Part shown: one piece after another, positions 1 to 64,000 of the stretch
How the letters are laid out: every line of letters starts with the position of its first letter
Numbering within the stretch: the first letter of the stretch is position 1
DNA from: an uncultured Clostridia bacterium
Lineage (GTDB): Bacteria > Bacillota > Clostridia > Oscillospirales > Ruminococcaceae
NCBI GenBank assembly: GCA_947628405.1
Contig: CANQZR010000001.1
Coordinates: forward strand, 956-64,955
Length of the DNA: 64,000 bases
Reading direction: 5' to 3'
The notes under the pieces: generated by a model
Databases searched by the model: none
What the model saw: only the letters and a program-made list of their open reading frames with translations
What the model was told of the DNA's origin: nothing
Program-made: the position numbers and the translations under genes

Positions 1-404
1 CATTCAAAATCATTTGCTTTTATATCCACATATCCGTCTTGTTCCGTTTCGATCCGCAAAAACCAACGTCCGTTATGTTCGTTGAATTTATATTTTTTGC
101 CGATAGCCATATCAAGAATTATGTTCAGTCCCTGCCACATTGAAAACAGCATTATATTTTTCCGCAGATATTCACTGTCATTAAAATGATTGAGAACATC
201 AGTAAGAAAATAAAGCCTCGGCAGGGTACTTATTTCGGAATTATATCGCAGCGGATCATATAACAGGACATAAATACATGAATTAAACCGCAGGATATCC
301 CTGCATAGCACCGGACTTATCACAACACCTTTGTAATTGATAGGCTCAGCCCACAGAAGCTGTTCTTCATATCTGTTTTCTATTTCATCTGAAAGATCAG
401 CCAT
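1..404 (-). CDS. hypothetical morphogenesis-module protein (3-prime end cut by window edge)
   Basis: Own translation: ATG at 402-404 overlaps the stop of the upstream ORF (ATGGCTGA). The frame stays open to position 1 (MADLSDEIENRYEEQLLWAEPINYKG...). No family recognised. Confidence 0.5.
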   Translation of the reverse strand, partial: MADLSDEIENRYEEQLLWAEPINYKGVVISPVLCRDILRFNSCIYVLLYDPLRYNSEISTLPRLYFLTDVLNHFNDSEYLRKNIMLFSMWQGLNIILDMAIGKKYKFNEHNGRWFLRIETEQDGYVDIKANDFE

Positions 405-936
405 TTTGCAGCAGTCCCCCCACATTTATATCTATAAGCGAAAATCCTATCGTCCGGCAATATCTTGTCAGGCTCATAGGCTTTTCAACAGATGAAACAA
501 GCTGAATATCGCCTATCCAAGTCCCTTTTAGCGAAGCAACAGCTTTTATTACTTCCGAGCCTATCAGATCCGGCTTTGTGTAATTTATACAGCCATTGTC
601 CAGTAGATCATTTCTGTAAAAGCCTTTTTGCGTTCTCATATCGTCCTTGTCAACGGAACATACCACAGTTGCCGTAAGATTAGAAATACACATATTTGTC
701 CGGTGTCCCACAGCGTCAATTCCCACAAAAATAAGCGGTTCGGTAGTTGTGATCACATCAGGGTGCTGAAGATAGGGGAGGACACAACTATACATCAGAC
801 TAAAAGGATCTTCCGGATCGTAACCCTCTCCCTTATAATCAAGAGCATTGCGCACTTCCTCGGAATTAATGATTGCCGAACATAGCTGCGATTTTACCAC
901 ACCGATAGGATCGTACACGGGATCAATATAATTCAT
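397..936 (-). CDS. hypothetical structural-module protein (179 aa)
   Basis: Tightly packed, co-directional with the head genes, abuts neighbours. No motif recognised. Confidence 0.5.
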   Translation of the reverse strand: MNYIDPVYDPIGVVKSQLCSAIINSEEVRNALDYKGEGYDPEDPFSLMYSCVLPYLQHPDVITTTEPLIFVGIDAVGHRTNMCISNLTATVVCSVDKDDMRTQKGFYRNDLLDNGCINYTKPDLIGSEVIKAVASLKGTWIGDIQLVSSVEKPMSLTRYCRTIGFSLIDINVGGLLQNG

Positions 937-1902
937 TTAAATTCCTCCCGTTACCGTCAGTTCACATATTCCGCTGTTGTTCCCAACGGTCGCTCTGACG
1001 GCTATTTTTTTATCAATGTATTCACGCTCCGGCGGACATTTTATTTTTGCGGAATTTCCTTCCGGTGTTATTTCAGCAGGAATTTCACCCTCAACAGCCC
1101 ATTCAACGGTTTTATCCGTATCAACGCGTAAAGTTTTTGTTCCGCCTACGCGGATAACAGGCTGACCGGAATAAAGTATTGTCACCGTTTGTGTTCTGAA
1201 ATAATTGCAAAGCCATTCTTCAATTGAATCTGTGTCAGGGTCGTATTGATCTTCCGCAATAGTTATTTTTAAAAGCCCCTTGTCATAATAAGAAGCCGTG
1301 GTATCGTTCTGAGTAATGCGGAAAACAGTGGGAGCGGTTTTATTCCTGTCCCAGAATAAACGCTTCCCGTGATCCAATGCAATGGTGTTTTTATCCGCCG
1401 TAACCGTAATAAGGTGCTGCGAGCTTCCGAAAATAATTGTTTTATCTCCGCTTTCTCCGCTGTTGTATTGAGTGGAATTTATATCAAATACCGGATATTC
1501 AAAAACATTTGCATTATTATCCTGCCAGCGCATAGTGTAATTACACCGCGTCAGCTCGCATTTATAGAACATTCTGCTTTCTTTATAGGAAACAGTGCAT
1601 ATGTAATATTCTCCCGTATCTGTGCGGTAGACCACATCTCCGATAACAACGGGAGAATCAAGCAGCGACGTAACAGTGATGATATATCCGTTTGCAGCGG
1701 AATATTTCTGCTTCGTCACTTCCAACCGGATCTCTTTTCCGGTCAGCGCACCAAGTTCCCATACTTCAAATGTTTCAACATCAAGAGGGCGCTCAAAATC
1801 CCTTTCAAGCTCACGTGTAGTGTTATTTCTTTGCCAATCCGCCTTTGTTTTTGCGCCAAGAGCATTTTGTATGGTCCTGTAATAAGTAATATTTTTCTGC
1901 AT
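937..1902 (-). CDS. structural protein with C-terminal Ig-like (Big_2-type) domain
   Basis: 321 aa. The C-terminal ~80 aa (TKTLRVDTDKTVEWAVEG...AVRATVGNNSGICELTVTGG) resembles bacterial Ig-like group 2 repeats. Lies in the head/neck module. Confidence 0.45.
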   Translation of the reverse strand: MQKNITYYRTIQNALGAKTKADWQRNNTTRELERDFERPLDVETFEVWELGALTGKEIRLEVTKQKYSAANGYIITVTSLLDSPVVIGDVVYRTDTGEYYICTVSYKESRMFYKCELTRCNYTMRWQDNNANVFEYPVFDINSTQYNSGESGDKTIIFGSSQHLITVTADKNTIALDHGKRLFWDRNKTAPTVFRITQNDTTASYYDKGLLKITIAEDQYDPDTDSIEEWLCNYFRTQTVTILYSGQPVIRVGGTKTLRVDTDKTVEWAVEGEIPAEITPEGNSAKIKCPPEREYIDKKIAVRATVGNNSGICELTVTGGI

Positions 1903-1910
1903 ATTATTAC

Positions 1911-2405
1911 CTACCTGTAAATACTTTTGTACTTGTTTGTAATGCGGTCTTTGGCAATATACCGTGAAATGCTTTTCTCGTTTTTATCTTCAATATCGTT
2001 GCATAAGTCCTGAAATGTTTTTCTGTCATTACTCGGAGAATACAACGATTTTATATCCGATGACGTAAGAACATTAACGATAGGTTTGAGAGTGACAATA
2101 TACTTTTTAAGATATAATTCGTACATTATATCAGTAAGAAGATTTATTTCAACTTCGGTAAGCGTAAAATTGAAAACCTTTTCTTCATTGTCACAGTCAA
2201 AAAAATCAATATCGGGCGAGCATTTTGTCATCAGAACTGCGACAGCGTCCGCGAGCAGACTTGCTGCTCTCGTCTGTGCTATCTCCATAGCTTCATTTTC
2301 CGGTATACGGAAATAATCAAAGAAATCAGGATCTTTTTCAACCTTGTCCATAAATCTTCCGATTAAAACACTGAACGGCGTTTTCTGTTCTGACAACACA
2401 AACAC
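1911..2405 (-). CDS. hypothetical head-completion/connector region protein
   Basis: 164-aa ORF downstream of the capsid gene. Call rests on position only. Confidence 0.4.
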   Translation of the reverse strand: MFVLSEQKTPFSVLIGRFMDKVEKDPDFFDYFRIPENEAMEIAQTRAASLLADAVAVLMTKCSPDIDFFDCDNEEKVFNFTLTEVEINLLTDIMYELYLKKYIVTLKPIVNVLTSSDIKSLYSPSNDRKTFQDLCNDIEDKNEKSISRYIAKDRITNKYKSIYR

Positions 2406-2413
2406 CTCCTGTC

Positions 2414-3106
2414 TTACTTATTTTTTACAGGTCTGCCCGGCTTTTTGCTTTCTTCGGAATTTTCTTTGTCGGCAGTTTCATTTTCAGCTGTACCGGAATT
2501 ATTCATAGATTCTGATATCTGTTTCTGTAAAGCGGCGATCTGCTCCTGAAGTTTTGCGTTTTCAGCCTTTACACTATCAAGCTCTGCACTATCCGCCGCA
2601 GTCTCGGTCTTATTGAACATTATCTTTATATTAGTCTTGCGGATACCTTTCCGCAGTTCGTCTGCGCGCGCCTCGACAGTTCTTACGACACGGGTCGAAA
2701 TATCGGTAATCCCGCTGTTTTTCATTGAAACAAGCATACTCATAACTCTGTCAAAAACAGAATTGTTTGTTATGTTTATCAGCTTTTCAAGACCTTCCTT
2801 TGTGGGCTCTGTGAGAATACGTTTTATTTCAGCATTACTCATCAGCGACTTCCAGTCATTGATATGCAAAGCGTTATAAACTTCCTCTCTCACATCTTCA
2901 CCGAACATAAGCAGCCCCGTCCTGAAACAGTCGCTCTGACTGTTTATATAAGCAATTTCCGGAAAAGAAATATAACAGATCGTAGGTATATTATCTTTGC
3001 AAGGTTCAAAAAAGTAAGTCTGTATATTGCTTGGCGCACAGACATTGTGGTTATTGTAATTTAATACGGGAATAGCCGTATTTTCCTTTATAGACAGAAT
3101 TATCAC
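2414..3106 (-). CDS. hypothetical protein with C-terminal coiled coil and Lys-rich tail
   Basis: 230-aa ORF immediately after the capsid gene. C-terminus reads AELDSVKAENAKLQEQIAALQKQI...KKPGRPVKNK. Confidence 0.4.
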   Translation of the reverse strand: MIILSIKENTAIPVLNYNNHNVCAPSNIQTYFFEPCKDNIPTICYISFPEIAYINSQSDCFRTGLLMFGEDVREEVYNALHINDWKSLMSNAEIKRILTEPTKEGLEKLINITNNSVFDRVMSMLVSMKNSGITDISTRVVRTVEARADELRKGIRKTNIKIMFNKTETAADSAELDSVKAENAKLQEQIAALQKQISESMNNSGTAENETADKENSEESKKPGRPVKNK

Positions 3107-3154
3107 CCTTTCAGAAATTTTTGCAGGGAGAGAAATTCCCTCCCTGCATTTTTA

Positions 3155-4183
3155 TCAGCTCTGGAATTTTATCATTGCTACCTTTTCAGGATATGCTATG
3201 GTCATACCGTACTCATAGCCGGTAAATTTGAGTTCGATGACCTCTCTCTTATTGTCGGGAGTTTCATAAACTCTGAGATTACCTCTTTCAGTAAGATTAC
3301 CTATCTTGCCTGCAACACCGAATATTCTTTTATCAGGAACTGCAAGCTCGCCGTCGCTGATCTTTCTCTGACCAGAGAAGCCGAATACAGCAAGTCCGCC
3401 GTAGTCTTTTACAAGTCCGTAACGGTTGTACTGTTCTTTCATATTGCCGGACATATATTGATTGTAGCCGGTCATATTAGCGATCTGCTGTGCATATTTA
3501 TTAAGACCGAACATAAACGGTGCGTCAGTATCGTCCGCCCAGTCAAGAACATACAGACAAAGTTTATCAAGTATTTCCTTTGTAAGAGCGGAAGTACCTC
3601 CGGTAACTTCAAATACCTGTTCACCGCCGGTAATAGCCTGATCGAGAATAGAGAAAATAGTGCGGAGCTTTTTATTAGCAAGTGCTTCTTTGGCATACAC
3701 TGTCATCTTAGCAACAGTCTTGAAACCGTTCTTACGAAGTGCCTCATAGGAAATTTCAGTTTCAACCTGATTGTGCTTCCATATAGGCTTGAGAAGCGTC
3801 TCATCTATATACGACTTATCAACAGTACCGCCCTTTGCAGCTTCATAAGCAACAAGGGTATTTTTAGGAGCAGCTTCTGCCTCATAATCATCAAATTCAC
3901 CGATAGAATCATCATTAAACATTCTTGAAAGTATCTCGTCTGGTCTGTTATATGTAACGTCCTCAATGACCCTTGTTACATAAGCAGCAAGTTCGCGCTT
4001 TTCGTCAAAGCCTGTCTCGCCTATATGCTTTGCCCACGCATTGACTGTTTCGACAGTCTCCTTTTCAACAGCAGAAAAAGAAGATGTATTGCCGTTTAAA
4101 AATGTGTATTTTTCGGAAAGTTCATACAGTTGATTAGGAGATCTCATAAACTCTTCCATTGCAGTCGCGGTATATGTACTCAT
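3155..4183 (-). CDS. major capsid protein (candidate, lambda gpE-like size and position)
   Basis: 342 aa, directly downstream of scaffold-like and small decoration-like ORFs (lambda Nu3/D/E-like order). No motif-level proof. Confidence 0.6.
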   Translation of the reverse strand: MSTYTATAMEEFMRSPNQLYELSEKYTFLNGNTSSFSAVEKETVETVNAWAKHIGETGFDEKRELAAYVTRVIEDVTYNRPDEILSRMFNDDSIGEFDDYEAEAAPKNTLVAYEAAKGGTVDKSYIDETLLKPIWKHNQVETEISYEALRKNGFKTVAKMTVYAKEALANKKLRTIFSILDQAITGGEQVFEVTGGTSALTKEILDKLCLYVLDWADDTDAPFMFGLNKYAQQIANMTGYNQYMSGNMKEQYNRYGLVKDYGGLAVFGFSGQRKISDGELAVPDKRIFGVAGKIGNLTERGNLRVYETPDNKREVIELKFTGYEYGMTIAYPEKVAMIKFQS

Positions 4184-4208
4184 ATCTTTTTACCTCCGTT
4201 TCCTTTAA

Positions 4209-4664
4209 TTAGTCGCCGACTTTTGCCCAGTCAACGACTTCGATTATCACGCCTTTGTGAGTTCCGCAGTCCATATGGTTTGCATTCTTTACCTGAAGAT
4301 TGGAATTTCCAGCAGTTACCTTTTCAAACTTGCCGTCAGTGCCGACCTGTACATAGTCTTTATCGGCAACTTCGCCGACCTGATCCGTAAAGAATCTTTC
4401 ACCGATCCTCGGCTTGATGAGAACAACATATTCGCCCTCGGCAATATTCTCGTTACGGGGATCATAGTCAGGGATAGAAACAGGCTCTCCGGTGTGAAAA
4501 CGTCCTCTTGTAACAACGTAAATATCATTTGCAGTTGCGGCTGTAGGGAATTTAACGGTAGTATCGGTGTCTTTTACAACGCCCATACCCTGAACCATTG
4601 CCGCAGAAGCAGTACACATAGCATTTGCAGGTTCATTTGTTACATTCTGTAAATATCTGAACAT
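4209..4664 (-). CDS. head decoration-like protein (candidate)
   Basis: 151-aa ORF between scaffold and capsid genes. Call rests on position only. Confidence 0.35.
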   Translation of the reverse strand: MFRYLQNVTNEPANAMCTASAAMVQGMGVVKDTDTTVKFPTAATANDIYVVTRGRFHTGEPVSIPDYDPRNENIAEGEYVVLIKPRIGERFFTDQVGEVADKDYVQVGTDGKFEKVTAGNSNLQVKNANHMDCGTHKGVIIEVVDWAKVGD

Positions 4665-4680
4665 ATCAGCATTCCTCCTT

Positions 4681-5931
4681 TTAACCTTCGCAGAAACGGC
4701 TCATTATTGACTGAAAGTCTTTACCGTCTCCGTCGTTGAAATTGTTTATTGCGTTTGAAGTCACAGTTACTGACGCCACTGCAACATCAGACTTTTCTTT
4801 TGTTTCGGCAGATATTTTCTGCGCCATAAACCTATCTGCAATAAGAGATTTTATGGCAGCGGTATCTACATTTTCGATCATTCCGGCGATTTCCTTGTCA
4901 GTTTCAATTTCCTCTGCGGAAACATAACCGGAACTCAAAGCAAACTTTTTAAGTTCTTCACGCTGACCGGCAAGTTCCTTTTCACGCTTTTCAGCTTCGG
5001 ATTTTTCAAACTGTTCCTTATAAGAAGAAAGCTCCTCAATCTGAGATTGAAGAGTTTTGATCTGAATGCTTGCTTCTGCAAGGGCATTTGTTTTTAATGC
5101 AATTTCTTCTTCTTTTTTGGCAATGATCTCATTCAGACCAGCAATTTCATCTTCCGTCTTTTTGATAGTTTCCGTACTGTTTTCCGCAGGTTCGTCCGCA
5201 ATTTCTTTTTTTATATCGGAAATATTTTCTTCTCCGGCGGATAAAATATTTTCCTTTTCCATCGTATTACTTTTTTCCTCCTTTTCAAAATTTATATGAT
5301 CCAGATAAACAGCTTCCGAAAGTATCATTTCGGGACTGTTTTCCGTTTCGGCAATAGCAAGTGTAGACGCGCAATTTCCGTAAGCAGGTTTGTGCTTACT
5401 TCCAAGCAGACAATCCGCTTCAAATTCATATTCTTTAAGAATTTTTCTGCCGTCTTTGAACTCATATTGACTTATGCTTATTTCCCAAGACGAATGGAGA
5501 AGCCCCTCACTGAACAATCTTTTGATCGCCGAGCATATATTCTTGTTCCTTTTCCATATCCTGCTTGTGGCAAATAAACAGGGAATATTAACAGTCTCCC
5601 CATTGACAATAACGTCGTCGTTTTTTATCTCAACCGAAGTATTTGTGCCTATGGGAACGGTATCAAAGATCACCTCGCCATTTTTGGCAACATAACATTC
5701 ATGACCGCCTATATCGTCTTTACCCCTGTTTTTTATATACTTTGCAACAACAGGCTGTGATATAAGCGTCTGCGCCTTTTCTTCCGCCCCTTCAACAGGA
5801 AGCTCCACTCCGTTTGCATTTGGTCTGCCATACCAACATAATCGTCTTGTAAGCGTAAGATAACGTTTGCTTTCGGACACTTCAAATACGTCCGAACTAA
5901 TTTCAAATTTATCAGCTTCCACTGTTTTCAC
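4681..5931 (-). CDS. scaffolding protein (possibly protease-scaffold fusion)
   Basis: 416 aa. The C-terminal half is a Glu/Lys-rich coiled coil (EEIALKTNALAEASIQIKTLQSQIEELSSYKEQFEKSEAEKREKE). Lies between portal and capsid genes. Confidence 0.45.
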   Translation of the reverse strand: MKTVEADKFEISSDVFEVSESKRYLTLTRRLCWYGRPNANGVELPVEGAEEKAQTLISQPVVAKYIKNRGKDDIGGHECYVAKNGEVIFDTVPIGTNTSVEIKNDDVIVNGETVNIPCLFATSRIWKRNKNICSAIKRLFSEGLLHSSWEISISQYEFKDGRKILKEYEFEADCLLGSKHKPAYGNCASTLAIAETENSPEMILSEAVYLDHINFEKEEKSNTMEKENILSAGEENISDIKKEIADEPAENSTETIKKTEDEIAGLNEIIAKKEEEIALKTNALAEASIQIKTLQSQIEELSSYKEQFEKSEAEKREKELAGQREELKKFALSSGYVSAEEIETDKEIAGMIENVDTAAIKSLIADRFMAQKISAETKEKSDVAVASVTVTSNAINNFNDGDGKDFQSIMSRFCEG

Positions 5932-5936
5932 CGCCT

Positions 5937-7550
5937 TTATGTTCTTGCGTTTTTGTTATATTCTTTATCGTAATTTTGTTTTGCCTTGGTATCTGTATTA
6001 TCCGACGAAGGACGTCCTGCGCCGTCATTGTTTGTGTATGTATAAGTACTTTGGTAAGGTGTAAATACATCGTCAAGCCCCTGCAATTTTTCACTACGAC
6101 GCTTGTTTGTTTCGTCCTCGATATTAAGCCCCACCATACTGAAACAAGTTTCTCTTGACGCTCCAAAAGTAGTGAAAAGCACTTTTGCCAGCTCCTGCCG
6201 CTCTTCCGGAGAAAGTAACTCCGAATCGAGAATTTTTATTGTCGGCGCAAACTGCGGTTCAAGCCCGTTTTCTGCAATAATATTCTGATACCATTTCTGT
6301 ACAAATCTTTCTATCTGTTCCGTAATACTGTTTATAGTTTTCAGAAGTTCAGATAATGAAATAGAAGCCGTGCTTGCTCCGGTACTGCTTGTACTCATAA
6401 GGAAGCCGACCCCCAGTGAACTCAGTATTCTTTCACGGTAATTATTTACCGTATTTATATCAATAGTTCCCGTATCGCTGCACGAAACATATTTGATATC
6501 TTCCACGGTAGGACCTGCGGTAACAAGCACCATAGGTCTTTCAAACGCTTCCATAAGCATGACATGATTGTACTTCTGTTCCTCAAAATATTTCTCCCTG
6601 TTATGATCGCCGGAGACAAGTTCTTTCCTCATAGTCTGGACTATAAATTTTTTCGCTTTCACCTTTGCGTTGACCATATTTGTGTTATCGAACTGATCTA
6701 TCATCAATGCAGGATATAACGCGCGGAAAATAGGGGAAAGACCATATTTGCGCTTTTGATTGTTTATTCTTACAACGCCAGTCCAGCGATAATCAAGCCT
6801 TGCATACGGGTCATTGTCGATAAAAGCCTTATATATCTCAGGCGGATAGTTTGCTTTTATTTCTTCCCCGAGTTTCTGAAAGAAAAGACTTTCACGGTTC
6901 TTTCTGCGTTTTGGAGAACGACCTCCGAGTTTCGTGCAGAGTTTTTCCATATTAACAAGAACAACGGGTTCGCCGTTTATGTCATAATCGGATATTTCCA
7001 CAATTCCGAGAGGAAACCATGTGACGGTATATCTGCCGTCAACATTTCTGCAATAACATATGAAATTACCTTCCATATGTGCGGTAGACACCGCGTCTCG
7101 GATAAGACGTCCAAGATCAATCTCTGCATTGAAATCCGAAATTATCTGTTTGCTTTCGTTCAGCTTCGCAAGTTCCTTTTCGTCATCACCTACAGACACC
7201 GTATAGGAAGTGGTATATCCTGTGTTGACATTAGAATTTATTATCTCCTCAACTTTTCCGATAATATCGTTTTTGTTGACCTGTACACGCACAATTGAAT
7301 TTATTCTTAGAATTTTATCGAGATCGCTTTGTGCGTCAACAGCAAGCTCATTCAGCATTTTTGGCGTTGCAACAAGAGAAGTTCCGCAAAGTTCGGTAAG
7401 ATATGTGTTATATGCCATATTTTTCGGATCGTAACGAGAAATGGCATTTTCAATATCCTGTCCATGTTTTGCGGAAACTGTCATTATCGTAACATCAGTA
7501 TCCGGATCTTTGCCTATACATACACGATAATCTTCATTACTTTCTGTCAA
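5937..7550 (-). CDS. portal protein
   Basis: 537 aa, in canonical position after the large terminase (apart from the inserted PIN cassette) and before the scaffold. Family not verified. Confidence 0.65.
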   Translation of the reverse strand: MTESNEDYRVCIGKDPDTDVTIMTVSAKHGQDIENAISRYDPKNMAYNTYLTELCGTSLVATPKMLNELAVDAQSDLDKILRINSIVRVQVNKNDIIGKVEEIINSNVNTGYTTSYTVSVGDDEKELAKLNESKQIISDFNAEIDLGRLIRDAVSTAHMEGNFICYCRNVDGRYTVTWFPLGIVEISDYDINGEPVVLVNMEKLCTKLGGRSPKRRKNRESLFFQKLGEEIKANYPPEIYKAFIDNDPYARLDYRWTGVVRINNQKRKYGLSPIFRALYPALMIDQFDNTNMVNAKVKAKKFIVQTMRKELVSGDHNREKYFEEQKYNHVMLMEAFERPMVLVTAGPTVEDIKYVSCSDTGTIDINTVNNYRERILSSLGVGFLMSTSSTGASTASISLSELLKTINSITEQIERFVQKWYQNIIAENGLEPQFAPTIKILDSELLSPEERQELAKVLFTTFGASRETCFSMVGLNIEDETNKRRSEKLQGLDDVFTPYQSTYTYTNNDGAGRPSSDNTDTKAKQNYDKEYNKNART

Positions 7551-7608
7551 TCAATACACCTCCTTCACATAAGTAAGTTGTTTTCTGTTTTAAATATTGT
7601 ATTATATA

Positions 7609-7637
7609 TTGACAAATCGGATATAATATAGTATAAT
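7609..7637 (+). promoter_or_regulatory. consensus sigma-A-type promoter of the PIN cassette
   Basis: TTGACA (7609-7614), 17-nt spacer, TATAAT (7632-7637). Lies in the divergent gap between portal start and PIN gene. Confidence 0.6.
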
Positions 7638-7696
7638 GTTTATTAATAAGAACTTTTATGGTAATACCGTTGATCCGGATATACAGGAGTAATTTT

Positions 7697-8140
7697 ATGA
7701 ATAATATCAGCGTTTATCTTGACAATTGTTGTTATAACCGTCCGTATGACGATCAGACACAATTAAGAATAAGTCTTGAATCTCAATCCAAAATGTATAT
7801 TCAAAGATTGATTATTGAAAAAAGACTGAAACTTGTCTATTCTTTTATTTCAGAATATGAAAACAGTAAAAATCCTTATGAAATACGCCGAACGTCGATC
7901 AATGACTTTTTTAAAAATGCAGCTGTCTTTGTTGACGGTTCTCACTTACAAAAAGTCACAGAACTTGCCCGTGAAATTATGAAAACCGGTATTAAGCAAA
8001 TGGACGCTTACCATGTTTCATCGGCAATTATAGGTAAGGCAGATTATTTTCTTACCACCGACAAAAGATTACTAAAATACCAAACCGACAATATCAAGAT
8101 AATTAATCCGGTAGATTTTATTAGTATTATGGAGGCTTGA
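7697..8140 (+). CDS. PIN-domain ribonuclease-like toxin
   Basis: Motifs VYLDNCCYNRPYDD, MDAYHVSSAI and FLTTDKRLL fit the PIN acidic-residue pattern. RBS CAGGAG lies 7 nt before the ATG at 7697. Confidence 0.65.
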   Translation: MNNISVYLDNCCYNRPYDDQTQLRISLESQSKMYIQRLIIEKRLKLVYSFISEYENSKNPYEIRRTSINDFFKNAAVFVDGSHLQKVTELAREIMKTGIKQMDAYHVSSAIIGKADYFLTTDKRLLKYQTDNIKIINPVDFISIMEA

Positions 8141-8142
8141 TT

Positions 8143-8358
8143 ATGAGAAATACAAATGTGATCATGAATGATGCCATGAATTGCCTTGTGAAAAACCTTG
8201 GAATAATTGAAACAGAAATTTTTATTTCCAATCTTCTCCGCGAACCATTTGATTACACCGAATGGCGCAAAGACAAGTTTGATGATATGTCTTTTGACGA
8301 ACTTGGCAAAGCTGCTGCCGAGTATAGCCGGAAAATACATTCCAACGATAATATTTAA
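8143..8358 (+). CDS. small partner protein of the PIN gene (putative antitoxin)
   Basis: 71-aa ORF. RBS GGAGG at 8131-8135, start 3 nt after the PIN stop. No family recognised. Confidence 0.4.
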   Translation: MRNTNVIMNDAMNCLVKNLGIIETEIFISNLLREPFDYTEWRKDKFDDMSFDELGKAAAEYSRKIHSNDNI

Positions 8359-8362
8359 ACAG

Positions 8363-8402
8363 AAAAGGACTTTATTTCAACAATACAAATAAAGTCCTTT
8401 TT
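8363..8402. terminator. bidirectional stem-loop terminator between convergent genes
   Basis: Perfect 14-15 bp inverted repeat AAAAGGACTTTATTT / AAATAAAGTCCTTTT, flanked by A-run and T-run. Confidence 0.6.
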
Positions 8403-10239
8403 AATACGATATCTGTGAAACACACATAGGCATATCCACATAATCAGCTTTATAATCAGTTCTGTTTACTACCGTACCATGACGAAGCTGAGCAAGATAA
8501 AAACATAAAAGACCGAATGCGAACACTCGGTCATCGTGCATTTTATTACGCTTGTCCGGCGGAAAGTTATATGTAACATTTCCTGTATTTTCATATTTGC
8601 ACATGGTTATTATCTCTGTTTTAAGAAGCTCTATCTGCGCAAGCGATATCCTTTCTTCCGGCGACAGATCATATCGACGTTCTGCACCGTTATCATCAAT
8701 ATACGACAGATATTCCTTGTCCGAATATTCAGCAGGAAATGTCACTACGCCGAGTTTGACCATTTTTTCAATGGATTCAAATATAGCATTTCTGTTGCCT
8801 TTAGGATCAACGAGTCTCATTATATCAACGGCGTCGGGATATTTGTTTTTAGTCGTTTCATTTGCCTTGTGACTTCGGTCTATGATACCTTTGTGTGTTT
8901 TCCCGTCAAAACCTACCCAATCGGCTACAACGTAGTCCGCAACACCGCCTATCATCTGACCGCCTGCACCGCTGTCACAAATAACGGCTTTTATATTTTC
9001 ATAATCAAGTTTACCCTTGTCATTGCCGTTATAGTCAAGCAGAAGCTGTTTGAAATCTTCTACTTGCTCCGGCAGACGCTTCGGAGTTTTGTTTTTCGTA
9101 TCAATATCAACAAGACTTACAATGTTATGAAGATCCATTCGCCAGCCTTTTTCGGGATCATCAATAAACTCTGCAATCACAATGACGCTGTTATCGTTTA
9201 TACGCGCCGAATCCCACGCAAACGCAAACAAGCGGTTACCTGTATCGTTATTAAGCAGGGGAGGACGGTTTACGGTATGATTTATCAGATCGCGCCGTGT
9301 AAGTATCTGTCCTTCGTGCATATCTGCGGTAAATTTGTTATATAATTCACGCATAGCCTTGTCGTAATTGTCAGCAATGGCTTTATCAACTTTGTCTTTA
9401 CTTAACAAAGGTGGATAAGGTTCACCGTTGAATTTTGCATTAAGCACCATATCAACGTTAAAGTCGCATACGAAATATCTCTTATCACCCATAAGCATGC
9501 GAGAAGCAAACATTTTCAGCTTTTTGTAAAAAGGTGAATTTGTATCCGAAGCCGAGGAAGCATACAAAAGCTGCCGTGCAAATCCCATAGGCTCAAGGAA
9601 TATATCCACATTACCGCCTAACTTGAACCTTTCATTCTGGTTTGCAAAGTTTTCCGCCTGAACAAACAGTTCGTCGGAGAACCAACCGGCTTCATCAAAG
9701 AAAACAAGATGTGCTCTTTTACCTTTAATGTTTACTATATCCGAGTTAAGAGTGTTTATCGTTGAGTGATTAAACAGACTTAAATGAAACGAACCCGGAT
9801 CGTGTACAAAGCCGTCGCCATTAGGCGAATTATTTTCAATTTCATTCAGGAAAACATCTGTACTTCCGGTAAAGGATTCAATTTCCTTTTTGGCGATCTT
9901 CTCTATGTTGATAAAAACTTCCTTCGCCTGACCGCCTATGTTGCCAAGAACATAGGTATTATGAAACGGAATGAGTAAACTTCTATCCATAATGTAAACA
10001 CCGGCTATAGAGGTCTTTCCGCCGTTTCTGCATTGCAGCCAGATATCAAAAGGCACGAACCAAGAGTTGTATATTGCATACTTCTGATAGTCAAGAAGTT
10101 CAATACCAAGGAAACGCCGAGTAAATCCTATAGGATCTCCGCGCCCCCAGTTTATGATCTGCATATATTTTTCGTAAGTTTCGAGTTTTCTTTGAGAAAT
10201 TTCCTTTTGCGATTTTTTATTGATAATAGTCAGGCTCAT
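8401..10239 (-). CDS. terL: terminase large subunit
   Basis: 612 aa. Walker A-like QCRNGGKTS, Walker B LVFFDEAGW, and a C-terminal nuclease-like region with acidic residues (VICDSGAGG). Canonical position upstream of the portal. Confidence 0.85.
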   Translation of the reverse strand: MSLTIINKKSQKEISQRKLETYEKYMQIINWGRGDPIGFTRRFLGIELLDYQKYAIYNSWFVPFDIWLQCRNGGKTSIAGVYIMDRSLLIPFHNTYVLGNIGGQAKEVFINIEKIAKKEIESFTGSTDVFLNEIENNSPNGDGFVHDPGSFHLSLFNHSTINTLNSDIVNIKGKRAHLVFFDEAGWFSDELFVQAENFANQNERFKLGGNVDIFLEPMGFARQLLYASSASDTNSPFYKKLKMFASRMLMGDKRYFVCDFNVDMVLNAKFNGEPYPPLLSKDKVDKAIADNYDKAMRELYNKFTADMHEGQILTRRDLINHTVNRPPLLNNDTGNRLFAFAWDSARINDNSVIVIAEFIDDPEKGWRMDLHNIVSLVDIDTKNKTPKRLPEQVEDFKQLLLDYNGNDKGKLDYENIKAVICDSGAGGQMIGGVADYVVADWVGFDGKTHKGIIDRSHKANETTKNKYPDAVDIMRLVDPKGNRNAIFESIEKMVKLGVVTFPAEYSDKEYLSYIDDNGAERRYDLSPEERISLAQIELLKTEIITMCKYENTGNVTYNFPPDKRNKMHDDRVFAFGLLCFYLAQLRHGTVVNRTDYKADYVDMPMCVSQISY

Positions 10240-11351
10240 GAACTGTCACCGTTCTTTTCTTCGTTCATTTGCTTGATCCTGATTTTTAACTGGCGTATTT
10301 CTTCTGCCTGTTTATCTGTTTTGTCCTGTAGTTCAGTTACCATTTCGGTCTGGTCAGCAAGCATTTTCGCATACTCATCTGTGGTAAAATTAAGCTCTTC
10401 AATAAGCGCCTTTGTACTCTGCCGGGCAACATCAAGATAGGATTCAGAAAGTTTGGCATTTACAATATTTACCTTTGTTTCTTCAAAGCCGTGTTCCTGC
10501 ATTTCTTTCATAATATTTGTAAGAGTGTTTGAACCTTTTGAAGATTTTCCGCTGGATTTCGCCGAAATACCATTGTCGTTGGCAATCGTGTTGATACTTC
10601 TCATAAGTTTATCCTTGGAAGCCGTCAGTTTATCAATAACGCCATAGTCAATATATACTTTTTTCAGTTCGGAATTTATCATTGAATCCACTTTGTTGAC
10701 CTGCCACATAGTCTTTACCATTCGCACAACTACTTGAAGTTTATGCTGATCTTCAAGGACATCATCGGTCAGGTAATCCGCAAGCATATTAAAAAGCATT
10801 TTTCTGTCATTGTTGTTGTATTCTTCATCATCGAAACAGTCATATCCGAGAGAAGATATAACATACTGCTGATTTTTCCGGTCGGCAGCGCTCCAGTTCT
10901 TTTCAATGTCACTGCGGACTTCACTATGCGATTTTTCGCCGTTTTCAAGAAGTTCAAAGATATAGTTGTTGAAATTTTTCGATTTGAACTGACGTACATT
11001 CAAAGTACGCATATATGTTCCCAAGGAAAATTCCGGACTTTCTTTCAGCTGTTCATACAGAGTTTCACTGAAATACATATCCAGATAGTGGCATATAATT
11101 ATTAATGCGCGCCGGCAATCGCCGAACCGCGCCTTGTATTCCTCGTAAAGCTGGTTGACACAACTCATACATATGTGAGAATATCCCATATTTCCCGTAA
11201 ACAGCGGACTTGCAGCCGACGCATAGAATTTTCTCTGCGGTATCTGAAATATTTCTCCGCAGCGCGTACACTTGTAAAGTACATCATCATTGTTATCAGG
11301 AATAATTTTTGTAGTCAGTGTGTCATTTTTTGATTTCGCAGGTCTCCCCAT
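10236..11351 (-). CDS. candidate terminase small subunit / DNA-recognition protein with N-terminal zinc ribbon
   Basis: 4-nt overlap with terL. Has CTRCG...CMSC cysteine pairs and a C-terminal coiled coil. The functional call rests on position only. Confidence 0.35.
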   Translation of the reverse strand: MGRPAKSKNDTLTTKIIPDNNDDVLYKCTRCGEIFQIPQRKFYASAASPLFTGNMGYSHICMSCVNQLYEEYKARFGDCRRALIIICHYLDMYFSETLYEQLKESPEFSLGTYMRTLNVRQFKSKNFNNYIFELLENGEKSHSEVRSDIEKNWSAADRKNQQYVISSLGYDCFDDEEYNNNDRKMLFNMLADYLTDDVLEDQHKLQVVVRMVKTMWQVNKVDSMINSELKKVYIDYGVIDKLTASKDKLMRSINTIANDNGISAKSSGKSSKGSNTLTNIMKEMQEHGFEETKVNIVNAKLSESYLDVARQSTKALIEELNFTTDEYAKMLADQTEMVTELQDKTDKQAEEIRQLKIRIKQMNEEKNGDSS

Positions 11352-11518
11352 ATTATCACCTCGTTTTCCCGACGGCGGAGAAAACCTGCAATTGTCTGTT
11401 TATAAACCAACCGCCGAATTTGTTACATAAGTGTGATTTTTGTTTTTTACGGGGCTTCAAAAATCATAAACCATACCCAAGAGTATATAAATACAGTTAG
11501 TAAATAATATTTAACTGC

Positions 11519-11965
11519 TTACACCAGTTTTGTTACATCATAAACTATCAGATCACACTTGCACAAATAGTGTTCAATAACCTTTTGCAAATCCTCAAAA
11601 TGTTTTTGTTTGATGTTATTTGATATAAAGAGATCCGGTTCGTCCCAAGGAATCCATTTTGTTTTTTCTTTAGCAGTCGGGAATACATTGATACCCCAAT
11701 AACAATCCTTTTTGTAAAGATAAAAACAATATACACGATCAACATCATCAGCTGTTGTAAATTCAATTTCACAAGGCTTAAAACGATAAGTGTTGATAAA
11801 CTCCATAAGATATCTCTGCACTTCACTGCCGGTAAGAATAAACTTCCATTTATCGGCGTCGCCGTTATTGAACTCGTTTATAACATCATGCACTACCTCT
11901 TCAAGAGTATCATAATGAATTTCGATATAATCTTCCAAATTACTTCGTCCTTTCGTTTTCTTCAA
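11519..11965 (-). CDS. hypothetical protein
   Basis: 148-aa ORF with TTG start. An alternative TTG at 11938 follows AAAGGA. No family recognised. Confidence 0.4.
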   Translation of the reverse strand: MKKTKGRSNLEDYIEIHYDTLEEVVHDVINEFNNGDADKWKFILTGSEVQRYLMEFINTYRFKPCEIEFTTADDVDRVYCFYLYKKDCYWGINVFPTAKEKTKWIPWDEPDLFISNNIKQKHFEDLQKVIEHYLCKCDLIVYDVTKLV

Positions 11966-12254
11966 TATATTTGAATCCCGGCATTACCTTTGCTTTTACA
12001 AGACGTTTTGCCGGTATTTTTATGGGTTTGCCGTTGCGAGGATCAAAACCATCTCTGGCAGGCATAGATTCCAGATAAACATTGAGAAATCCACGCATTT
12101 CCACACTTCCGGATTCAAGCACGGCATTTTTAAACGTTTCAATAAACGTTTCAATAGCTTTTTGAGCCTCGGCTTTTGATGTGTTGTTCCGGATCTTCCA
12201 GAACTCTGTAAAATCAGCTAATTTCAGTTTTATCACTCCATTTACTTTATTCAC
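11940..12254 (-). CDS. HU/IHF-family DNA-binding protein
   Basis: 104 aa. Layout is typical of HU: KAEAQKAIETFIETFKNAVLESGSVEMRGFLNVY...RNGKPIKIPAKRLVKAK. Confidence 0.7.
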   Translation of the reverse strand: MNKVNGVIKLKLADFTEFWKIRNNTSKAEAQKAIETFIETFKNAVLESGSVEMRGFLNVYLESMPARDGFDPRNGKPIKIPAKRLVKAKVMPGFKYIEENERTK

Positions 12255-13473
12255 TGAATTTTATAGGATATTTACATTTTATACCATAATCCTTCTGAAT
12301 TATTATCAACAATGCTCCTGCATGGGCTACTTTGTTTAGCGATAAAGCGTAATTATCAATACCCATAATACTGGGAACTCTTATTGCTTCCCGGTTGATA
12401 CCTACTACTTCTGATGTTTCGTGGTGAAGATGACCGCCGATAAGATAATCTATCCGTTTTCCATATATTCCGGAAAGATTTTCAAGCTCCGACGCCATAC
12501 TTTTTGTTTCACCATGAATACCGACAAACGTATAGCCAAGTATTTCAGAATATATCATTCCGGTGGGATTTTCAACATATGTAAAATTAGGATTATCCTC
12601 AAGACAAACTGAAACCATAGTCCTTACAATGATATCGGCATTATCATTATCAAAAGTCCCTTTCGGCTGACCGAGATAGCGTGGTTCAGTATGATTTCCA
12701 CTAACCGTTTGGAACTCAATTTTGACCGATTTTGAAAGTTCATTGAGCCATACGGTAATGAATTTTGCATAACGTGTACTGCCCTCAATAAGACCGTACC
12801 GCAGCCGGAATAACTGCTTTACTCTCAGTATCCCGTCGGAAAAGTCGCCCATAGAAAATACATACAGCTTTTGTAGGTTTTCTTTCCGTACTATTTCCAA
12901 CGTCTGTTCGTAAAGTTCCCACATTCTTTTTTCAAAAATTTCCGGGCTGTAGCTGTTTATTACTTCGCCCATAAGCCCTTTTATTTCAAATATTGTGCCG
13001 TAATGTTCATCACCGAACATCAGCACACCGACCTTATCGGCAGACGGCGCAGCTTCCGGCAAGGGTAGAGGAGCTTCCACAACAAAATTCTCACGCACAG
13101 CATTTGCGATCTTGTCCGCTATCATTTTGTCACGACCGAGTTCCCTAAGCCACCGGTTATATTCGAGTTTTTCAGTCTGTATCTGTTTAAGTAACTCTTC
13201 TTTTTCCCAACGCTCGCGCCTTATTTCATCAAGCTGTTTTTCGTCGGACACAAACTTTGCCTGATTTGCGGAAAGAAGCCTCTGAAACCCCTGCCATTGT
13301 TTGCGGTAACGGCTTTCGGTGTACTTATATCCCAATAAATTATTGAGAATATCCGCAACGTCGTTCCACGTTCCTATGGCTTCTTTGTCGGAACAAACAC
13401 GGTATATCAGCTCTTCTTCCGTTTCTCCTTCAAATCTTTTGTATTCACGCATAGCCGGTCGTCCGATCAACAT
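12247..13473 (-). CDS. calcineurin-like metallophosphoesterase with N-terminal extension
   Basis: Motifs GDEHYG, MGDFSDG, SGNHTE, GIHGE and GGHLHHE in canonical order. Confidence 0.75.
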   Translation of the reverse strand: MLIGRPAMREYKRFEGETEEELIYRVCSDKEAIGTWNDVADILNNLLGYKYTESRYRKQWQGFQRLLSANQAKFVSDEKQLDEIRRERWEKEELLKQIQTEKLEYNRWLRELGRDKMIADKIANAVRENFVVEAPLPLPEAAPSADKVGVLMFGDEHYGTIFEIKGLMGEVINSYSPEIFEKRMWELYEQTLEIVRKENLQKLYVFSMGDFSDGILRVKQLFRLRYGLIEGSTRYAKFITVWLNELSKSVKIEFQTVSGNHTEPRYLGQPKGTFDNDNADIIVRTMVSVCLEDNPNFTYVENPTGMIYSEILGYTFVGIHGETKSMASELENLSGIYGKRIDYLIGGHLHHETSEVVGINREAIRVPSIMGIDNYALSLNKVAHAGALLIIIQKDYGIKCKYPIKFSE

Positions 13474-13507
13474 AACTTTTTTTAATCACAAAATACATTC
13501 CTTTCTT

Positions 13508-13717
13508 TTATATTTTGGTTTGCTTTGAAACGACCGGATATTCTTCTGTAACACGAAAACGTCCTTGAAAATCTTCGACTGCTTTCAGGACCTTTGCTGT
13601 CTCCTCTGCATAATACTTGCCTTGTTTACCGCCGTGGCGTATCATAGTCTTGTAAATACAAGCGCCGGGGACGACAGAACGTACATATTCCGCTGTTTCT
13701 TTGGTTATCAGGATCAA
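13508..13717 (-). CDS. hypothetical protein (69 aa)
   Basis: First ORF after the two minus-strand terminators. No family recognised. Confidence 0.4.
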   Translation of the reverse strand: MILITKETAEYVRSVVPGACIYKTMIRHGGKQGKYYAEETAKVLKAVEDFQGRFRVTEEYPVVSKQTKI

Positions 13718-13751
13718 ATAAACTACTCCTCATAAATATTATTTTTGCTTT

Positions 13752-13783
13752 TGCAAATAAAAAAGACCGCCATAAAGGCAGTC
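13752..13783 (-). terminator. rho-independent terminator (minus strand)
   Basis: Minus-strand RNA AGACUGCC-UUUAU-GGCGGUCU followed by UUUUUUAUUU. Confidence 0.55.
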
Positions 13784-13788
13784 TGAAT

Positions 13789-13853
13789 TACCGAACATAA
13801 AAACCGAACGTAAAAACCGAACACAAAATACGAACATAAAAACCGAATACAAA
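13789..13853. repeat. five tandem 13-bp repeats (ACCGAACATAAAA-like)
   Basis: Units at 13789, 13802, 13815, 13828 and 13841 with exact 13-bp period. Flanked by the 7-bp inverted repeat CTGAATT/AATTCAG. Confidence 0.8.
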
Positions 13854-13891
13854 TTCAGTCTCATATATAGTATCTCATATTCATCAATTTC

Positions 13892-13927
13892 CAAAAAAAG
13901 CAGCCCACTGTAAAAGCGGACTGCTTT
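13892..13927. terminator. stem-loop terminator (A-run / T-run on both sides)
   Basis: AAGCAGCC...GGACTGCTT stem, preceded by AAAAAAA and followed by TGTGTTTATTTT. On the minus strand it ends the 14.1-15.5 kb cassette. Confidence 0.5.
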
Positions 13928-14105
13928 GTGTTTATTTTCTCCAGTTACGATACTTGTTTGCCATATAATTAGGGTCATGGTTATTTGCCTTGTGTGATAC
14001 GTCCGCCTCGCTCAGAAATCCTATCAGAAGAAAAATCGCCAGTGTTATTAATGAACCCATATGACCGCCTCCTGTATATTTTATTTAATTATAGAATAAA
14101 AACTG

Positions 14106-14537
14106 TTATTTGTCAATATCCTGTACTGGATCTTGTTCGATTTCCTGTGCTCCCGTATTCTGTTTTTTGTACATTTCGTAAAGAATTTTCAGAATGGCAA
14201 TAGTGTGATTAGTGGGGATCTTTCGCATTATAACCGCCATCATATGGAAGTGAGCTGCAAATAGCAGTATTGATATTCCACCTATTACCCCTATCCAAGC
14301 ATCACTATCGCCGTCTGATACGAATAAACCACCTATTAGAATTATTATTCCGCCAATAATAAGCAAAAGCACAGCAACTCCCATATAGAATGCATCGCTG
14401 TCACGTTTTTCACTTTCAATGTCTTTCCAAGTTACAAGATCATCTCCGATAGATCCATGTGGTTTTACATCTGGGGTTTCGTTTTCGGTATTTAGTGGCA
14501 TATGTACATCTCCTTTAAAGTTATTATCAAAGTCCAT
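14106..14537 (-). CDS. membrane protein (two predicted TM segments)
   Basis: Hydrophobic stretches YMGVAVLLLIIGGIIILIGGLFV and WIGVIGGISILLFAAHFHMMAVI. The start MDFDNNF overlaps the lipoprotein stop. Confidence 0.5.
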   Translation of the reverse strand: MDFDNNFKGDVHMPLNTENETPDVKPHGSIGDDLVTWKDIESEKRDSDAFYMGVAVLLLIIGGIIILIGGLFVSDGDSDAWIGVIGGISILLFAAHFHMMAVIMRKIPTNHTIAILKILYEMYKKQNTGAQEIEQDPVQDIDK

Positions 14538-15297
14538 CTGTATTCGTCGGGGGAATAAAAGATTTACATTCAAATTCAAGCCAAAGATTCAATTTATAAT
14601 CATAATCAAGAAGCATAAGTGTTATATTTGTATCTGTGTAGTCCCAAGATGCAGCATAAGCTATGTATCCTAATTTCAATGCTTGATTATCATCACTGCA
14701 ATATTCAGCCAAATGATCTAATGTTCTTTTAGAATTATCTGTGGGTTCACCATATTTTGCAGTAACAGATTCAACGATTGCATCATATGCTGCGTGTGCT
14801 GTAAAAGCATCATTTGTACAATTAATAGAATAAAATGCTTTGTAAAGTCCAAAATCTGGATCTAAACTGTATAGTAAAACAGCATCATGATTCGCCAAAG
14901 ATGTTTTATAAGTTAATGCGTTGTCATCTTCATCACCTATTTCATCTGTTTCAACAGATTTTAAAATTTCTTTAGTATCACCCCAACAAACATTTCTCAA
15001 AATAGTGTTTCTATCCGGAGATACTAATGTTGCCGCTGTTGTATTTGATGTTTCTGCATCAGTAATCTCGGAAGTTTCATTTGGTGTAGTTATTTCGGTA
15101 ACTGTAGTTATATCAGTAACAGGGTCTATAGCTCCATTTTCTTTATTACCTTTAGATAAAGAAGTTTCAGACAAAATTGTCTCTGATTCAGCACTTAAAT
15201 CTTCTTTAGTCGTTTCAACCTGTTCACTACTGTTTTGACACCCGCACAACAACATTAATGAAACGCCGGCAATGGCTATAATTTTATTAATATTCAT
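14527..15297 (-). CDS. lipoprotein (signal peptide with lipobox)
   Basis: MNINKIIAIAGVSLMLLCGCQNSS has a lipobox Cys, followed by a Thr/Ser/Glu-rich linker. Confidence 0.65.
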   Translation of the reverse strand: MNINKIIAIAGVSLMLLCGCQNSSEQVETTKEDLSAESETILSETSLSKGNKENGAIDPVTDITTVTEITTPNETSEITDAETSNTTAATLVSPDRNTILRNVCWGDTKEILKSVETDEIGDEDDNALTYKTSLANHDAVLLYSLDPDFGLYKAFYSINCTNDAFTAHAAYDAIVESVTAKYGEPTDNSKRTLDHLAEYCSDDNQALKLGYIAYAASWDYTDTNITLMLLDYDYKLNLWLEFECKSFIPPTNTDGL

Positions 15298-15490
15298 GCT
15301 GAAAACCACACTTTCCACAACACCAACATTCTGTTTTCTTTCCCAATGCTCCGCCTACAAGTCCGACAGGACCAAAAATAACTGCTCCGACTGCGGCTTT
15401 TCCAACACTGAAACCTTTATTCGATTCATCGACTTTTTTCCATGTAATTGAATTTCCGCACATCGGACACTTGCTTGGTGCTTTTCCCAT
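15287..15490 (-). CDS. zinc-ribbon protein with Gly-zipper membrane segment
   Basis: RBS AAAGGAGAGG lies 5 nt before the ATG (MGKAPSKCPMCGNS...CCGKCGF). Central AAVGAVIFGPVGLVGGALG. Confidence 0.5.
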   Translation of the reverse strand: MGKAPSKCPMCGNSITWKKVDESNKGFSVGKAAVGAVIFGPVGLVGGALGKKTECWCCGKCGFQHEY

Positions 15491-15573
15491 ACCAACCTCT
15501 CCTTTTAACATAATTTCCATCTTTTGACTGTAATATTTTGTTACATTCGCCAAATTTTATTGGCGTTATTTAT

Positions 15574-15582
15574 ATTATATCA
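15574..15582 (-). promoter_or_regulatory. extended -10 element (TGATATAAT) for the membrane/lipoprotein cassette
   Basis: The minus strand reads TGATATAAT. The (TA)11 tract begins 6 nt upstream of it. Confidence 0.45.
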
Positions 15583-15587
15583 CCAAT

Positions 15588-15609
15588 TATATATATATAT
15601 ATATATATA
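15588..15609. repeat. (TA)11 dinucleotide microsatellite
   Basis: Direct count of 11 TA units. Confidence 0.95.
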
Positions 15610-15640
15610 GCTTGTTAATATTCTGTAAACAATACAAAGA

Positions 15641-15663
15641 AAGCCCCGCACATTGGCGGGGCT
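15641..15663 (-). terminator. rho-independent terminator after the zeta-like gene
   Basis: AAGCCCCGC / GCGGGGCTT 9-bp stem, followed on the minus strand by TCTTTGTATTG. Confidence 0.6.
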
Positions 15664-15674
15664 TGTGTATATCA

Positions 15675-16250
15675 TCAATATTTGTAAGAAGATATATCCA
15701 ACATCTCTTTTAATTTTTTCACCCAATCGGGAATATCGGCGGTCTTTACAATAAGAGTTCCGTTCTTGTATTCAGCCGATTCAGAGAATCCGTTTTCATT
15801 ATCAAAAAAATGCGCCTCGTTGCAATAAGGAAGTATCATCATAAGATCATCAAATCTTTTTGCAAACCTGCGTCTGACATCATCGTCCGGTATATCATGA
15901 CCGCCTTTTGCCACACGGTTTTTTATGCGTCTTATACTTTCTTCGGCGGAATCTACTCCGACATAATAAAGCCGTATATAATAATCTGAAGAAACCGCTC
16001 TTTTCACCGTTTTAAGGACTCGTACACCGGACAATGTGGTTTCCTGTGTAAAACTAATACCCATATCAAGACACTTTTCGATCTGCCGTATAGCGGCTTT
16101 ACCGCCTTCGATCTTATCGCCGCCCATATCGGCGGTTATTTTGTCCGTGTTTATCAATACGCCCAGATCGTTATTTTCTGCGGACAAAACACCGGACAAA
16201 CTGCTTTTGCCCACACCGTTCACTCCGCCTATAATTGTGTATATCTTCAT
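15675..16250 (-). CDS. zeta-toxin-like P-loop kinase (COG4185-type)
   Basis: 191 aa. Walker A IIGGVNGVGKSS, with size and layout typical of the zeta/AAA-kinase family. Confidence 0.65.
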   Translation of the reverse strand: MKIYTIIGGVNGVGKSSLSGVLSAENNDLGVLINTDKITADMGGDKIEGGKAAIRQIEKCLDMGISFTQETTLSGVRVLKTVKRAVSSDYYIRLYYVGVDSAEESIRRIKNRVAKGGHDIPDDDVRRRFAKRFDDLMMILPYCNEAHFFDNENGFSESAEYKNGTLIVKTADIPDWVKKLKEMLDISSYKY

Positions 16251-16299
16251 ACCGATGACCTCGTTTGCTTATATGATCCATTAAAACGACCAAATTCTG

Positions 16300-16497
16300 T
16301 TAGTTCCAGTCAATATCATCTTCCGAGTATGTTTCTCCGTCAGCAAATTCCTGTATCGATCGTTTCAGAACGGCATATTCTTCCGATGTGAGTTTAGTAA
16401 AATCCGGATCCCATGCCAATACCACGCGTTTTATCATTTCATCAATAAGCTGCTGTTCCGCATTCTTTTTCGCTGTTTTGGAAAATATGATCTGCAA
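16300..16497 (-). CDS. small protein upstream of the zeta-like kinase (putative antitoxin)
   Basis: RBS GAAAGGAG lies 8 nt before the TTG start. 65 aa, acidic C-terminus. Assigned by position only. Confidence 0.4.
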   Translation of the reverse strand: MQIIFSKTAKKNAEQQLIDEMIKRVVLAWDPDFTKLTSEEYAVLKRSIQEFADGETYSEDDIDWN

Positions 16498-16532
16498 GAT
16501 ACCAACTCCTTTCAAGAATAGTTGTTACTTGT

Positions 16533-16561
16533 ATTATACCACAATCAATAAGATCAATCAA
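16533..16561 (-). promoter_or_regulatory. promoter of the zeta-like pair
   Basis: Minus strand: TTGATT, 17 nt, TATAAT. Confidence 0.45.
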
Positions 16562-16597
16562 GACTTTATCACAAATTTAATGATTTTAAAGAAATTT

Positions 16598-17224
16598 TCA
16601 CACTCCCTGCCCGAATATATCCCCATATAGTTCATCAATATCATTATCCTTGAGAACAAATTCTCCCTTGTTTTCAATAGGAACAAGTATTTTAAGAACA
16701 AGAGTCTTTGACCGTATCTTGTTGTCCCAAGAATACAGAGTTTTCCGTTGAATTTTTTCAACATATGAGAAATCACAAAGCTCCTCGAAGCATTTTGTGC
16801 TTGTAGTGCTTTTGCTTATTTTCAGCCAGTCGGATAAAGCTGTAAGGGATATTGAGAACTCTCCGTCACTGTCAGCAGCGACTTTTGCATAACAAAGCAC
16901 CGCAAGAGCCGTCCGGCGCACCGTAGAATTATCAAATCTTCTGATTATCTCTTCAACATCTTCTTTGCTTACCCGTACAGTAGTTTCATCTCCCCGAAGC
17001 CTGTGTTTGTCATTCATTACACGGGTAATTATTCTGTTAAGGTTGCAATCTATGTTAATGTGGTATTTTTTACCCCACTCAAATATTGTTTCTCTTATCC
17101 GGATATGTGATAAACCTTGCTGCTTGTACCATTTTGCAAGCATAAAGCATATCCTGTAAATGCTTTTTTCATTTATATTCTGTCCGTCAAGGTACTGTCT
17201 GACTTCCGAAACTTCATTGACCAT
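16598..17224 (-). CDS. hypothetical winged-helix-like DNA-binding protein, translationally coupled to the RNAP gene
   Basis: 11-nt overlap with the RNAP ORF. The segment ISLTALSDWLKISKSTTSTKCFEELCDFSYVEKI looks HTH-like. Confidence 0.35.
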   Translation of the reverse strand: MVNEVSEVRQYLDGQNINEKSIYRICFMLAKWYKQQGLSHIRIRETIFEWGKKYHINIDCNLNRIITRVMNDKHRLRGDETTVRVSKEDVEEIIRRFDNSTVRRTALAVLCYAKVAADSDGEFSISLTALSDWLKISKSTTSTKCFEELCDFSYVEKIQRKTLYSWDNKIRSKTLVLKILVPIENKGEFVLKDNDIDELYGDIFGQGV

Positions 17225-19676
17225 TTATAGCCTCCATTCTGTATTTTCTTCCGAGATATGTGTATTCACCGTCCGGATCTCTGCATGGCAGACACACCGG
17301 AACTTGTTTTATGTTCTGTACGATCCCGTCATCTGCGACTTTCCACATGAAACTTTTGCTTTTATTAGGGAAATCCTCATAGCATAACCGTACCGCATAA
17401 TTTGCGGTTTCACACTGCCCACAGGCTTCCGAACATCTTCTCCGATAAAGATCATAGTAATATTGCCAGTTGATTTCAAGACCTTCTCTGCGAAGTTCGG
17501 CGTCGCTGCGTTTTAATTCTTTCATTTCTACACAGAAATTCAGATATATTGCTTTTATTTTATCGTAGTTTTCCTGAGAAAACGGAATAGAATCATCTAT
17601 CATAATACGATAATCAAATTCCGGATATTTTCTTTTCCAACGAAAAGAACTCTCCCATTTTTCTATCTCCCAACAAAGCCTGTTCATATTGCTGTAGGCT
17701 TTGGAGAATTTTTTCATCTTTTTGTAGTAGTCCCCTGCGTACTTCATAAAATAGGGGAGCGGTTTTCCGTATTTTGCAATATTACGGGGAATGTTGTAAA
17801 TAATCCCTGTCTTTGCGGAATCAATTGCCTTGCCGTTGATTATCGACAATAATCCTACAAAATTTTCATAAACTGCTTTCTGTTCCTCGGTTTTCGGACG
17901 TTTGTTATGATAAGTAGTTGCACAGTTGCTTGTTTCACCGATAAGACTGTTCATTCCTCGGATAGCAACTTCCACTCGGTTCTCCTTTGTATCGGCTTCC
18001 GCAAGAGTAGTCGCCTTGTCCTCAATATCCAGAACAATGGCAGCGTTGCGGTCAACACCTTTCATCATAATTTCCTCGTTTACAACAAGTACAAGATCGC
18101 CGTCGTAATCTGCACCGTTGAGCCTTTGAGGAGTAATGCTCTTGCCGTTGACCATACAGACATTTGCAAGGTGAGAGCAGTATTTTTCCGTAAGTGCGTT
18201 GTTCACGCCTTTCAGAACAACGTGTTCCGACTTGCATATATGCGGATTTCGTTCTATAAGACGTTCACCGTCATATATTCCTTCGGCATCAAATCCGTAA
18301 AATTCATTGTTTTCAAGACACCCTACAGGTTCAAGACCGCCGATATGTTCCATAAGCATTATAAGATCCGGAGCAAGGAATTTAAAGGAAGCCCGTAAAA
18401 ACAACTTTCCGCATTTCATTTCGTCGATTTTTTTCTGTATAAGTGATATAACGTGATTTCTGACGCCGGATTCTTTTAACATCTGTGGGTTTTTCATAAG
18501 TGCTTTTACATATGGGTCTGTTGTAGAGTGACTGTCACACATTATCCCAAGGAAACAATATGTGTAAAAGATATCATTATCAATAACTTTCTGCACCCAG
18601 TCTATTGAAGTTTTTGCAAGTCCGGCGAAATTCTCATATTCAAGCTCCAAATCCTGTAATATCTGATAATTCCCACGGGTATAAAGCGGTTCTTCATAGG
18701 TGGAATAGTTCCACTTGGCAATGCCTATGCAGTGACCGTATTTTTCAAACATATCCCAATAATGTGACCAATCCCGTATATCGTTGTGTTTTGCAAAATA
18801 TTTGTAGCCTTTGTACATACTTTCACAAATTATCATCAAAGGATCGGCATCAGGACGGACGCTGTAACGTTCACCCCATATATCGGATATTTCAGTAACG
18901 CCTCGTTCCGCGAAGAAATCTGTGTAATTCATTTCGTGAATAACACCTTTGATGAACGGAGCGCGTATGATAGCGGAAGTCAATCCGTCCGTAACTCCAA
19001 GGATATCCCGTATCTCCTGCATAATAGCAGGGTGACATATCCCACAGCCGTCAAATACGTTTATTTCAATATCTTTCACGGTTTCCGCAAGGTCTTTTTG
19101 TATCCATTTACGGCGGACGCCGTTTTTGTCGGTAAATTCCGTTTCCTTGTCATAAGCGTATTTTATCCGCTGTCCGGGAATAGTCTTGTAAAGATCAGGG
19201 ACTACAACTATTTTCGGACGAAATTCCTCCAGACAGTGGCATGAGCTGAGCATAAGCCCTCTATAAGCGTAATATTTGGATAGAACAGTCTTATCAATTC
19301 GTATATCCATAGCGGTTATCTCGTTCAGACGATCAATTATGGAACTGTCCACAAAGCTGAGTATGGACGTCCGAACCATAGAAGCAGAACGTTCGCAGCA
19401 TTCAAAGTGCTGACCTCTAATATCAAGACCGTTCACTATAAGCTGTCTAAGTTCGTCCTTGCAGGATCTTCCGCCTTTGCAGTCAACAAATATTATGTAT
19501 TTGTTGAATTTTCTATAATCGCCGGTAATACGCCGTATCTGCCTGAACAGCATATTGTCCTGCTGATTTATGTAAAACTGTCTTTCTTCGTCAGCGGATA
19601 TCTGTACGTTGAATCCATTGTTAATAAGAAATCTGAACGGGAATTTCCGCACAACGTAAAGCGGAGGAGAAAACAA
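17214..19676 (-). CDS. YonO-like / RdRP-family (double-psi beta-barrel) single-subunit RNA polymerase
   Basis: 820 aa. IERNPHICKSEHVV is followed by NGADYDGDLVLVV (DYDGD codons at 18096-18110). These match the RNP...DbDGD signature of cellular RdRPs and SPbeta YonO, and resemble the beta-prime NADFDGD motif. Confidence 0.75.
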   Translation of the reverse strand: MFSPPLYVVRKFPFRFLINNGFNVQISADEERQFYINQQDNMLFRQIRRITGDYRKFNKYIIFVDCKGGRSCKDELRQLIVNGLDIRGQHFECCERSASMVRTSILSFVDSSIIDRLNEITAMDIRIDKTVLSKYYAYRGLMLSSCHCLEEFRPKIVVVPDLYKTIPGQRIKYAYDKETEFTDKNGVRRKWIQKDLAETVKDIEINVFDGCGICHPAIMQEIRDILGVTDGLTSAIIRAPFIKGVIHEMNYTDFFAERGVTEISDIWGERYSVRPDADPLMIICESMYKGYKYFAKHNDIRDWSHYWDMFEKYGHCIGIAKWNYSTYEEPLYTRGNYQILQDLELEYENFAGLAKTSIDWVQKVIDNDIFYTYCFLGIMCDSHSTTDPYVKALMKNPQMLKESGVRNHVISLIQKKIDEMKCGKLFLRASFKFLAPDLIMLMEHIGGLEPVGCLENNEFYGFDAEGIYDGERLIERNPHICKSEHVVLKGVNNALTEKYCSHLANVCMVNGKSITPQRLNGADYDGDLVLVVNEEIMMKGVDRNAAIVLDIEDKATTLAEADTKENRVEVAIRGMNSLIGETSNCATTYHNKRPKTEEQKAVYENFVGLLSIINGKAIDSAKTGIIYNIPRNIAKYGKPLPYFMKYAGDYYKKMKKFSKAYSNMNRLCWEIEKWESSFRWKRKYPEFDYRIMIDDSIPFSQENYDKIKAIYLNFCVEMKELKRSDAELRREGLEINWQYYYDLYRRRCSEACGQCETANYAVRLCYEDFPNKSKSFMWKVADDGIVQNIKQVPVCLPCRDPDGEYTYLGRKYRMEAINGQ

Positions 19677-19680
19677 ATTA

Positions 19681-20751
19681 TCATACTCCTTTTATATAAA
19701 AATTTTCTTCTTTGTCAAAAGTTGACCACATATCCTCAAACCTATCCGAAAACGAAATATTCAGAAGATAATCCGCAAGGTCACGCTGAGCTTCAACATA
19801 TCCTCTGTGATAATGAAATTCTCCGTCCGGAACATAGGATTTTTTTCTGTATCGGTTTGCAGCCTGTTCATTGAGAGAATCCATTATCAGGCGGTTAAGG
19901 TCACGGCGTATCTCGCTGAAAGTAAGATTCCCTATATCCGTACACCGTAAAGGTGATATTTCTCCGTTCCCGGAAGTATAGGAAAGAACTATCCTGCTGT
20001 ATACGCCATGCCAGTCATAGCTCTCCTGTAAATAGGAATTTATCTTAAAGTTAAACTCATGTATCCTGCCGGAGATCAGAACATCTCTCATATTGTGACA
20101 ATCCATCTGACTGAGGATCTCCGCCTGAGCGTCCTCAATAATACTTGTTTCCCGGACGTCCGCAGTATCCTTGTAAAGCATATGGGACGCAGGATCTGAC
20201 CTGAAAATTACATATTCTGTCCGGTAGTCTATGATATTACGCTTTTGCATACTGTTCAGAGCCGTAAACAGTATCTTGTTCAGCTTAGCAGCCGTTCTGA
20301 TACGGAAATCATCAACATCATATGATGTCATTTCACCTGATCTCACAGCATTTTCAATAATATCACTGTGCCGTAAACGCAAGTCCTCATAATTCCCGTT
20401 TACAAATCCGAGCATAGCGTACAGATCGTTTTTAAGGCAATAAAGTCTGTTGTTCCTGCACGAAGCAAGCAGACGAACTGTCAGGGCTTCAATATGTCCC
20501 AGATAAACGCCCTCACGGAGGCTTCTTCCGTCAACATAGGGCAGGGGAACATCATAAATTTCCGTAACAATGTACTTGTGTCCTTCACGTCTCCAACGGA
20601 AATATCTTTCCCAGTTCCGTAACTGAGAACGCTTATCGTTTCCTGACCCTTTACAGGGTACACAGCCGAGGACCTCGCACATAGCCTTATAATTTTTCAC
20701 TTCCGTACCCACACAAATACGGCTCACATCAACATAATATTTATCATTCAT
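19681..20751 (-). CDS. hypothetical protein, first gene of the RNAP operon
   Basis: Start MNDKYYVDV with AAAGGA upstream. Ends 4 nt before the RNAP start. No family recognised. Confidence 0.45.
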   Translation of the reverse strand: MNDKYYVDVSRICVGTEVKNYKAMCEVLGCVPCKGSGNDKRSQLRNWERYFRWRREGHKYIVTEIYDVPLPYVDGRSLREGVYLGHIEALTVRLLASCRNNRLYCLKNDLYAMLGFVNGNYEDLRLRHSDIIENAVRSGEMTSYDVDDFRIRTAAKLNKILFTALNSMQKRNIIDYRTEYVIFRSDPASHMLYKDTADVRETSIIEDAQAEILSQMDCHNMRDVLISGRIHEFNFKINSYLQESYDWHGVYSRIVLSYTSGNGEISPLRCTDIGNLTFSEIRRDLNRLIMDSLNEQAANRYRKKSYVPDGEFHYHRGYVEAQRDLADYLLNISFSDRFEDMWSTFDKEENFYIKGV

Positions 20752-20920
20752 ACATTCCTTTGGTGAAGAGACTTTATCACACCGACCTCCTCGCAAACAA
20801 ATTGAAGAACCTCCTCACTTAATATTATAAAGTTTATAAAGAAATTTTCAACCGACTTCTTACAAGATTCTCGACAGAAGCTCCGGAAGATCCGGAAGAA
20901 GCTCCTTTGTCCCGTAACAA

Positions 20921-21056
20921 AAAAATTTTGCCCCAATTATAAGTCGAATATATAATATAATATAGTTTAGTAATTTATATATAGTTATATAATATAATAT
21001 ATAATTAATATATATATATATATATTATATAGAGCTTATATATGGGGCAAATTTTT
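20921..21056. repeat. long imperfect palindrome enclosing pure A/T sequence and a (TA)8 tract
   Basis: Arms AAAAATTTTGCCCCA (20921-20935) and TGGGGCAAATTTTT (21043-21056). Inner arms are partly complementary. (TA)8 at 21009-21024. Confidence 0.7.
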
Positions 21057-21530
21057 AAAAATGATTTTATAAACTTCGGGAAGCTCCCTCATAATATCCG
21101 TAAAATTAAAAAAAATCATAGCTTTTTATTATTTTTTTAAAAAAATTTACGGCTTCGCCGTTATCCGTAAGAAAAAATATCTATCTTATTCCGTTCCGAA
21201 AATATAAAAATTATACGTTTTTCGATATGTTTTCAGCGTTTTACTGCTTTTATAAGCAAAAAATCTCGCAAAAGCGAGAAAATAAATAATATTTTTTATG
21301 TTTTTTGTCCCTTACGGGACTGATGAACATTAATGTTTTTCTCAATTTACCGATGTTTGCTCCGAATGATTTTTAAGGTTTTCGGAGTGTTCAGATTTTG
21401 AAATAAGGGATAAAATGATGAACTAAGGTGGGAAATGATTTCCAAATATACACAAATAATGTAAAATACCCCCGGTACACCCTACAAATAACACAAATGT
21501 TTTACTTGTGTTTTTAGCAAATTCGCAAGT

Positions 21531-21552
21531 TTGTATTACTTGAATAATACAA
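21531..21552. promoter_or_regulatory. operator-like palindrome TTGTATTA-N6-TAATACAA
   Basis: Perfect 8-bp arms. Confidence 0.5.
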
Positions 21553-21645
21553 TTTTATTCAGTTAAAACCTATTAAATAACTATGTTTTGATATATACTA
21601 ACATAATATGCATTAAATTCTACTAATATAGTGTGTTTTCTAAAA

Positions 21646-21667
21646 CTGTATTACTGTACTAATACAG
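21646..21667. promoter_or_regulatory. operator-like palindrome CTGTATTA-N6-TAATACAG
   Basis: Perfect 8-bp arms with the same core as the site at 21531. Confidence 0.5.
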
Positions 21668-21728
21668 TTAGTACACTTGTATCATTTTTACACATTTCAT
21701 ATAAAAACATATCATTTATATTACATAT

Positions 21729-21750
21729 TAAAAAATCGCCGTCAGGCGAT
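21729..21750 (-). terminator. rho-independent terminator (minus strand)
   Basis: Minus-strand RNA AUCGCC-UGAC-GGCGAU followed by UUUUUAAU. Confidence 0.55.
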
Positions 21751-22094
21751 CCATACCAATATACAAGACCTTGACCCACTGCAAGCCGGCACCCGTTGAA
21801 ATGGCAAGCAGTGCGCTAATTGATATATACTTATTGTGCCACCAATATATATTATATATTAGTAATGTAATAGAGCAGACACCAGACCCACGGCAACGCC
21901 GGCGCCGGCTCTGTAATATTCAGATACTGACCGCCCGACCTGCTCCGGCTCTTGTGCTGCTCTTGGGATCTTTGGCGATCGTCACCAGAACAGCAGACCA
22001 GACCGCCGACCCTCTTATATAATCCGTACATCTCTTGTAATTTGCTATATAATAGTATATCGGTATAGTCCTGCCGTCCTGCTCAGGGCGTCGG

Positions 22095-22301
22095 CTACCG
22101 CTCTAACTCTTCCAGCGTATCAATCGCGATCCGCACGAAATCCGCTTTACTGATCTTGTTTCGCGTGCAATACTCTTTGATACGTTCCACGATTTCCGGC
22201 GAAACCTTAACGCCGAAATCTTTATAGTGCTGCTTGTTATAATTGCCGGTGTATTCTTGTTTATTGAACCTTTCCGGGCGTTCAATATACTTTTTGTCCA
22301 A
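22095..22301 (-). CDS. ribbon-helix-helix (CopG/Arc-like) DNA-binding protein, paralog A
   Basis: 68 aa, TTG start after AAGGAAG. FGVKVSPEIVERIKEYCTRNKISKADFVRIAIDTL fits a strand-helix-helix layout. Confidence 0.55.
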   Translation of the reverse strand: MDKKYIERPERFNKQEYTGNYNKQHYKDFGVKVSPEIVERIKEYCTRNKISKADFVRIAIDTLEELER

Positions 22302-22358
22302 TAGTAAACACTTCCTTGTAATTCATACAACAAATACGAAACATTAATAAAATGTTCA

Positions 22359-22387
22359 TTGACATTCATTAGCGAATATGTTAAACT
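22359..22387 (+). promoter_or_regulatory. rightward promoter P1 (divergent from RHH-A)
   Basis: TTGACA, 17 nt, TAAACT. Confidence 0.5.
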
Positions 22388-22575
22388 ATAATCAAGATAA
22401 GACAAACAAGCCTTATCTAATCCAAATAAAGGCGATGACATCTTGAAAGACTATGAAAACGCCGATGCGGAATACAGCGAATACTCCTACATCGGCAAGA
22501 ACGACGGGCGCGAGTATGTTAGTTACGAAGAAGCGATAGAAGCTGATCCGAATAATTAACGATCCCGTCAGGCAT

Positions 22576-22606
22576 AGGGCGGATAGAATTTCAGACCGTC
22601 CGCCCT
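22576..22606. terminator. stem-loop between convergent transcription units
   Basis: AGGGCGGA / TCCGCCCT 8-bp stem with a 15-nt loop. No clear T-run. Confidence 0.35.
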
Positions 22607-22655
22607 TGTAAGACCTATTATAACATAGCTTTCTGGAGATGTCAAGAAAAAATTT

Positions 22656-22871
22656 TTACTTTTCCAAGCCTTTTAAAGTAGTCAGGGCAAGTTTTAAAAA
22701 TTCCGCCCGGCTGATATTTTTCCGGCTGCAAAATTCTGTTAAATCTTCCATTAGTTCCGGCGAAATATCCGCGATATACCTTTTATAATGTTCTTTGGCG
22801 TATTTAGCATTATATGCTGATCTGTTGAATTTATCATTTTTAGCAGGACGCTCAATATACTTTTTATCCAA
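22656..22871 (-). CDS. ribbon-helix-helix DNA-binding protein, paralog B
   Basis: 71 aa. Shares MDKKYIERP and the overall pattern with paralog A, and has the same TTG start context. Confidence 0.55.
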   Translation of the reverse strand: MDKKYIERPAKNDKFNRSAYNAKYAKEHYKRYIADISPELMEDLTEFCSRKNISRAEFLKLALTTLKGLEK

Positions 22872-22928
22872 TAGTAAACACTTCCTTTAAATTCATACAA
22901 CAAATACGAAACGTTAATAAAAAATTCA

Positions 22929-22957
22929 TTGACATTTTCACGTATGTGATGTATACT
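22929..22957 (+). promoter_or_regulatory. rightward promoter P2 (early operon)
   Basis: TTGACA, 17 nt, TATACT. Lies in the duplicated segment. Confidence 0.55.
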
Positions 22958-23320
22958 AATATCAAGATAAGACAAACGAGACCCGATAATGTAAGAGTAG
23001 TCGACAAGGCGGTAACAGACCGCTGGCAAATCCACCGGGCGAAGTCTTATAAATAGTATAACAAATTATCCCGACAATGTCAAGACAAAGTCGGATACAT
23101 ACCGCCGGATCCTATGGGGATCAGATCCGGAAAACCTCAATCCTGCCGGGAATAATCCCGAATCCGTCATAACCCGGACTTTGACGGACAAAATTATAAC
23201 CGCCGATTTTCGCCGGCGCGTAACCAGAAGCGGAAAAGTTTTTCGGGGCTTAACTTAAAACCCCACCCCACGCCGAAAGGCTTTGAAAAAAGTAAAATTA
23301 TATTTTAGGAGGATAAAATA

Positions 23321-23551
23321 ATGAAAGTTATAAACGAGAAAAATTTAAAGGACTTTGAATTTTGGAGCGGTGCAAAGGATCGCGCCCAGTATCTGACAGA
23401 AGAAGAGTTCGACACCATCGAACAGACTTTAGAAGAATGTTATCCGGACGGAATGACAGAAACCGAGATCAACGATTTTTTCTGGTTCGACTTTGAAACC
23501 GTTGCCGAGTGGATCGGAACGACAGAAGAAGAAATTTTTAATAGAGCATAA
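23321..23551 (+). CDS. highly acidic small protein (first early gene)
   Basis: RBS AGGAGGA. 76 aa, roughly 30 percent Asp+Glu by eye. Confidence 0.6.
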   Translation: MKVINEKNLKDFEFWSGAKDRAQYLTEEEFDTIEQTLEECYPDGMTETEINDFFWFDFETVAEWIGTTEEEIFNRA

Positions 23552-23659
23552 AAAATAATGCAGAGTGGTACGGGGATTTTTCCCCGTATTAATGCAGCCG
23601 GAGACGGTCACAAGCCCGTTGAAACGCAGAAAAAAATTATAAAAGGAGTTTGAAATAAT

Positions 23660-24064
23660 ATGAATGAATATGTTAAAATGGCAAAGGATTTTTTGAAATC
23701 CTGCAACGCAAAAATGAGTATTACTTTTAAAAAGTGCGACAGATATTTTGATGATGACAAAGAACCCAGGAACATTTATAATGTACGGATTGACCGCGAC
23801 GGAATGACATACAAATTCACATTTGGTGACAGTATCGTGAACACGAGGAGCAGAAAACGCCCAAACTGCTATGATATTCTTGCTTGCGTTCAGAAATACC
23901 CCGTCGGATCGTTTGATGATTTCATCGACGAATACGGCTATACTATCAACAGCGGCGAAGATTTCCGGCGCGTTGAAAAGATATACAAAGCCGTATGCCG
24001 TGAATATGAAAAGATCAACAGAATTTTCGGTGACGTAATGAACGAGCTTGAAGAAATCTATTAA
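23660..24064 (+). CDS. hypothetical protein (134 aa)
   Basis: RBS AAAGGAG. No family recognised. Confidence 0.55.
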   Translation: MNEYVKMAKDFLKSCNAKMSITFKKCDRYFDDDKEPRNIYNVRIDRDGMTYKFTFGDSIVNTRSRKRPNCYDILACVQKYPVGSFDDFIDEYGYTINSGEDFRRVEKIYKAVCREYEKINRIFGDVMNELEEIY

Positions 24065-24151
24065 AAATCCCCTGATGAGTCGCTGAAAATTGCGACGAAA
24101 CGCCCTTCTGGGCGTCGGGATCACCCAAAAATCAAAACGGAGGGAAAAATA

Positions 24152-24287
24152 ATGTCACTTGCCAATCCAAATTGATAAGGTGGTTGCACTTTATGACCGT
24201 AAATATATTACGGTGTCGGAATTGTGCGAAAAAATCGCAGCATTACAAGCAGAATATGACCGCAAGACCGCTGAAATTTTCAAATGA
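24152..24287 (+). pseudogene. small early gene interrupted by a +1 frameshift
   Basis: Strong RBS GGAGGG lies 7 nt before the ATG at 24152, but the frame stops after 7 codons. The +1 frame from 24171 reads IDKVVALYDRKYITVSELCEKIAALQAEYDRKTAEIFK. The junction is at the AAA run 24169-24171. Confidence 0.35.
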
Positions 24288-24449
24288 CGAGGGAGGGAAA
24301 ATTTTTATGCCGGACGATTTCAACGCTGAAGATCAGATCCCCTTATTCTGACCTCAGACATTTTTCGAGCTGCCGGAGCGGAAATTTTCCAGCAGTTCCA
24401 TAAAGTGCTTGAAGTACTTTAAAATTAATGAAAACGGAGGAATTTTTTT

Positions 24450-24965
24450 ATGGAAAATAACGTTAAAATCATCAATCCTGTAACTCTGGGTATAGTCATT
24501 AATTACCTTGAGGAGCTTTTCGCCCTTGAATGGAAAACCCACGGCATAGAAGAGATCGCACAGCCGGGGGATATCCGCCCACTGCTTGAAATAATGCTGA
24601 CGAAAACCGCAAAGCATTATGAGGAACATTCATACAAAGCAACGGAGGATTATTCAAACATAACCAACGATTTTTTTGATGAGTTTGTAAGCAGATCCTG
24701 CCCTGATACCGGATATTTTTTCCGAAAGGCAACATATATAATGTACAAGCGCGCGCAGGCGTATGAACGCATTGAAAACGCTGTCGGAGAAATTTACGGA
24801 AATGTTCATTATAATTCTTGCACTATATATATTAAGCTGGAAGAAGAAATGCATAACGCCTATGCGGAAGATACCACAGCCGTATGGAATGAACTTCTTA
24901 ACGATATCAGCGAAAAAATAAGCAAGATCCGGAAACGCTATTCGGAAACCGGCATAACTGAATGA
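24450..24965 (+). CDS. hypothetical protein (171 aa)
   Basis: RBS ACGGAGGA. Preferred over the antisense ORFs 24354-24629 and 24499-24735. Confidence 0.55.
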   Translation: MENNVKIINPVTLGIVINYLEELFALEWKTHGIEEIAQPGDIRPLLEIMLTKTAKHYEEHSYKATEDYSNITNDFFDEFVSRSCPDTGYFFRKATYIMYKRAQAYERIENAVGEIYGNVHYNSCTIYIKLEEEMHNAYAEDTTAVWNELLNDISEKISKIRKRYSETGITE

Positions 24966-24979
24966 AAGGAGGAAAAATC

Positions 24980-25108
24980 ATGGGATCACTTATAACACTT
25001 GCAATATTCCTGCTGTTGGGATTTTTGAGCGACGCAGACGTAAACCGCAAAGCAAGCAATCACACCGATCACTATATGGCAGATAAATACAGAAACTGGA
25101 GAAAGTGA
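24980..25108 (+). CDS. small membrane protein (42 aa)
   Basis: Own translation MGSLITLAIFLLLGFLSDADVNRK..., RBS AAAGGAGGA. Below the ORF-track size cut-off. Confidence 0.45.
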   Translation: MGSLITLAIFLLLGFLSDADVNRKASNHTDHYMADKYRNWRK

Positions 25109-25118
25109 GGCGCAGATC

Positions 25119-25331
25119 GTGGAAAAATACATACAGAAGATCGCCGGAATTATCGTTATAATTCTTGCAGTCATAACGGCGATGATCTGCACGGAATTTT
25201 TCAGCGGACAGGACGAGGGCGGAGCCGTTCCCGTCCTGCTGCTGATAGGCTTTTACCTGCTGTTCACCAAGGAAAAAATATTGACGTTTCCGGCGCACGG
25301 AAAAACCGCCGGAGCGGAAAAAAATAAATAA
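25119..25331 (+). CDS. small membrane protein (two TM segments)
   Basis: GTG start after AGTGAGG. Hydrophobic IAGIIVIILAVITAMIC and VPVLLLIGFYLLF. Confidence 0.5.
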   Translation: MEKYIQKIAGIIVIILAVITAMICTEFFSGQDEGGAVPVLLLIGFYLLFTKEKILTFPAHGKTAGAEKNK

Positions 25332-25345
25332 ACGGAGGAAAAACT

Positions 25346-25531
25346 ATGAAAAATTACATAGCAATATTTCACAGAAGCAACTCGCAGCTGAAAAACGGCG
25401 GATACCGGACAGAATTTACCATTGAGGCACAGACGATCGCCTCAGCGCGGAAAAAAGCACGGGAGATCGAATCCGGGTGTGTATATGGCAGCCTGAGCCT
25501 GATAGAAGTAAAGCCGGCAGAACAGGAATGA
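25346..25531 (+). CDS. hypothetical protein (61 aa)
   Basis: RBS ACGGAGGA. Confidence 0.5.
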   Translation: MKNYIAIFHRSNSQLKNGGYRTEFTIEAQTIASARKKAREIESGCVYGSLSLIEVKPAEQE

Positions 25532-25582
25532 GAGCGGCAAAACCACTATTTACGGAAAAAAATAATATTTTCTGACAAACTA

Positions 25583-25610
25583 TTGACAACAGCCGAAAAA
25601 CTGTTATAAT
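25583..25610 (+). promoter_or_regulatory. internal promoter
   Basis: TTGACA, 16 nt (containing ACAG...CTGT), TATAAT. Confidence 0.5.
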
Positions 25611-25634
25611 TTAATAAAAAAAGGAGTGATAATT

Positions 25635-25994
25635 ATGAATTATATCGTAATAAAAATCAGGAACAGACACGCCGTTATTCAGAACAAACTATTCACACAG
25701 CCGTCAGCGGAATATACACGGGGTGTTATGCTCGAACACGGTGTTGAATTAGATCATAATTCCGAGATAATGGCTGAATTTGATAGTCTTTCCGAAGCGA
25801 ATAAAGCAGCGGACGAATGGAACAAGAAGAACGAGTTTGTCGAAAAAACCGAGGTAAACACCATTGCCAATTTGATTTGTTACGGAATAACTACCACGAT
25901 CGTTGCATATCGACCGGAAACAACAGAGGAGGGCAATGCGCTGGATCACAGTGGAAAAATTGTTTTTGATGATAACAGAATTTTTAGAGCGTAG
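25635..25994 (+). CDS. hypothetical protein (119 aa)
   Basis: RBS AAAGGAG lies 8 nt before the ATG at 25635. Confidence 0.5.
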   Translation: MNYIVIKIRNRHAVIQNKLFTQPSAEYTRGVMLEHGVELDHNSEIMAEFDSLSEANKAADEWNKKNEFVEKTEVNTIANLICYGITTTIVAYRPETTEEGNALDHSGKIVFDDNRIFRA

Positions 25995-26115
25995 TATTTA
26001 AACATAGTTTAATTTTAAGTGCAAAGTCAAAAGGCTTTGCACTTTTTCATTGCCAAAGCGGAAAAATTCAGTTATCCGGAATATCCGAACAACTTACCGA
26101 AAGCGAGGAATTTTT

Positions 26116-27195
26116 ATGGAAAAAACCATTACCGGCGTATATATCGACGTGGAAAAACTATCAAAGCACGTCCCCCAGATGAAAGCACGGGACGAAGCCA
26201 CAGCGGAGCTTTATAATACAATGGAAAATTACCGCTCCAAGGGCAGCGGAATGGACAGCATACCGCCGGAAATTTTCAACGCCCTTGTGTCTCACTTATT
26301 GGCGGAAGATCGGTTGAGGGACGCCATGATGATCGTTTGCGCTGCCAACTGGGGAATGAGATTTTCCGACCTTTCAAGAGTGAGATTTTGTCACATCTTT
26401 GACCGGAGCGGAAATTTCCTTGATAAATTTTCGCTTCCAAACGGAGAAAAAAAGACCCAGAAAGCGAATATTTATTTCAACAACGAAGCCACAAGGCTGA
26501 TGATCCGGCGGTATATAGCGGAAGATCCGCGCATAACGCCTATGGATTTTTTGTTTACAAGCAATTCGGGCAACGCTCCGGAAACTTCCTATCTTGAAAT
26601 TGAAGCGGAAGAAAAATACGGAAAAGTTATAAAAAAGCTAAAAAAACAAAATATTTTGCTTGAAAAGGAGCGGAAAAGTTTGATAAAATTGTATACAGAA
26701 AATCTTATTGACAGCGGAACATTTAAAACCGCGTCCGAGGAGATAGAAGCCAGAGCGGAACATATCCGAGGAGAAATTTCACGCACCGAGGAAAACAAGC
26801 GGAAATTTTTATCGGAAAATCCGGACAAAGCGAAAATAAAGATACAAGCCCCACTAAGCAGAACGGCAGCGGAAAATATCATAAAGTCCGCACTTGCGGA
26901 GATAAATGTACTTCCCAAGAACCGTACGGACAAAGGAACAGCCGCAACAACGGAAGAAAAATACAATACCCACAGCCTGCGGAAAACCTTTTCAGCACAG
27001 TTCCTTGAAACGGGCGCGAGATTGAGGGACGCCGGAAAAATTGACCTTGACAGGGACCTTATGCAGCTATTGCAGGACAAATTAATGCATAGTTCAATGC
27101 AGATCACCGACCGCTACAATAAGTATCAGCTGGAAATTTTCGGAACTATCTGCCGTAATATGAACATAGGACTTGAAGCCATACTTTCAGAGTGA
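26116..27195 (+). CDS. tyrosine recombinase / integrase with internal coiled-coil insertion
   Basis: Motifs GMRFSDLSRV (Arg I), HSLRKTF (His-x-x-Arg) and LMHSSMQITDRYNKY (His/Tyr). About 90 aa of Glu/Lys-rich insert lies between the boxes. Start MEKTITG after GCGAGGA. Confidence 0.75.
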   Translation: MEKTITGVYIDVEKLSKHVPQMKARDEATAELYNTMENYRSKGSGMDSIPPEIFNALVSHLLAEDRLRDAMMIVCAANWGMRFSDLSRVRFCHIFDRSGNFLDKFSLPNGEKKTQKANIYFNNEATRLMIRRYIAEDPRITPMDFLFTSNSGNAPETSYLEIEAEEKYGKVIKKLKKQNILLEKERKSLIKLYTENLIDSGTFKTASEEIEARAEHIRGEISRTEENKRKFLSENPDKAKIKIQAPLSRTAAENIIKSALAEINVLPKNRTDKGTAATTEEKYNTHSLRKTFSAQFLETGARLRDAGKIDLDRDLMQLLQDKLMHSSMQITDRYNKYQLEIFGTICRNMNIGLEAILSE

Positions 27196-27211
27196 AAAGA
27201 GGGAAAAATTT

Positions 27212-27781
27212 ATGAATTTACAGCAGTATATCAAAAACCACATTGCAGAAGTGACCCCGATCCCCTTGGAAAAAATCGCATTAACGGAACGCCTGCACCT
27301 GTCGGGACAGCTTCCGGAAAATGCAGAGCTGTCGGAATTTCCTGTGCTTGTTGTCCGCCCGATATTGAATAATCGCCGGAAAAACGGACGTTACCTTGCA
27401 GCGGAAAATTACGCTCTTGTATGCAACTGGAAAGACTATATGTTACAGAAAAGTGATCCCGATTGCCGGAATGTTTACTGTATAATAACCGACTGCTACA
27501 GGCGGAAATTTATGCAGACCATAAGAGAAATAAACAGCACGAAATCAAAGAGGATCTTAACGGAACAAATAACCGTCCCCGTGGAATTTATGAAAACTCC
27601 GCCCAACGAGCAGAAGATCGAACGAGCGGAAGAATTTTACAGCGTATATGGGCATTTTGATATGCCCGTAACGGTAAAGGAATACGGCGGAAAATATCTT
27701 CTTGCGGACGGCTATGCACGTCTGATAGCAGCAAGGCGAATGAAAATCTCATATGTTTTAGCGGATATAGTGGAAAATTAA
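27212..27781 (+). CDS. ParB/Srx-like N-terminal-domain protein (possibly two degenerate copies)
   Basis: C-terminal PVTVKEYGGKYLLADGYARLIAARRMKISYVLADIV resembles the ParB-N core. A weaker copy sits near PVLVVRPI...GRYLAAENYALV. Confidence 0.45.
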   Translation: MNLQQYIKNHIAEVTPIPLEKIALTERLHLSGQLPENAELSEFPVLVVRPILNNRRKNGRYLAAENYALVCNWKDYMLQKSDPDCRNVYCIITDCYRRKFMQTIREINSTKSKRILTEQITVPVEFMKTPPNEQKIERAEEFYSVYGHFDMPVTVKEYGGKYLLADGYARLIAARRMKISYVLADIVEN

Positions 27782-27868
27782 TATACGGATTTTTTGCGAG
27801 CGACATTTATGCCGGTCGCAAACAGTAGTAAAATAACGAAAAATTTTTAGTGAAAAGAGGAAAATCTA

Positions 27869-28435
27869 ATGAACATTAACGAAATAGCAGATATCAGGGA
27901 GCAGATAACCGCCATACTTTCACGCCTTGACGAACTGGAACGAGCGGAAAAACAAAAGGGGACAAACATAAAGTTTGACCCCACGGAAATTTACAACGAG
28001 GACGATATACCTTTCACAGGATATGAACTACCTTTCGGAGAATGTGACTGCGAAAATTTCTACATATCGGTAGACTATCAAGGCGCACAGCTCATTAAAA
28101 CTCCGGACGACGGAAGCAATTTTAACAAGAAATTATATCATAACAACAATTATATTCCGACGGAATATCAAGGCGCAGCGGAAGAATTGTTGGACATAAT
28201 CAGATTTAATATGTTTCTTACAAGGCAGAAACTTATCTATTGTCCGGATTTTGTACCGGACGAGAACTATAACGAAAGATCACACGGTATAAAATTTCAC
28301 AAAGACACCGGAAGATTTTATTCTGTACCTTATGTGTCACAGAGAGCCACAGTATGCTTTCCGACAAGGGAAATAGCGGAAAAAATATGTGCCAAACTCA
28401 ATGATTACCTTGATAAATGCAGAAAGGAAGTTTAA
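27869..28435 (+). CDS. hypothetical protein, paralog of 41248-41778
   Basis: Shared C-terminal pattern NNNY...IYCPDF.PD.N...FPTREIAEKICAKLN..L.K.RKEV. Confidence 0.55.
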   Translation: MNINEIADIREQITAILSRLDELERAEKQKGTNIKFDPTEIYNEDDIPFTGYELPFGECDCENFYISVDYQGAQLIKTPDDGSNFNKKLYHNNNYIPTEYQGAAEELLDIIRFNMFLTRQKLIYCPDFVPDENYNERSHGIKFHKDTGRFYSVPYVSQRATVCFPTREIAEKICAKLNDYLDKCRKEV

Positions 28436-28436
28436 T

Positions 28437-29396
28437 ATGAACGAGTATATTTTTAACCTTGAGACCACCAAAATAGAACTGCATTTTGAAAAATCGCAGT
28501 ATGACGCGCTGACGGACAAACAGAAACGAGACTTAAAAAGCGCATTTCTCTGGAGCAGCCGTGGAAAATGCTGGGTCAGCCGTGCAAAAGAACCAAACCT
28601 CTGGAGGGCAAAGCAGGTCGCCGAAGCCCTCGGATTTACTTCCGAAAAAAGAGAGGGAGAGCGTCTTTCTTTTGCAGAACAGGTGGAAAAACAGACCGAA
28701 AAAGCGGAAAAACGAGCGGAGCAATATACAGCATATGCCGAAAAAGCAGCGCAAAAGGCGGAAAAACTGCAAGAACCTATCAACAGTATGTATGGGGATA
28801 TAGCTTTTTTCACACAGCCTAATATAAGCACATCTGCCGGACGTGCTTTCACAAAACGCCGTGAGGCAATGTTTGACCGCTATGAAAAAGGCTTTGCCGA
28901 GTATCGCAAAAGCGAATATTTTAAGAAAAGAGCAGAGGACCTTGCAAGATCAGATGAAAAGTACAGGAATATTTCCTATCTTGACCGCCGTATCAAAGAA
29001 TGTAAAAAAGAGATACGGGCAAGAGAAAAGAATGTACTGCGCTATGAAGATGTATTAAACAAGTTGGAAAACGGATTGGAAAATTATACATACGATCCTA
29101 AACTGTCTTCCGTTGAAACCGTAAGCAAATGGCTTGAAGATGAACTTGAACTTATTGAAAAGGCGATCGACAAACAATGTTATCTTGAAAATTGCCTTGA
29201 CGCCGTCGGCGGAATAAAATTCAATAAGGACAATATACAAAAAGGCGATATAGTGCGTATGGAATCATTCGGCTTGTGCGAGGTCGTCGGCAAAGGTCCC
29301 GTCAACATAACATACCGCATACTTAAAACAGGCGGAATTTTAAAAGGCACATATGCGGAGATCATGGATATTGTTAAAGGAGATGAAAAGAAATGA
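28437..29396 (+). CDS. DUF3560-like protein
   Basis: N-terminal LKSAFLWSSRGKCWVSRA and central AEKAAQKAEKL...GDIAFFTQPN...GRAFTKRREAMFDRYEKGF...KSEYFKKRAEDL match my recollection of DUF3560 proteins of conjugative elements. Confidence 0.5.
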   Translation: MNEYIFNLETTKIELHFEKSQYDALTDKQKRDLKSAFLWSSRGKCWVSRAKEPNLWRAKQVAEALGFTSEKREGERLSFAEQVEKQTEKAEKRAEQYTAYAEKAAQKAEKLQEPINSMYGDIAFFTQPNISTSAGRAFTKRREAMFDRYEKGFAEYRKSEYFKKRAEDLARSDEKYRNISYLDRRIKECKKEIRAREKNVLRYEDVLNKLENGLENYTYDPKLSSVETVSKWLEDELELIEKAIDKQCYLENCLDAVGGIKFNKDNIQKGDIVRMESFGLCEVVGKGPVNITYRILKTGGILKGTYAEIMDIVKGDEKK

Positions 29397-29695
29397 TTTA
29401 CAACGGTAAACCTGTTTATACATCAGATACATTCAGCTTTGAAAAGGTCAAAATCGGCGATTATGTCAATCAGGAGGTTGTTGATGATTGTATGGGCGTG
29501 GTTCCCCCTGTGTGTATGAGTTCAAGATGTTCACAGATCGGAGAACCGTATAGCTATAGACAATATCCGAACACTGGAAAATGGAGATCAACGTATTCTA
29601 CATTCAAGTGCGTTGCAGGAACGTACCCTGATGGTATCTGGGAGTATTGCGGTCACTGTTTCAGAGGCGAGACAGAAGATCGTGGAAAAAATTAA
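29393..29695 (+). CDS. hypothetical Cys-rich protein (100 aa)
   Basis: ATGA overlap with the upstream gene. Confidence 0.5.
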   Translation: MIYNGKPVYTSDTFSFEKVKIGDYVNQEVVDDCMGVVPPVCMSSRCSQIGEPYSYRQYPNTGKWRSTYSTFKCVAGTYPDGIWEYCGHCFRGETEDRGKN

Positions 29696-29713
29696 AAGAG
29701 AAAGACACAGAAA

Positions 29714-30697
29714 CTAATTCTCAATAAATTCTTCCACGGAAGAACGTATAATATCCAGTCTCTTGTGAGTGTTAGTGTTGCTTGTAGTCTGTTTTGAGGA
29801 TGCCGAAACATACTCCTCCGGCATATCTGAAAAGAACGATAAACACCATTCCGCAAGCCGGGCGGAATTTTCAAATTTGTTTACAAAGCCTACATACGAT
29901 AGAAAATGCGTCTTTTTCATCATATTCTGTGCGGAAAATTTATCCGCTATCAGGACTTTTTTGTAAGCGTCAAAAACTATGTCGTAAACAGAGAGAATTT
30001 CCGCCTTGTCGCTTTCGGAAATTTCGATCTCTTCCATAAGCTCGGAAAAATGCTTTGCACTGTAGTCCGGATCAGTCTCATTAAGAGCCTGCCAAGTCTT
30101 GACAACGATCTCATCTTCCGGAATTTTTTTCAGGGCGTCGGAAGAAAACATAGCCCGGAAAATTTCGTGCTTTCCGATCTCTTTGATAACGTCCATACAG
30201 CTGTTCCGGCTGCGTGCAAGGTCAATTTTGGACATTGCCTTGCCGCTGTTTGAGCGATTGAAGAATAAACCCTCAATGGACGGATCAGCATTTTCAAGGA
30301 CTGCCATATCTATCTGGAAGTCGAGGATCTTCATCTGCAAGTCCTCGTCGAGCTTACGGAAAAATTTCCCGTTCAGCTTGTAGGGCTGCCCACGGAGAAT
30401 AATATCCGGCTCTTTTTCAAGACCGGAAAGAGCGTATTCATTGTTGATGTAGCGTATAAGAGAATTTCCTCTCTGTTTGCCGTCCAGAACGTCCCAACCG
30501 TTTTCCTTTGCGCTTATAAGGAACGGCTTCTGATATACAAGCACATCATACAGCAGACTGTGAATGTAAAGAGAGGACATTTTCTTATTCCATACAGCAC
30601 CACGCTGGATAGGATTATCAAAGTTTATCTGACCTTTTTGAAATCGTTTTACAAAGGAATTGACAGACCAGCTGTCACGGTAAGCGCGATAATTCAT
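29714..30697 (-). CDS. DUF262 (GmrSD N-terminal, ParB/Srx-fold) protein without DUF1524
   Basis: Motifs FDNPIQRGAVW, VLDGKQRGNSLIRY and FFNRSNSGKAMSKIDL. Confidence 0.7.
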   Translation of the reverse strand: MNYRAYRDSWSVNSFVKRFQKGQINFDNPIQRGAVWNKKMSSLYIHSLLYDVLVYQKPFLISAKENGWDVLDGKQRGNSLIRYINNEYALSGLEKEPDIILRGQPYKLNGKFFRKLDEDLQMKILDFQIDMAVLENADPSIEGLFFNRSNSGKAMSKIDLARSRNSCMDVIKEIGKHEIFRAMFSSDALKKIPEDEIVVKTWQALNETDPDYSAKHFSELMEEIEISESDKAEILSVYDIVFDAYKKVLIADKFSAQNMMKKTHFLSYVGFVNKFENSARLAEWCLSFFSDMPEEYVSASSKQTTSNTNTHKRLDIIRSSVEEFIEN

Positions 30698-30745
30698 TTA
30701 AAAACAGCTCCTTTTTGGAAATTTTTTCGTGGCAGTAAAAAACAC

Positions 30746-30801
30746 TTGACATTATAGAACGAATGTTCTATAATATAAATCACATAGGAACAAATGTTCT
30801 A
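30746..30801 (+). promoter_or_regulatory. consensus promoter with two GAAC-N4-GTTC operators
   Basis: TTGACA (30746-51), 17 nt, TATAAT (30769-74). TAGAACGAATGTTCTA (30755-70) spans the spacer and -10. A second site, GGAACAAATGTTCT, lies at 30785-30801. Confidence 0.65.
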
Positions 30802-30955
30802 TAAAACAAGTTTTGACCTATAAAAATTATATCAAAATCGGGTCAAAAAATCAATATTTAATATTTTTCTTTTAAAATAGTGACAAAAAAAGCGGATAAT
30901 TTTGTTAAATTTAACAATTGTTTGAAAGAGTACAACAGAACAAGGAGGAAAAGTC

Positions 30956-32344
30956 ATGCCAAAGAACAGCGGAAAATCAAGACAGCGGAAGCAGAAGCCT
31001 ATCACCATTGATGTGGGCGGAAAAACCTATACTTTTGCAGGGATCGTGGAAACCAGATCCCAAGTAAAACTGATCCCGTTTACCGTTGAATCATATGTCA
31101 GGGACGTAATTAGCGGAGAGATCGACAGGGACACACTTATACAGCGTGAGCCGGATCAGTGGAGTACATACACCAAGTCAATGCTTATCTATGCAATGCT
31201 TATGGATAGGCAGATCGGCAATATCCTTATTGCCAAAGGACGTGACGAATCGAAAAACTATGAGATAGATTCCCTTATAGACGGCTTGCAGAGGACTACC
31301 GCAATTGTAGGATATGTCAACGGAGAATTTTCTTTAAGCAAGAAGATACCGGCAATAAACTGCCGTTTCAAGGACGAGGAAGAAAACTCAATAGAAGTGC
31401 CTTATGAGATAGGCGGAAAAAAATTTGACAAACTTCCGTCCGTCTTGCAGAAATCGCTGCTCAGATATCGCCTGACAGTATATGAATATGTGGACTTTGA
31501 GGACGAGGAGCTTGACGAGATCGTCAAGTGCGTAAACAGCGGAAAATCTCCTACAGTGTACCAGAAAATGCGGTTTACCCTCGGTTCGGATAATATGCGT
31601 ATGCTTCAGCCTTTGTGCGACAGTACCCTGTGGGAAGATATTCCCAACGTAAAAGCCAAGAATGACAGTATCCTTGCCTGCGTTATAAGAACGGCAATGC
31701 TCAATACAAGGTATGCCTTTAATAACCTTGGAGCCGGACAGATGAACGAGTTTGTTTCCCACTTCGGAGAAAATGTTACTCTTTCCAAGATCCGCGAGAC
31801 CGGAGAGCTTATTGAACAGCTTGCCGAAATAAAATGCGGAATGTCCGATGACGATATCGAGATATTCAGCGGTTGCTCCATACCGCATATTGTAATGAAT
31901 CTGAAACGTTACAACAGTATAGGGGAAAATTCCGTTTCCTACGGAGAATTTCTCCACGACTTCTTTTTGAGCGACGAATACCAGAAATTCTGTGATACCG
32001 AGGAGACCGGCAGCGGTGGATCTCAGTATTCACTGGAAAATGTCTCGGAGCGTCAGGCGATAATCGACGATTACCTTGACAGTTATTTTGAAAATTCTGA
32101 AAATACGGAGGGAGAAGGCGATGACCGGAAAGGAACAGAAACGACTTCTGGAAGAACAGAAAACAGCTATAGCGGAAGAGACGGAACGAATGGCGGAACG
32201 GATAGAACGGGAGCATATGACGATATCTCTATGCAGGGATATATCGGAGCTTACGGACAAACGCCTGAAAATTTTGAGTTCGGGGAAAACTATCCTGCAC
32301 AGATTTTATATCGAGACGTCTCAGCTCCTCGGACTTCCACTTAA
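30956..32344 (+). CDS. DUF262 (ParB/Srx-fold) protein; the 3-prime ~220 nt overlap the next gene out of frame
   Basis: Motifs IQREPDQW, LIDGLQRTTAIVGY and VKCVNSGKSPTVYQ. The last ~75 aa are low complexity (GTETTSGRTENSYSGRDGTNGGTDRTG). Confidence 0.65.
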   Translation: MPKNSGKSRQRKQKPITIDVGGKTYTFAGIVETRSQVKLIPFTVESYVRDVISGEIDRDTLIQREPDQWSTYTKSMLIYAMLMDRQIGNILIAKGRDESKNYEIDSLIDGLQRTTAIVGYVNGEFSLSKKIPAINCRFKDEEENSIEVPYEIGGKKFDKLPSVLQKSLLRYRLTVYEYVDFEDEELDEIVKCVNSGKSPTVYQKMRFTLGSDNMRMLQPLCDSTLWEDIPNVKAKNDSILACVIRTAMLNTRYAFNNLGAGQMNEFVSHFGENVTLSKIRETGELIEQLAEIKCGMSDDDIEIFSGCSIPHIVMNLKRYNSIGENSVSYGEFLHDFFLSDEYQKFCDTEETGSGGSQYSLENVSERQAIIDDYLDSYFENSENTEGEGDDRKGTETTSGRTENSYSGRDGTNGGTDRTGAYDDISMQGYIGAYGQTPENFEFGENYPAQILYRDVSAPRTST

Positions 32345-32834
32345 CGGAGTAAAAAATCTGCGAACGATCAACAGATTTTATGAAAATGCGGATAACGGCT
32401 TGGATAAACAGTGTATAGAATATGTCCTTGGAAAAAACAGTATCTCTATTACTGCAAAAATAGCCGGAGTTCTGGAGAGATGTACCAACGAAGAAAAGAC
32501 CGGACTTTTGTGTGGAAAAATAATGCCCACCGCACTTATAGAGACCGTCCGCAGCCGTTCCGCACCGAGTTGCAAGACCTTTGAGGAATTGCAGCAGGAG
32601 ATAAGAGATCCCGACGCAGCCGGAAATTTAAAGCTGTCTGATACAGCAAAGCTCTTTGATTATGCCGTTGAACAGATCGAAAAAACAGTCGAAAGGCTCA
32701 TAACCGGCGAATATGCGGAAACTTTCAGGGAAAAGGACGCCGTTTCACGGAAAATAATACGGGAACGGTGCGCCGACCTTGAATATGTCGTTAAAGTCGT
32801 TTTATCGCTGACCGATAATACACAAAATTCATAG
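32121..32834 (+). CDS. hypothetical helical protein (237 aa)
   Basis: RBS GGAGGGAGAAGG before the ATG at 32121. The translation looks protein-like from the first codon. No family recognised. Confidence 0.5.
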   Translation: MTGKEQKRLLEEQKTAIAEETERMAERIEREHMTISLCRDISELTDKRLKILSSGKTILHRFYIETSQLLGLPLNGVKNLRTINRFYENADNGLDKQCIEYVLGKNSISITAKIAGVLERCTNEEKTGLLCGKIMPTALIETVRSRSAPSCKTFEELQQEIRDPDAAGNLKLSDTAKLFDYAVEQIEKTVERLITGEYAETFREKDAVSRKIIRERCADLEYVVKVVLSLTDNTQNS

Positions 32835-32846
32835 GAGGAATAAATT

Positions 32847-33698
32847 ATGGAAAAAATGTCAAATTCCACAGTAAAAGAGTACCTCGAAAGAAAAAGGAAG
32901 AAAGCCGAGAGCATACAAAACAATATTCCCGAGACTATCACCATAAACGCAGATATCCTTAAAACGGCACCCTATTCCCAAAGACCGGTAAGTAAGCGGT
33001 GGGCGGAGGAAATAGCAGCTAAATTCGATCCCAAACTTCTCGATCCGCTGACGGTGTCCTACAGGGACAGAAAATATTTTGTGATCGACGGACAGCACCG
33101 ACTTTACGCCATACGGAAACTTTTCGGCGACAAACAGCTTGTGAATTGTAAAGTCCTGCACGGCTTAACGGAACAGCAGGAAGCTGAAATGTTCGTAAAA
33201 ATGAATACCTGTGAACGATCCCTTAACTACGCCGACGAAGTAAGGGCTTTAGCCTTTTCCGGCGATAAAATGATAGACGCTATCAACGGAATATGCGCGT
33301 CCAACGGCATAGAGTTCGGATACGAACAGGGCAAAAGAGGAAAGAAAGACAGCCGTATAACCGCCCTTAAAACTCTCACTGATATATATGAAAAGATCGG
33401 GGCGCAGCAGACGGAAAGAATTATCAAAATACTCAGTACAACTTGGAGCGGACAGTCGGAATCACTTTCGGCAGTTATGCTTTCCGCTATGTCGTGTATT
33501 ATGGACCTTTACGGGAATGAATTAGAGGATAAAACTTTCACCAAGAAACTTGCCGGAATAGACCCTACATTCCTTGTTACCAAAGCACGAAACGATACAG
33601 TCACAAACGCAGCCGTTTCCGTCAGACTTGCAAGAATAATCGTAAATTACTACAATAAAGGCGCAGGGAAAAAGCTCCCGTATCGCTTCGGAGTATAA
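32847..33698 (+). CDS. DGQHR-motif ParB/DndB-like protein
   Basis: LDPLTVSYRDRKYFVIDGQHRLYAIRKLFG. RBS AGGAGGA. Confidence 0.65.
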   Translation: MEKMSNSTVKEYLERKRKKAESIQNNIPETITINADILKTAPYSQRPVSKRWAEEIAAKFDPKLLDPLTVSYRDRKYFVIDGQHRLYAIRKLFGDKQLVNCKVLHGLTEQQEAEMFVKMNTCERSLNYADEVRALAFSGDKMIDAINGICASNGIEFGYEQGKRGKKDSRITALKTLTDIYEKIGAQQTERIIKILSTTWSGQSESLSAVMLSAMSCIMDLYGNELEDKTFTKKLAGIDPTFLVTKARNDTVTNAAVSVRLARIIVNYYNKGAGKKLPYRFGV

Positions 33699-33714
33699 AA
33701 ACGGAGGGATTTTT

Positions 33715-34365
33715 ATGAAAACAACTGTCGAAACAGTGGAATTTCTGCATACTATGTTTCCGCTTTTTAATAAGGAATACGTCAACGAAAGTGCAAATAT
33801 TGTGGACGATAACGGAACGGTGTGGTTCGCCCTCGATAACGTCAAGATCGGCGCAGAAAAACTTGCTATAAAAGCCTTTGCGGAATATATGACAGGGGAG
33901 ACCTTTGACGGAGATTTACATAATACCACATTTTACATCGGCTTTTCATATACAACGGAGAAAACCAACTGTATAGCATCTGTTGGTATGGAGATCATAG
34001 ACAAACAACCGTTTATCCGCAAATCACTTCCGATAATATTTTACCGTAACAGCGGTAGCCTTGACTATGGAGAAGTAGTTGCATTGCATCTTTTCTGTAA
34101 ATATGCGGCAGACTGGACGATAAAATACATCAGGAATGATATTTTCGGCGCAATGGAGCTTCCGGGAGAATTTCGCAGTGATAATCTGATCGGAGGGACA
34201 TATTGTCATTCAAGGTCTGTAAACGACAGAGCGGTGTTTTATATAATGCCGGAATGGTGGAAACATTCACTTTTCCCAAAGTATACTAAATGGGAAGAAT
34301 TTGTGGATAAAAGACTTAAAACCCAACAGCGCTCCGGAATATTTATGGCGGTCAGCTGCGACTGA
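33715..34365 (+). CDS. hypothetical protein (216 aa)
   Basis: RBS ACGGAGGG. No family recognised. Confidence 0.5.
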   Translation: MKTTVETVEFLHTMFPLFNKEYVNESANIVDDNGTVWFALDNVKIGAEKLAIKAFAEYMTGETFDGDLHNTTFYIGFSYTTEKTNCIASVGMEIIDKQPFIRKSLPIIFYRNSGSLDYGEVVALHLFCKYAADWTIKYIRNDIFGAMELPGEFRSDNLIGGTYCHSRSVNDRAVFYIMPEWWKHSLFPKYTKWEEFVDKRLKTQQRSGIFMAVSCD

Positions 34366-34439
34366 TTAAGTTAATCCCAAAGATGTAAAAGAAAATTCAT
34401 AATTTTAAAATATATAATATCTTAAATTTTCCTTTTAGA

Positions 34440-34460
34440 AATTGTATAATATATACAATT
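34440..34460. promoter_or_regulatory. perfect 9-bp inverted repeat AATTGTATA-ATA-TATACAATT overlapping a TATAAT
   Basis: Read directly from the sequence. Lies 22 nt upstream of the ATG at 34482. Confidence 0.5.
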
Positions 34461-34481
34461 CGGACAGAGAGGGGAAAATTT

Positions 34482-35354
34482 ATGGTATTATATATTGATG
34501 AATTTGAAAAAGAATACCCGACAAAAGGCAAACATATGCGTTTTTACGATAAACTTCCGGAATATCTGCACGAAATGAAACCGGAAAAGATAACAGAATA
34601 CGCGTCAAGGAACGGAAGGACCTCTATGGTTATCCAGAGTGAAGCGATACTTGCCTATCTGTCGTGGCTTGCAAAGTATCACGGCGCAGAAGCAGGAAAA
34701 GAGCTTCCGGAGCTGAATTACGATCTTACGCAGAAATTTCAGGAAACGGAATGTGATTATATCGGATTTTATAACCTTGCTGAACTCCGTCAAACACTGG
34801 AAGAACATATCCGGAAGATAGAAGCCATATCACCAAGAGCGGATCTCAGCGGATATGTTATAGCTTGCCTTATGGAATGGTACGGCATAACCACGGAAGA
34901 ATTTGTTTCTGTAAGAATGCAGGACGTATCCGAGGACGGCAGAGAAATTTACGTTCCCAAAAGCGGAAGAACAGCGGAAATAGATGATACAATGACGGCT
35001 TCAGCAATAGCGGAATATCGTCGGAAAGCGATAGATTCCGGAAAAACGCAGGAGTGTCTGTATATAACATCAAAGGATATACCGTTAAAGGTAAAAACCA
35101 TATATAACGCACGGGATAAGTTTATGACATTTACAGGCGATGATAGATTTGCCAAAAGACGGGTGTATTATTCCGGAAGATTTGCAAAGATGTTTGAAAT
35201 GGAAAACGAGCATGGAACGGCATTTCTGACGGAAAACAAGAATACACAAAAGATAATGTCCGAACTTTTCGGTGAATTAAGTCTGCCGAAAATGAATTAT
35301 CTGTTGTCGCTGTACCGGTCGTACAAGACAGGTTATCTGAAAAGTTTGAATTGA
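34482..35354 (+). CDS. hypothetical protein with degenerate tyrosine-recombinase-like segment
   Basis: YGITTEEFVSVRMQDVSEDGREIYVPKSGR resembles the integrase box I region, but the Arg position is Thr. Weak call. Confidence 0.3.
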   Translation: MVLYIDEFEKEYPTKGKHMRFYDKLPEYLHEMKPEKITEYASRNGRTSMVIQSEAILAYLSWLAKYHGAEAGKELPELNYDLTQKFQETECDYIGFYNLAELRQTLEEHIRKIEAISPRADLSGYVIACLMEWYGITTEEFVSVRMQDVSEDGREIYVPKSGRTAEIDDTMTASAIAEYRRKAIDSGKTQECLYITSKDIPLKVKTIYNARDKFMTFTGDDRFAKRRVYYSGRFAKMFEMENEHGTAFLTENKNTQKIMSELFGELSLPKMNYLLSLYRSYKTGYLKSLN

Positions 35355-35447
35355 TACTAAATCAGTCATAATTACAAAAAAAACTGTGTTTTTATCTGAA
35401 AAATGATTAATTTTTCATTATTTTTCAAATTAAAATGAATTTTTTAG

Positions 35448-35476
35448 TTGACTTTGGGTAAAATAGATGTTATAAT
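35448..35476 (+). promoter_or_regulatory. promoter of the ATPase/TOPRIM cassette
   Basis: TTGACT, 17 nt, TATAAT, followed by RBS AGGAGGG. Confidence 0.6.
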
Positions 35477-35498
35477 AGATTTAGGAGGGATAAATACT

Positions 35499-36824
35499 AT
35501 GAAGATACTTAGTGTAACAATAAGCGGCTTTAAAAATCTTCAGAAGTCAAAAATCAATTTGGGTCGCATTGTTGCGATCGTATCGCCGAATAACTACGGT
35601 AAATCTAATTTTCTGGAAGCAATTGATTTTGGAATTTATTTTATCTCTGCAAGTGAAAAAGTCAGAAAAACTATGATGAGTTATGTAGGCGGTATTCCTA
35701 TTAATAATTTACTTGCCATGGAAGATTTCTTTTTCGAGATAGAATTTGATAATGGAACAAATGATGAATACAGATATGTAAAGTACGGATATTCATTTTC
35801 ATGGTATCGTGACGACGGCTCCGGTCAAAGAATAACGGACGAATGGCTTGAAGCTCGTCCCGGTCAAAACGTAAAATATACTAAATTTTTAGATCGTAAG
35901 TCCGGCAAGTATAAAAAAAAGAAATATACAAACTCTTATAGAACTATCAGGCCAAACAGCAGTCAATTATCAATTGATTTATTATCGGCGATGAATGAGA
36001 TTGCGATCAATCCGATAATTAAATCAATAAAACATCTTGATTATAATGTGTGTTCGTCTCTTGATCTGGACGATCGCTTTCAGCCAATGCCGATTGACTA
36101 TGTTTCAGAAAATGATGAAATAGGATCTGTATGTTTTGATGATCGTGATGTGCCGAGGGCGATATATAAGTTAAAACAGATGTATCCGGAAAAATATCAG
36201 TTGTTTATTGAAGCAATACACACCCTTTTCCCTGATTTTTCCGACATAACAGTTGAATCTTATTCAATATTTAAAAACTATTCTCCCGAAATATCGCTGA
36301 TAGTGTCTAAGAATGGCGAATCAGACGCAGTTAAAGAAGATATTCCGTTTAAAATCAGAGATGAAATATATAGGATATACGTTAAGAGTAAGAGTATTAA
36401 TCAGCCGATGGATATTGCAAGAATGTCCACGGGAACAAAGCGTATATTCTGGCTGCTTGCAAACATTTTCATTGCAAGCACAAAAAAAATGTGCTTTATT
36501 GGCGTGGAGGAGTTGGAAACAAGTATACACCCCAGATTGCTGAAAAATCTGCTTGAGATCCTTGATGAAGCACTTGAAGATACATCTATAATAATATCAA
36601 GTCATTCTCCGTTTTTAATTCAATATATTAAACCGGACAAAATTTATGTTGGATGTCCTAATGATAATGGGATAGCTTTGTTTAAACGTTTGAAAAACAC
36701 AAAATCAAAGCAGTTTATCGGTATGGCAAAAGATAATGGTATGTCATTAGGCGAGTATATTTTCGAGCTGCTTTCGGGAGATCCTGACAATGAAAATATA
36801 TTATCTTTTTATCTGGAGGGATAA
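35499..36824 (+). CDS. ABC-type (AAA_15/AAA_21-like, OLD/PARIS/AbiL-type) ATPase
   Basis: Walker A VSPNNYGKSN, signature-like MSTGTKRIFWLL, Walker B MCFIGVEELETSIHP, H-loop IISSHSPF. Confidence 0.7.
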   Translation: MKILSVTISGFKNLQKSKINLGRIVAIVSPNNYGKSNFLEAIDFGIYFISASEKVRKTMMSYVGGIPINNLLAMEDFFFEIEFDNGTNDEYRYVKYGYSFSWYRDDGSGQRITDEWLEARPGQNVKYTKFLDRKSGKYKKKKYTNSYRTIRPNSSQLSIDLLSAMNEIAINPIIKSIKHLDYNVCSSLDLDDRFQPMPIDYVSENDEIGSVCFDDRDVPRAIYKLKQMYPEKYQLFIEAIHTLFPDFSDITVESYSIFKNYSPEISLIVSKNGESDAVKEDIPFKIRDEIYRIYVKSKSINQPMDIARMSTGTKRIFWLLANIFIASTKKMCFIGVEELETSIHPRLLKNLLEILDEALEDTSIIISSHSPFLIQYIKPDKIYVGCPNDNGIALFKRLKNTKSKQFIGMAKDNGMSLGEYIFELLSGDPDNENILSFYLEG

Positions 36825-36827
36825 TAT

Positions 36828-37523
36828 ATGCCGGAAAAATATGTAAAAGGATTGGCTTTTATTTTTGAAGGTGCTACAGAAAAAGTTTTCTATCATACAA
36901 TGTTAGAATATTTTGTCGGTAAACATTGTGGATATAGCTTAAATACGCAAATAAACGGAAAAACAGGAGAATCGTTCGATACTATATCTTTTGAAGATAA
37001 GAAAATTCTTGTAATGTTTAATAACGTCGGTACTATTACACAAGTAACTCATTCCGGCGAATGGTTCAAAACAAGGTGTTATGAGAGAAACAAAGGGCTC
37101 AGGTGGACGGTTTTTCTGTGTTATGACACAGATTCTTATCAAAACAATATCACCAAGTTTCATGAGGGAGACTGGAACGAACTCAGAAAAACCATTCAGA
37201 AATGCAATGATCCAACTATAATAGATCTTGCGGCAAAAGCTGATATTGAAGATATTATGTTATCGGATGCGGAAGGTGTATTTAAATATTTAGAAATAGA
37301 GCCTATACAGATCCCGAAAAGGAGTAATGGGAAAAATAAAATGAGACAAATTTTTCGTACGAAAGGACGTGGGTATACATATCACGAAGGTAAAAGAGCA
37401 GAACCGCTTATAAAATCGTTAAATATGGAGAAAATCATATCTTCGCTGCCCGAAATACCATTTTGTGAAATTGAATCCGAATTTGAAAATGCATTTTCTT
37501 CCGATGATAACAGAATTACATAA
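36828..37523 (+). CDS. TOPRIM-like (RloB / DUF4276 / DUF4435-type) putative nuclease
   Basis: N-terminal LAFIFEGATEKVFY (TOPRIM Glu) and VFLCYDTDSYQ (DxD). Starts 3 nt after the ATPase stop. Confidence 0.5.
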   Translation: MPEKYVKGLAFIFEGATEKVFYHTMLEYFVGKHCGYSLNTQINGKTGESFDTISFEDKKILVMFNNVGTITQVTHSGEWFKTRCYERNKGLRWTVFLCYDTDSYQNNITKFHEGDWNELRKTIQKCNDPTIIDLAAKADIEDIMLSDAEGVFKYLEIEPIQIPKRSNGKNKMRQIFRTKGRGYTYHEGKRAEPLIKSLNMEKIISSLPEIPFCEIESEFENAFSSDDNRIT

Positions 37524-37567
37524 CGGCAGCTAAAAATATTGATATAATTAAAAATTATATATTTTAT

Positions 37568-37595
37568 CTCGAATATTGTTTCGGGATATTTTTTT
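37568..37595 (+). terminator. rho-independent terminator of the ATPase/TOPRIM cassette
   Basis: CTCGAA / TTCGGG stem followed by ATATTTTTTT. Confidence 0.5.
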
Positions 37596-37619
37596 GCTCA
37601 AAAATGCAAAATAATCCGT

Positions 37620-37648
37620 TTGAGAAGAAAAATTTTATATGATATAAT
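37620..37648 (+). promoter_or_regulatory. promoter of the 37717 gene
   Basis: TTGAGA, 17 nt, TATAAT. Confidence 0.55.
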
Positions 37649-37716
37649 GAAAATGTAATCAAGACATATACTCTTGAAATTAAAGTTTAAAAATTATAAC
37701 GAAAGGAAGAATTAAA

Positions 37717-38352
37717 ATGACCAAGGAAACAATGACTGTTCACGAGGCACTTGCAGCAGTAAAAATGCTGAATACAAGGATCACGGATCTTATCTGCGGA
37801 ATGACTTTTGTGTATACCGCAAAGGCAAACGCCTCAAAGATAGCCGGGGTAAAGCGTGAAACGCTTGTAAAAGAAACCAAGGCAGATTATCAGAAAGTTA
37901 CCGATCTGATAAAGCGTTATAACGCTATCAAGAAAGCAATTTCGCTTTCCAACGCGACCGCAAAGGTGCGAATCGGAGAAAAAGAATATACGGTAGCCGA
38001 AGCAATTTCGCTGAAAGATATCGGTATCGCGTATAAGGAACAGCTTCTCAAAGCAATGACAGATCAGTATACAAAAGCACAGAAAGAAATAACCAAATCC
38101 AATACAGCTCTGGAAAAGTCGGCGGACGATTTTGTATCGCAGACGTTTGGGACAAAGGACAGTACCAACGCCGATGATGTGGAAAAAGTCCGCACTCAGT
38201 ACATAGAAGCCCAGTCACTTGAAATGCTCGATCCTATCGGTGTCAAGAAAGAAATAACGGATCTTGAAGAAGAAATATCAGCTTTCAGCGCCGGTATTGA
38301 TTCTGCACTCAGCATTTCAAATGCAACTACAACTATCGAAGTTGAATATTGA
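37717..38352 (+). CDS. DIP1984/septicolysin-like helical protein (tentative)
   Basis: 211 aa. Pattern TVHEALAAVKMLNTRITDL...LIKRYNAIKKAISLSNA...YTVAEAISLKD...ITDLEEEISAFSAGIDSALSISNA matches my recollection of that family. Confidence 0.35.
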   Translation: MTKETMTVHEALAAVKMLNTRITDLICGMTFVYTAKANASKIAGVKRETLVKETKADYQKVTDLIKRYNAIKKAISLSNATAKVRIGEKEYTVAEAISLKDIGIAYKEQLLKAMTDQYTKAQKEITKSNTALEKSADDFVSQTFGTKDSTNADDVEKVRTQYIEAQSLEMLDPIGVKKEITDLEEEISAFSAGIDSALSISNATTTIEVEY

Positions 38353-38807
38353 TGTCCGGATATTTATCCGGATAAATAGTGCGCTTGCCGTCCGAAAACC
38401 TTGAAATATCAATACTTTTCGTGTTTGGCGCTTCCGAAAAGTAAAAAAATAAAAAAGCGTATCAATCAAACAATATTGTGTAATAGAATACATAGTATTG
38501 TTTTACAATAATAATTTGTATAAAACACAGCCGACTACCGATTAGCGACTAAGTGGCTTCGGTCAGGTTGGCTCAAGTGGAAAGTTTAAAATATAAATAT
38601 TAAACTATACAGATTAAACAGTAAATATTAATTCTACATAAGGTTTAAGGAATATACGATACAAGTTCAAAGCGTATACAAATCCTTGGGTCAAGGTTAA
38701 GGCGTTATTGATCTGCCGAAGGACAACCACAAGGCTGGGCGGTAAGCATTTTATTTAAATATTCGTTGACGGAAGTCTCGCTGCCGGTACGTTAAGCCGG
38801 CACATAA

Positions 38808-38883
38808 TGGGATATAGTCAAGCGGTAAGACAACGGATTTTGGCTCCGTCATTCCGGTGGTTCAAATCCACCTATCCCAGCCA
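38808..38883 (+). tRNA. tRNA-Gln (anticodon TTG), CCA encoded
   Basis: Hand fold: acceptor TGGGATA/TATCCCA, anticodon stem ACGGA/TCCGT with loop TTTTGGC, T arm GGTGG-TTCAAAT-CCACC. Confidence 0.8.
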
Positions 38884-38950
38884 ATGGCTCCGGTTTCTGG
38901 AAGCCATTATGCTATACTTCCTTAAAATTACCCGGCGAAAGCCGGGGTAT

Positions 38951-39042
38951 GGGACATTAGGTTAAATGAGAAACCAACGAAAGAAATAATAAAGTAATAA
39001 CAACAGTCGAAAATACCGGTTTGAATCCGGTATGTCCCACCA
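38951..39042 (+). other. degenerate tRNA-like element (acceptor, D and T arms but no anticodon arm)
   Basis: GGGACAT/ATGTCCC 7-bp acceptor plus ACCA. T arm ACCGG-TTTGAAT-CCGGT, D stem GGTT/AACC. The middle 39 nt are A-rich and cannot form an anticodon stem. Confidence 0.5.
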
Positions 39043-39133
39043 AACTGAGCTTGGAGGTATATATTTCTTTAGGGGAATATTTATACTCCAAACTTTGTTA
39101 TCTTTAATTGACATCATTTGTAATTTGTGACAT

Positions 39134-39355
39134 AGTTGGCATAATTCTTCCTCCGTCGGGTGCTGTTTTTGAGAGCAGTTAAATGTCCGGATCCGGACGG
39201 AACAAGTCACGCTCCGCTATATGTAGATCGCGCAGGATTCCGTCAAGAGGAAACAGCCCGAATTTATTTTTTTTAGTTGGCAACTTAATCAAAAAAGTTG
39301 GTAACCGCATAAGGAACGCAACAAAGTTGGCAAGTTTAACAACAAAGTTGGCAAC
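39134..39355. promoter_or_regulatory. array of five AGTTGG(C/T)A(A/T)(C/G) sites (core GTTG-G-CAAC hyphenated palindrome)
   Basis: Sites at 39134, 39275, 39296, 39325 and 39346. The first overlaps the -10/+1 of a TTGACA(39108)-17-CATAGT promoter. The last four are spaced 21/29/21 bp, directly upstream of tRNA-Leu. Confidence 0.6.
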
Positions 39356-39363
39356 TTCTTTAC

Positions 39364-39448
39364 GCAGGTGTGGCGGAATTGGCAGACGCAGCGGACTTAA
39401 AATCCGCTTCTGAAAAGAGTGTGAGTTCAAATCTCATCATCTGCACCA
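39364..39448 (+). tRNA. tRNA-Leu (anticodon TAA), long variable arm, CCA encoded
   Basis: Hand fold: acceptor GCAGGTG/CATCTGC, anticodon stem GCGGA/TCCGC with loop CTTAAAA, T arm GTGAG-TTCAAAT-CTCAT. Confidence 0.8.
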
Positions 39449-39480
39449 GAGTAATTATTTTTTGTGAAAGGAGAATTGTT

Positions 39481-39981
39481 ATGTATGAGTATGAAATGAT
39501 TGTGAGAGGGCGTCGTATACGCTATGAAGCATTTGAAAATAAATGGGTCAAGGGTTATTACGTTTGTCTTCGTGAGAATAAGCATTTGATTATAACCGGT
39601 GAAGCTACATTCAACGGATTCAAGGAGAATATAGTTTCATATGAAATAGTCCCAGAAACATTTGGACGTTATACGGGTTTACTTGATAAGGACGGAAACA
39701 AAATTTTCGAGGGGGACATTATTGAAATTCACTTTGATACAAGTATCACTAAACCGCTTGTTGTAAAATATGGAGTTTATAGTGATATAGACGATTATTG
39801 GGGCAATAATTACACAGTAGGTTTTTATCTTGATGGCGGAAAATCTCAGCAAAATATTTTAAGTTGTCAAATCGCAGAAATGCCATTCAATGATCCAAGT
39901 TTTCTGTTGTATAAAAGGAATAACAGATTGAAGGTGATCGGGAATATTTACGATAACCCCGAATTATTGGAAGGAGAATGA
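39481..39981 (+). CDS. YopX-family protein
   Basis: GRYTGLLDKDGNKIFEGDII and C-terminal VIGNIYDNPELLE. RBS AAAGGAGA. Confidence 0.75.
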   Translation: MYEYEMIVRGRRIRYEAFENKWVKGYYVCLRENKHLIITGEATFNGFKENIVSYEIVPETFGRYTGLLDKDGNKIFEGDIIEIHFDTSITKPLVVKYGVYSDIDDYWGNNYTVGFYLDGGKSQQNILSCQIAEMPFNDPSFLLYKRNNRLKVIGNIYDNPELLEGE

Positions 39982-39983
39982 TA

Positions 39984-40208
39984 ATGGCAAAATGGATTGA
40001 ATTAAACAGTGGAAGACTTTTAAATCTTGATAGAGTTGGTGACATTGCCAAATCCAAAGGGACTCTGTATGGAAAACTTTATTATAGTATTATTTATGAT
40101 TACGACACACACCCAGATTGTGGATATGTGGAAGAAAAATTCGACAAAGAAGAAGATCGTGATAAACGCTTTGAGGAAATCAAGGCAATGCTTATTCAAG
40201 AAAATTGA
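39984..40208 (+). CDS. hypothetical protein (74 aa)
   Basis: The second ATG, 7 nt after AAGGAG, is preferred as start. Confidence 0.5.
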   Translation: MAKWIELNSGRLLNLDRVGDIAKSKGTLYGKLYYSIIYDYDTHPDCGYVEEKFDKEEDRDKRFEEIKAMLIQEN

Positions 40209-40219
40209 GGTGAGAAAAT

Positions 40220-40684
40220 TTGATAGATCGCAAGGAAACAACTAAGATTTTGTCTAATTTCCTTGAAAAGCACCTTGACCCTCATAATGACCCTCGTATA
40301 TATTGGGCAAGAGAGGTTACTTTCGACTATGGCACAGATCACGCCGTAAGAGTGGACTATATGCTCTTTAAGCCCGTTGACAACAGTGTTGCAGGGATTG
40401 AAAAAGGCGACTTTTACTGTTATGAAGTGAAATCTTCCATTGAGGATTTCAAGTCACCACACGGGCATAACTTCATCGGAGACTATAATTACTATGTAAT
40501 GCCCGAAGAAGTATACAATAACCTTTCAAAAAACAATGCGCTGCCATATAAAGTGGGTGTTTATGCCTATTCAAACAATAGCCTTGTATGCGTAAAAAAG
40601 GCGAAACGCAGTCTCCAAACTAAAGCAGTAACAGAAATGCTTTTGATGATGTTTCGCTCATCGAACAGAGACAAAAAACGGTAA
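40220..40684 (+). CDS. PD-(D/E)xK nuclease-like protein (MmcB-like, tentative)
   Basis: VRVDYMLF...GDFYCYEVKSSIEDF fits a D...E-x-K pattern. TTG start after GAGGTGAG. Confidence 0.4.
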   Translation: MIDRKETTKILSNFLEKHLDPHNDPRIYWAREVTFDYGTDHAVRVDYMLFKPVDNSVAGIEKGDFYCYEVKSSIEDFKSPHGHNFIGDYNYYVMPEEVYNNLSKNNALPYKVGVYAYSNNSLVCVKKAKRSLQTKAVTEMLLMMFRSSNRDKKR

Positions 40685-40699
40685 GAAAGAAGGTTAAAA

Positions 40700-41233
40700 A
40701 TGCTTAAACCTGCACTTTTATACGAAGCTGAACTAAAGCGAAAATTCGCCGAGATAATGTTTGATGATAAGTACGAATATTATTTCCTTGACGGTTTTCA
40801 AATACCGGAGATAGCCGATAATACATACGATCAACACCAGTTTGTGTCGGTTGATAAGAGCGGAAATGTTATCGGGTATATTACTTATTCTATTAATGGC
40901 AGAGCGTGGTACGCTTATGAACTGGGCATAATCAATTTTACCGATAATATAATGACTTTCGGGAATGATGTTAAGACTGCAATACGCGATATATTCGTCA
41001 AATATCATTTCAATAAACTTGTGTTCGGAGCAGTAAAAAATAATTCCATAACAGAAAAATATATCAAGTATATTAAAAAATATCATGGTCGGCAAGTAGG
41101 AATTTATAAAAACCATATAAAACTTTGTTCTGGAACTGAGTGCGATTATGTCACATTCGAGTTATCTCAAATGGACTTTTGGCGTGCGCGCGTTTCTTAT
41201 TCATGTAATGAACAATATCCATATTATTTTTAA
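40700..41233 (+). CDS. GNAT-like acetyltransferase (tentative)
   Basis: Layout GYITYSI...FNKLVFGAVKNNSITEKYIKYIKKYHGRQVG. Weak call. Confidence 0.3.
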   Translation: MLKPALLYEAELKRKFAEIMFDDKYEYYFLDGFQIPEIADNTYDQHQFVSVDKSGNVIGYITYSINGRAWYAYELGIINFTDNIMTFGNDVKTAIRDIFVKYHFNKLVFGAVKNNSITEKYIKYIKKYHGRQVGIYKNHIKLCSGTECDYVTFELSQMDFWRARVSYSCNEQYPYYF

Positions 41234-41247
41234 AGGAGAAAAATTTA

Positions 41248-41778
41248 ATGAACAATAAAGAAGTATCCGAACAGATTTTGCAAGCAGCGCAACTTCTACA
41301 GTCAGCTGCTAAAAAACTGCAAGCGGAAGAAACTGAAAACACGCAAGCCGAACAACAGGAAACCGAACCGGATATACAGCGTGTGCCGTATGGTAATTTT
41401 TATCAAAGAATCACATTCAATGCCAAGGGGAAAGCTGTCAAATTTTGGGAAAGCGAAACTCAGTCTAATGTAGACAAATTCAGATTTATGAATAATAATT
41501 ATTTTACAGACAAGACAATCGCTCAATCATTAGCAGACAAAATAAATTTTCTTATGGAATTACAAAGATACCACGATATTTATTGTCCGGATTATAAACC
41601 GGACTGGAATAACACAAAAGAGAAAAAATATTGTGTATATTTTGATGCTATGCTTAACAAATATTATTTTGATTACTATTGTGATTATAAGTTGGAAGGA
41701 CAAATTTATTTCCCAACAGCAGAAATCGCACAGAAAGTGTGTGATAAACTCAATGCAGAACTTCGGAAGGAGGTGTAA
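41248..41778 (+). CDS. hypothetical protein, paralog of 27869-28435
   Basis: Shared C-terminal NNNY...IYCPDYKPDWN...YFPTAEIAQKVCDKLNAELRKEV. Confidence 0.55.
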   Translation: MNNKEVSEQILQAAQLLQSAAKKLQAEETENTQAEQQETEPDIQRVPYGNFYQRITFNAKGKAVKFWESETQSNVDKFRFMNNNYFTDKTIAQSLADKINFLMELQRYHDIYCPDYKPDWNNTKEKKYCVYFDAMLNKYYFDYYCDYKLEGQIYFPTAEIAQKVCDKLNAELRKEV

Positions 41779-41780
41779 AT

Positions 41781-41951
41781 ATGGGTGCAGAAGCAAACAA
41801 CACTGTTGTGATCAAAATGCAAAACGATTTCTATCTCGGACAGCTTACGGACGCACTTCTGCGGAACGGTTATACAGTAACTTGTAAAACTGCTTTGTCC
41901 GAATGTACGGACGAAGATAAATGCGAAGTATGGGTATCTATCAGCAAATAA
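41781..41951 (+). CDS. small hypothetical protein (56 aa)
   Basis: Own translation MGAEANNTVVIKMQNDFYLGQLTDALLRNGYTV..., RBS GGAAGGAGGTG. Below the ORF-track cut-off. Confidence 0.45.
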   Translation: MGAEANNTVVIKMQNDFYLGQLTDALLRNGYTVTCKTALSECTDEDKCEVWVSISK

Positions 41952-41966
41952 TCTCAGGAGGTACAG

Positions 41967-42620
41967 ATGAAAACAATTTTTCAAACGCTGTCCGAGATAG
42001 ATATTTCGGATAAGATCAAACAAAAACTCAAAATGGACTATCTTCCGTGGTCAAGTGCTTGGGCATTCGTGAAAAGCAAATATCCCACAGCTTCATACGA
42101 GATAGTCAGAACGCCGGAAGGCTGTATCTACTGGACGGACGGAAAGACCTGTTGGGTAGAAACAAAGGTAACGATTACCGGCGATGAACCGGAAACTCAC
42201 TCGGAAATATTGCCGGTAATGGACAATAAAAATCAGTCCATTCCTGCGGATAAAGTCACAATGTCCGATGTGAACAAGTCTATCAAACGCTGCCTTGTAA
42301 AAAATCTTGCCCTTTTCGGACTGGGACTTTCCCTCTGGAACGGAGAGGAACTTTCCGACAACGCCAAACAGAAAAAGGACGAGGACGAAGAAAATCTCCG
42401 CTCAAAACAACAGGCTCTTATGGAACTTCTGAAAAAGAAAGTCGGGGAGAATTTCGATAAAAATAAACTGTTCGATCATCTTCAGAAAATCGCAGGCAGC
42501 AAAAATCCCAACAATATCAAGGATATTGAAAAACTTGAAAAAGCTATTGCCGATATAACGCCTCTGAATCTGAAAGATGATCCGGAGTTCGGCACAGACG
42601 CACCTACAAAGGAGGAATAA
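41967..42620 (+). CDS. Rad52/Sak-like (DUF1071-type) single-strand annealing protein
   Basis: MDYLPWSSAWAFVKSKYP and RCLVKNLALFGLGLSLWNGEEL. Lies immediately upstream of ssb. Confidence 0.65.
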   Translation: MKTIFQTLSEIDISDKIKQKLKMDYLPWSSAWAFVKSKYPTASYEIVRTPEGCIYWTDGKTCWVETKVTITGDEPETHSEILPVMDNKNQSIPADKVTMSDVNKSIKRCLVKNLALFGLGLSLWNGEELSDNAKQKKDEDEENLRSKQQALMELLKKKVGENFDKNKLFDHLQKIAGSKNPNNIKDIEKLEKAIADITPLNLKDDPEFGTDAPTKEE

Positions 42621-42622
42621 AA

Positions 42623-43039
42623 ATGGCACTCAATACCTGTGTTTTGATGGGACGTCTTACAAAGGACGTTGAACTCAAACAGACAAAAGACACTTTCATA
42701 ACAAATTTCACCCTTGCGGTGGATAAACCATACAACAAGAATAACGATCACCCGGAAGCAAACTGGATCGACTGTGTCGCTTTCGGAAAAACCGCCGAAT
42801 TTATCTCAAAATATTTTCATAAAGGCAGTAAATTTGCGGTCACCGGCAGACTTCAGACCCGTGCATATGAAAACAAGGACGGCGCAAAAATAAAAGTAAC
42901 GGAAGTTGTTGTCGAAAGTGTTGAATTTGTGGAAAGTAAAAAGCAAAACGAGGAAAATACATCTCCCACAAGCACCGCCGGAACAGCCGCAGATACAGGT
43001 GTTATCTCCGCTCCCGATAACGAGGATATACCATTCTGA
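42623..43039 (+). CDS. ssb: single-stranded DNA-binding protein
   Basis: OB-fold pattern LMGRLTKDVELK...NWIDCVAFGKTAEF...VTGRLQTRAYENKDG, with acidic tail ending NEDIPF. Confidence 0.9.
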   Translation: MALNTCVLMGRLTKDVELKQTKDTFITNFTLAVDKPYNKNNDHPEANWIDCVAFGKTAEFISKYFHKGSKFAVTGRLQTRAYENKDGAKIKVTEVVVESVEFVESKKQNEENTSPTSTAGTAADTGVISAPDNEDIPF

Positions 43040-43788
43040 TGTATGAACAGCAGCTTGACGGAATGACTTGGAGTTATTCCCGATTGAATACATACCAGAC
43101 CTGTCCTCACGCATTTATGCTTAATTATATCGAGAAAAAACGTCCGCTCCGTTCAAATGCCTTTGCGGAATACGGCACATTCTGTCATAAACTTCTGCAA
43201 ATGTATTTTGACGGAAAAGCGGATTTTTACGAACTTGCGGAGATATACCGGAACGATTATGACATAAATGTGATGTGTGAATTTCCGGCATTTTATTCCG
43301 ATCTTTCGGAAAAATACTATAATGACGGACTGAAATTCTTTAATGAATTTGAGGGCATAAGCGATAATTACCGCATTATCGGCACGGAACAGGAGTTTAA
43401 CACCACGTTCGCCGGAAAACCGTTCACAGGCTTTATTGACCTGATATTGCAGGATAAGACCGACGGCAAATATATTATCGTCGATCACAAAAGTAAAAGC
43501 CGTTTCGGAAGTAAAAAAGAAAAAACAGAATATTTCCGTCAATTGTACCTGTATTCAGTCTATATCAAAGAATATTCCGGAGAATTTCCTGACCAACTTG
43601 CATTCAATATGTTCAGGACAGGTACAACTGTAAAGGAAAAATTTGCTGTGGATAATTTTCATGAAACCGTTTCATGGACAGAATTTCTGCTTGATATGAT
43701 ATACAGCGACGAGGAATTTCCGAAAAACAAGAATGAATTTTATTGCAAAAATATATGTGACGTCCGGGATTTTTGTGATAACGAATAA
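43039..43788 (+). CDS. PD-(D/E)xK exonuclease, Cas4/AddB-like with 4-Cys cluster
   Basis: GFIDLILQD...IIVDHKS core. One N-terminal Cys (YQTCPH) plus C-terminal CKNICDVRDFC. Confidence 0.7.
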   Translation: MYEQQLDGMTWSYSRLNTYQTCPHAFMLNYIEKKRPLRSNAFAEYGTFCHKLLQMYFDGKADFYELAEIYRNDYDINVMCEFPAFYSDLSEKYYNDGLKFFNEFEGISDNYRIIGTEQEFNTTFAGKPFTGFIDLILQDKTDGKYIIVDHKSKSRFGSKKEKTEYFRQLYLYSVYIKEYSGEFPDQLAFNMFRTGTTVKEKFAVDNFHETVSWTEFLLDMIYSDEEFPKNKNEFYCKNICDVRDFCDNE

Positions 43789-43865
43789 AATTATAGTGGT
43801 TGTCGCAAATTTTGCGACTGTTGCATATTTTGCAACAACCACTTATAAAGGAGGTGTTGAACCGG

Positions 43866-45815
43866 TTGATAGTAGACAAGGAAAAGATCGCCGAAGCAAA
43901 AGAGCGTCTCGGCGATCGCAATGCGGAGATAATAGCGGAAGAGCTTGGACTTCCGGACTACGACACAAAGAACAGAAAGGCTTGCTGTCCGTATCATTCG
44001 GAAAAAACAGCAAGTTTTATATATAACAGCAAAAATTACAGCTTCCATTGCTTTGGCTGCCGCAGGAATGTTGATATAATAGACGTTTTTATGAGCAAAG
44101 GTATGACCTATATAGAAGCTCTTGAAAAACTTTTTGATTTAGCAGGAATGTCTCACAGCTTCGGAGAAAAGCACGTTCGCACAAAGACGAGTTACCGTTA
44201 TCCAAGACCCGTGGAATGTACTGATAAAAGCAAGGTCTATACATATTTCTCGCTAAGAAAAATTTCAAAAGCAACTCTTGACTATTGCGACGTGAGACAG
44301 GACGATAACGGAAACGCCGTATTCAATTATTATGATACAAACGACGTTTTAACAATGGTAAAGTACCGTCCGGCAAGAAAAATTTCTAAAGGAGAAAGCA
44401 AAGCGTGGTGCCAGAAAGACGCCGACACAACACCTCTGCTTTTCAATATGAACCGTATAAATACGTCAAAGCCACTGCTTATAACCGAGGGAGAACCGGA
44501 TGCATTATCAGCAATAGAAAGCGGATATACAAATACCGTTTCCGTACCTCTCGGCGCAGGAAATTTCCACTGGATAGAGGAAAACTGGGACTGGCTTGAA
44601 CAGTTTGACAGCATAATAATATGTTCCGACAACGACGACGCCGGAATAAAAATGCAGAAAGAAGTGATCTATCGCATTGGTTCGTGGCGCTGTAAAATAG
44701 TGAATATTCCGCCTTATTTTGAAAGCGAAAAAGGCGAGAAAATAAAAGTAAAAGACCTGAATGAAGTCCTTTATTATTGGGGAAAATCAAAGGTTGCCGA
44801 ACTTATAAATAACGCCACCGATACTCCCGTTGACAGTGTTATAGATTTTTCGCAGATAAAAAATATCGATCTTGACAGCATAGACGGCATTTATACCGGA
44901 TTTGCAGAGCTTGACAAAAAGCTGATGAAACTTTTTTACGGAACATTCAATATTGTTACCGGTATCAACGGCAGCGGAAAAAGCTCATTTCTTGCCCAAT
45001 TAATGTGTCAATCAGTAGAACAAGGGAAAAATGTATGGCTGTATTCAGGGGAAATGTCCAATTCCCAGAGTAAAAACTGGATAAATTACATTTTTGCAGG
45101 ACAGCGGAATCTCAGAGAGTGTGATGCCGGCGGAACACCATTCTGGAAAGTTACCGACACCGCACAGGAAGGTATAAATAAATTCTGTAAGGAAAAAATT
45201 TATATCTATAAAGATGGATATTCCCATAAAGTACCGGATCTGATACAGTCAATGACCGATTCTATACGGAAGTACGGAGTAAAACTTGTGATTATTGATA
45301 ACCTTACCGCTGTAAACCTTGAGTGCAGCGAAAATAATAAATATATCAAGCAGGAAGAGTTTATCGTAAAGTGTATAGATATTGCAAAGAAATATAATGT
45401 TGCAGTGATACTTGTTTGTCACCCTCATAAAATAGAGACAATGCGCCGTCTTACCAAAATGGACGTGCAGGGAATTTCTGCAATAATCGACCTTGCGCAC
45501 AGAATAATTTCCCTATATCGTGTATCGGCAAGCGACAAAAAAGGCGAACCCAAGAAAAACGGCAAAGGCTGGATAAAAGAGCCGGAAAAGTACGATGTTA
45601 TTCTTGACGTCCTGAAAGATCGTATGCTCGGATATGAAGGCTGGTCAACAGGAATGTACTACGACCGCCCGTCAAGAAGATTTTTCACCGATGAAAAGGA
45701 CCTTGACCGTGTGTATTCGTGGGATAAAAAGGTGTATGATTCTCCGCTGCCGTTCCCACCTCCGCAGCTTACGGAGAACAACGAGGACGAGGAAGTTTTC
45801 GGGACAATACAGTAA
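43866..45815 (+). CDS. bifunctional DnaG-type primase / DnaB-like helicase (T7 gp4-like)
   Basis: Zinc finger CCPYHSEKTASF...HCFGC, TOPRIM ITEGEPDALS and CSDNDDAG, Walker A GINGSGKSS. The TTG at 43866, 8 nt after AAGGAGGTG, is preferred over 43800. Confidence 0.85.
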   Translation: MIVDKEKIAEAKERLGDRNAEIIAEELGLPDYDTKNRKACCPYHSEKTASFIYNSKNYSFHCFGCRRNVDIIDVFMSKGMTYIEALEKLFDLAGMSHSFGEKHVRTKTSYRYPRPVECTDKSKVYTYFSLRKISKATLDYCDVRQDDNGNAVFNYYDTNDVLTMVKYRPARKISKGESKAWCQKDADTTPLLFNMNRINTSKPLLITEGEPDALSAIESGYTNTVSVPLGAGNFHWIEENWDWLEQFDSIIICSDNDDAGIKMQKEVIYRIGSWRCKIVNIPPYFESEKGEKIKVKDLNEVLYYWGKSKVAELINNATDTPVDSVIDFSQIKNIDLDSIDGIYTGFAELDKKLMKLFYGTFNIVTGINGSGKSSFLAQLMCQSVEQGKNVWLYSGEMSNSQSKNWINYIFAGQRNLRECDAGGTPFWKVTDTAQEGINKFCKEKIYIYKDGYSHKVPDLIQSMTDSIRKYGVKLVIIDNLTAVNLECSENNKYIKQEEFIVKCIDIAKKYNVAVILVCHPHKIETMRRLTKMDVQGISAIIDLAHRIISLYRVSASDKKGEPKKNGKGWIKEPEKYDVILDVLKDRMLGYEGWSTGMYYDRPSRRFFTDEKDLDRVYSWDKKVYDSPLPFPPPQLTENNEDEEVFGTIQ

Positions 45816-45826
45816 AGGAGCGGTTT

Positions 45827-48800
45827 ATGGTACATACTCATCTTCATTCAATGTATTCTTTGAGAGACAGTATTATCCGTCCGGAAGAACTTGCAGAAAG
45901 GATAAAGGAAATAGGACAAACGGCAGTTGCAGTCACCGATCACGGAATGTCTCTCGGCGGAATAAGCATTTATAAAATTCTTGCGGAACATAACATCAAA
46001 TACATTCACAGCTGTGAATTTTACATTTGCGACGATCTGAATATCAAGGACAAAAACAGTAAATATTATCACCTTGTTGCACTTTGCAAAAATGATACCG
46101 GACGGATAAATCTCAACAGACTTATCAGCGAATCCGGCAAACGCGAGAATTTTTATAATAAACCCCGTATTGATTTTGACCTGCTTTGCAGATATAAGGA
46201 CGGACTTATTATAACTTCTGCTTGTATGGCAGGGGAGATCGGCAGGACGATTTTAAATAATTATGAAGAATCGAAAATTACCGCCGAAAAATACCGTAAA
46301 ATTTTCGGTGAGGATTATTTTCTTGAAATACAGTCCCACCGCGACGAAGAGCAGATAAAGATCAATAAAGCAGTGGTTAAATTAGCGGAAGAATTAAATA
46401 TTCCCGTAGTTGTCACCTGCGACGCCCATTATGTCCTTGAAAGCGATAAAAAATATCAGAATAAATACGCTTTCGGCGGAAATTACAAAGAGGACGGCGA
46501 AGCTTATGTTGATTGTTTTATCCAGTCCGAAGCAGAAGTCAGGGAACGTCTTGACTATCTTCCGGAAAAAACGGTAAATGCAGCAATACACAATACAGAT
46601 GTTATTTCTGACAGGTGCAATGTTGAAATGCCATTGTCCGCGCCCATAATGCCGGAAGTTTCCGTTCCGACAGGGTATGAAAATAATGTACAGTGGCTTG
46701 AAAAACTTTGCAAAGACGGTTTCCGGAAAAAACTTCATTTTGACCTCGATACATATGAAAATACCGGCGAATGTCCGCTTTCGGACAAAGAAAAAACCGT
46801 TTATGCCGAGCGTTACAAATATGAACTTGACAGCCTTGTGAGAATGGAATTTGTGGATTATATCCTGCTTGTGTATTCATATGCACATAAAGGAAAACGC
46901 AGAGGAATTGCAAGGGGCAGCGGAGGCGGTTCGCTTATAAATTATCTTACCGACATAACCAGAATTGACCCTGTTGTCCACGGATTATATTTTGAAAGAT
47001 TTATAGACGTCAGCGCGCTTGATCTGCTTGAAAAAGGGCAGATAACCAAAAAAGAACTGAAAATACCGGATATTGACCTTGATTTCAGTTACGACAGCTG
47101 CGCGGAAGTCCTGCATTTTCTTTATGAGGAATATGGAGAAAATAAAGTTGCTTCTATCGGCAAATTCGGCACAAATAAAACAAAAGGCACTATCAGGGAC
47201 ATATGTAAGGTCTTTGATATTTCCCTTGAAATAGCGGATAATATCGCAAAGTCCTTTGAAAATTACGAACTTGACGAAATTCTGCAAATGATAAAAGGTG
47301 AAATTCCTGTGGAATCAAAAGCAGCGGAAGCCATTGAAATTGTAAAAGCATATCCGGAACTTTTCGAGTATGTGGAAAAATTAAACGGACTTCCCAAATC
47401 TTTTGGACTTCACGCCTGCGGAAAGATAATTTCTACCCGTGATCTGGACGAATTTCTCCCGTCTTGCTACGATACAAATGGAGTGCGTTACCTACAAGGC
47501 GATATGCACGACGTTGAAGATGTGGGACTTGTAAAAATTGACCTTTTAGGCTTGCGCACACTTGACCAGATATACGATACTCTGGAATTATGCGGAGAAA
47601 ATGAAGATTTCATTGATCCGGCACAGGATTACAGAGATGACAAGGTGCTGGATATTTTTCGTAACGGCGATACCGTGGGGGTTTTTCAGTTTTCGTCCGA
47701 GGGAATGAAACAAGTTGTAAAAAAGATGGACGTCAGAGGAATAGACGACCTTTCCGTAGCAAATGCGTTGTACAGACCGGGTTCACTTGACTATATCGAC
47801 AATTTCTGCCGCAGGCGAAAAGGCGAGGAAAAATTTGAATATCTTCACCCTGATCTTGAACCGATATTGAATATAACATACGGAATTTTCGTGTTTCAGG
47901 AACAAATAATCGAACTTGGCAGGCTTGCAAAAATTCACAATCCGGACTTGTTGAGAAAAGCCACCGCAAAGAAAAATCCGAAACTTCTTGCAAAAGTAAA
48001 ACCGGAACTTGAAGAAAAATTAAAAGAGAGAGGCTGGACGGACGAACAATTTACCGAGTTGTGGGCGCAGATCGTTGAATTTGGCAAATACAGCTTTAAT
48101 AAAGCACATTCTTCAGCATATGCGATCATTGCATATATGACCGCAAAATTAAAAGCATATTATCCTGCGGAATTTTACGCAGGACTTTGTAATTCATATA
48201 TCGGCGAGAGCGATTTTGTCAAGAATAATGCAGACGAAATAATGACTGATATGATGTCTCACGGAATAAAGATCGCACCTTTTAATTTCCGTAACGATCA
48301 CCGTAAATGTTCTGTAAGTGACGGAAAAGTCGTGTATGCCGTACCGCTTATAAGGGACTGTTCGGAAATGTCTGCCGAAGTTTTGTATCAATGCTCGGAT
48401 AAAAAGTATGACTTGTTTACCGAACTTCTTTATGATCTCAACCGAAAAGGCGTCACATCAACTCAAACGGATATTTTTATCAAATTGGGATTTTTCAGTG
48501 AATTTGGAGAAATTGAAACACTGTTACGTACAAAAGAAATATTTCTCTATTTCAAATACGGCGAAGCAAAGGAAATTGACAAAAATAAAATTCCATATCC
48601 GGAAATTGAAACAGCCTTGCGGAAATATTGTAAAGAAACCAATTCCAGATACAGCGTGACGAATGAAAAAATTGAAAATTCTCAGAAACTTATAAGACTT
48701 CTGAAAAAGAAACAGCAGAACGGGATCGCCGGACTTGAAACCGAACTTGTAGAGCAGCAGGATATCGCAGGAGCGGAACGCCGCAAAATAATAAATAAGA

Positions 48801-49165
48801 TAATTTCCGAAATTATAGAGGAAATGCAAGCCAATGGCAGTATAAAACCAATATCATTCAAAGACCGGATAGAACATCAGTTAAAATACCTTGGATCTGT
48901 ATATCTGATTACCGGAAAAGAGATCGACAGACGGAAAATATTTATCAAGAAAATGACACCATTAAAAAGTCGTGAAACGGGTAAAATATGGGGATATGCT
49001 CTTGATACAATGTCGATAGGTTCAGGAAAAAATTCACGGCTCACAATATATAAAAACGTATTTGATACCGATCCTTTCGGAGAAAATGACGTCATATATG
49101 CAAGTTCGGTAACAAAAAATCCGTCCGGCTACTGGTATCTGAATGATTACAAAAAAATATCATAG
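45827..49165 (+). CDS. dnaE: DNA polymerase III alpha subunit (DnaE-type, PHP domain)
   Basis: 1112 aa. N-terminal HTHLHSMYSLRDS...AVTDHG is PHP-type. Size and layout are typical of DnaE. Confidence 0.85.
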   Translation: MVHTHLHSMYSLRDSIIRPEELAERIKEIGQTAVAVTDHGMSLGGISIYKILAEHNIKYIHSCEFYICDDLNIKDKNSKYYHLVALCKNDTGRINLNRLISESGKRENFYNKPRIDFDLLCRYKDGLIITSACMAGEIGRTILNNYEESKITAEKYRKIFGEDYFLEIQSHRDEEQIKINKAVVKLAEELNIPVVVTCDAHYVLESDKKYQNKYAFGGNYKEDGEAYVDCFIQSEAEVRERLDYLPEKTVNAAIHNTDVISDRCNVEMPLSAPIMPEVSVPTGYENNVQWLEKLCKDGFRKKLHFDLDTYENTGECPLSDKEKTVYAERYKYELDSLVRMEFVDYILLVYSYAHKGKRRGIARGSGGGSLINYLTDITRIDPVVHGLYFERFIDVSALDLLEKGQITKKELKIPDIDLDFSYDSCAEVLHFLYEEYGENKVASIGKFGTNKTKGTIRDICKVFDISLEIADNIAKSFENYELDEILQMIKGEIPVESKAAEAIEIVKAYPELFEYVEKLNGLPKSFGLHACGKIISTRDLDEFLPSCYDTNGVRYLQGDMHDVEDVGLVKIDLLGLRTLDQIYDTLELCGENEDFIDPAQDYRDDKVLDIFRNGDTVGVFQFSSEGMKQVVKKMDVRGIDDLSVANALYRPGSLDYIDNFCRRRKGEEKFEYLHPDLEPILNITYGIFVFQEQIIELGRLAKIHNPDLLRKATAKKNPKLLAKVKPELEEKLKERGWTDEQFTELWAQIVEFGKYSFNKAHSSAYAIIAYMTAKLKAYYPAEFYAGLCNSYIGESDFVKNNADEIMTDMMSHGIKIAPFNFRNDHRKCSVSDGKVVYAVPLIRDCSEMSAEVLYQCSDKKYDLFTELLYDLNRKGVTSTQTDIFIKLGFFSEFGEIETLLRTKEIFLYFKYGEAKEIDKNKIPYPEIETALRKYCKETNSRYSVTNEKIENSQKLIRLLKKKQQNGIAGLETELVEQQDIAGAERRKIINKIISEIIEEMQANGSIKPISFKDRIEHQLKYLGSVYLITGKEIDRRKIFIKKMTPLKSRETGKIWGYALDTMSIGSGKNSRLTIYKNVFDTDPFGENDVIYASSVTKNPSGYWYLNDYKKIS

Positions 49166-49176
49166 GAGGGAATATT

Positions 49177-51429
49177 TTGCCTGACAGAATAAAAATTATC
49201 TGTTCCGTTGAATCTATCCGCTATAAAAAAGGCGATTTCCACATTGCAGCAGTCATTATTGACAAAGTAAAAGAGGGGACTCCCGTCACAAACAACAAGC
49301 GGATAACCATAAAAGGACTTGCTCCGGAACTTGTTGTCGGAAATGTATATACCCTTATTGCCGACTATGTGAACGATCCCAAATGGGGCGGACAGTATAA
49401 AGTCGTTTCAATGTACGGAGAGATTGACTTTGGCAAAGATAATAAAGACGGACAGAAGCAGTTTTTATCCAACCTTTTTACGCCGTTGCAGATAAAAAAT
49501 ATGTATAATGCACTTCCTGATCCTTTTGAAACATTAAAAAAAGGGGATAAGGAACAACTTCTCAAAGTCAAAGGCTGCGGAAAAGAAACAGCGGAAAGGT
49601 GGATAAAAAAATTTAATGATAATACCTATCTTGCAAGAATTTTTTCGGAGCTTGCAGGATATGACCTGACAAATAATATTGTTAAAAAACTTCTTGATAC
49701 ATATAAAAATCCTGATACAGTCATTGAAAAAGTCAAGTCCGATCCCTATGTACTTTGCTATGAGGTAGAGGGTATCGGCTGGAAAACAGCGGATAAAATT
49801 GCCCTTGAAAGCGGTGTTGACAGACACAGTGCAAAGCGTATCGGAACGTATATTTATAAATTTCTCAACGACTGCGGATATAACGGCTTCTCTTGGATAA
49901 AGATAGACGATCTGTATAAAAATATCTGTTCCGACCTTGACGAAAGTATTTCTATGGATATGGTTATGAACGCAATTTCCGGAATGTCGGATAAATTCCG
50001 GCTCAACGATAATAGAACCGAGATCGGACTTCTGAAATTCTATTCCGTTGCAAAACTTATAACACATCACCTTTTCAGACTTAAAAATGCAGGATCAGAT
50101 ATTAAGTGCGAAAACTGGGAGAATATTTTAACCGAGATTGAGCAGAAAAATAACTGGCAGTTCACGCCGGAACAGAGGCAAGGCATTGAAACAGTTCTGA
50201 AAAACAATGTCACCGTAATATACGGCGAGGCAGGAACGGGAAAAAGCTCAACAGTATCTGCTTTTCTTGAAATTCTCAAAAATTATTCTTTTGTGCAGTG
50301 TGCATTATCCGGACGTGCAAGCTCGAGAATGTCGGAAATTACCGGTCAGGAGGGATATACGATACACCGTCTGCTTGGTTTTCCGTCCCACGATGATGAT
50401 AAGAACGGATTTGCATTTCACGACGAAAATCCTTTGAAAACGGATATTGTTATCGTGGACGAATTATCTATGGTAGACGCATTTTTGTTTTATTATCTTA
50501 TAAGAGCGATACCTTCAGGGGCAAAACTTGTAATGATTGGCGATACCGGACAGCTTGAATCAATAGGCTGCGGAAATGTCCTGTCGGATATTATAAATTC
50601 CGGAGCAATTCCTGCCGTACATTATACACAGATACACAGACAAGCTGCAAGATCAGCGATCATTACCGAATCACGGAAAATACGCCATGGAGAACAAATT
50701 ACAGCCGAAAATCAGTGTGTTACGGAAGTGCGTGGAGAATTGCAGGATCTGCAAATTGATTGTTACAACGGCAGAGAAAAAACTTTTGACAAGATAATAA
50801 ACGCATTCAAAACCGAGATCGGAAAGAAAAATGCTGACATAATGGAAATACAGATTTTAGTTCCCGTAAAAAACACCGGAACAGTCTGCACAAACAAACT
50901 TAATAAAGCTATTCAGGATATATACAACCCTCCTGCTGAAAATAAACCACAGATAAAAATTACCGCCGAAAAGGACAGCTTTTTTATCCGGAAAGGCGAT
51001 AAGATAATCAATACCTGCAATTGTTATTATACAAAGTTACCGATATATAACGGAAACATCGGCATTGTCAAAGAAGTTTATCCGGAAGATAATGCGATTC
51101 TGGCAGATTTTACAGGTATCGGCGAAGTTTATATAGACGATAATATTATCGGAAATATACGTCTCGGATACGCTATTACCGTCCATAAATCGCAGGGTTC
51201 ACAGTTTGACTGCGTAATTTTCGGAACGGATCAGTGGTCATATATGCTTCTCACAAGAGAAATGATGTATACAGCAATAACAAGAGCGAAGAAAAAGTGT
51301 TATCTTATAGCAGAAAATTCCGCGCTTCACAACGCCGTAAAAACCGAGGGCGTAAGTAAAAAACAAACATATTTAAAAGATCTGTTGAAAGATAAAAATT
51401 TCCTTAATACACCTCAAATCACGCAATAA
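49177..51429 (+). CDS. RecD2-like SF1B DNA helicase
   Basis: YGEAGTGKSS, VIVDELSMVD and AITVHKSQGSQFD. TTG start after AGGAGGG. Confidence 0.85.
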   Translation: MPDRIKIICSVESIRYKKGDFHIAAVIIDKVKEGTPVTNNKRITIKGLAPELVVGNVYTLIADYVNDPKWGGQYKVVSMYGEIDFGKDNKDGQKQFLSNLFTPLQIKNMYNALPDPFETLKKGDKEQLLKVKGCGKETAERWIKKFNDNTYLARIFSELAGYDLTNNIVKKLLDTYKNPDTVIEKVKSDPYVLCYEVEGIGWKTADKIALESGVDRHSAKRIGTYIYKFLNDCGYNGFSWIKIDDLYKNICSDLDESISMDMVMNAISGMSDKFRLNDNRTEIGLLKFYSVAKLITHHLFRLKNAGSDIKCENWENILTEIEQKNNWQFTPEQRQGIETVLKNNVTVIYGEAGTGKSSTVSAFLEILKNYSFVQCALSGRASSRMSEITGQEGYTIHRLLGFPSHDDDKNGFAFHDENPLKTDIVIVDELSMVDAFLFYYLIRAIPSGAKLVMIGDTGQLESIGCGNVLSDIINSGAIPAVHYTQIHRQAARSAIITESRKIRHGEQITAENQCVTEVRGELQDLQIDCYNGREKTFDKIINAFKTEIGKKNADIMEIQILVPVKNTGTVCTNKLNKAIQDIYNPPAENKPQIKITAEKDSFFIRKGDKIINTCNCYYTKLPIYNGNIGIVKEVYPEDNAILADFTGIGEVYIDDNIIGNIRLGYAITVHKSQGSQFDCVIFGTDQWSYMLLTREMMYTAITRAKKKCYLIAENSALHNAVKTEGVSKKQTYLKDLLKDKNFLNTPQITQ

Positions 51430-51742
51430 TCCGTTTGAATTGAATCTTGTTAAAAGGTATAATTATATTGTAAGAAGAAAAATTTTAATTATTATCAAAA
51501 AGGAGATGAATTTTCATAAATGACATAGAAATAAAACTTCCAAAATCGGCGCAGTTGGCAATGCGGTATTACAGCGGTGGGAAACTGCTTTATGTTGTCA
51601 CACGGAATGTCACAGGGGATATATACACATTATTCAAGGCAGCAAAGGACAATAAACTGACAAAGATCCGCACCGCCGATACACCGATAAAATTCAAAGA
51701 GGTATACCCTGATTGATTTTTATATCTGAAAGGAGAATGTAT

Positions 51743-52375
51743 ATGCCCGTAGAATATGATTATTGTACAAACACATGGGGACCAACTTTGTCCAATGATT
51801 CAACTGTTTTGATCAAGCCAAAGCCAATAACTGATTCTGATGTTTATAAAGCGTTGAGTTCTTGTAAAACATTATCGAGTGTATTGGCAGACATATCTAA
51901 GCCAATGAAAAGTTCACCTATCATCAATTACACATACGACAGTATAAAAGGCGTGACAATAATTGAATGGATCGACGGTACAAAGACCATTGTCAGAGCA
52001 GAAAACCCGGACGCTGCCGATAAATTCACAGGCTTTATGACCGCCGTTGCAAAGAAAGCAATGGGCAACGATAACACAGTCAATAAACTTTTCGATGAAT
52101 GGGCAATAAAGAGACCACTGAAGGAACTGGAACAGCAGAAAAAACAGCAGAAAGAAAAGGCGGAAGCCGAAAGAATAGCCAAGAAACGAGCAGAAAAGAA
52201 ACGTAAATGGCTCGTCAGAAAACGTGCTGCTGAGATAGCAAGAGAGTATGAAGCACAGAAGATCGCCGAAGAGAAATATGGTGTTCCAATGGGATTACGT
52301 TTTCCTTGCACGCTTGATAGTACCAACGAATTTGATGGAGTGTTATCGTCAATGTCATTGGAGGAAACTAAATGA
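51743..52375 (+). CDS. hypothetical protein with Lys/Glu-rich C-terminal region
   Basis: The ATG 6 nt after AAAGGAGA is preferred as start. No family recognised. Confidence 0.5.
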   Translation: MPVEYDYCTNTWGPTLSNDSTVLIKPKPITDSDVYKALSSCKTLSSVLADISKPMKSSPIINYTYDSIKGVTIIEWIDGTKTIVRAENPDAADKFTGFMTAVAKKAMGNDNTVNKLFDEWAIKRPLKELEQQKKQQKEKAEAERIAKKRAEKKRKWLVRKRAAEIAREYEAQKIAEEKYGVPMGLRFPCTLDSTNEFDGVLSSMSLEETK

Positions 52376-52962
52376 AAATAGGTATTGATATTGACAACGT
52401 CATATTCAATACCGCCGAGACAGTGCTTGACGTTCACTATGAAGATACAGGTGAACGTCTGCACCTGTCGGATATAACGGATTATAATATGACGCAGTTC
52501 GTAGGTAAAAAATACAGATATCATTTCCCCGAACTTTTCTCCGATAAAAGGGTTATTGAGCGCCTGAAACCGCTTGATGCTTGTGTTGAAACTATAAATA
52601 ATATGTTTGGTAAACAAGGACACGACATTTTATTTGTGACTGCTTCTCCAAGATACATACTGCCGGACGGCAAGAAAAAATTGCAGGAACTTTTTGATTT
52701 TGATGTTTCAAAAAAAATAGTAGTTGCTAAACGCAAGTCTGTTGTGGATATAGATATTCTTATAGATGACTGTCTCGATCAAGTTTCAAGACAAATATTC
52801 TATAGAAACGATCCTGCTATTCTTTTAAATTATCCGTGGAATCAGCAACCCATTGTAGGAGGCTCTCGTGGGCTTCTCTACCGTGCCGATAATTGGAAAG
52901 ATATCGACAGATTAATGTTTCTGATGACGGCTGTTTTGAAAATAGATTCACAGGGGGAATGA
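52372..52962 (+). CDS. 5-prime(3-prime)-deoxyribonucleotidase (HAD, NT5C-like)
   Basis: N-terminal KIGIDIDNVIF (DxDxV) and late DILIDD. Confidence 0.65.
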   Translation: MKIGIDIDNVIFNTAETVLDVHYEDTGERLHLSDITDYNMTQFVGKKYRYHFPELFSDKRVIERLKPLDACVETINNMFGKQGHDILFVTASPRYILPDGKKKLQELFDFDVSKKIVVAKRKSVVDIDILIDDCLDQVSRQIFYRNDPAILLNYPWNQQPIVGGSRGLLYRADNWKDIDRLMFLMTAVLKIDSQGE

Positions 52963-53600
52963 CCATAAAAGTTTTAGAATTATTCGCAGGAACACGTTCA
53001 ATAGGTAAAGCGTTTGAAGCAAAGGGACACAAAGTGTTCAGCATTGACTGGAATAAAGATTTCGATAATATCGACTTATATACAGATATACGGGAACTTG
53101 CAGCGAAAGACATTATCGAAAAATTCGGTAAACCTGATATTATATGGGCTTCACCTGACTGCACAACATTTTCAATAGCCGCAATCAGTCATCACAGAAA
53201 AAGAAATCCTGAAACGGGCAATTTAGATCCTGTCAGTGATTATGCTAAGTTTTGTGATGAAGTCGATAAGCACGTTCTTGAACTTATTAAAGAACTTTCT
53301 CCCAAGTATTTCTTCATAGAGAATCCAAGGGGGGGTATGCGTAAGATGAGTTGGATGCAGGGCTTACCACGCTATACCGTTACATACTGCCAGTATGGTG
53401 ATATGAGAATGAAACCAACAGACATATGGACGAACCACCCTGATCCGCAGTTCAAACCTATGTGTCATAACGGCGATAGCTGCCATACTCCTGCACCAAG
53501 AGGAAGTAAAACAGGAACACAAGGCTTAAAAGGCTCAAAAGAACGTTCAGTCATTCCGCAGGAATTGTGTGAACATATAGTTGAAATTTGTGAGAGGTGA
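52959..53600 (+). CDS. short DNA cytosine-5 methyltransferase-like protein
   Basis: LELFAGTRS (motif I), SPDCTTFS (PC motif), FIENPRG (ENV-like). ATGA overlap with the upstream gene. Confidence 0.6.
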   Translation: MTIKVLELFAGTRSIGKAFEAKGHKVFSIDWNKDFDNIDLYTDIRELAAKDIIEKFGKPDIIWASPDCTTFSIAAISHHRKRNPETGNLDPVSDYAKFCDEVDKHVLELIKELSPKYFFIENPRGGMRKMSWMQGLPRYTVTYCQYGDMRMKPTDIWTNHPDPQFKPMCHNGDSCHTPAPRGSKTGTQGLKGSKERSVIPQELCEHIVEICER

Positions 53601-53615
53601 CAGCTTATAAAATAC

Positions 53616-54395
53616 ATGGGAAGTAAGTCCCGTATTGCGAAATGTATTGTTCCGATTTTACAAAAGTGTATTGACGATAATGGAATAAATACATATATAG
53701 AACCGTTTTGCGGCGGTTGTAATATTATTGATAAAATCAGGTGTAGTAACAGAATTGCAAATGATGTGAACCCGTATCTTATTGCTTTGTTTCAGCATTT
53801 GCAAACCGGTGGAGAATTACCCACAGAGGTGTCCAGAACACTATATTCCAAAGTCCGTGCAGAGTATAAAAATAACGCATATGAACCGTGGTTTGTTGGC
53901 GCAGTAGGTTTTCTTGCAAGTTATAACGGACGTTGGTTTGACGGCGGTTATGCCCAGCCGGGTTGGGAAAAGAATAAGAATGGAAAACCTGTACGGTATA
54001 GAGACTATTATCAAGAAGCAAAGAAAAATATTGAAAGTCAAACCACTTTACTTAAAGATGTTACATTTCATTGCCAAGACTATAAAAAGTGTAATATACC
54101 AGATAATTCTCTTATTTATTGTGATCCGCCTTATTGCAATACCAAACAATTTGCTAATGCAATGGATTTCGATTACGAAATATTCTGGCAGCAAATACGC
54201 GAATGGAGTATAGAACATTTCGTTGTAACAAGTGAACTCAACGCACCATCGGATTTTGAATGTATATGGGAAAAAGAATGTAGCCGTAGCATAAAGGCTA
54301 ATGACAAAAGTATAGCAGTTGAAAAATTATTCATTTATAACAAAGGCAAATCTTTTAATTATCTGCATAATACAGAGGTGAATACCAGTTCTTGA
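53616..54395 (+). CDS. dam: Dam-type (D12 class) N6-adenine DNA methyltransferase
   Basis: YIEPFCGGCN, NDVNPYLI and IYCDPPY. Confidence 0.8.
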   Translation: MGSKSRIAKCIVPILQKCIDDNGINTYIEPFCGGCNIIDKIRCSNRIANDVNPYLIALFQHLQTGGELPTEVSRTLYSKVRAEYKNNAYEPWFVGAVGFLASYNGRWFDGGYAQPGWEKNKNGKPVRYRDYYQEAKKNIESQTTLLKDVTFHCQDYKKCNIPDNSLIYCDPPYCNTKQFANAMDFDYEIFWQQIREWSIEHFVVTSELNAPSDFECIWEKECSRSIKANDKSIAVEKLFIYNKGKSFNYLHNTEVNTSS

Positions 54396-54432
54396 ATTAA
54401 ATAAGATATATGACATTGACTGTATCAGTGGA

Positions 54433-55185
54433 ATGAAATTGATAGATAATTCATCTATTGATATGATTTTTACAGATTTGCCCTATGGAGTAACGGCTAA
54501 AAATAAGTGGGATAATATCATTCCATATGAACCTTTGTGGGAACAATTTATAAGATTAATCAAACCTAACGGAGTAATATTGCTGTTCGGGCAAGGCAAG
54601 TTTACAGCGAGAACAATTCTTTCAAATGAAAAAATGTTTCGCTATAACATAGTCTGGGAAAAGACAACGCCCACAGGTTTTCTGAACGCTAAGCGTATGC
54701 CTATGCGGATACATGAAGATATAATGGTTTTCTATAAGAATCTGCCTACATACAATCCGCAGAAAACGCAAGGGCATAAACGCAAAGTGAGTAAAGCCGA
54801 ACATAAACAGAATTGCACTGTTACCAAAGATTACGGCGATCACAAATTAACGTCATATGATAGTACGGAACGTTATCCAACAAGTGTCTGGAAATTCCCG
54901 ACTGATAAACAAACCGAAGCAATTCACCCTACACAAAAACCTGTTGACCTTTGCAGATATGCGATACGCACATATAGTAACGTGGGCGATATTATTCTTG
55001 ATTGCTGTTGCGGTTCCGGTTCAATTCCACTTGCCGCAGCATTGGAGAATAGAAATTTTATCGGTATGGATAACGGTATTTGTGAAAAAGAAAATACCGA
55101 ATACTACGGTATTCCATGGGCGCAGATTGCCACCGAAAGAATAAAACGAATTACACAAGGAGGGAGAATAATTCAATGCAGTTAA
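54433..55185 (+). CDS. beta-class N4/N6 DNA methyltransferase (start uncertain)
   Basis: IFTDLPYG, HPTQKPVDL and ILDCCCGSGS. A conserved-looking N-terminus, ELNKIYDIDCISG, is encoded upstream of the first canonical start. Confidence 0.75.
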   Translation: MKLIDNSSIDMIFTDLPYGVTAKNKWDNIIPYEPLWEQFIRLIKPNGVILLFGQGKFTARTILSNEKMFRYNIVWEKTTPTGFLNAKRMPMRIHEDIMVFYKNLPTYNPQKTQGHKRKVSKAEHKQNCTVTKDYGDHKLTSYDSTERYPTSVWKFPTDKQTEAIHPTQKPVDLCRYAIRTYSNVGDIILDCCCGSGSIPLAAALENRNFIGMDNGICEKENTEYYGIPWAQIATERIKRITQGGRIIQCS

Positions 55186-55683
55186 AATATACAGATAAAG
55201 ACCTGTTTACATTTCCACGCACCTATTGCTTATGCCATTGTATTTCAGCAGACTTCGCTTTAGGTGCAGGTATTGCAAAAACGTTTTGATGAAATTTATA
55301 AAATGCGTTTTAAATTATTTAATCGCTACGGTAAAACTTCTGAAACAATGCGTGTCGGTCAGGCACTGCGAGTGGATAATGTATTCAATCTTGTAACTAA
55401 AGAAAGATACTTCCATAAGCCGACTTATGAATACCTTGAAAAATGTCTTATTGATATGAAAAAGCAAATGCAAGACTTGGAAATTACAAAGGTTGCAATG
55501 CCAAAAATAGGCTGTGGACTTGACAAACTTGACTGGAACAAAGTTGAAAGTATCATCAAAAAAGTTTTTGCTGATATGGAAATTGAAATTACAGTCAGCA
55601 CTTATACACCACAAAGAAAGGAGAAACAATGGACGAACACGAATACAGTGCAGACGGAAAAGTCCACGATGCAGAACGGTTAA
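55176..55683 (+). pseudogene. TARG1/OARD1-like macrodomain gene interrupted by a +1 frameshift at an A5 run
   Basis: Frame 1 reads MQLKYTDKDLFTFPRTYCLCHCISADFALGAGIAKTF and stops at 55287-55289. The +1 frame continues (K)RFDEIYKM...HKPTYEYL...MPKIGCGLDKLDW...EITV. The A5 run is at 55277-55281. Confidence 0.7.
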
Positions 55684-56736
55684 GAGAGTTACAAGCCCTG
55701 CCCTTGGAACGTAAAATAGCAATTACGCAAGCAAGAATAATTGAATGGTATCAATATTTCAACGGTAATGTTTACGTTTCATTCAGCGGTGGTAAAGACA
55801 GTACAGTTCTGCTTAATATTGTAAGAAAAATTTATCCCGAAGTCCCTGCCGTATTCAGCAATACCGGACTTGAATATCCGGAGATACAAAATTTTGCTAA
55901 ATCTTTTAATAATGTAGTTGTTATTCGTCCGAAAATGTCATTTGTTGATGTGATCTTAAATTATGGATATCCACTATTCTCCAAAGAAATTTCAGCAGCT
56001 ATTTATTATGCAAGACAAAAAGATAAAAGTAAAAGTTCAAAGTCGAAAAGAAAAGAACTTCTGGGGGGGGCGAATAGAAAAAGATGGTACGAAATCACGA
56101 TATAACAAGAATAAGTGGCTGCTTGCCGCCGAGGAATTACCTTTTAAAATAACTCATTACTGCTGTTATGTTATGAAAAAACTTCCGATTAAGAGTTATG
56201 CGAATAGTTCAAAGCAAGAAAAAATAGTCGGCACAATGGCAGAAGAAAGTGCAATGCGGAAGCAAGGCTGGATAAGAACCGGCTGCAATGCCTTTGACGG
56301 CAAAAACAAAAGCTCACAGCCTATGAGCTTCTGGACAGAACAAGATGTTCTTGAATACATAAAGCGTTATAATCTAAGGATATGTTCGGTTTACGGAGAA
56401 ATACAAGCAGACAAAAACGGCTGTCTATTCTGCACCGGCTGTAAACGCACAGGCTGTATGTTCTGCGCTTTCGGCATCCATCTTGAAAAAGGCGAAACCA
56501 GATTTCAGCAGCTTGCCAGAACTCACCCAAGGCAATACGACTACTGTATCAATGGCGGTCAGTGGATAGATAATCCCGATTATGACCCTGCATTGTCAAA
56601 TAGACCTGATGAATTAGGCTGGGTAGAATGGAATCCAAAGCAGATATGGGTACCGTCAAAACAAGGTCTCGGCATGGGAAACGTTTTTGATATGGTAAAC
56701 GAAATATACGGCAAAGAAATAATGAGATATAAATAA
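55629..56736 (+). pseudogene. PAPS-reductase/DndC-like PP-loop protein (DUF3440-type C-terminus) interrupted by a +1 frameshift at a G8 run
   Basis: The N-terminal part carries SFSGGKDSTVLL and its frame ends at 56105. The +1 frame carries LPFKITHYCC...GTMAEESAMRKQGW...GCNAF...TGCKRTGCMFCAFG. The G8 run is at 56063-56070. Confidence 0.7.
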
Positions 56737-56751
56737 GAAGGGAGCAATCGA

Positions 56752-57360
56752 ATGAGCAAAGACTGGACAGGAAACAACAAATCAATATTTACCCGCAATG
56801 GTGCAAGCAACCATTCCGATGGAGAAAGAGAAACATGGGATTATTACGCAACAGAACCAAAGGCATTGGAACTGCTGCTTGAAAAAGAAACATTTAACGA
56901 ACATATCTGGGAACCTGCTTGTGGTGAACTGCATTTATCGAATGTGCTTGAAAATCATGGATATAATGTACGTAATTCGGATATAATCGACAGGCTTCAG
57001 AACGGCAAGATAGAAACTATTGACTTTCTTAAATATGAGGGTAAATGGGAAGGAGATATAATAACAAATCCGCCTTATAAATATGCGAAGGATTTTGTAG
57101 AAAAGGCTCTGGACGTAGTTACCATGGGACATAAAGTGGCAATGTTTCTGAAACTTACCTTCCTTGAAAGTCAGGCAAGACGTGAATTGTTTGATAAAGC
57201 ACCACCTAAATTATTGTATGTATCAACAAAGCGTTTGCAGTGTGCGAAGAATGGCGATTTCGTTACATATAGCAAAGGTACGGGAACAGCGGTAGCTTAC
57301 GGTTGGTATATTTGGGAGAAAGGTTTTACCGGCAGACCTGAAATTGTATGGTTCAATTAA
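56752..57360 (+). CDS. N6-adenine DNA methyltransferase-like protein (NPPY)
   Basis: WEPACGELH (SAM motif) and DIITNPPYKY. Confidence 0.6.
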   Translation: MSKDWTGNNKSIFTRNGASNHSDGERETWDYYATEPKALELLLEKETFNEHIWEPACGELHLSNVLENHGYNVRNSDIIDRLQNGKIETIDFLKYEGKWEGDIITNPPYKYAKDFVEKALDVVTMGHKVAMFLKLTFLESQARRELFDKAPPKLLYVSTKRLQCAKNGDFVTYSKGTGTAVAYGWYIWEKGFTGRPEIVWFN

Positions 57361-58560
57361 ATGAATGGCAGTAAGGAGGACAAATTGAGCAACGGAATAA
57401 AAGTATTAAGTCTCTTTGACGGCATTTCTTGTGGACGTGTTGCTTTGGAACGTGCAGGAATACCTGTTGAGGAATACCACGCCTTTGAAATTGATAAATA
57501 TGCTGTTCAGGTATCGCAGAAGAATTATCCCGACATTGTACATCACGGAGATGTATTTGACGGAGATTTCACGCAGTTCAGGAGTTACGACTTACTAATT
57601 GGTGGCAGCCCCTGCACGTACTGGTCAATAGCCAAAAACAATCGTGAAACAACACCCGACGGCATAGGCGGTCAGCTGTTTATGCAGTATGTCCGAGCCT
57701 TAAAAGAAAGTGGCTGCAAGTATTTCTTGTATGAGAACAACTACTCAATACATAAGAATATCAAAGATTTTATATCAAATCAGCTTGGCGTACAGCCTAT
57801 TATGATAAATTCCGCTCTTGTTTCCGCACAACAGAGAAAACGCTGCTACTGGACGAATATTCCCAATATTACACAGCCGGAGGATAGGAATATTATGTTG
57901 AAAGATATTCTTGGAAGCGGTGTTTCTTGGCAGGATAAAAGCTACTGTGAAGTCAGCGAAGTATGGTTGCAGAGCCTGTTATTTTGCAAAAAAGGTCACG
58001 GGTTCAACAAAGGAGGCGTAAAAAAGGACAAATCGCCAACGCTTACTGCACAAGGCAGTTGGCAGAATAATAATTCTATTGCAGAACCCGTAGGCGTAGC
58101 CCAACGTGGACGATATATCGAAAGTGGAAACCGTTCACAGAAATGTGACGGCGGTACGGAACAATTTATCGAAGCAAGAAAAGACAGTAAAAGCAATTGT
58201 CTTACAACAGTTCAGAAAGATTCGATGGTAGCCGTTCCGATAGACACATCAAAGCCTGTAAGAATAGGTAGCTTCGGCAAAGGCGGACAAGCCCAGTGTA
58301 TTTATTCAGTACACGGCAAATCGGTCAATATTGTAGGAAACGGCGGTGGCGGCGGTGCAAAAACAGGTCTTTACAAAATAGACTTGCCGGACGGAGATTA
58401 CATAATCAGAAAGATGACACCGATCGAAGCGGAACGCTTACAGACTTTGCCTGACAATTACACAGAGGGAATATCAAATACTCAGCGTTACAAGTGTATC
58501 GGCAACGGCTGGACGGTTGATGTTATCGCACATATTCTGAAAAACATAAAAAGAGCGTGA
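57361..58560 (+). CDS. dcm: DNA cytosine-5 methyltransferase
   Basis: LSLFDGISCG, GGSPCTYWS, FLYENN, QQRKRCYW and IGNGWTVDV. An alternative TTG start lies at 57385. Confidence 0.85.
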   Translation: MNGSKEDKLSNGIKVLSLFDGISCGRVALERAGIPVEEYHAFEIDKYAVQVSQKNYPDIVHHGDVFDGDFTQFRSYDLLIGGSPCTYWSIAKNNRETTPDGIGGQLFMQYVRALKESGCKYFLYENNYSIHKNIKDFISNQLGVQPIMINSALVSAQQRKRCYWTNIPNITQPEDRNIMLKDILGSGVSWQDKSYCEVSEVWLQSLLFCKKGHGFNKGGVKKDKSPTLTAQGSWQNNNSIAEPVGVAQRGRYIESGNRSQKCDGGTEQFIEARKDSKSNCLTTVQKDSMVAVPIDTSKPVRIGSFGKGGQAQCIYSVHGKSVNIVGNGGGGGAKTGLYKIDLPDGDYIIRKMTPIEAERLQTLPDNYTEGISNTQRYKCIGNGWTVDVIAHILKNIKRA

Positions 58561-58562
58561 CA

Positions 58563-59122
58563 ATGACACCATATCATACTTTATCGGCAGCAATAACAAC
58601 AATTTCTCTTGCCATAGTATGTTTCTTGCTTGCTTTCTGCAAACCTCTTGACGAACCGGAAGCAATTACGCCTGAACCGATGAAATTACCGAAATAACAC
58701 CGCCTACATTATACGACAGTTTTACGGAATACGAAAGAAATCTTCTTGAAGTTACAATACAGCATGAAGTCGGCGCATTTTCGGACGAGTATAAAACACT
58801 TATCGCAGAGCTTATTTATAATCGTCTGGTTTCGGATCAGTTCCCGAACACCGTTGAAGCAGTCCTTTTCCAGAATAATCAATTCTGTGGTATTGAATAC
58901 TGGTATTCACCTGATTTTGAAATAGACGAAAGCACAAAAGAAATTGTCAGAAAGGTGTTTTCCAAAAACAATACAAGCCACGAAGCGTTATATTATTACA
59001 ATTCGGAGCTTTCAGACTACAATTCCGTAATGTGGTTTGAGTACAGCGGTGATGTACAGTTCTTATTTGAACACACCGAAACCGATTGGGGAATTGAATA
59101 TACAACACGATTTTTTAAATAG
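58563..59122 (+). pseudogene. membrane-anchored SleB/CwlJ-type cell wall hydrolase split by a frameshift
   Basis: ORF A (58563-58697) reads MTPYHTLSAAITTISLAIVCFLLAFCKPLDEPEAITPEP... The -1 frame (58676-59122) has no start codon but reads ...ERNLLEVTIQHEVGAFSDEYKTLIAELIYNRLVSDQFPNTVEAVLFQNNQF... Confidence 0.6.
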
Positions 59123-59132
59123 GAGGACAAAT

Positions 59133-59402
59133 ATGCTTATTTGCTGTGACTGTGGAAAACTGCTTGAAGAAGATGACGTTTCTGAGTTCAAAGCATTTGA
59201 CAACGCTTGGGGATACGAAAAATTTATAGCATATAAAGGTTGTCCATACTGCGGAAGTGGTTCTCTTGCAGAAACAACACTGATATGTGATTGCTGCGGA
59301 GAGTATATCGAAAGTGATTATGTCAGAACCGAAGATGACAGAACTTATTGCAACAATTGTTATAGCATAAACAACGCTGTGGACGAAGCACAAGGAATAT
59401 AG
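59133..59402 (+). CDS. Cys-rich zinc-ribbon protein (89 aa)
   Basis: RBS AGGAGGA. Cysteine pairs CCDCG, CPYCG, CDCCG and CNNC. Confidence 0.55.
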   Translation: MLICCDCGKLLEEDDVSEFKAFDNAWGYEKFIAYKGCPYCGSGSLAETTLICDCCGEYIESDYVRTEDDRTYCNNCYSINNAVDEAQGI

Positions 59403-59414
59403 CGATATAACGAG

Positions 59415-59663
59415 GTGAAAATATTGGAATATAAAATTGTACTGCCAACAGCAAGAGACGTCAAAGATTTTGTTTTTACAGTCAGCACATTACCTGTCGG
59501 CATACAAATAAAAGTCGGTCACGGAGATTTTGTTGTTGACGGCAGGAGTATATTAGGACTTCTGAGCATACACACAAAAGGCGTCCTGACCGTAAAGATA
59601 ATTTCTGAAAAGCCTATCGGAACAGATATGCACCGTCTTCTATATCCTTGGATAAAGGAGTAG
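59415..59663 (+). CDS. HPr-fold-like small protein (tentative)
   Basis: VDGRSILGLLSIHTKGVLTVKI resembles the HPr core, but the His15 region is not conserved. Start may be GTG 59415 or TTG 59424. Confidence 0.3.
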   Translation: MKILEYKIVLPTARDVKDFVFTVSTLPVGIQIKVGHGDFVVDGRSILGLLSIHTKGVLTVKIISEKPIGTDMHRLLYPWIKE

Positions 59664-59675
59664 GGGAGGTGTAAA

Positions 59676-59918
59676 ATGCGGAATTTCTTTATTACAAAAG
59701 AATGGGAAAATCATCAGTATCAAAAAATGGTTTCCCGTTGCGAAGCTCTCAATGAAGCTAATGCAGAGAATACAGTCGTCAGACAAATGACACCGGAAGA
59801 ACGAGAGCAAGTTGAAAAAGCGATCGAACAAGACCGCCAATATTACAAAGAACGTCCGGAAAATGGACGCAAGGAAAGGCTTAATAGAGCTTTTAAAAAC
59901 AGGAGGAATACATATTAA
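59676..59918 (+). CDS. hypothetical protein (80 aa)
   Basis: RBS GGGGAGGTG. Confidence 0.45.
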   Translation: MRNFFITKEWENHQYQKMVSRCEALNEANAENTVVRQMTPEEREQVEKAIEQDRQYYKERPENGRKERLNRAFKNRRNTY

Positions 59919-60570
59919 AGTAATCAAACCTACATATGAAATACTTTCCGAAATTTCAGACGGAGCATTGAAAGAATTACAGCACATTGAAAAGATAGCC
60001 AGAGTTTGTTATAAGTCTGAGGATAAAATTACTCCCGACGGCGAATCGGCAAAGAAACTTATAGCAAACCTTATAAAGAACGGTCACGAAGCTATGATAG
60101 AACATTCTATGCTGTCGGTAAAATTCATAGTTGACCGTGGGGTCTCGCATGAACTTGTAAGACACAGAATAGCAAGTTTCGCTCAAGAAAGCACAAGGTA
60201 TTGCAACTACAGCAAAGACAAATTTGGTAATGAATTAACATTTATAAAGCCATTATATTTCGCTGAAAATGTTGAAAATGGAAAACTGGACAATTATCTG
60301 TGTTGGTATGCTTTGATGTTGGACATTGAAGAACGTTATTTTAAAATGTTGAAAAACGGCGCAACACCACAGGACGTAAGGGCAATTCTCCCCAATAGTT
60401 TAAAAACCGAAATAGTAATGACGGCAAATTACCGTGAATGGAGAAATTTCTTCAAGCTGCGTACAGCAAAGGCAGCTCACCCACAAATGCGTGAAGTTAC
60501 TATTCCGTTATTGAACGAGTTAAAAACCAAGATACCTATTATCTTTGATAACATTGAGGTGGAAGAATGA
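59863..60570 (+). CDS. thyX: flavin-dependent thymidylate synthase ThyX
   Basis: RHRIASFAQESTRY signature. Start uncertain: the ATG at 59863 has a weak RBS, while AGGAGG at 59901-59906 precedes only ATA/ATT codons. Confidence 0.85.
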   Translation: MDARKGLIELLKTGGIHIKVIKPTYEILSEISDGALKELQHIEKIARVCYKSEDKITPDGESAKKLIANLIKNGHEAMIEHSMLSVKFIVDRGVSHELVRHRIASFAQESTRYCNYSKDKFGNELTFIKPLYFAENVENGKLDNYLCWYALMLDIEERYFKMLKNGATPQDVRAILPNSLKTEIVMTANYREWRNFFKLRTAKAAHPQMREVTIPLLNELKTKIPIIFDNIEVEE

Positions 60571-61148
60571 ATACGATATTTCTTATAATTGCCCCGTCGG
60601 GAGCAGGGAAAACAACACTTGCCGGACAGCTTGAAAAAATGTACGGGTTACAGTCCATACAGTCCTATACAACACGTCCTCCGAGATATGACGGCGAAAC
60701 AGGACACATCTTCATTTCAGATAAAGATTTTGACGAACTTAAAGATATGGTAGCATATACAGAGTTCTGCGGTCACAGATACTGCGCCACAACTGAACAA
60801 GTTGAAAACAACGACTTGTATGTTATTGATCCGAAAGGCGTTGAGTATTTCAGACAAGCATACCACGGAGACAAACAGATGAAAACCATTTACATCAGAT
60901 CGGACGCTTCCACCAGAGAAAAGAGAATGACGCTCCGAGCAGAACAAGGCGGCAAACCGCATAACGAAGCCTTTGACGAGTCTCTTGCCCGTATCAAGAA
61001 TGATTTCTTTGAGTTTCGTGAATACGAAACGGGTAATATAGTTCCCGACTTTACCGTGACAAATAACGAGGGTGATGATATAGCCCATGTTGCGGAAAAG
61101 ATCTTTACATACATCAGGTCTGTGATCGAGGGAGGTGAAAGCAAATGA
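60567..61148 (+). CDS. guanylate-kinase-like nucleoside monophosphate kinase
   Basis: IIAPSGAGKTTL and SYTTRPPRYDGETGHIF. Confidence 0.65.
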   Translation: MNTIFLIIAPSGAGKTTLAGQLEKMYGLQSIQSYTTRPPRYDGETGHIFISDKDFDELKDMVAYTEFCGHRYCATTEQVENNDLYVIDPKGVEYFRQAYHGDKQMKTIYIRSDASTREKRMTLRAEQGGKPHNEAFDESLARIKNDFFEFREYETGNIVPDFTVTNNEGDDIAHVAEKIFTYIRSVIEGGESK

Positions 61149-61495
61149 TTTATGGAATTGTTTTCTATTCCGTATTTTTCGTCTTGTCGGCAATACTTCT
61201 TATACTTGCGATAAAAACTTCAAAAGACAATTCCAAAAAAGACGGGATAGATATGGTCGTTATGCTGATATTCAACGAATTTATCCGCGAATTGTCAGAT
61301 GTAATGCCTGAACAGCATATAATTACCCATCTTGCCAACGCCGCAAAAAGGCAAGCAAACCGAGGGATCATCAGGATCGACACAAAAACGGAACAGCAGA
61401 ACAAAGACACTTGTCAGCTTTTTGCGGAAATGCTGTATAAGGATATAATCAGGTCAGGAAGTGAGGAAACAAATGCAGGAAATACAAGTAATTAA
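61145..61495 (+). CDS. small membrane protein
   Basis: N-terminal TM segment IYGIVFYSVFFVLSAILLILAI. Confidence 0.45.
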   Translation: MIYGIVFYSVFFVLSAILLILAIKTSKDNSKKDGIDMVVMLIFNEFIRELSDVMPEQHIITHLANAAKRQANRGIIRIDTKTEQQNKDTCQLFAEMLYKDIIRSGSEETNAGNTSN

Positions 61496-63749
61496 AAGAA
61501 ACGGACAGAAAGTGCCGTTTGATAAAAACAAAATCTATAATGCAGTTTACAAAGCTGTTGCTGAAGTTCATCCTTATAATGAACTGTTTTGTGAACATAT
61601 ACCGGAGGATATTACTAATTCAGTTTGCAATACAATTAAACAAGACGGATTTGAGAAAATTAATATTGAAACTATTCAAGATTTGGTAGAACACTTTCTA
61701 TTAGAAAGAGACCCGGACACTGCCAAAGCGTACATAATCTACCGCTATAAACGAGCCTTGGCACGAAGCGATTTTCAAGCGTTAATGAAAATTGTCAAGG
61801 AAAAACTTTATGCCGAAAATGTTGCGAACCAGAACGCCAATGTTGATGAACATTCTTTCGGCGGCAGAAAAGGCGAAGTGGATAATGAAGTCCTGAAAAT
61901 GTACGCCCTTGAATTTATTCTGTCGAAAAAGTCCCGTGAGAACCACCTCGATAACAGAATTTATATACATGATTTATCGGAATATGCCCTCGGCGATCAT
62001 AACTGTTTGTCAGTGCCTTTTGATGATCTGTTCTCAAAGAATATAAATACACGTCAAACGGATATCAGACCGCCGCGCTCGGTAAGTGCAGCATTTCAGC
62101 TTGTGGCAGTGTATTTTCAGTTACAGTCGTTACAGCAGTTCGGCGGTGTTTCAGCAACTCACCTTGACTGGACAATGGTGCCGCTTGTAAGATTGAGCTT
62201 TGCAAAGCATTTTCGTGACGGCTTGAAGTACATTAAACTGCTGCTTTTTGAGGAAGAAATAAAGAAAGAATATTCGGAAAAGTTAAATAAAATCATCAAA
62301 GCAGAATTTTCAACCAATTCTGTTATGGAAACAATTGAAAACACAATTTCCATTGAAGATGATTTTTACAAGGAGCTTCCGGAAGTATACGAGTACGCTA
62401 TGGATATGCTTGAAAAAGAGATACACCAGTCTGTCGAAGCGTTTTATCACAATCTGAATACTCTGCAATCACGTTCGGGAAATCAACTCCCGTTCAGTTC
62501 AATTAATTTCGGCACTTGTACTTTGCCGGAGGGCAGACTTATCATAAAGGCACTTCTTGAAGGTTTGATTGAAGGAGTAGGTTCAAAGCACCGCACATCA
62601 GTTTTCCCGTGTGTTATCTTCCAGAGCGGTAAAGGCATTAACCAGAAAGAGGGAGACCCCAACTATGATATGTTCAGACTTGCTTTGAAAGCTACATCGT
62701 TCAGGATATATCCCAACTACTGTAACATAGACTGGAGCGGCAATAAAGGATATGACCAAAAAGACCCAAGGACATATATGTCAACAATGGGCTGCCGTAC
62801 AGTCAACGGATTTGATATAAACGGCTTTGGTCAGCTTAAAGACGGACGCGGCAATCTCTGCCCGGTAACGATAATTCTTCCCACACTTGCAATGGAGGCA
62901 GCAGAAGAAACCAAGGACGATCCCGAAAAACGTGTTGACTGCTTTATGGATAAACTTGTAACGGCGATATATGATGCAAAAGATATGTTGCTTGAACGTT
63001 ATGAATATATTTGTTCACAAAAACCTGAATCGGCAAAGTTCATGTATGAAAACGGCTTGATGGAAGGTTATGACGGCAAGGATATAAGAAGTGCATTAAA
63101 GCACGGAACACTTGCTATTGGTCAGCTCGGACTTGCAGAAACCTTGCAGATACTTATAGGCTGTGACCATACCGAAGAAAAGGGAATGGAACTTGCAAAG
63201 AAAATCGAATCCACATTCAGGACAATGTGTGATGATTTTAAGAAAGAGTACAAACTTAACATAGGCGTATACCTGACACCTGCCGAGAACCTTGCTTATA
63301 CTTCAATGAAAAAATTCCAATCCAAGTACGGCGAAATTCCCAACGTATCCGATAAGGATTTCTTCACCAACTCAATGCACGTCCCAGTATGGAAAGAAAT
63401 GACACCATTTGAAAAGATAGATATTGAATCTCAGTTGACTGGCTATTCCAACGCAGGCTGTATCACTTATGTGGAGCTTGACGCCAGTGCTGTAAATAAC
63501 ATTGACGCTCTTGAAACCATTGTACTTTATGCTATGGATAAGGACATTCCTTATTTCGGAATAAATGTTCCTAACGATATGTGTATGGACTGCGGATTTA
63601 CATATGAAATAAACGATAAATGTCCTAAATGCGGAGGAACAAATATAAGACGTCTCCGCAGAGTAACAGGCTACCTGACAGGAGACTACAAGACCGCATT
63701 CAACCTTGGTAAACAGCAGGAAACAGAAATGCGGGTGAAGCACTGTTGA
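61473..63749 (+). CDS. nrdD: anaerobic ribonucleoside-triphosphate reductase
   Basis: ATP-cone VIKRNGQKVPFDKNKI, C-terminal zinc ribbon CMDCG...CPKCGG and glycyl-radical motif RRVTGYL. ATG at 61473 after GTGAGGA. Confidence 0.9.
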   Translation: MQEIQVIKRNGQKVPFDKNKIYNAVYKAVAEVHPYNELFCEHIPEDITNSVCNTIKQDGFEKINIETIQDLVEHFLLERDPDTAKAYIIYRYKRALARSDFQALMKIVKEKLYAENVANQNANVDEHSFGGRKGEVDNEVLKMYALEFILSKKSRENHLDNRIYIHDLSEYALGDHNCLSVPFDDLFSKNINTRQTDIRPPRSVSAAFQLVAVYFQLQSLQQFGGVSATHLDWTMVPLVRLSFAKHFRDGLKYIKLLLFEEEIKKEYSEKLNKIIKAEFSTNSVMETIENTISIEDDFYKELPEVYEYAMDMLEKEIHQSVEAFYHNLNTLQSRSGNQLPFSSINFGTCTLPEGRLIIKALLEGLIEGVGSKHRTSVFPCVIFQSGKGINQKEGDPNYDMFRLALKATSFRIYPNYCNIDWSGNKGYDQKDPRTYMSTMGCRTVNGFDINGFGQLKDGRGNLCPVTIILPTLAMEAAEETKDDPEKRVDCFMDKLVTAIYDAKDMLLERYEYICSQKPESAKFMYENGLMEGYDGKDIRSALKHGTLAIGQLGLAETLQILIGCDHTEEKGMELAKKIESTFRTMCDDFKKEYKLNIGVYLTPAENLAYTSMKKFQSKYGEIPNVSDKDFFTNSMHVPVWKEMTPFEKIDIESQLTGYSNAGCITYVELDASAVNNIDALETIVLYAMDKDIPYFGINVPNDMCMDCGFTYEINDKCPKCGGTNIRRLRRVTGYLTGDYKTAFNLGKQQETEMRVKHC

Positions 63750-64000
63750 ACTACTTGCATATAGATAAATGTTCCATATCCAACGGACAAGGGATAAGAG
63801 TAGTGCTCTGGACGGCAGGCTGTACGCTTGAATGTAAAGGCTGTCACAATCCACAGGCACAGGATTTCAATGCCGGAGTACCGCTTACAGAAGAAACGGT
63901 GCAATACCTTTTCAGTCTGCTTGACAAGGATTATACATGGGGACTTACGCTTTCAGGAGGACACCCATTAGATCCGCTTAATGTTCCAGATGTATATGAC
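63746..64000 (+). CDS. nrdG: anaerobic RNR activating radical-SAM protein (3-prime end cut by window edge)
   Basis: Own translation from a TTG overlapping the nrdD stop: MNYLHIDKCSISNGQGIRVVLWTAGCTLECKGCHNPQ... Confidence 0.8.
   Translation, partial: MNYLHIDKCSISNGQGIRVVLWTAGCTLECKGCHNPQAQDFNAGVPLTEETVQYLFSLLDKDYTWGLTLSGGHPLDPLNVPDVYD

Follow-up and report, generated by a model that had tools for sequence, protein, structure and literature searches.

Organization of the late arm

The window, which is the whole 64,000-nucleotide stretch of DNA that was analyzed, contains the genes for an 820-aa polymerase, a 208-aa partner and a 356-aa protein, all on the minus strand and upstream of exonuclease, HU-like, terminase and portal genes (Table 1). 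The partner ORF overlaps the 3' end of the polymerase ORF by 11 nt, and the 356-aa ORF stops 4 nt ahead of the polymerase start. The three ORFs, their strands and spacing and the two polymerase motifs are present where the preliminary description had located them. The polymerase ORF begins with TTG, a start that is credible because the N-terminus MFSPPLYVV is kept among relatives. The sigma-70-type promoter-like site lies before the three-gene block, some 70 nt ahead of the ATG at 20751. The opposite arm encodes a primase-helicase, a DNA polymerase, a helicase, a methyltransferase and NrdD, and both the GC skew and the AT skew of the window change sign near position 23000.

Table 1. Features of the leftward arm, listed from the promoter-like site to the portal gene.
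Feature	Position	Strand	Remarks
Sigma-70-type promoter-like site, TTGAAA-16-TATAAT	20824-20851	minus	11/12 consensus positions
356-aa orphan protein, phrog_36702	19681-20751	minus	371 aa if from TTG at 20796
YonO-family single-chain two-barrel RNA polymerase ORF, 820 aa	17214-19676	minus	TTG start
IERNPHICKSEHVV segment, polymerase residues 474-487	18216-18257	minus	Invariant R476 and P478
NGADYDGDLVLVV segment, polymerase residues 520-532	18081-18119	minus	Catalytic-type D523-x-D525-G-D527 loop
Partner, 208 aa; predicted helical N-terminal domain and winged-helix domain	16598-17224	minus	AF2, fold matches
Inserted accessory island between partner gene and late control region	14106-16515	minus	
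Terminator-like hairpin upstream of motif, 13-bp stem, then T-run	13893-13927	minus	-19.3 kcal/mol, z -5.7
Conserved motif AATATGAGATACTATATATGAGA, family consensus about TATATGAATACTAATAATGTG	13859-13881	minus	Candidate promoter for phage polymerase
Tandem array, 13-nt unit GTTCGGTTTTTAY	13790-13847	minus	4.5 copies
Second terminator-like hairpin and T-run, directly before first late-arm ORF	13756-13784	minus	-13.4 kcal/mol, z -6.1
Conserved small ORF, 69 aa, first gene past control region	13508-13717	minus	Family in 25 loci
Exonuclease/metallophosphoesterase at yonJ position	12247-13473	minus	phrog_284, E 9e-51
HU-like DNA-binding protein (yonN equivalent)	11940-12254	minus	PF00216, 55.9 bits
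Large terminase subunit	8401-10239	minus	phrog_2, E 8e-16
Portal protein	5937-7550	minus	phrog_2739, E 9e-33

The gene order resembles that of SPbeta, namely polymerase, (partner), small ORF or YonK, YonJ, HU, terminase and portal, and this synteny agrees with the earlier view that the polymerase heads the leftward packaging/head arm. The 69-aa ORF occupies the same position in close relatives, the counterpart of the exonuclease in one of them (L005) bears YonJ_N, and an HU gene near the polymerase is conserved in SPbeta, TR-TP1, PMBT24, c-st and BUCT082. The accessory island encodes a 71-aa ORF, a zeta-toxin-like kinase, an 88-aa Cys-rich membrane protein, a 263-aa lipoprotein-like protein and a 157-aa membrane protein. 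Because the motif and array of relatives lie 0-330 nt past the partner stop, this 2.4 kb island is an insertion peculiar to the lineage of the window.

The polymerase belongs to the YonO family

The 820-aa protein matches the Pfam RdRP family PF05183 over residues 66-654 (E 1.3e-18, 67.5 bits, against a cutoff of 23.8 bits) and phrog_8308 (E 1.2e-83), and tblastn aligns it with yonO at E 1e-13 to 1e-17. R476, P478, D523, D525 and D527 show no variation among 41 members of the polymerase family, of which YonO is one, and chance is ruled out as a source of the RxP and DxDGD motifs by sequence comparison. The family profile also matches the solved structures of Arabidopsis RDR2 (PDB 7eu0/7roz; E 3.4e-8) and Neurospora QDE-1 (PDB 2j7n; E 0.012), the DxDGD loop aligning with the DLDGD of RDR2. 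By these alignments the ORF is a single-chain polymerase of the YonO/eukaryotic-RdRP family, as had been proposed. The eukaryotic cellular RdRPs differ from it in being larger (about 1000-1400 aa), mainly RNA-templated and devoted to RNA silencing, and they possess neither a phage context nor a comparable partner.

YonO has 839 aa and, like the 820-aa enzyme, heads a structural and packaging arm in which HU-like, YonJ-like, terminase and portal genes follow. Despite this similarity, the two polymerases share only 22% identity. In addition, the C-terminus of YonO consists of a CxxC...CxxC zinc ribbon and a basic tail, both of which the 820-aa polymerase lacks, and YonO has no partner gene. YonO transcribes the late genes of SPbeta experimentally, starting upstream of yonK (PMC5467207; PMC8270828). 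Given the SPbeta-like gene order and this experimental role, it is reasonable by analogy that the 820-aa protein, as a DNA-dependent RNA polymerase, would transcribe the late genes of its own phage (PMC5467207), in line with the proposal that this phage uses its own enzyme for them.

A winged-helix companion of one polymerase clade

The preliminary description had suggested two coupled partners. The suggestion stands for the 208-aa protein, which was called HTH-like and whose AF2 model (pLDDT 81) finds winged-helix DNA binders exclusively among its fold matches. These matches are weak, with a best PDB E of 0.037. They include MarR, ArsR and CodY repressors, the iteron-binding RepA_N-type plasmid initiators 4pt7, 4pql and 5kbj, and models of phage replication protein O, RepA and RepL, so that the model tells only 'winged helix' and no more. 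Where both genes are present (75 loci), the distance from the polymerase stop to the partner start ranges from -65 to +75 nt, and in most cases the two genes overlap. All distinct partner-bearing polymerases (47/47) group in a single NJ clade with 52 members, and after re-inspection 49 of these 52 were found to have a partner. The coupling persists across polymerase identities as low as about 23%, and the loci L009/L010 have a partner homologue of 58% identity but no polymerase gene next to it. On this genomic distribution the partner is an unannotated family, a conserved and uncharacterized companion of one polymerase clade.

Further evidence comes from the C-termini of the two proteins. A CxxC...CxxC zinc-ribbon tail is found on 83 of 92 partner-less polymerases, including YonO, and on none of the 53 partner-associated polymerases; of 38 long partners, 28 have it. 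When tails were compared by hhalign, those of the long partners matched those of YonO-type polymerases with a probability of 95.3% (E 2.2e-8), and BLASTP aligned residues 201-245 of the BUCT082 partner with residues 777-820 of YonO (40% identity, E 4e-5). Independently, the annotators of phage c-st named the partner gene 'YonO-homolog (C-ter only)'. The tail module common to long partners and YonO constitutes a fusion-type argument for coupling between polymerase and partner. The window's own 208-aa partner lacks the tail on which this argument is based, while partners beyond its sub-clade have 240-280 aa and the zinc ribbon.

The 356-aa protein does not share this conservation. Searches of Pfam and PDB gave no match for it, and its poor AF2 model (pLDDT 61) no credible fold match. 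Of about 170 loci, only 21 have a member of the family, on one strand or the other and at distances of -1.1 to -4.6 kb. Among the 65 partner-clade loci having enough upstream DNA, the gene is the immediate neighbor of the polymerase in the window alone; three other genes intervene in the relatives closest to the window, and in the named relatives the genes upstream of the polymerase differ from the window's. As a conserved polymerase partner the 356-aa protein was therefore rejected for its sparse family and its variable position and strand, and by this distribution its gene is outside the conserved system.

A candidate late control region

The search of the late region for a shared motif yielded a candidate promoter at 13881-13859. 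A model built from other loci alone finds its best match in the whole window at this site, which is where it was predicted to lie, with an E of just 0.11 for a short and AT-rich motif; the next-best match has an E of 6.6. The window has one copy, in agreement with the single late operon of SPbeta. About 17 lineages have the element 3' of the partner gene, as do loci outside the model-building set (L093, L024/L026), and the independent strict matches are all 3' of the partner gene. In relatives, arrays with the same period and other unit sequences follow the motif. Such arrays are over-represented 3' of the partner gene (p = 1.6e-4), and the aggregate lag-13 autocorrelation over 19 lineages has a z of 10.5. 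Neither motif nor arrays were found in the PMBT24-like, BUCT082 and SPbeta loci, the yonN-yonK gap of SPbeta included. Their restriction to the window's sub-clade indicates that they are not a general target of the partner family. Within this sub-clade, the motif of about 20 nt and the repeats of about 13 nt that follow it mark the head of the late genes and are candidates for a late promoter with its control region. Should the motif be the promoter, the repeats would come downstream, where an operator for a repressor or a transcribed leader is more usual than a site for an activator.

Comparison with other phage systems

The order of polymerase, partner, HU and packaging genes recurs in Thomasclavelia phages TR-TP1/TP2, Enterocloster phages PMBT24 and CB457/CB473, Clostridium botulinum phage c-st and Bacillus phage BUCT082. 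TR-TP1 is the closest named relative, with 41% identity over the full length of the polymerase and 28% for the partner. Aside from c-st, the partner is annotated in these phages as 'hypothetical', and the polymerase as 'RNA-dependent RNA polymerase' or 'hypothetical'. The polymerase of the B. subtilis phage BUCT082 has a partner and is 25% identical to YonO, and the approximately 1.5 kb non-coding region leading into its yonK is 94% identical to that of SPbeta. This near-identity argues that polymerase plus partner is functionally equivalent to YonO.

More distant parallels exist. The jumbo phages AR9 and phiKZ possess non-virion multisubunit RNAPs with a dedicated promoter-specificity subunit for late promoters; these split beta/beta'-like enzymes, whose specificity subunit is not known to be related in sequence, offer only an analogy of function. 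The long partners resemble the initiation factors archaeal TFE and eukaryotic TFIIE-alpha, in which a winged helix is followed by a zinc ribbon and which associate with a two-barrel polymerase. The searches run gave no sequence or fold match between these factors and the partner, and the window's partner, unlike them, has no zinc ribbon. Phage phi14:2 gp66, the crAss-like virion RNAP, and the P23-45 non-virion gp64 and virion gp96 RNAPs are likewise non-canonical two-barrel enzymes, each recognizing short promoter motifs of its own; they gave no sequence match to the window's polymerase in the searches run. They are virion-packaged or early enzymes and are not reported to have a dedicated winged-helix partner (PMC10770324).

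Alternative explanations

The partner could instead be an ordinary sequence-specific regulator, whether repressor or activator, of the late control region, binding the 13-nt repeats and timing late transcription while being neither a polymerase subunit nor an initiation factor. Its gene would then adjoin that of the polymerase only through their membership in one regulatory cassette. Its fold is like that of the repressors named above, the repeats between motif and first late gene occupy a typical operator position, and a lineage-specific repeat unit is expected where regulator and operator co-evolve. However, the complementary switching of the zinc-ribbon tail between polymerase and partner C-termini is hard to reconcile with an independent regulator, PMBT24-like and BUCT082 lineages have the partner without arrays, and the start/stop codon overlap in most loci suggests co-translation in fixed proportion. 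The probability of this explanation is minor but appreciable. We consider it improbable that motif, repeats and hairpin act as a transcribed leader RNA, with the repeats serving, for example, as sites for an antiterminator or attenuator protein, the partner or another, that controls the downstream hairpin. The SPbeta YonO transcript does start with an unannotated non-coding RNA before yonK, and the window, L005/L012 and L014 each have a terminator-like hairpin beyond the array. Moreover, the window's sense strand folds far better than shuffles (z -8.1 overall, -4.7 in the central part), and the z of +0.5 for the opposite strand indicates G-U pairing on the sense RNA. The central fold is nevertheless unconserved, most relatives having z values of -0.1 to -2.5, several lineages (L022/L030) have arrays and no hairpin after them, and the usual target of winged-helix domains is double-stranded DNA.

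Partner and array might also form a replication module, a winged-helix initiator on iteron-like origin repeats that adjoins the polymerase fortuitously. An iteron system classically has tandem direct repeats beside the gene for a winged-helix protein, replication proteins are among the fold matches, and one distant match of the partner family (P0173, E 3.4e-4) is fused to an archaeo-eukaryotic primase domain. This is very unlikely, as the initiator matches (E 0.07-0.17) are no better than the repressor ones, the partner family accompanies the polymerase gene in 75 loci and has a tail in common with YonO, the replication genes are on the opposite arm, many partner-bearing lineages have no array, and the window's array is 2.7 kb from the partner gene yet directly before the late genes. 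Most improbable of all would be another role for the 820-aa protein, such as RNA-templated synthesis, priming or counter-defence, with the host polymerase making the late transcripts. The family is called 'RNA-dependent RNA polymerase' in databases and close relatives, the clade is just 22-25% identical to YonO, and QDE-1 reportedly has both activities. Against this, the synteny with the head of the SPbeta late arm is conserved, and the BUCT082 member of the clade stands before a nearly identical SPbeta late control region.

A proposed two-gene variant of late transcription

A two-gene variant of the SPbeta YonO system has, with all of its steps taken jointly, a somewhat better than even chance of being correct. 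The host RNA polymerase would express the 356-aa, polymerase and partner genes from the sigma-70-type promoter at 20851-20824. The 820-aa protein, whose family membership is firm, would then act as a DNA-dependent RNA polymerase as YonO does. The winged-helix protein would be its dedicated accessory or initiation factor; its genomic coupling and shared tail module are observed in the family, and a physical and functional interaction with the polymerase may be expected from them. From a single control region, polymerase and partner would jointly initiate transcription of the packaging/head arm; the conserved polymerase would read the conserved motif, and the more variable partner would bind the lineage-specific repeats. 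The terminator-like hairpins on both sides of this region would stop read-through by the host polymerase. YonO-type enzymes have no flap domain, which is used in hairpin-dependent termination (PMC5467207), so the phage polymerase may, speculatively, pass the hairpins.

Overall, the polymerase itself is a new member of an already known kind. The two-gene form and its cis elements appear to be undescribed so far, and the partner is probably a DNA-binding protein that helps this branch of polymerases to start late transcription.

Family and genomic setting of the polymerase

The 820-aa protein had been proposed to be an RNA polymerase of the YonO (RdRP) family, and its membership of this two-barrel family is well supported by sequence comparison. 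The suggested HMM search and alignment to YonO gave a match to Pfam RdRP PF05183 of 67.5 bits (cutoff, 23.8; E 1.3e-18), spanning residues 66-654 of the polymerase and positions 48-572 of the 582 in the profile, with invariant residues in both the RxP and DxDGD segments. The polymerase also matches PHROG 8308 (E 1.2e-83) and, in tblastn searches of GenBank phages, yonO of the B. subtilis prophage SPbeta directly (E 1e-13 to 1e-17). The nearer relatives found by tblastn are a human-gut contig (48%), the Thomasclavelia phages TR-TP1/TP2 (41%, full length) and the Enterocloster phage PMBT24 (24%). In an alignment of 41 sequences that includes YonO, the invariant positions are D523, D525 and D527 of the DxDGD loop, R476 and P478 of the R-x-P-H segment and, among the basic residues of the other barrel, K134, K243, K289 and K622. 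A PDB search with the single sequence found nothing, and the solved eukaryotic enzymes were reached by the 41-sequence profile only. This profile matches RDR2 of Arabidopsis (7eu0/7roz, E 3.4e-8), the plant RDRs 7w82/7w84 (about 1e-6) and QDE-1 of Neurospora (2j7n, E 0.012), and it aligns the DxDGD loop of the family onto the DLDGD of RDR2. A two-barrel fold is predicted for the window polymerase from its homology to these solved two-barrel enzymes. The three ORFs of the polymerase block and both sequence motifs lie where the preliminary description had placed them.

Features of the polymerase block and of the candidate late control region
Feature	Position	Strand	Remarks
Sigma-70-type promoter-like site	20851-20824		near-consensus TTGAAA-16-TATAAT, ahead of the three-gene block
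Upstream protein	19681-20751	-	356 aa; ends 4 nt ahead of the polymerase start
Polymerase ORF	17214-19676	-	820 aa; TTG start; N-terminus kept among relatives
IERNPHICKSEHVV segment of polymerase	residues 474-487		
NGADYDGDLVLVV segment of polymerase	residues 520-532		
Partner ORF	16598-17224	-	208 aa; shares 11 nt with the polymerase end
Terminator-like hairpin	13927-13893	-	
Conserved motif	13881-13859	-	
Array	13847-13790	-	GTTCGGTTTTTAY x 4.5
Second hairpin	13784-13764	-	
Conserved ORF	13717-13508	-	69 aa

After the polymerase, the leftward arm continues with an exonuclease gene in the place of yonJ (phrog_284, E 9e-51); next come the genes for an HU-like protein (PF00216), the large terminase and the portal, in this order. 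The same order is found around yonO in SPbeta, as well as in metagenomic relatives with genes matching Pfam YonK, YonJ_N and YonG_N. SPbeta and the window have in common a polymerase that heads the structural and packaging arm and is followed by genes for HU-like, YonJ-like, terminase and portal proteins. The rightward arm carries genes for replication and nucleotide metabolism and an integrase. In SPbeta, 37 late genes need YonO and are transcribed by it as one operon that starts upstream of yonK (PMC5467207; PMC8270828).

The divergent region between the arms contains two paralogous small ORFs of 68 and 71 aa (22095-22301 and 22656-22871, minus strand), each beginning MDKKYIERP..., which could encode small DNA-binding regulators. 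A perfect (12/12) sigma-70-type promoter lies beside them at 22645-22617. In the strand-switch region, a small ORF (23321-23551) is directly followed by a full-length match to the Rfam Twister-P5 ribozyme (RF02684) at 23559-23619 (+), which scores 59.5 bits (gathering score, 37.6; E 7.8e-10).

The partner gene and its coupling to the polymerase

Both genes flanking the polymerase had been put forward as its partners. This holds for the downstream 208-aa protein, which is coupled to the polymerase in 75 loci, but not for the upstream 356-aa protein. When every ORF in 160 polymerase-family loci, fetched from viral and genome collections, was searched iteratively, the partner family was seen in 60 loci. 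HMM searches (E 1e-43 to 1e-63) and profile-profile comparison (probability 100%, E 6e-48) added 16 more, and the partner of one locus, L104, was added upon re-inspection. The partner lies on the polymerase strand and starts between -65 and +75 nt from the polymerase stop, mostly overlapping it, in 75 of the 75 loci with both genes. When 132 distinct polymerases were placed in a neighbour-joining tree, the 47 with a partner all belonged to one clade of 52. Among the five apparent exceptions in this clade, L104 does possess a partner, L002 has a split, divergent copy, and L097-L099 alone are without one. The partner signal is absent from the 1019-aa polymerases of L097-L099, which had been considered as polymerase-partner fusions. 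No full fusion occurs among 145 representative clusters (0/145), where the long members instead carry fused homing-endonuclease domains (NUMOD4 + HNH, or GIY-YIG), which are uninformative on function.

Homing-endonuclease domains of these types are fused to the partner-family proteins P0055, P0080, P0084 and P0129 and also occur at L042 10314-11648. The polymerase gene is itself in pieces, with 2-3 ORFs and insertions of 0.3-2 kb, in L023, L027, L030, L040-L049, L051, L053, L059, L062, L077 and L096. Apparently, this gene pair is a hotspot at which selfish endonuclease or intron-like elements insert. In two loci (L009 8001-8639 and L010 520-1158), a homologue of the partner with 58% identity has no polymerase gene next to it. 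There it follows a 1675-aa tape-measure gene and precedes a truncated YonG_N-like gene, an HTH_17 excisionase-like gene and an integrase, and the locus may represent either the end of a rearranged prophage or a module of satellite type. A 4.3-kb contig (L112, MUGC01000121.1) that was assigned to the MAG of a Thermoplasmata archaeon carries one polymerase-partner pair. Because all other members are distributed in the Bacillota, this is probably a mis-binned phage contig.

The partner family is small: clustering at 50% identity gives 145 clusters of it in a set of 1.84 billion proteins. No Pfam or PHROG profile matches the partner, and it is labelled 'hypothetical' in all of the cultured phages that carry it (TR-TP1/TP2, PMBT24, CB457/CB473, c-st and BUCT082). 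Its AF2 model (pLDDT 81) comprises a helical N-terminal domain and a winged-helix domain. The PDB fold matches are all winged-helix DNA binders, but they are weak, the best having an E of 0.037 and a TM of about 0.3 over the whole query. In a viral structure library, the full-length matches are uncharacterised gut siphovirus proteins, which are evidently members of the partner family. No similarity of the partner to sigma-70 or sigma-54 family domains was seen in Pfam or PHROG, and sigma structures were absent from its fold matches.

A tail module common to polymerase and partner

A C-terminal CxxC...CxxC tail is present in 83 of the 92 partner-less polymerases, YonO included, and in 0 of the 53 partner-associated ones. 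Among the partners, the tail is found in 28 of 38 with at least 230 aa and in 0 of 26 shorter ones, which belong to the sub-clade of the window. The tails of polymerases and partners are homologous (hhalign probability 95.3%, E 2.2e-8). Specifically, residues 201-245 of the BUCT082 partner are 40% identical to residues 777-820 of YonO (E 4e-5), and the annotation of the C. botulinum phage c-st names the partner gene 'YonO-homolog (C-ter only)'. The alignment is limited to this tail of about 50 aa, and the idea that partner-less polymerases contain the partner body was rejected. A search for a named zinc-ribbon family returned generic sub-threshold matches only. The YonO system of SPbeta is a single polypeptide with a C-terminal zinc-ribbon tail and without a dedicated partner gene. 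In contrast, the window polymerase does not possess the CxxC...CxxC tail and is overlapped by a partner gene, so that the window is considered a variant rather than a plain YonO system.

The B. subtilis phage BUCT082, which is classed as a Spbetavirus, possesses a partner and a polymerase only 25% identical to YonO. Nevertheless, the non-coding region of about 1.5 kb that leads into yonK is 94% identical between BUCT082 (L173 5893-7442) and SPbeta (L004 7853-9386), with 97% identity in the proximal 850 nt. The mapped YonO start site of SPbeta falls inside this region. Because the regions upstream of yonK are near-identical while the polymerase modules differ, the polymerase with its partner and the tail-bearing YonO naturally replace each other at one late control region. 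We infer from this alternation that the partner works with the polymerase. The SPbeta region also contains a match to the Rfam DUF3800-VIII RNA motif (L004 9027-9092; 47.5 bits vs 40.2).

The upstream 356-aa protein

The 356-aa protein is an orphan and not a conserved partner. Neither this protein nor 14 of its relatives matched Pfam, a PDB sequence search with it gave no match, and the profile of its family retrieves only five database proteins. Its AF2 model is poor (pLDDT 61) and without a credible fold match, and a relationship to the partner was rejected (hhalign probability 0.2%). The family occurs in 21 loci, at a variable distance from the polymerase and on either strand. In the closest relatives of the window, Bro-N, ParB_N and ORF6C-like genes separate the polymerase from the homologue, which is located 3.7 kb upstream. 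Among 65 loci of the partner clade, the window alone has this protein directly upstream of the polymerase, and this loose, variable linkage led to its rejection as a partner. In BUCT082, an unrelated 515-aa ORF (L173 162-1709) overlaps the polymerase start. Several other clade members have in common a different protein upstream, of about 166-197 aa (ORF6C-like in L005), which is absent from the window.

Candidate control region of the late genes

In close relatives, the partner stop is directly followed by an element of about 20 nt, with a consensus of about TATATGAATACTAATAATGTG, then by tandem repeats, often a hairpin, and the first gene of the late arm. The repeats occur in 3-6 tandem copies with a period of 13 (sometimes 14) nt, and the unit varies by lineage (TTTCATTTGAGAT, TGATTCATTTTAC, TTGACAAGAAATT, ATATGGCCGTTTCT or GTCACC-type). 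The window has the same architecture 2.7 kb downstream of the partner, beyond an inserted island. When a motif model was built from other loci only, its best match in the whole window, on both strands, was at 13881-13859 (E 0.11, the next being 6.6). In L093 and L024/L026, which were left out of the model, the top score was likewise at the expected place, and all independent strict matches in 171 loci follow a partner gene. Of 32 arrays with a period of 12-14 nt, 6 lie in the 400-nt stretches downstream of the partner gene, which make up 2.6% of the sequence (enrichment, p = 1.6e-4). When autocorrelation was aggregated over 19 lineages for the 90 nt that follow the motif, it peaked at a lag of 13 (0.411 vs 0.276 +/- 0.013, z = 10.5). 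Motif and arrays are absent from the SPbeta, BUCT082 and PMBT24-like loci and are confined to the sub-clade of the window. Apparent second copies of the motif on the opposite strand in L012/L032/L092 were rejected as chance matches over a start codon, with no array following.

In the window, the motif pairs with the first repeat units to form a long G-U-rich hairpin on the sense strand (13788-13893, minus strand; z = -4.7; opposite strand, z = +0.5). This RNA hairpin was left out of the model because it is not conserved, most relatives being without it. No known RNA family was found by Rfam at the control region. The inserted island (14106-16515, minus strand; 2.4 kb) encodes a zeta-toxin-like kinase at 15675-16250 (PF06414, 24.3 bits, above cutoff) and, ahead of it, a 71-aa ORF, which could specify the antitoxin. 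It also encodes an 88-aa Cys-rich protein, a 263-aa lipoprotein-like protein and a 157-aa membrane protein, and a perfect sigma-70 consensus promoter (14116-14088) stands ahead of a 26-aa hydrophobic ORF. An AT-rich tandem repeat with a 35-nt unit x 2.3 (or a 19-nt unit x 3.8) lies at 20948-21031, immediately ahead of the promoter of the polymerase block. In SPbeta, packaging begins upstream of yonP-yonO; by analogy, the repeat region is a candidate opening point of the genome, and a pac site at the motif and array is unlikely.

Proposed mechanism and alternatives

In the best-supported reading, which we consider somewhat probable, the host polymerase would make the phage polymerase and its partner, and this pair would then initiate the late operon at the motif. 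The repeats would probably be bound by the partner through its predicted winged helix.

Several other explanations may be considered. The partner could be an ordinary regulator, which would also agree with its winged-helix matches; we regard this as unlikely. A polymerase with a role outside transcription is barely credible. Rifampicin-insensitive, DNA-dependent RNA synthesis and the need of late transcripts for the polymerase have been demonstrated for YonO only (PMC5467207). That the motif, repeats and hairpin act as a leader RNA seems improbable. It is more doubtful still that partner and repeats constitute an initiator and the iterons of a replication origin. Rep-type folds do occur among the partner matches, but only as weak, generic winged-helix matches, and the replication genes are on the other arm.

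Significance

With the window polymerase, a known family gains a new member. The two-gene form, the migrating zinc-ribbon tail and the region of motif plus 13-nt array look undescribed. To our knowledge, YonO-type enzymes are the smallest known relatives of the cellular multisubunit RNA polymerases, and they are discussed as models for their single-chain ancestor. In the literature searched, no description of a YonO cofactor or promoter was found, which does not disprove their existence. Whether YonO recognizes promoters alone or with host or phage factors was left for later work (PMC5467207). The partner is a concrete candidate for such a factor, being strictly coupled to one polymerase clade, having a tail module in common with YonO and behaving as a module interchangeable with YonO among B. 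subtilis phages. Similarly, the motif region is a concrete candidate promoter and control element. How YonO-type enzymes find promoters is directly testable because members occur in cultured, tractable systems, namely BUCT082 in B. subtilis, the Thomasclavelia and Enterocloster phages, and the toxin-converting phage c-st of C. botulinum. The findings would also correct the labels 'RNA-dependent RNA polymerase' and 'hypothetical protein' that are widespread on this gene pair in gut phage genomes.

More tentatively, one whole branch of the YonO-type polymerases may be a two-component enzyme. A winged-helix factor, with or without the zinc ribbon, would have taken over or would share the C-terminal tail module of YonO and would be needed for promoter-specific initiation. 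The late promoter of the sub-clade would be the conserved TATGAATAC-TAATAATGTG element, and the 13-nt repeats next to it would be lineage-specific binding sites of the factor. If this is true, an initiation factor and a promoter would be defined for the first time in the YonO family, and the question posed by Forrest et al. (2017) would be answered.

Follow-up and report, generated by a model that had tools for sequence, protein, structure and literature searches.

A candidate early-gene module of ParB-fold proteins behind LexA-type operators in a predicted SPβ-like phage

The DUF262 domain serves as the sensor in GmrSD, SspE and Menshen (PMC12065111). In the type IV restriction proteins GmrSD, SspE and BrxU the DUF262 NTPase/sensor and a helical middle domain, equated with ParBDB (PMC12065111), are joined by a DUF1524 His-Me nuclease domain. 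The Menshen sensor NsnA consists of a ParB-DUF262 domain (QRxxxW, DGxQR and FxxxN-type motifs) followed by a helical ParBDB and is without DUF1524; its gene is almost invariably followed by those for NsnB (an AAA_15 + DUF3696 ATPase) and the effector NsnC, and NsnA-like proteins are otherwise known from defence systems only (PMC12065111). A ParB/Srx fold with the DGQHR box II motif is found in DndB and DpdB. Orphan mobile-element ParB-CTPase-fold proteins, including the ParB-like activators of the 5mYOX thymine dioxygenases and the CTP-switch clamps ParB, KorB and Noc, act via binding of DNA or partners and not via DNA catalysis (PMC13229309; 10.1101/2025.10.10.680097), and phage ParB-CTPase-DUF6551 proteins bind CTP or ATP in vitro (10.1101/2025.10.10.680097).

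Judged by its gene content, the window (the whole 64-kb stretch of DNA that was analysed) belongs to a temperate phage of the YonO-RNAP (SPβ-like) kind with anaerobic Firmicutes as hosts, the carrier being a large phage of gut anaerobes. It encodes a YonO homologue (match to SPBc2 yonO at E 1e-13; 41% identity to Thomasclavelia phage TR-TP2) together with YopX, Sak, primase-helicase, PolIII-alpha, RecD2, C5-MTase and NrdD, and the phage-borne setting proposed by the first-pass annotation stands. All five open reading frames of the locus lie where that annotation had placed them (Table 1): DUF262-A, the sole minus-strand gene within a plus-strand block, diverges across a shared intergenic region of 258 bp (30698-30955) from an operon of DUF262-B, ORF3, the DUF6551 gene and ORF5; an overlap of 224 nt between DUF262-B and ORF3, in different frames, had been missed. 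The earlier interpretation holds in part. Profile matches bear out three ParB-superfamily proteins, no DUF1524 or other nuclease family was recovered from the locus at E<=0.1 (Pfam), and the gene combination fits no named system (PADLOC sees the NsnA component only; NsnB, NsnC, DUF1524 and dnd/dpd partners are missing), while the five-gene unit and the DndB/DpdB-like label were not upheld.

Table 1. Positions of the features discussed (numbering of the window)
Feature	Position	Strand	Description
DUF262-A	29714-30697	-	327 aa; motifs NPIQRGAVW, DGKQR
Bidirectional promoter, nearly symmetric	30746-30779	both	plus strand TTGACA-17-TATAAT, 30746-30774; minus strand TTTATA-17-TATAAT, 30779-30751
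Operator 1, TAGAACgaatGTTCTA	30755-30770		Firmicute LexA (Cheo) box GAAC-N4-GTTC; in the spacer of both promoters, overlaps the plus-strand -10
Operator 2, aGGAACaaatGTTCTa	30786-30801		second LexA-type box; core GAACaaatGTTC at 30788-30799
DUF262-B	30956-32344	+	462 aa; motifs IQREPDQW, DGLQRT
ORF3	32121-32834	+	237 aa; GGAGG 9 nt 5' of ATG
DUF6551 protein	32847-33698	+	283 aa; contains VIDGQHRLYAIRKL
ORF5	33715-34365	+	216 aa; starts 16 nt 3' of the DUF6551 gene
C5-cytosine methyltransferase	57361-58560		23 kb from the locus

The best reading of the locus, to which we assign a probability of roughly 0.45, is that a temperate YonO-RNAP (SPβ-like) phage has here an early-gene module, coupled to induction and built of ParB-fold DNA-binding proteins, and not a restriction-type defence system. 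Its core would be an NsnA-like DUF262 + ParBDB protein, the overlapping helical ORF3 and the ParB-CTPase-fold DUF6551 protein; this trio, with ORF5, would be driven by a consensus sigma-A promoter carrying two host-LexA-type boxes in its spacer and start site, the first of which also occupies the spacer of a mirror-image promoter facing the divergent paralogue DUF262-A. In the lysogen, LexA would keep both transcription units silent, and its removal upon DNA damage would allow the proteins to be made as soon as induction begins. Both ParB-fold proteins would then bind DNA, probably acting as clamps or sensors that depend on nucleotide, and ORF3 would bridge them or serve as a partner subunit; the output would be DNA binding, marking or regulation in phage replication or the early programme, and not DNA cleavage.

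Relatives of the trio were found by a profile scan of IMG/VR: the order DUF262-B, ORF3, DUF6551 recurs in eight contigs (L161, L165, L167, L169-L173), with short gaps, at just 25-46% protein identity, and with an out-of-frame DUF262-B/ORF3 overlap of 215-227 nt that keeps the same frame relation in all eight. The flanks of these contigs share no other genes with the window. Since the first three operon genes co-occur in several other phages, the trio is a real, so far uncharacterised phage early-gene module and not a recognised defence system; co-operation of its proteins, physical or functional, would be consistent with this synteny. Only these three genes are strictly syntenic elsewhere, so that the co-conservation proposed for five holds for DUF262-B (42-46% identity, E 1e-104 to 1e-115, always first in the trio), ORF3 (full-length homologues at the same position) and DUF6551, and fails for the whole set: an ORF5-like gene is nearby but displaced in six of the eight contigs, and a DUF262-A homologue (38-40% identity) is present in two (L161 and L171), 3.5 kb upstream of the trio.

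ORF3 is all-helical and has three cysteines that are invariant; searches of Pfam, PHROG, PADLOC and PDB gave no match to it. Its first ~75 codons overlap the tail of DUF262-B in the +1 frame, where substitutions peak at ORF3 codon position 3 (0.39, versus 0.28 and 0.24), and the gene is under purifying selection inside the overlap. ORF3 and ORF5 had initially looked like ORFans, an assignment rejected once the eight contigs with the trio were found; AF2 models of both were unusable (pLDDT 41 and 39, respectively).

In LexA-repressed prophage early operons, e.g., tum of coliphage 186, a host LexA box over a strong phage promoter ties expression to the SOS response. The locus resembles such operons in having a LexA-type box over a strong phage promoter, but its cargo is ParB-fold proteins and not a known antirepressor, and its promoter is mirror-symmetric and bidirectional, serving two paralogous genes. 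The first-pass description of a perfect TTGACA-17-TATAAT promoter and of two GAAC-N4-GTTC palindromes holds, the promoter scoring 12/12 as the only perfect site in 6.2 kb (promoter scan). Operator 1 lies at the centre of a 15-nt inverted repeat (87% complementary), operator 2 falls at about +6 to +18 of the plus-strand transcript, and the two start 31 bp apart (three helical turns, operator 2 downstream); a 22-nt direct repeat of 86% identity has the same 31-bp spacing. Both fit exactly the experimentally defined Firmicute LexA core GAACN4GTTC (PMC4234289), the comparison being with the Firmicute consensus; they are the only exact copies in the window (0.9 expected for the whole of it), and relaxed searches of the window found no further good copy. 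Through these putative boxes, which host LexA would bind, the operon is apparently induced by DNA damage.

In the relatives the trio promoter adjoins a small, divergently oriented gene, taken for an Xre-type HTH gene only by eye, and its operator, a 17-nt inverted repeat, contains ATATG-N4-CATAT, which indicates that there too the trio heads a repressor-controlled operon; as this operator differs from those of the window, SOS control is not conserved along with the trio. Given the LexA-box match and the early-operon head beside a repressor gene in the relatives, expression is expected at induction or in early lytic growth, not in the lysogen, a timing more in keeping with a phage early function than with a prophage defence module. 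It is somewhat unlikely, and compatible with any of the functional readings, that the palindromes are operators of a phage repressor or of ParB-fold autoregulation instead of host LexA. The different palindrome beside a putative repressor gene in the relatives would agree with this, as would DndB, which represses its own dnd operon in an ATP-dependent manner (cited via 10.1101/2025.10.10.680097); however, both sites match the experimentally defined LexA core exactly, the motif is otherwise absent from the 64 kb whereas several operators are the rule for a phage master repressor, and the promoter in the window has no HTH repressor gene on either side (ORF list, Pfam).

Both DUF262 proteins fall just under the Pfam GmrSD_N/DUF262 gathering score of 33.2 (32.8 bits for DUF262-A and 29.0 bits for DUF262-B), but the assignment is solid because PADLOC NsnA (1.7e-23 and 8.7e-22, the best PADLOC model for either) and phrog_2598 (4e-31 and 1e-17) match them strongly. 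By their profile alignments they are full-length NsnA-like proteins (Menshen sensor type, DUF262 + ParBDB), that of DUF262-A covering positions 48-384 of the 385 in the NsnA profile (PADLOC). DUF262-A is a stand-alone protein (motifs QRGAVW, DGKQR, FNRSN) with a ParB-DUF262 NTPase domain and a ParBDB-type helical domain, in which no nuclease domain was found (Pfam). In DUF262-B a short N-terminal extension, itself conserved, precedes a DUF262 domain (QREPDQW, DGLQR, VNSGK), a ParBDB-type domain to about residue 385 and an acidic/Gly-rich low-complexity tail; the protein aligns with other stand-alone phage DUF262 proteins. The domain order is that of NsnA, and the NTPase/sensor with its helical domain is shared with GmrSD, SspE and BrxU, whereas the DUF1524 His-Me nuclease domain was not found in any of the proteins encoded here. 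Unlike their Menshen counterparts, these genes are phage-encoded and apparently SOS-repressed, neither was found to be followed by NsnB or NsnC, and DUF262-B is succeeded by ORF3 and the DUF6551 protein.

We consider it distinctly unlikely that the locus is a phage-borne defence or exclusion system related to Menshen or PD-T4-2 but with a divergent effector. In such a system foreign and possibly modified DNA would be sensed by either or both of the NsnA-like proteins, and the toxic effector would be ORF3, ORF5 or the AbiL-like ATPase pair further downstream. The NsnA matches, the sensor role of DUF262 in the described systems, a match of DUF262-A to PD-T4-2_A (2.8e-10, PADLOC) and its lone minus-strand position, typical of a moron, speak for such a system, and the neighbourhood resembles a defence island because an AAA_15/21 ATPase (AbiLi 1.8e-27, HEC-01A 1.5e-26; PADLOC) and its 231-aa partner sit 1.1 kb downstream. 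A homologue in Alicyclobacteria phage MMB025 is annotated as 'DefenseFinder protein'. Against it, the near-invariant Menshen partners are missing, none of the eight relatives was seen to have the ATPase pair within 6 kb of its trio, searches of ORF3 and ORF5 gave no nuclease or toxin domain (Pfam, PADLOC, PHROGs, NCBIfam, PDB sequences), and LexA-type repression with an early-operon head predicts silence in the lysogen, the opposite of what prophage immunity needs.

The DUF6551 protein had been labelled DndB/DpdB-like. It does share the ParB/Srx fold and the DGQHR motif with these proteins, but the class was rejected: TIGR03187 DGQHR reaches only 38.6 bits against a cut-off of 58.85, the Pfam DndB match is at E 0.08 only, no dnd or dpd genes were found near the locus, and the match to Pfam DUF6551 (PF20188), a widespread phage/MGE 'ParB-like' family, is strong (111 bits, 6.7e-32; cut-off 26.8). 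An N-terminal ParB-CTPase-fold domain (QR, DGQHR, EAE) precedes the DUF6551 helical domain, and all 20 invariant columns of the family alignment are kept. In the five related lineages aligned, DGQHT replaces the otherwise invariant DGQHR, so nucleotide binding by this subunit may be dispensable. DUF6551 genes sit in phage early/replication regions or beside serine recombinases; a ParB_N gene precedes them in 51 of the 80 genome loci, where start and stop codons overlap by 4 nt in almost every case, and in 32 of the 74 viral loci that could be scored, other DGxHR/HTH proteins or DNA polymerase A taking its place elsewhere. Like these ParB_N + DUF6551 pairs of Clostridia mobile elements and temperate phages, the locus has DUF6551 tightly packed downstream of a ParB-superfamily partner; the partner, however, is DUF262/NsnA-like and not ParB_N-HTH (in the window, the eight contigs and a Monoglobus prophage, L073), and the locus has ORF3, a gene of its own with the long overlap, intercalated and no DUF6870 or serine-recombinase genes. 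In contrast to the 5mYOX activators and the ParB/KorB/Noc clamps, the locus is without dioxygenase, ParA or parS-like repeat array.

A role in counter-defence or as a DNA-modification accessory is likewise improbable. Host-type sensor proteins (NsnA-like, ParB-like), copied by the phage without an effector, would mask its DNA or titrate host Menshen/GmrSD-type components, or the ParB-fold proteins would guide or switch on an enzyme that modifies DNA, in the way that ParB acts on phage thymine dioxygenases. Early, induction-coupled expression is the pattern of anti-defence genes, and orphan phage ParB-CTPase fusions are enriched in prophages, with an anti-defence role suggested (10.1101/2025.10.10.680097), but the locus has no match to any known anti-defence family and the decoy idea is without direct support. 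A phage ParB-like protein is the obligatory activator of a neighbouring 5mYOX enzyme (PMC13229309), and the window encodes a C5-cytosine methyltransferase; this is, however, distant (Table 1), no modifying enzyme lies in or beside the locus, here or in the relatives, and an HxD...H dioxygenase site in ORF5 is unlikely because the conserved residues of its family include no histidine.

It is very unlikely that the locus is a mosaic of independent, chance-adjacent accessory genes without joint function, ParB-fold genes being simply common in phage early regions: DUF6551 does occur in 81 phage records without DUF262, DUF262 genes stand alone in other large phages (L018, L019), and membership of ORF5 and DUF262-A in the cluster varies among the relatives, but the trio keeps its order, long overlap and short gaps at low identity despite unrelated flanks, DUF6551 genes usually come coupled to a ParB-fold gene upstream, and the Monoglobus prophage shows an independent adjacency. 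There a 662-aa DUF262 protein is encoded directly upstream of DUF6551, and the pair is flanked by a CI-like S24 repressor and a DnaD-like gene.

For ORF5, a word-indexed search returned itself and one 81% homologue only, and full HMMER added three remote relatives (E 3e-7 to 6e-4). The family HMM matches a 145-aa ORF ~2.7 kb downstream of the trio in six of the eight related contigs (E~1e-4), and this small family has a conserved C-terminal motif, W..IR...G.F..D.I...Y..R......YI..WW.

We favour, at a little below even odds, the reading that the DUF262-B, ORF3 and DUF6551 genes (hereafter the trio) constitute an early-gene module of the phage, made up of ParB-fold DNA-binding proteins, and not a restriction-type defence system. 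This reading stems from their position in a phage early operon and the occurrence of DUF6551 near genes for replication, recombination or recombinases, from the regularity with which DUF6551 is paired with another ParB-fold protein, and from the absence of a nuclease, NsnB or NsnC (the partners of the sensor NsnA in Menshen), together with the predicted silence of the genes in the lysogen.

The window is phage DNA (G+C ~40%). Its minus-strand block (0.4-20.8 kb) contains a YonO homologue that shares 41% identity with a protein from a Thomasclavelia ramosa phage. The plus-strand block from 24 kb on has genes for YopX, a Sak annealase, a PD-(D/E)XK nuclease, a primase-helicase, PolIII-alpha, RecD2, a C5-cytosine methyltransferase and an anaerobic ribonucleotide reductase. 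Judged by this gene content, the phage is large and SPβ-like, with an anaerobic Firmicute as host, and the locus belongs to its early/replication arm. The closest annotated YonO relatives belong to phages of Thomasclavelia ramosa and Enterocloster bolteae, which indicates that SPβ-like YonO phages reach into gut Clostridia and Erysipelotrichales. The stretch that parts the late block (minus strand) from the divergent early block (plus strand) could contain regulatory RNAs or a lysis-lysogeny switch. A blastn search of GenBank phages with the locus gave zero matches, and a YonO-based scan meant to tie the trio-bearing IMG/VR contigs to the same phage family recovered only close relatives, on other contigs.

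Coordinates of the features discussed (in the window unless a homologous contig, L-number, is named)
Feature	Position	Strand	Remarks
YonO-type single-subunit RNA polymerase, 820 aa	17214-19676	-	Pfam RdRP 1.3e-18; SPBc2 yonO E 1e-13
Stretch between late and early blocks (~2.6 kb)	20800-23400		without ORF of at least 120 aa
Integrase-fold and 202-aa protein genes	26050-27781		Pfam Phage_integrase 7e-7; 23-nt overlap
100-aa ORF	29393-29695		
DUF262-A	29714-30697	-	
Intergenic region, 258 bp	30698-30955		
Operator 1	30755-30770		
Operator 1, exact GAAC-N4-GTTC core	30757-30768		promoter spacer
Operator 2, exact GAAC-N4-GTTC core	30788-30799		about +6 to +18
DUF262-B	30956-32344	+	
ORF3	32121-32834	+	
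DUF262-B/ORF3 overlap	32121-32344	+	224 nt; ORF3 in +1 frame
DUF6551 protein	32847-33698	+	
ORF5	33715-34365	+	
AAA_15/AAA_21 ATPase and 231-aa protein genes	35448-37523		probable ATPase start 35499; second gene 4 nt later
DUF6551 with box II DGQHT (L161, L165, L169, L172, L173)	about 5962-6753		
Integrase-fold and small protein genes (L172)	6776-8190		280 aa and 185 aa
ORF5-like gene and toxin region (L165, L167, L169, L170, L172)	about 9336-10385		
ORF5-like gene and toxin region (L173)	about 9375-9794		
PemK/MazF-type toxin gene (L172)	9960-10385		Pfam 5.6e-30

All five open reading frames of the first-pass annotation were found where it had placed them, with the motifs it had quoted, and its idea of five co-conserved genes was narrowed to three. 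Scanning IMG/VR with a DUF6551 profile yielded eight contigs of 40-133 kb (L161, L165, L167 and L169-L173), representing about four lineages, in which homologues of DUF262-B (42-46% identity), ORF3 (25-27% identity, aligning end to end with three invariant cysteines) and DUF6551 (28%) follow one another in the same order and with the same spacing. Besides these, the flanks share with the window only the genes for the integrase-fold and small ParB-like proteins. An independent case is a Monoglobus prophage (L073): a 662-aa protein, whose DUF262 core is joined by an acidic linker to a helical C-domain, is encoded directly upstream of DUF6551, the pair being flanked by a CI-like S24 repressor gene and a DnaD-like gene. 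The shared order in the eight contigs and the adjacency in the prophage thus define the trio as the conserved unit, with ORF5 and DUF262-A as looser associates: two of the eight contigs have a DUF262-A homologue, 3.5 kb upstream of the trio, and in six the ORF5-family HMM picks up a 145-aa ORF ~2.7 kb downstream (E~1e-4). Word-indexed searches had returned ORF3 itself only and, for ORF5, itself plus one 81% homologue, and IMG/VR scans with single proteins found none; the reading of both as ORFans in an unconserved cluster was overturned by the DUF6551-profile scan and local HMM searches.

ORF3, which has a GGAGG site upstream, starts inside DUF262-B, and the overlap (215-227 nt) is kept in the same frame relation in all the trio relatives. 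Among these relatives, substitutions within it peak at ORF3 codon position 3 (0.39 per site vs 0.28 and 0.24 at the others), which marks ORF3 as the constrained frame. The overprinted DUF262-B tail is an acidic low-complexity extension, and a similar one comes after the core in the Monoglobus prophage protein and in a Bacillus phage homologue. By analogy with the single 662-aa prophage protein, a putative DUF262-B/ORF3 frameshift fusion product is a possibility. No credible match emerged for ORF3 or ORF5 from PDB sequence searches (single sequences and an ORF3 profile), and AlphaFold2 models were of low confidence (ORF5, pLDDT 38.6 from a 2-sequence alignment; ORF3, 41.2 from a single sequence). 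A weak likeness of the ORF3 C-terminus to HisE/MazG-type phosphoribosyl-ATP pyrophosphatases (one PDB entry; E 0.017 at full length, 0.0044 for the C-terminal segment) was dropped because there was no Pfam PRA-PH match, the acidic motifs are not kept across the ORF3 family, and the family profile gave only coiled-coil noise in PDB. Comparisons by hhalign gave no support to ORF3 as the counterpart of the C-terminal part of ParB_N partners (probability 12%) or of the C-domain of the 662-aa protein (0.4%).

DUF262-A and DUF262-B are distant paralogues (30% identity over the N-domain). Their assignment to DUF262 holds at the level of the wider clade: PADLOC NsnA matches both (DUF262-A at 1.7e-23, covering nearly the whole profile, 48-384 of 385; DUF262-B at 8.7e-22), as does phrog_2598, and the motifs and phrog_1583 agree, whereas the Pfam GmrSD_N/DUF262 (PF03235) scores of 32.8 and 29.0 bits fall marginally under the 33.2 gathering threshold. 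A PDB sequence search with DUF262-A returned nothing significant. NsnA has a ParB-DUF262 NTPase domain and, after it, a helical domain that binds DNA ('ParBDB'), without a DUF1524 nuclease (PMC12065111), and, judging from PADLOC and the readable motifs, both proteins have this architecture.

Directly after nsnA, Menshen has NsnB (AAA_15 plus DUF3696), while here DUF262-B is followed by ORF3 and DUF6551. No ATPase is encoded closer than 3.1 kb; the best 25 PADLOC matches of the one at that distance do not include NsnB, and Pfam found no DUF3696 in it. Being AbiLi/HEC-01A-like, separated by four genes and not conserved with the trio, that ATPase was rejected as an NsnB. For NsnC (an inactive-PIN N-domain and a toxin/nuclease C-domain), neither ORF3, ORF5, ORF6 nor the 231-aa protein (encoded beside that ATPase) had a PADLOC or Pfam match. 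The DUF1524 (His-Me/HNH) nuclease that is fused to or encoded beside DUF262 in GmrSD, SspE and BrxU was not detected at the locus, and the earlier remark that no nuclease is visible was upheld: no PF07510 or other nuclease family was detected at E<=0.1 in the ten proteins scanned with Pfam, nor in any of the locus proteins with PADLOC, PHROG and NCBIfam. PD-T4-2 is represented by a partial PD-T4-2_A match (profile 33-158 of 363, E 2.8e-10), and PD-T4-2_B was matched by no protein. As for ParABS, Pfam found no ParA/CbiA-type protein in 30 window ORFs (29 of at least 120 aa and the 100-aa ORF beside DUF262-A), and the intergenic region has no repeat array besides the two operators.

The DGQHR protein had been likened to DndB/DpdB, an identity that its scores contradict (TIGR03187, 38.6 vs 58.85; TIGR04172, 22 vs 450; Pfam DndB, E 0.08), and Pfam/HMM scans found no Dnd or Dpd families among the genes flanking it. 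It belongs to DUF6551 (PF20188; 111.4 bits vs a cut-off of 26.8, profile positions 6-242 of 242) and, when aligned with 20 members of the family, retains all 20 invariant columns, among them those of the QR and DGQHR boxes. A survey of the ParB-CTPase fold reported phage ParB-CTPase-DUF6551 fusions that bind CTP or ATP in vitro and whose role is unknown (10.1101/2025.10.10.680097). Across genomes, DUF6551 has a ParB_N partner in 51 of 80 loci; in Lachnospiraceae/Oscillospiraceae elements the order is ParB_N, a 4-nt overlap, DUF6551, DUF6870 and three tandem large serine recombinases. In phages, it comes after other DGxHR/HTH proteins, proteins without assignment or DNA polymerase A, in replication/recombination modules. 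The locus also suggests that DUF6551 proteins usually work in a pair with another ParB-fold protein. The ParB_N-DUF6551-DUF6870-recombinase arrangement (L007-L012, L017, L021-L074) is highly conserved and widespread in genomes of these two families; some copies adjoin relaxase/mobilisation genes, and the arrangement has the look of a module from the end of an integrative mobilisable element.

Five of the trio relatives have DGQHT as box II of DUF6551. The arginine of DGQHR is invariant in 20 other members and kept in the window and the Monoglobus prophage, so the nucleotide pocket may be degenerate in the DGQHT lineage, which makes a strict nucleotide-switch role of the DUF6551 subunit doubtful. 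The situation echoes that of a 5mYOX-associated phage ParB, which stays active with NTP-site mutations (PMC13229309).

Chance does not account for the observed combination of a promoter with palindromes. Of 6.2 kb scanned, only the 258-bp intergenic region has a 12/12 match to TTGACA-17-TATAAT, and it has one; TAGAACgaatGTTCTA occupies its spacer and overlaps the -10, and a second palindrome, GAACaaatGTTC, begins 31 bp downstream of the first. These are the only two exact copies of GAAC-N4-GTTC in 64 kb (0.9 expected for the whole window), and a relaxed search for AGAAC-N4-GTTCT gave no further copy with <2 mismatches. The LexA operator is GAAC-N4-GTTC in Bacillus subtilis, with GAACN4GTT[TC] as the Clostridium consensus (PMC4234289); both boxes fit the Firmicute LexA (SOS/Cheo) box exactly. 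The promoter is nearly mirror-symmetric (a 15-nt inverted repeat, 87% complementary) and therefore the minus strand shows TTTATA-17-TATAAT over the same box, 47 nt upstream of the DUF262-A start codon, where an AAAGGAG ribosome-binding site can be read. A single LexA dimer on box 1 would thus be predicted to silence both divergent units, and box 2, three helical turns off, may strengthen repression of the plus-strand operon. Rfam gave no match across 29300-35500, a stretch that takes in the 170-nt leader.

Upstream of the trio, the relatives have a TTGACA-17-TATCAT promoter inside a 17-nt inverted repeat (CTTATATGATAACATAT / ATATGTTATCATATAAG) and beside it a divergent small gene (Xre-like by eye only); their promoter region has no exact LexA box. 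In the window as in its relatives, the trio appears to stand first in an operon under repressor control, with different repressors, as expected of mosaic immunity regions. This arrangement suggests that expression of the trio is coupled to the onset of lytic development and, from the boxes, host LexA itself seems to do the coupling in the window; a phage-encoded or self-encoded protein is a possible regulator instead.

Two alternatives to an early module stay live, namely a defence/exclusion system and a counter-defence or modification-accessory module. What keeps them so is the DGQHT variant, the fact that NsnA-like proteins are elsewhere known from defence only (PMC12065111) and the AbiL-like ATPase pair next door, whose adjacency favours defence in particular. 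That pair looks like a separate two-gene defence candidate: it has its own TTGACT-17-TGnTATAAT promoter and was not found beside the trio in the relatives. The best PADLOC matches of the ATPase are AbiLi (1.8e-27), HEC-01A (1.5e-26) and AriA, and the N-terminus of the 231-aa protein (FIFEGATEKVFY) is RloB/Toprim-like by eye only; the latter had no HMM match, and a PDB sequence search with it and ORF6 gave nothing significant.

We also advance, tentatively and as a rather unlikely reading, that the trio is an effector-less 'hetero-ParB' machine of phages loading on DNA at lytic onset and, in a wider sense, that any DUF6551 protein would be the obligate second subunit beside another ParB-fold protein (ParB_N-HTH, DGxHR-HTH or DUF262). 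A DUF262 sensor NTPase and a DUF6551 ParB-CTPase would be bridged by the overprinted ORF3, and the proteins might organise the phage genome, mark it or shield it, or else blind DUF262-based immunity of the host. ParB-CTPase-fold and DUF262 proteins are increasingly seen as versatile nucleotide switches on mobile elements, and to our knowledge almost all functional knowledge of them comes from partition and nuclease-linked defence systems. Each domain family is known already, and phages often encode NsnA-like or DUF6551 proteins singly; the literature searched contained no description of the recurrent trio with its conserved overprinted overlap, of DUF6551 being generally paired with another ParB-fold protein, or of a LexA-box-gated symmetric promoter of this kind. 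What the locus defines is a small set of phage genes that recurs and that joins a Menshen-type sensor to a second, different ParB-fold protein in place of ATPase and toxin. If the pairing of DUF6551 is true, three small genes under one inducible promoter would offer a tractable entry to orphan phage ParB-like proteins and would reveal whether NsnA-type sensors can serve non-immune or counter-immune roles. We regard the locus as a good lead in this respect, one that overturns no current view; the mirror-symmetric gated promoter and the ~220-nt overlap are of secondary interest, for gene regulation and gene origin.

In the relatives, the ORF5-like 145-aa gene is followed ~105 nt on by a PemK/MazF-type toxin gene (checked in L172); no such toxin adjoins ORF5 in the window. 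The integrase-fold/202-aa pair, 3.8-4.9 kb upstream of the trio in the window, lies directly downstream of it in the eight IMG/VR contigs, and may be the counterpart of the MrpR/YopR-type repressors of SPβ phages, which have a recombinase fold. At its C-terminus (LLADGYARLIAARR), the 202-aa protein is similar to the N-domain of DUF6551 (blastp 2.4e-4) and would on that ground count as a fourth ParB/Srx-like protein.

What the first reader, a model, noticed from the sequence alone, without database searches (positions are those of the whole stretch)
52959..58560. Dense DNA-modification island: five DNA methyltransferases flanking a macrodomain and a DndC/PAPS-reductase-like gene
Seen in sequence, within 5.6 kb:
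- a short C5-MTase-like gene (FAGTRS, PDC, ENP)
- a Dam-type MTase (DPPY)
- a beta-class N4/N6 MTase (DLPY, HPTQKP)
- a TARG1-like macrodomain
- a PP-loop SGGKDS protein with a Cys-rich C-terminus
- an NPPY MTase
- a full-length Dcm (PC, ENN, QRKR, GNG)

Established knowledge:
- Phages stack orphan methyltransferases to evade multiple restriction systems.
- PAPS-reductase-like proteins include DndC (phosphorothioation) and BrxP of BREX type 4.
- The function of the phage DUF3440-type homologs is not established.

Inference: this is a multi-layer anti-restriction island. The PP-loop enzyme may install or process a non-methyl DNA modification.
Basis: partly seen in the sequence, partly recalled or inferred. 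Interest (0 to 1): 0.65.

Follow-up and report, generated by a model that had tools for sequence, protein, structure and literature searches.

The report
Phage DNA-methylase island, two genes frameshifted
A gut-phage genome packs five intact DNA methyltransferase genes around a TARG1-like macrodomain gene and a PAPS-reductase-like gene, but these two are each thrown out of frame by one extra base, the second in a run of eight G's of a kind that is unusually common in this gene family and may work as an on/off switch.

Summary
Profile and fold searches confirm four DNA methyltransferases: a 213-aa C5 enzyme with almost no target-recognition domain, a Dam/D12, a beta-class N6/N4 and a full Dcm. 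The fifth, a 202-aa NPPY protein, matches only a phage family.

Each has a one-base insertion, in an A5 run at 55277-81 and a G8 run at 56063-70. Four other assemblies carry the same run lengths. Repaired in silico, the macrodomain is TARG1/DarG-type. The PP-loop protein has a PAPS/APS-reductase fold, conserved cysteines and an uncharacterised C-terminus. It is not DUF3440, not DndC and not CysH by model scores, and the island holds no phosphorothioation partner.

The island is a mosaic accessory slot in a Clostridia phage. Relatives swap the methylases, and the macrodomain and PAPS-like genes are not obligate partners.

In two independent locus sets, runs of at least seven G or C are about three times commoner than codon-shuffled expectation in PAPS-like genes. 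They are also raised in neighbouring methylases and depleted in other genes. Six of 30 tract-bearing PAPS-like genes are out of frame exactly at the tract.

The parts
52372..52962 (+). Left flank: NT5C-type 5'(3')-deoxyribonucleotidase gene. Its stop overlaps the start of g1 (ATGA).
   Evidence: PF06941, 48.6 bits. The same gene precedes the island in relative L006.
52959..53600 (+). g1: minimal C5 cytosine DNA methyltransferase, 213 aa. It has the catalytic domain, but only about 35 residues stand where the target-recognition domain should be.
   Evidence: PF00145 positions 1-113 only; phrog_757 at 1e-47. More than 8000 homologues of 211-216 aa at about 80% identity. AF2 model pLDDT 85; Foldseek best matches DNMT3A/B, M.HaeIII and M.HhaI at E about 1e-8.
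53329..53335 (+). G7 run inside g1, in frame (CCA AGG GGG GGT = PRGG). Two ENA contigs begin immediately after it.
   Evidence: It is one of only two runs of G or C of 7 or more in the 64 kb. L006 has AGA GGG GGT here, so the run is specific to this lineage.
53616..54395 (+). g2: Dam-type (D12 class) N6-adenine DNA methyltransferase, 259 aa, DPPY.
   Evidence: PF02086 72 bits; TIGR00571 5e-17; phrog_56. Absent from L006 and present in L008, so it behaves as a cassette.
54433..55185 (+). g3: beta-class N6/N4 DNA methyltransferase, 250 aa. DLPY at the N-terminus, AdoMet motif at the C-terminus.
   Evidence: PF01555 107.5 bits over 1-211 of 221; PADLOC MTase_II 3e-62.
55176..55289 (+). Macrodomain gene, 5' fragment. 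ATG 55176, 37 codons, ends at TGA two codons after the frameshift.
   Evidence: It matches the N-terminus of the intact L006 macrodomain.
55277..55281 (+). Frameshift site 1: A5 run. GCAAAAACG here against GCAAGACG in L006, one extra base.
   Evidence: Alignment. Deleting one A gives a 168-aa protein that is 88% identical to the L006 protein.
55264..55683 (+). Macrodomain gene, 3' part, in the next frame. It carries the catalytic Lys (VTKE) and Asp (GCGLD).
   Evidence: PF01661. The repaired protein against PDB: TARG1/OARD1 4j5r at E 7e-28 over full length, and the DarG macrodomain 5m3i at 7e-9. PADLOC DarG 2e-23.
55629..56105 (+). PAPS-reductase-like gene, 5' fragment, 158 aa, with the PP-loop SGGKDS. 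It overlaps the macrodomain gene by 55 nt, as in L006.
   Evidence: PF01507 positions 2-54. Exactly this truncated product is encoded in four ENA assemblies.
56063..56070 (+). Frameshift site 2: G8 run in the hypervariable linker of the PAPS-like gene. G7 would be in frame.
   Evidence: The repaired 368-aa protein aligns at 100% coverage and 80% identity to P0001 and keeps all invariant residues.
56071..56736 (+). PAPS-reductase-like gene, 3' part, in the next frame (the ORF is open from 55963). It holds the CC pair, C219, the CxxC-x4-CxxC cluster and a roughly 95-aa C-terminal domain with no Pfam family.
   Evidence: PF01507 positions 54-172. Conserved cysteines. dN/dS against L006 is 0.115, like the 5' part at 0.09.
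56752..57360 (+). g6: 202-aa NPPY protein, probably a gamma-class N6-adenine methyltransferase catalytic domain without a recognition domain.
   Evidence: phrog_799 at 1e-58. No Pfam, NCBIfam or PDB sequence match. The motifs EPACGE and NPPY were read in the sequence.
57361..58560 (+). g7: full-length C5 cytosine DNA methyltransferase (Dcm type), 399 aa.
   Evidence: PF00145 over 1-324 of 324, 126.7 bits. TIGR00675 115.6 bits, above its cutoff of 100.65.

Best explanation
The 5.6 kb is a mosaic accessory slot for DNA modification and counter-defence in a roughly 67-kb tailed phage of gut Clostridia. The likely host is Oscillospiraceae-like, from an animal gut. The slot sits between the replication genes (primase-helicase, Pol III alpha, RecD helicase, NT5C) and the nucleotide-metabolism genes (ThyX, a kinase, NrdD).

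Shown:
- Five orphan methyltransferase genes are intact. Two are C5 enzymes, and one of these is almost without a recognition domain. The others are a Dam, a beta N6/N4 enzyme and a small NPPY protein.
- Between them lie a TARG1/DarG-type macrodomain gene and a PP-loop gene with a PAPS/APS-reductase fold and conserved cysteines.
- Both of these carry a one-base insertion in a homopolymer in this phage lineage.

Inferred:
- The methylases mark the phage's own DNA during replication and so blunt several host restriction systems.
- The macrodomain, when intact, strips ADP-ribose that DarT-type toxins put on DNA, as AdfM does.
- The PAPS-like enzyme, when intact, adenylates a substrate and transfers sulfur to it. 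The substrate is most likely a nucleic acid rather than sulfate.
- As sequenced, both proteins are truncated and inactive.
- The A5 lesion in the macrodomain is an ordinary recent mutation.
- The G8 lesion is most likely the OFF state of a slippage-prone tract.
For: Gene identities.

Frameshifts:
- The two frames map to adjacent halves of one Pfam profile.
- There is one extra base against intact L006 at both sites.
- Four ENA assemblies of other samples are 99.87-100% identical with no gaps, yet differ by 1-3 SNPs.
- No intact allele of this lineage turned up among 5.8 billion proteins; the best hit was 80% identical.

The lesions are recent:
- All invariant residues downstream are kept.
- dN/dS against L006 is 0.09 before and 0.115 after the PAPS frameshift. 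It is 0.16 for the macrodomain.

Mosaic slot:
- L006 has g1-macro-PAPS-RNA ligase-Dcm(intein). L008 has Dam-N6N4-N6N4-macro-ClpP-PAPS-C5.
- TerL, portal, primase and Pol III define a tailed phage.
- TerL is 75% identical to one in an Oscillospiraceae MAG.

PAPS-like enzyme:
- AF2 model pLDDT 94. The best PDB folds are CysH and APS reductase, followed by CysD, TtuA and LarE.
- The protein has an invariant CC pair plus CxxC, as in the region aligned to Mtb APS reductase.
- A cysteine desulfurase gene lies next to or near the gene in 5 of 82 phage loci and in L092.

Tract: (see the section on the most novel reading).

Precedent for a phage anti-DarT macrodomain: PMC13309987.
Against: - No activity was measured for any of the seven products.
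- g6 has no curated family match.
- g1 lacks a recognisable target-recognition domain, so its substrate could differ from duplex DNA.
- The ENA contigs have only 3.5-4.4x coverage and come from one study, so they are not fully independent. Two of them break at the G7 run, which shows that poly-G troubles these assemblies.
- All five copies of this lineage have G8. No length variation is seen where switching would predict some.
- The sulfur-transfer role rests on fold, cysteines and a minority gene neighbourhood.
Confidence: 0.7

Rival explanations
1. The two frameshifts are sequencing or assembly errors in homopolymers. The phage really encodes an intact macrodomain and an intact PAPS-like enzyme.
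For: - Both sites are homopolymers.
- The ENA contigs have 3.5-4.4x coverage, and two of them start right after the G7 run.
- The downstream frames are fully conserved.
Against: - Five assemblies, including the 66.7-kb source contig held by NCBI and ENA, agree on A5 and G8 while differing at SNPs.
- An A5 run is not error-prone on Illumina-type data.
- The macrodomain site also differs from L006 by a substitution.
Confidence: 0.08
2. This is plain gene decay. Both genes are pseudogenes on their way out because the present host makes them useless or costly, and the G8 run has no switching role.
For: - The A5 lesion is not at a hypermutable site.
- All five copies of the lineage are OFF, and no ON allele is on record.
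- The two disabled genes are adjacent and overlap by 55 nt, which fits joint loss.
Against: - There is no second lesion in either gene. dN/dS downstream of the frameshifts is as low as upstream.
- Long poly-G runs are enriched in this family against a codon-permutation null in two datasets and are depleted in other genes.
- Frameshifts in the family sit at the tracts.
Confidence: 0.3
3. Recoding occurs. Ribosomes shift +1, or RNA polymerase slips, at AAA-A and GGG-G, so that full-length macrodomain and PAPS-like proteins are made from the frameshifted genes.
For: - Both sites allow the P-site tRNA to re-pair one base forward (AAA to AAA, GGG to GGG).
- Both sites are followed by an NCG codon, and both need the same +1 shift.
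- The downstream frames are intact.
- GGG, GCG and ACG are among the rarer codons in this window's genes.
Against: - The shift is not conserved. L006 and L008 encode both proteins as single ORFs.
- Out-of-frame PAPS-like genes in other phages break at different positions.
- No stimulatory element was identified.
Confidence: 0.05
4. The PAPS-like gene is a true cysH-type auxiliary metabolic gene that boosts host assimilatory sulfate reduction. It is unrelated to the methylases around it.
For: - The best structural matches are CysH and APS reductases.
- It has an APS-reductase-like CC...CxxC cysteine pattern.
- Current virome papers treat phage PAPS reductase as an AMG, without experiments (PMC13369170).
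Against: - NCBIfam CysH and APS-reductase models score 19-39 bits against cutoffs of 154-254.
- No ECG[LI]H catalytic tail can be read in the sequence. Instead there is a conserved, uncharacterised C-terminal domain of about 95 aa.
- The gene sits among replication, modification or packaging genes.
- Cysteine desulfurase is a recurrent neighbour.
- The gene shares the poly-G signature of the methylases.
Confidence: 0.1
5. The PAPS-like enzyme is a DndC/SspD/BrxP-type phosphorothioation enzyme that puts sulfur into the phage DNA backbone.
For: - It belongs to the same superfamily. PADLOC gives BrxP at 3e-14 and SspD at 7e-8.
- Cysteine desulfurase neighbours occur in some phages.
- It is placed among DNA-modification genes.
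Against: - The hits cover only the PP-loop (residues 37-97), and there is no DndC hit.
- All four known PT systems need a DndD/SspC/BrxC-type P-loop NTPase (PMC12914056). None is in the island, and none is among the 18 commonest neighbour families of 82 loci.
- In many phages the gene is solitary.
Confidence: 0.12

Closest known systems
Stacked orphan methyltransferases of phages (self-methylation against restriction)
   Same: Several methylase genes of different classes (C5, D12 Dam, beta N6/N4) lie side by side with no cognate nuclease, in the early or replication region.
   Different: Two of the five are minimal enzymes without a recognisable target-recognition domain (g1 of 213 aa, g6 of 202 aa). 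The set differs between close relatives cassette by cassette.
AdfM (PhiKZ gp104), DarG and human TARG1/OARD1 macrodomains
   Same: Full-length similarity to TARG1 (E 7e-28) and to the DarG macrodomain. The catalytic Lys and Asp are conserved. Like AdfM it is an orphan, with no DarT and no DarG C-terminal domain (PMC13309987).
   Different: Here the gene is frameshifted after codon 35. Its closeness to AdfM itself was not tested. No activity is known for this clade.
DndC / SspD / BrxP (PAPS-reductase-domain proteins of DNA phosphorothioation)
   Same: PP-loop SGGxDS, PAPS-reductase fold, conserved cysteines, and an occasional cysteine desulfurase neighbour.
   Different: Model matches are limited to the PP-loop. 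There is no DUF4007 and no NTPase partner. The C-terminal domain of about 95 aa is different. The gene is a solitary phage gene.
CysH and bacterial APS reductase
   Same: Best structural match; the CC...CxxC pattern aligns with Mtb APS reductase.
   Different: It scores far below the equivalog cutoffs. It has no ECG[LI]H tail, an extra CxxC, a hypervariable 0-40-aa linker and an added C-terminal domain.
Simple-sequence-repeat contingency loci (phase-variable mod genes, 'phasevarions') of Campylobacter, Helicobacter, Neisseria and Haemophilus
   Same: Poly-G tracts lie inside DNA-modification genes. Tract length varies between near-identical genomes, and a sizeable fraction of copies is out of frame at the tract.
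   Different: Here the genes are phage or prophage genes of gut Clostridia, and one is a non-methylase (PAPS-like). Switching within a population has not been observed. Two full-text searches found no prior description.

Membership tests
C5 cytosine DNA methyltransferase (PF00145 / TIGR00675) | Profile match over the whole catalytic domain, above the curated cutoff | tested here: met
   g7: PF00145 over 1-324 of 324, 126.7 bits. TIGR00675 scores 115.6 against a cutoff of 100.65.
C5 cytosine DNA methyltransferase (PF00145 / TIGR00675) | The same, for the short gene g1 | tested here: inconclusive
   PF00145 scores 33.6 bits (cutoff 22) but covers only positions 1-113 of 324. TIGR00675 scores 24.3 against 100.65. 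The fold matches DNMT3A/B, M.HaeIII and M.HhaI at E about 1e-8.
C5 cytosine DNA methyltransferase (PF00145 / TIGR00675) | Catalytic Pro-Cys (motif IV) and ENV-type motif VI | tested here: met
   Read: g7 has SPC and ENN; g1 has PDC and ENP. Both g1 motifs are invariant in 36 homologues.
C5 cytosine DNA methyltransferase (PF00145 / TIGR00675) | Target-recognition domain between motifs VIII and IX | tested here: not met
   In g1 only about 35 residues lie there, partly at pLDDT below 50 (residues 184-192). g7 has a normal one.
D12-class Dam N6-adenine methyltransferase (PF02086) | Profile match above the cutoff, plus DPPY | tested here: met
   g2: 72 bits against a cutoff of 22; DPPY read. It falls below the TIGR00571 subfamily cutoff (62.5 against 114.85), so it is not a close Dam orthologue.
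Beta-class N6/N4 DNA methyltransferase (PF01555) | Profile match above the cutoff, with motif IV before motif I | tested here: met
   g3: 107.5 bits over 1-211 of 221. DLPY is at residues 14-17 and the AdoMet motif near residue 190. Whether the target is N6-adenine or N4-cytosine is not resolved.
Gamma-class (NPPY) N6-adenine DNA methyltransferase | Match to a curated methyltransferase model | tested here: not met
   g6 has no Pfam, NCBIfam or PDB sequence hit; the best is PF05869 at E 0.1, 12.7 bits against a cutoff of 28.1. Only phrog_799 'DNA methyltransferase' matches, at 1e-58. The resemblance of EPACG...NPPY to M.TaqI is from memory, so it is a lead only.
TARG1/DarG-type macrodomain (ADP-ribosyl hydrolase) | Full-length sequence similarity and the catalytic Lys and Asp | tested here: met
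   Repaired protein against 4j5r: E 7e-28, residues 3-142 against 8-145. TKe aligns with TKK, and gcgLD with gcgLD.
TARG1/DarG-type macrodomain (ADP-ribosyl hydrolase) | Uninterrupted reading frame | tested here: not met
   A one-base insertion at 55277-81 leads to a stop at 55287-89.
DarG antitoxin (type II TA with DarT) | C-terminal DarT-binding domain and an adjacent darT | tested here: not met
   The NCBIfam DarG model matches only over positions 26-167 of 338, at 68 bits against a cutoff of 250. The neighbours are methylases.
DndC / SspD / BrxP phosphorothioation enzymes | PAPS-reductase domain with a PP-loop | tested here: met
   PF01507 split over the two fragments. P0001 scores 63.4 bits over positions 2-174 of 175.
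DndC / SspD / BrxP phosphorothioation enzymes | Family-level model match beyond the PP-loop | tested here: not met
   PADLOC gives BrxP at 3e-14 over residues 37-88 only, SspD at 7e-8 over residues 50-97 only, and no DndC hit.
DndC / SspD / BrxP phosphorothioation enzymes | Partner P-loop NTPase (DndD/SspC/BrxC) and a cysteine desulfurase in the locus | tested here: not met
   All island genes are accounted for. No desulfurase is in the 64 kb. No such ATPase is among the commonest neighbours in 82 loci. The requirement is stated in PMC12914056.
CysH PAPS reductase / APS reductase | Equivalog-level score and the C-terminal ECG[LI]H catalytic motif | tested here: not met
   NF002537 scores 39.3 against 154, TIGR00434 32.8 against 165, and TIGR02055 28.1 against 235. 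The fold match is met.
DUF3440-type PAPS reductase (IbrA/YbdN-like) | DUF3440 domain C-terminal to PF01507 | tested here: not met
   P0001 scanned against Pfam at E up to 5 gives only PF01507, plus sub-threshold PP-loop and QueC hits.
Simple-sequence-repeat contingency (phase-variable) locus | Long homopolymer inside the ORF, over-represented relative to expectation | tested here: met
   Window G8. For the family, 14 tracts against 4.3+-2.0 expected, and 11 against 4.3+-1.8 in the second set. Other genes show 12 against 23.7 and 7 against 30.6.
Simple-sequence-repeat contingency (phase-variable) locus | Tract-length polymorphism between near-identical genomes | tested here: inconclusive
   Seen for a neighbouring N6_N4 gene: G6 x9, G7 x2 and G8 x2 with identical flanks. 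Seen also for PAPS-like L012 (G7) against L028 (G8). Not seen in the window lineage, where all five copies are G8.
Simple-sequence-repeat contingency (phase-variable) locus | Reversible switching within one population | not testable with these tools
   This needs raw reads or culture of the phage.

The most novel reading that the evidence does not exclude
The PAPS-reductase-like genes of Clostridia phages and prophages, together with the methyltransferase genes beside them, may be contingency loci. Selected poly-G tracts would switch them on and off by slipped-strand mispairing, and the window's G8 would be an OFF phase.

Evidence:
- In the first set (IMG/VR and ENA loci, de-duplicated), 78 PAPS-like genes carry 14 runs of at least seven G or C, against 4.3+-2.0 expected under within-gene synonymous codon permutation (0 of 400 permutations reach this).
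- In the same set, 1594 other genes carry 12 against 23.7 expected.
- In the second set (GTDB contigs, de-duplicated against the first), PAPS-like genes carry 11 against 4.3+-1.8. Methylases carry 8 against 3.4 (P 0.0125). 882 other genes carry 7 against 30.6.
- The tracts lie at seven or more different positions of the protein.
- Six of 30 tract-bearing genes are out of frame exactly at the tract.
- A cultured Anaerocaecibacter muris genome has a PAPS-like gene followed by a C5 methylase broken at G10, G12 and G11, and by a ParB-N6_N4 methylase broken at G15.
- One phage clade shows G6, G7 and G8 at the same methylase site.

If this holds, the product of the phage 'cysH' gene has a host-dependent cost and benefit, as a DNA modification does, and is not a housekeeping metabolic booster.
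Probability: 0.4. Interest if true: 0.7.

Novelty: new variant of a known kind. Interest (0 to 1): 0.55.

Why it matters
Phage 'PAPS reductase/cysH' is one of the most often reported auxiliary metabolic genes in gut and environmental viromes. Its function has never been tested: a 2026 paper still argues from bacterial homologues (PMC13369170).

Three lines of evidence here move it towards the host-conflict and DNA-modification class and give concrete experiments:
- It fails the CysH and DndC membership tests.
- A cysteine desulfurase gene lies beside it in some phages.
- It shares with neighbouring methyltransferases a replicated excess of slippage-prone poly-G tracts that other phage genes avoid.

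For annotation, the window shows that two 'genes' of an apparent anti-defence island are out of frame. Automatic pipelines report them as four small ORFs.

If poly-G switching of phage modification genes is real, it would be a bet-hedging layer in phage-host epigenetic conflict. Phase-variable bacterial restriction-modification genes are the known counterpart.

Tried and rejected
- Megablast of the island against 50,697 phage records found no match. The lineage has no close cultured relative.
- Exact look-ups of the 257-aa ORF and of the Dcm found nothing.
- Obligate macrodomain-PAPS coupling is rejected. It was suggested by the 55-nt overlap, by synteny in L006 and L008, and by both genes being disabled. 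However, only L006 and L008 of 82 PAPS loci have the macrodomain. Only 15 of 61 macrodomain loci have a PAPS-like gene within 5 kb, and sister genomes differ in its presence.
- An obligate link between the PAPS-like gene and methylases is rejected. A C5 methylase lies within 3 kb in 15 of 82 loci. In cultured phages the gene sits between portal and protease, between TerS and TerL, or beside an HNH gene.
- The DUF3440 label is rejected.
- A literature search with the term 'IbrA' returned noise.
- The DNA pattern around the L012/L028 tract was too specific; it recovered only those two contigs.
- The G7 in g1 is not conserved, since L006 has AGA GGG. It is weak evidence on its own.
- SNPs that cluster at the macrodomain 5' end in L005 lie within 30 nt of a contig end and were not interpreted.
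- Promoter and terminator scans gave nothing beyond chance, except a good -35/-10 pair at 51435-51463 after the RecD gene.

Full report
**Observation**

Curated profiles confirm four DNA methyltransferases.
- g7 (57361-58560) is a complete C5 enzyme: PF00145 over 1-324 of 324, and TIGR00675 above its cutoff.
- g2 (53616-54395) is a D12 Dam-type enzyme.
- g3 (54433-55185) is a beta-class N6/N4 enzyme.
- g1 (52959-53600) matches only the first third of PF00145.

g1 belongs to a very large and very conserved family of 211-216-aa proteins: more than 8000 hits at about 80% identity. Its AF2 model (pLDDT 85) is closest to DNMT3A/B, M.HaeIII and M.HhaI. It is therefore a C5 catalytic domain with almost no recognition domain.

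g6 (56752-57360, NPPY) matches only phrog_799 and no curated model or solved structure. Calling it a methyltransferase is probable, not proven.

The macrodomain and the PP-loop gene are each split between two reading frames.
- For the PP-loop gene, the 158-aa ORF 55629-56105 covers PF01507 positions 2-54. The next frame (open from 55963 to 56736) covers positions 54-172.
- For the macrodomain, ATG 55176 opens a 37-codon ORF that stops at 55289. The rest, with PF01661, is in the next frame and ends at 55683.

The junctions are an A5 run (55277-81) and a G8 run (56063-70). Alignment with the intact genes of relative L006 shows exactly one extra base at each.

Removing one base restores two proteins.
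- One is a 168-aa macrodomain, 88% identical to that of L006.
- The other is a 368-aa protein that aligns end to end with homologues (80% to P0001) and keeps every invariant residue.

**Are the frameshifts real?**

- Four ENA assemblies of other samples (L001, L003, L004, L005) cover the region at 99.87-100% identity without a single gap. They differ from the window at 0-3 SNPs.
- The 66.7-kb source contig is on record in NCBI and ENA with the same truncated products.
- No intact allele of this lineage exists among 5.8 billion clustered proteins.

Caveats: the contigs have about 4x coverage, come from one study, and two of them break at the G7 run in g1. I rate an artefact at about 0.08.

The lesions are recent. 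dN/dS against L006 is 0.09 upstream and 0.115 downstream of the PAPS frameshift, and 0.16 for the macrodomain. For comparison, g1 gives 0.056 and NT5C 0.20.

**What the two genes are**

The repaired macrodomain is TARG1/OARD1-type.
- It matches 4j5r at E 7e-28 over its full length, with the catalytic Lys and Asp aligned.
- It is related to DarG macrodomains (5m3i at 7e-9; PADLOC DarG at 2e-23).
- It lacks the DarG C-terminal domain.

A phage orphan macrodomain, AdfM, removes DarT2-made ADP-ribose from phage DNA (PMC13309987). NADAR proteins do the same against DarT1 (PMC11825919). Counter-defence against DarT is therefore the most likely role of the intact form.

The PP-loop protein has these properties.
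- Its AF2 model, built for P0001, has pLDDT 94. The model is closest to CysH and APS reductases, then to CysD, the FAD synthase PAPS domain, TtuA and LarE.
- It has an invariant CC pair, C219 and CxxC-x4-CxxC. The CC and the first CxxC align with Mtb APS reductase.
- It scores far below all CysH and APS-reductase cutoffs.
- It has no ECG[LI]H tail.
- Its conserved C-terminal domain of about 95 aa has no Pfam family. DUF3440 is not found even at E up to 5.
- PADLOC BrxP and SspD hits cover only the PP-loop, and there is no DndC hit.
- Known phosphorothioation systems all need a P-loop NTPase partner (PMC12914056), and none is present here.

**Context**

The window is a tailed phage: portal, TerL, primase-helicase and Pol III alpha. 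The island lies between RecD/NT5C and ThyX/kinase/NrdD. TerL is 75% identical to one in an Oscillospiraceae MAG. The closest PAPS-like gene in genomes (81%) is in a rabbit-gut Clostridia MAG.

Relatives keep the slot but change its content.
- L006 has g1-macro-PAPS-RNA ligase-Dcm with an intein.
- L008 has Dam-N6N4-N6N4-macro-ClpP-PAPS-C5.

Across 82 phage loci with a PAPS-like gene, the neighbours are diverse.
- A C5 methylase lies within 3 kb in 15 loci.
- The macrodomain occurs only in L006 and L008.
- A cysteine desulfurase occurs in 5 loci. It is directly downstream in L018 and L013, and it is also present in L092.

In cultured phages the gene lies between portal and protease, between TerS and TerL, or next to an HNH gene. 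Of 61 phage loci with this macrodomain, 15 have a PAPS-like gene within 5 kb, and sister genomes differ in having it.

So the seven genes are independent cassettes in a hotspot, not one system. The desulfurase link favours sulfur transfer over sulfate reduction.

**Poly-G tracts**

The window's only two runs of G or C of 7 or more are the G7 in g1 and the G8 in the PAPS-like gene. Another frameshifted homologue (L028) also breaks at a G8, where L012 has G7 in the same context. I therefore surveyed the tracts.

| Dataset | Gene class | Genes | Tracts observed | Expected (synonymous permutation) | Note |
|---|---|---|---|---|---|
| Set 1, de-duplicated | PAPS-like | 78 | 14 | 4.3+-2.0 | 0 of 400 permutations reach it |
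| Set 1 | Methylases | 42 | 5 | 2.1 | P 0.055 |
| Set 1 | Other genes | 1594 | 12 | 23.7 | depleted |
| Set 2, GTDB contigs, de-duplicated against set 1 | PAPS-like | 71 | 11 | 4.3+-1.8 | 0 of 400 permutations reach it |
| Set 2 | Methylases | 49 | 8 | 3.4 | P 0.0125 |
| Set 2 | Other genes | 882 | 7 | 30.6 | depleted |

Further observations:
- A/T runs of 9 or more are not enriched.
- The tracts lie at seven or more different protein positions, including the PP-loop itself.
- Six of 30 tract-bearing PAPS-like genes are out of frame exactly at the tract.
- In the cultured Anaerocaecibacter muris CLA-AA-M11, a PAPS-like gene is followed by a C5 methylase interrupted at G10, G12 and G11. It is also followed by a ParB-N6_N4 methylase interrupted at G15.
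- In one phage clade, a tract at the 5' end of an N6_N4 gene is G6 (9 genomes), G7 (2) or G8 (2) with identical flanks.
- Two full-text searches found no description of this in phages.

Limits:
- Relatedness between loci is only crudely removed.
- No read-level data were available.
- The window lineage itself shows no length variation.

**Verdict**

The methylase stack is real and ordinary in kind. In this phage the two non-methylase genes are disabled by single-base insertions. The 'DndC/DUF3440' reading of the PP-loop gene fails its membership tests, while a nucleic-acid sulfur-transfer role stays the best guess. The most interesting outcome is the replicated poly-G signature, which groups the PAPS-like gene with the methylases as a probable switchable conflict gene.

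Noticed in passing
L187 (Anaerocaecibacter muris CLA-AA-M11, NZ_CALPCE010000006.1) 5986-11312: A prophage-like stretch of a cultured isolate, at 461x coverage. A PAPS-like gene is followed by a C5 methylase split at G10 (7947), G12 (8120) and G11 (8353), and by a ParB_N + N6_N4 methylase split at G15 (10570). This organism could be used to test switching.
   Followed up: partly
L141-L154 (IMG/VR 3300045988 and others), N6_N4 gene about 3-4 kb downstream of the macrodomain: The tract at the 5' end of the methylase gene is G6 in 9 genomes, G7 in 2 and G8 in 2, with identical flanks. A second tract, at the start codon of the next N6_N4 gene, counts 7 G's (including the G of the ATG) in 6 genomes and 6 in 1.
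   Followed up: yes
L018 3941-5164, L013 9350-10462, L092 1622-2806; also L083, L014, L080: A NifS/IscS-type cysteine desulfurase gene (PF00266 in L092) lies directly downstream of, or near, the PAPS-like gene in a minority of phages. There is none in the window.
   Followed up: partly
L166 (Clostridium phage Clo-PEP-1) 2977-3957; L009 (Ruminococcus phage NatCom_29429) 4953-6038: In some cultured phages the PAPS-like gene sits inside the packaging and head module: between TerS and TerL, or between portal and protease. In Clo-PEP-1 it is annotated 'aminotransferase V', which looks like a misnomer.
   Followed up: no
window 56010-56260 versus L006 10380-10630: The middle of the PAPS-like gene is a hypervariable linker, 0-40 aa long and rich in K, R, E and S across homologues. 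It is far more diverged between the window and L006 (dS 1.5, dN 0.49) than the two ends, which are more than 90% identical. This suggests a recombinational patch. Another homologue (L085) is frameshifted in this linker, which there contains an A11 run.
   Followed up: partly
L006 12052-14211; L008 17233-20219: The Dcm orthologue of L006 carries an intein (Hint and Intein_splicing domains, 719 aa), which the window's g7 lacks. In L008 the NrdD gene is split by an HNH endonuclease gene.
   Followed up: no
window 30956-32344 and 32076-32834 (+ strand): Two long ORFs in different frames overlap by 269 nt. This could be another frameshifted gene or a programmed shift. PHROG hits did not link the two halves.
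   Followed up: no
L026 about 9583, L027 about 9423, L046 about 13008; L056 5972-6023: G9 runs recur in a shared DNA context, TTTTCAC-N2-3-G9-TA, in three otherwise different genes next to PAPS-like genes. L056 has three C7/G8 runs inside 22-nt repeats (GAAAATTTCAC-C7-ATG) within a DnaD-like gene, which looks iteron-like.
   Followed up: no
L022 6841-9113; L018 7906-8779: L022 has tandem duplicate PAPS-like genes. L018 has a second, broken copy of the gene.
   Followed up: no
window 51435-51463: This is the best sigma-70-like promoter match of the region (TTGAAT-17-TATAAT), just after the RecD gene. It may drive the small-ORF/NT5C/island block. No + strand terminator-like site lies within the island.
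   Followed up: no
window 59037-59402 and 59415-59663: Two small genes lie between the island and ThyX: a multi-CxxC zinc-ribbon protein, and an 82-aa protein with a weak HPr-like match (E 0.03). Their function is unknown.
   Followed up: no
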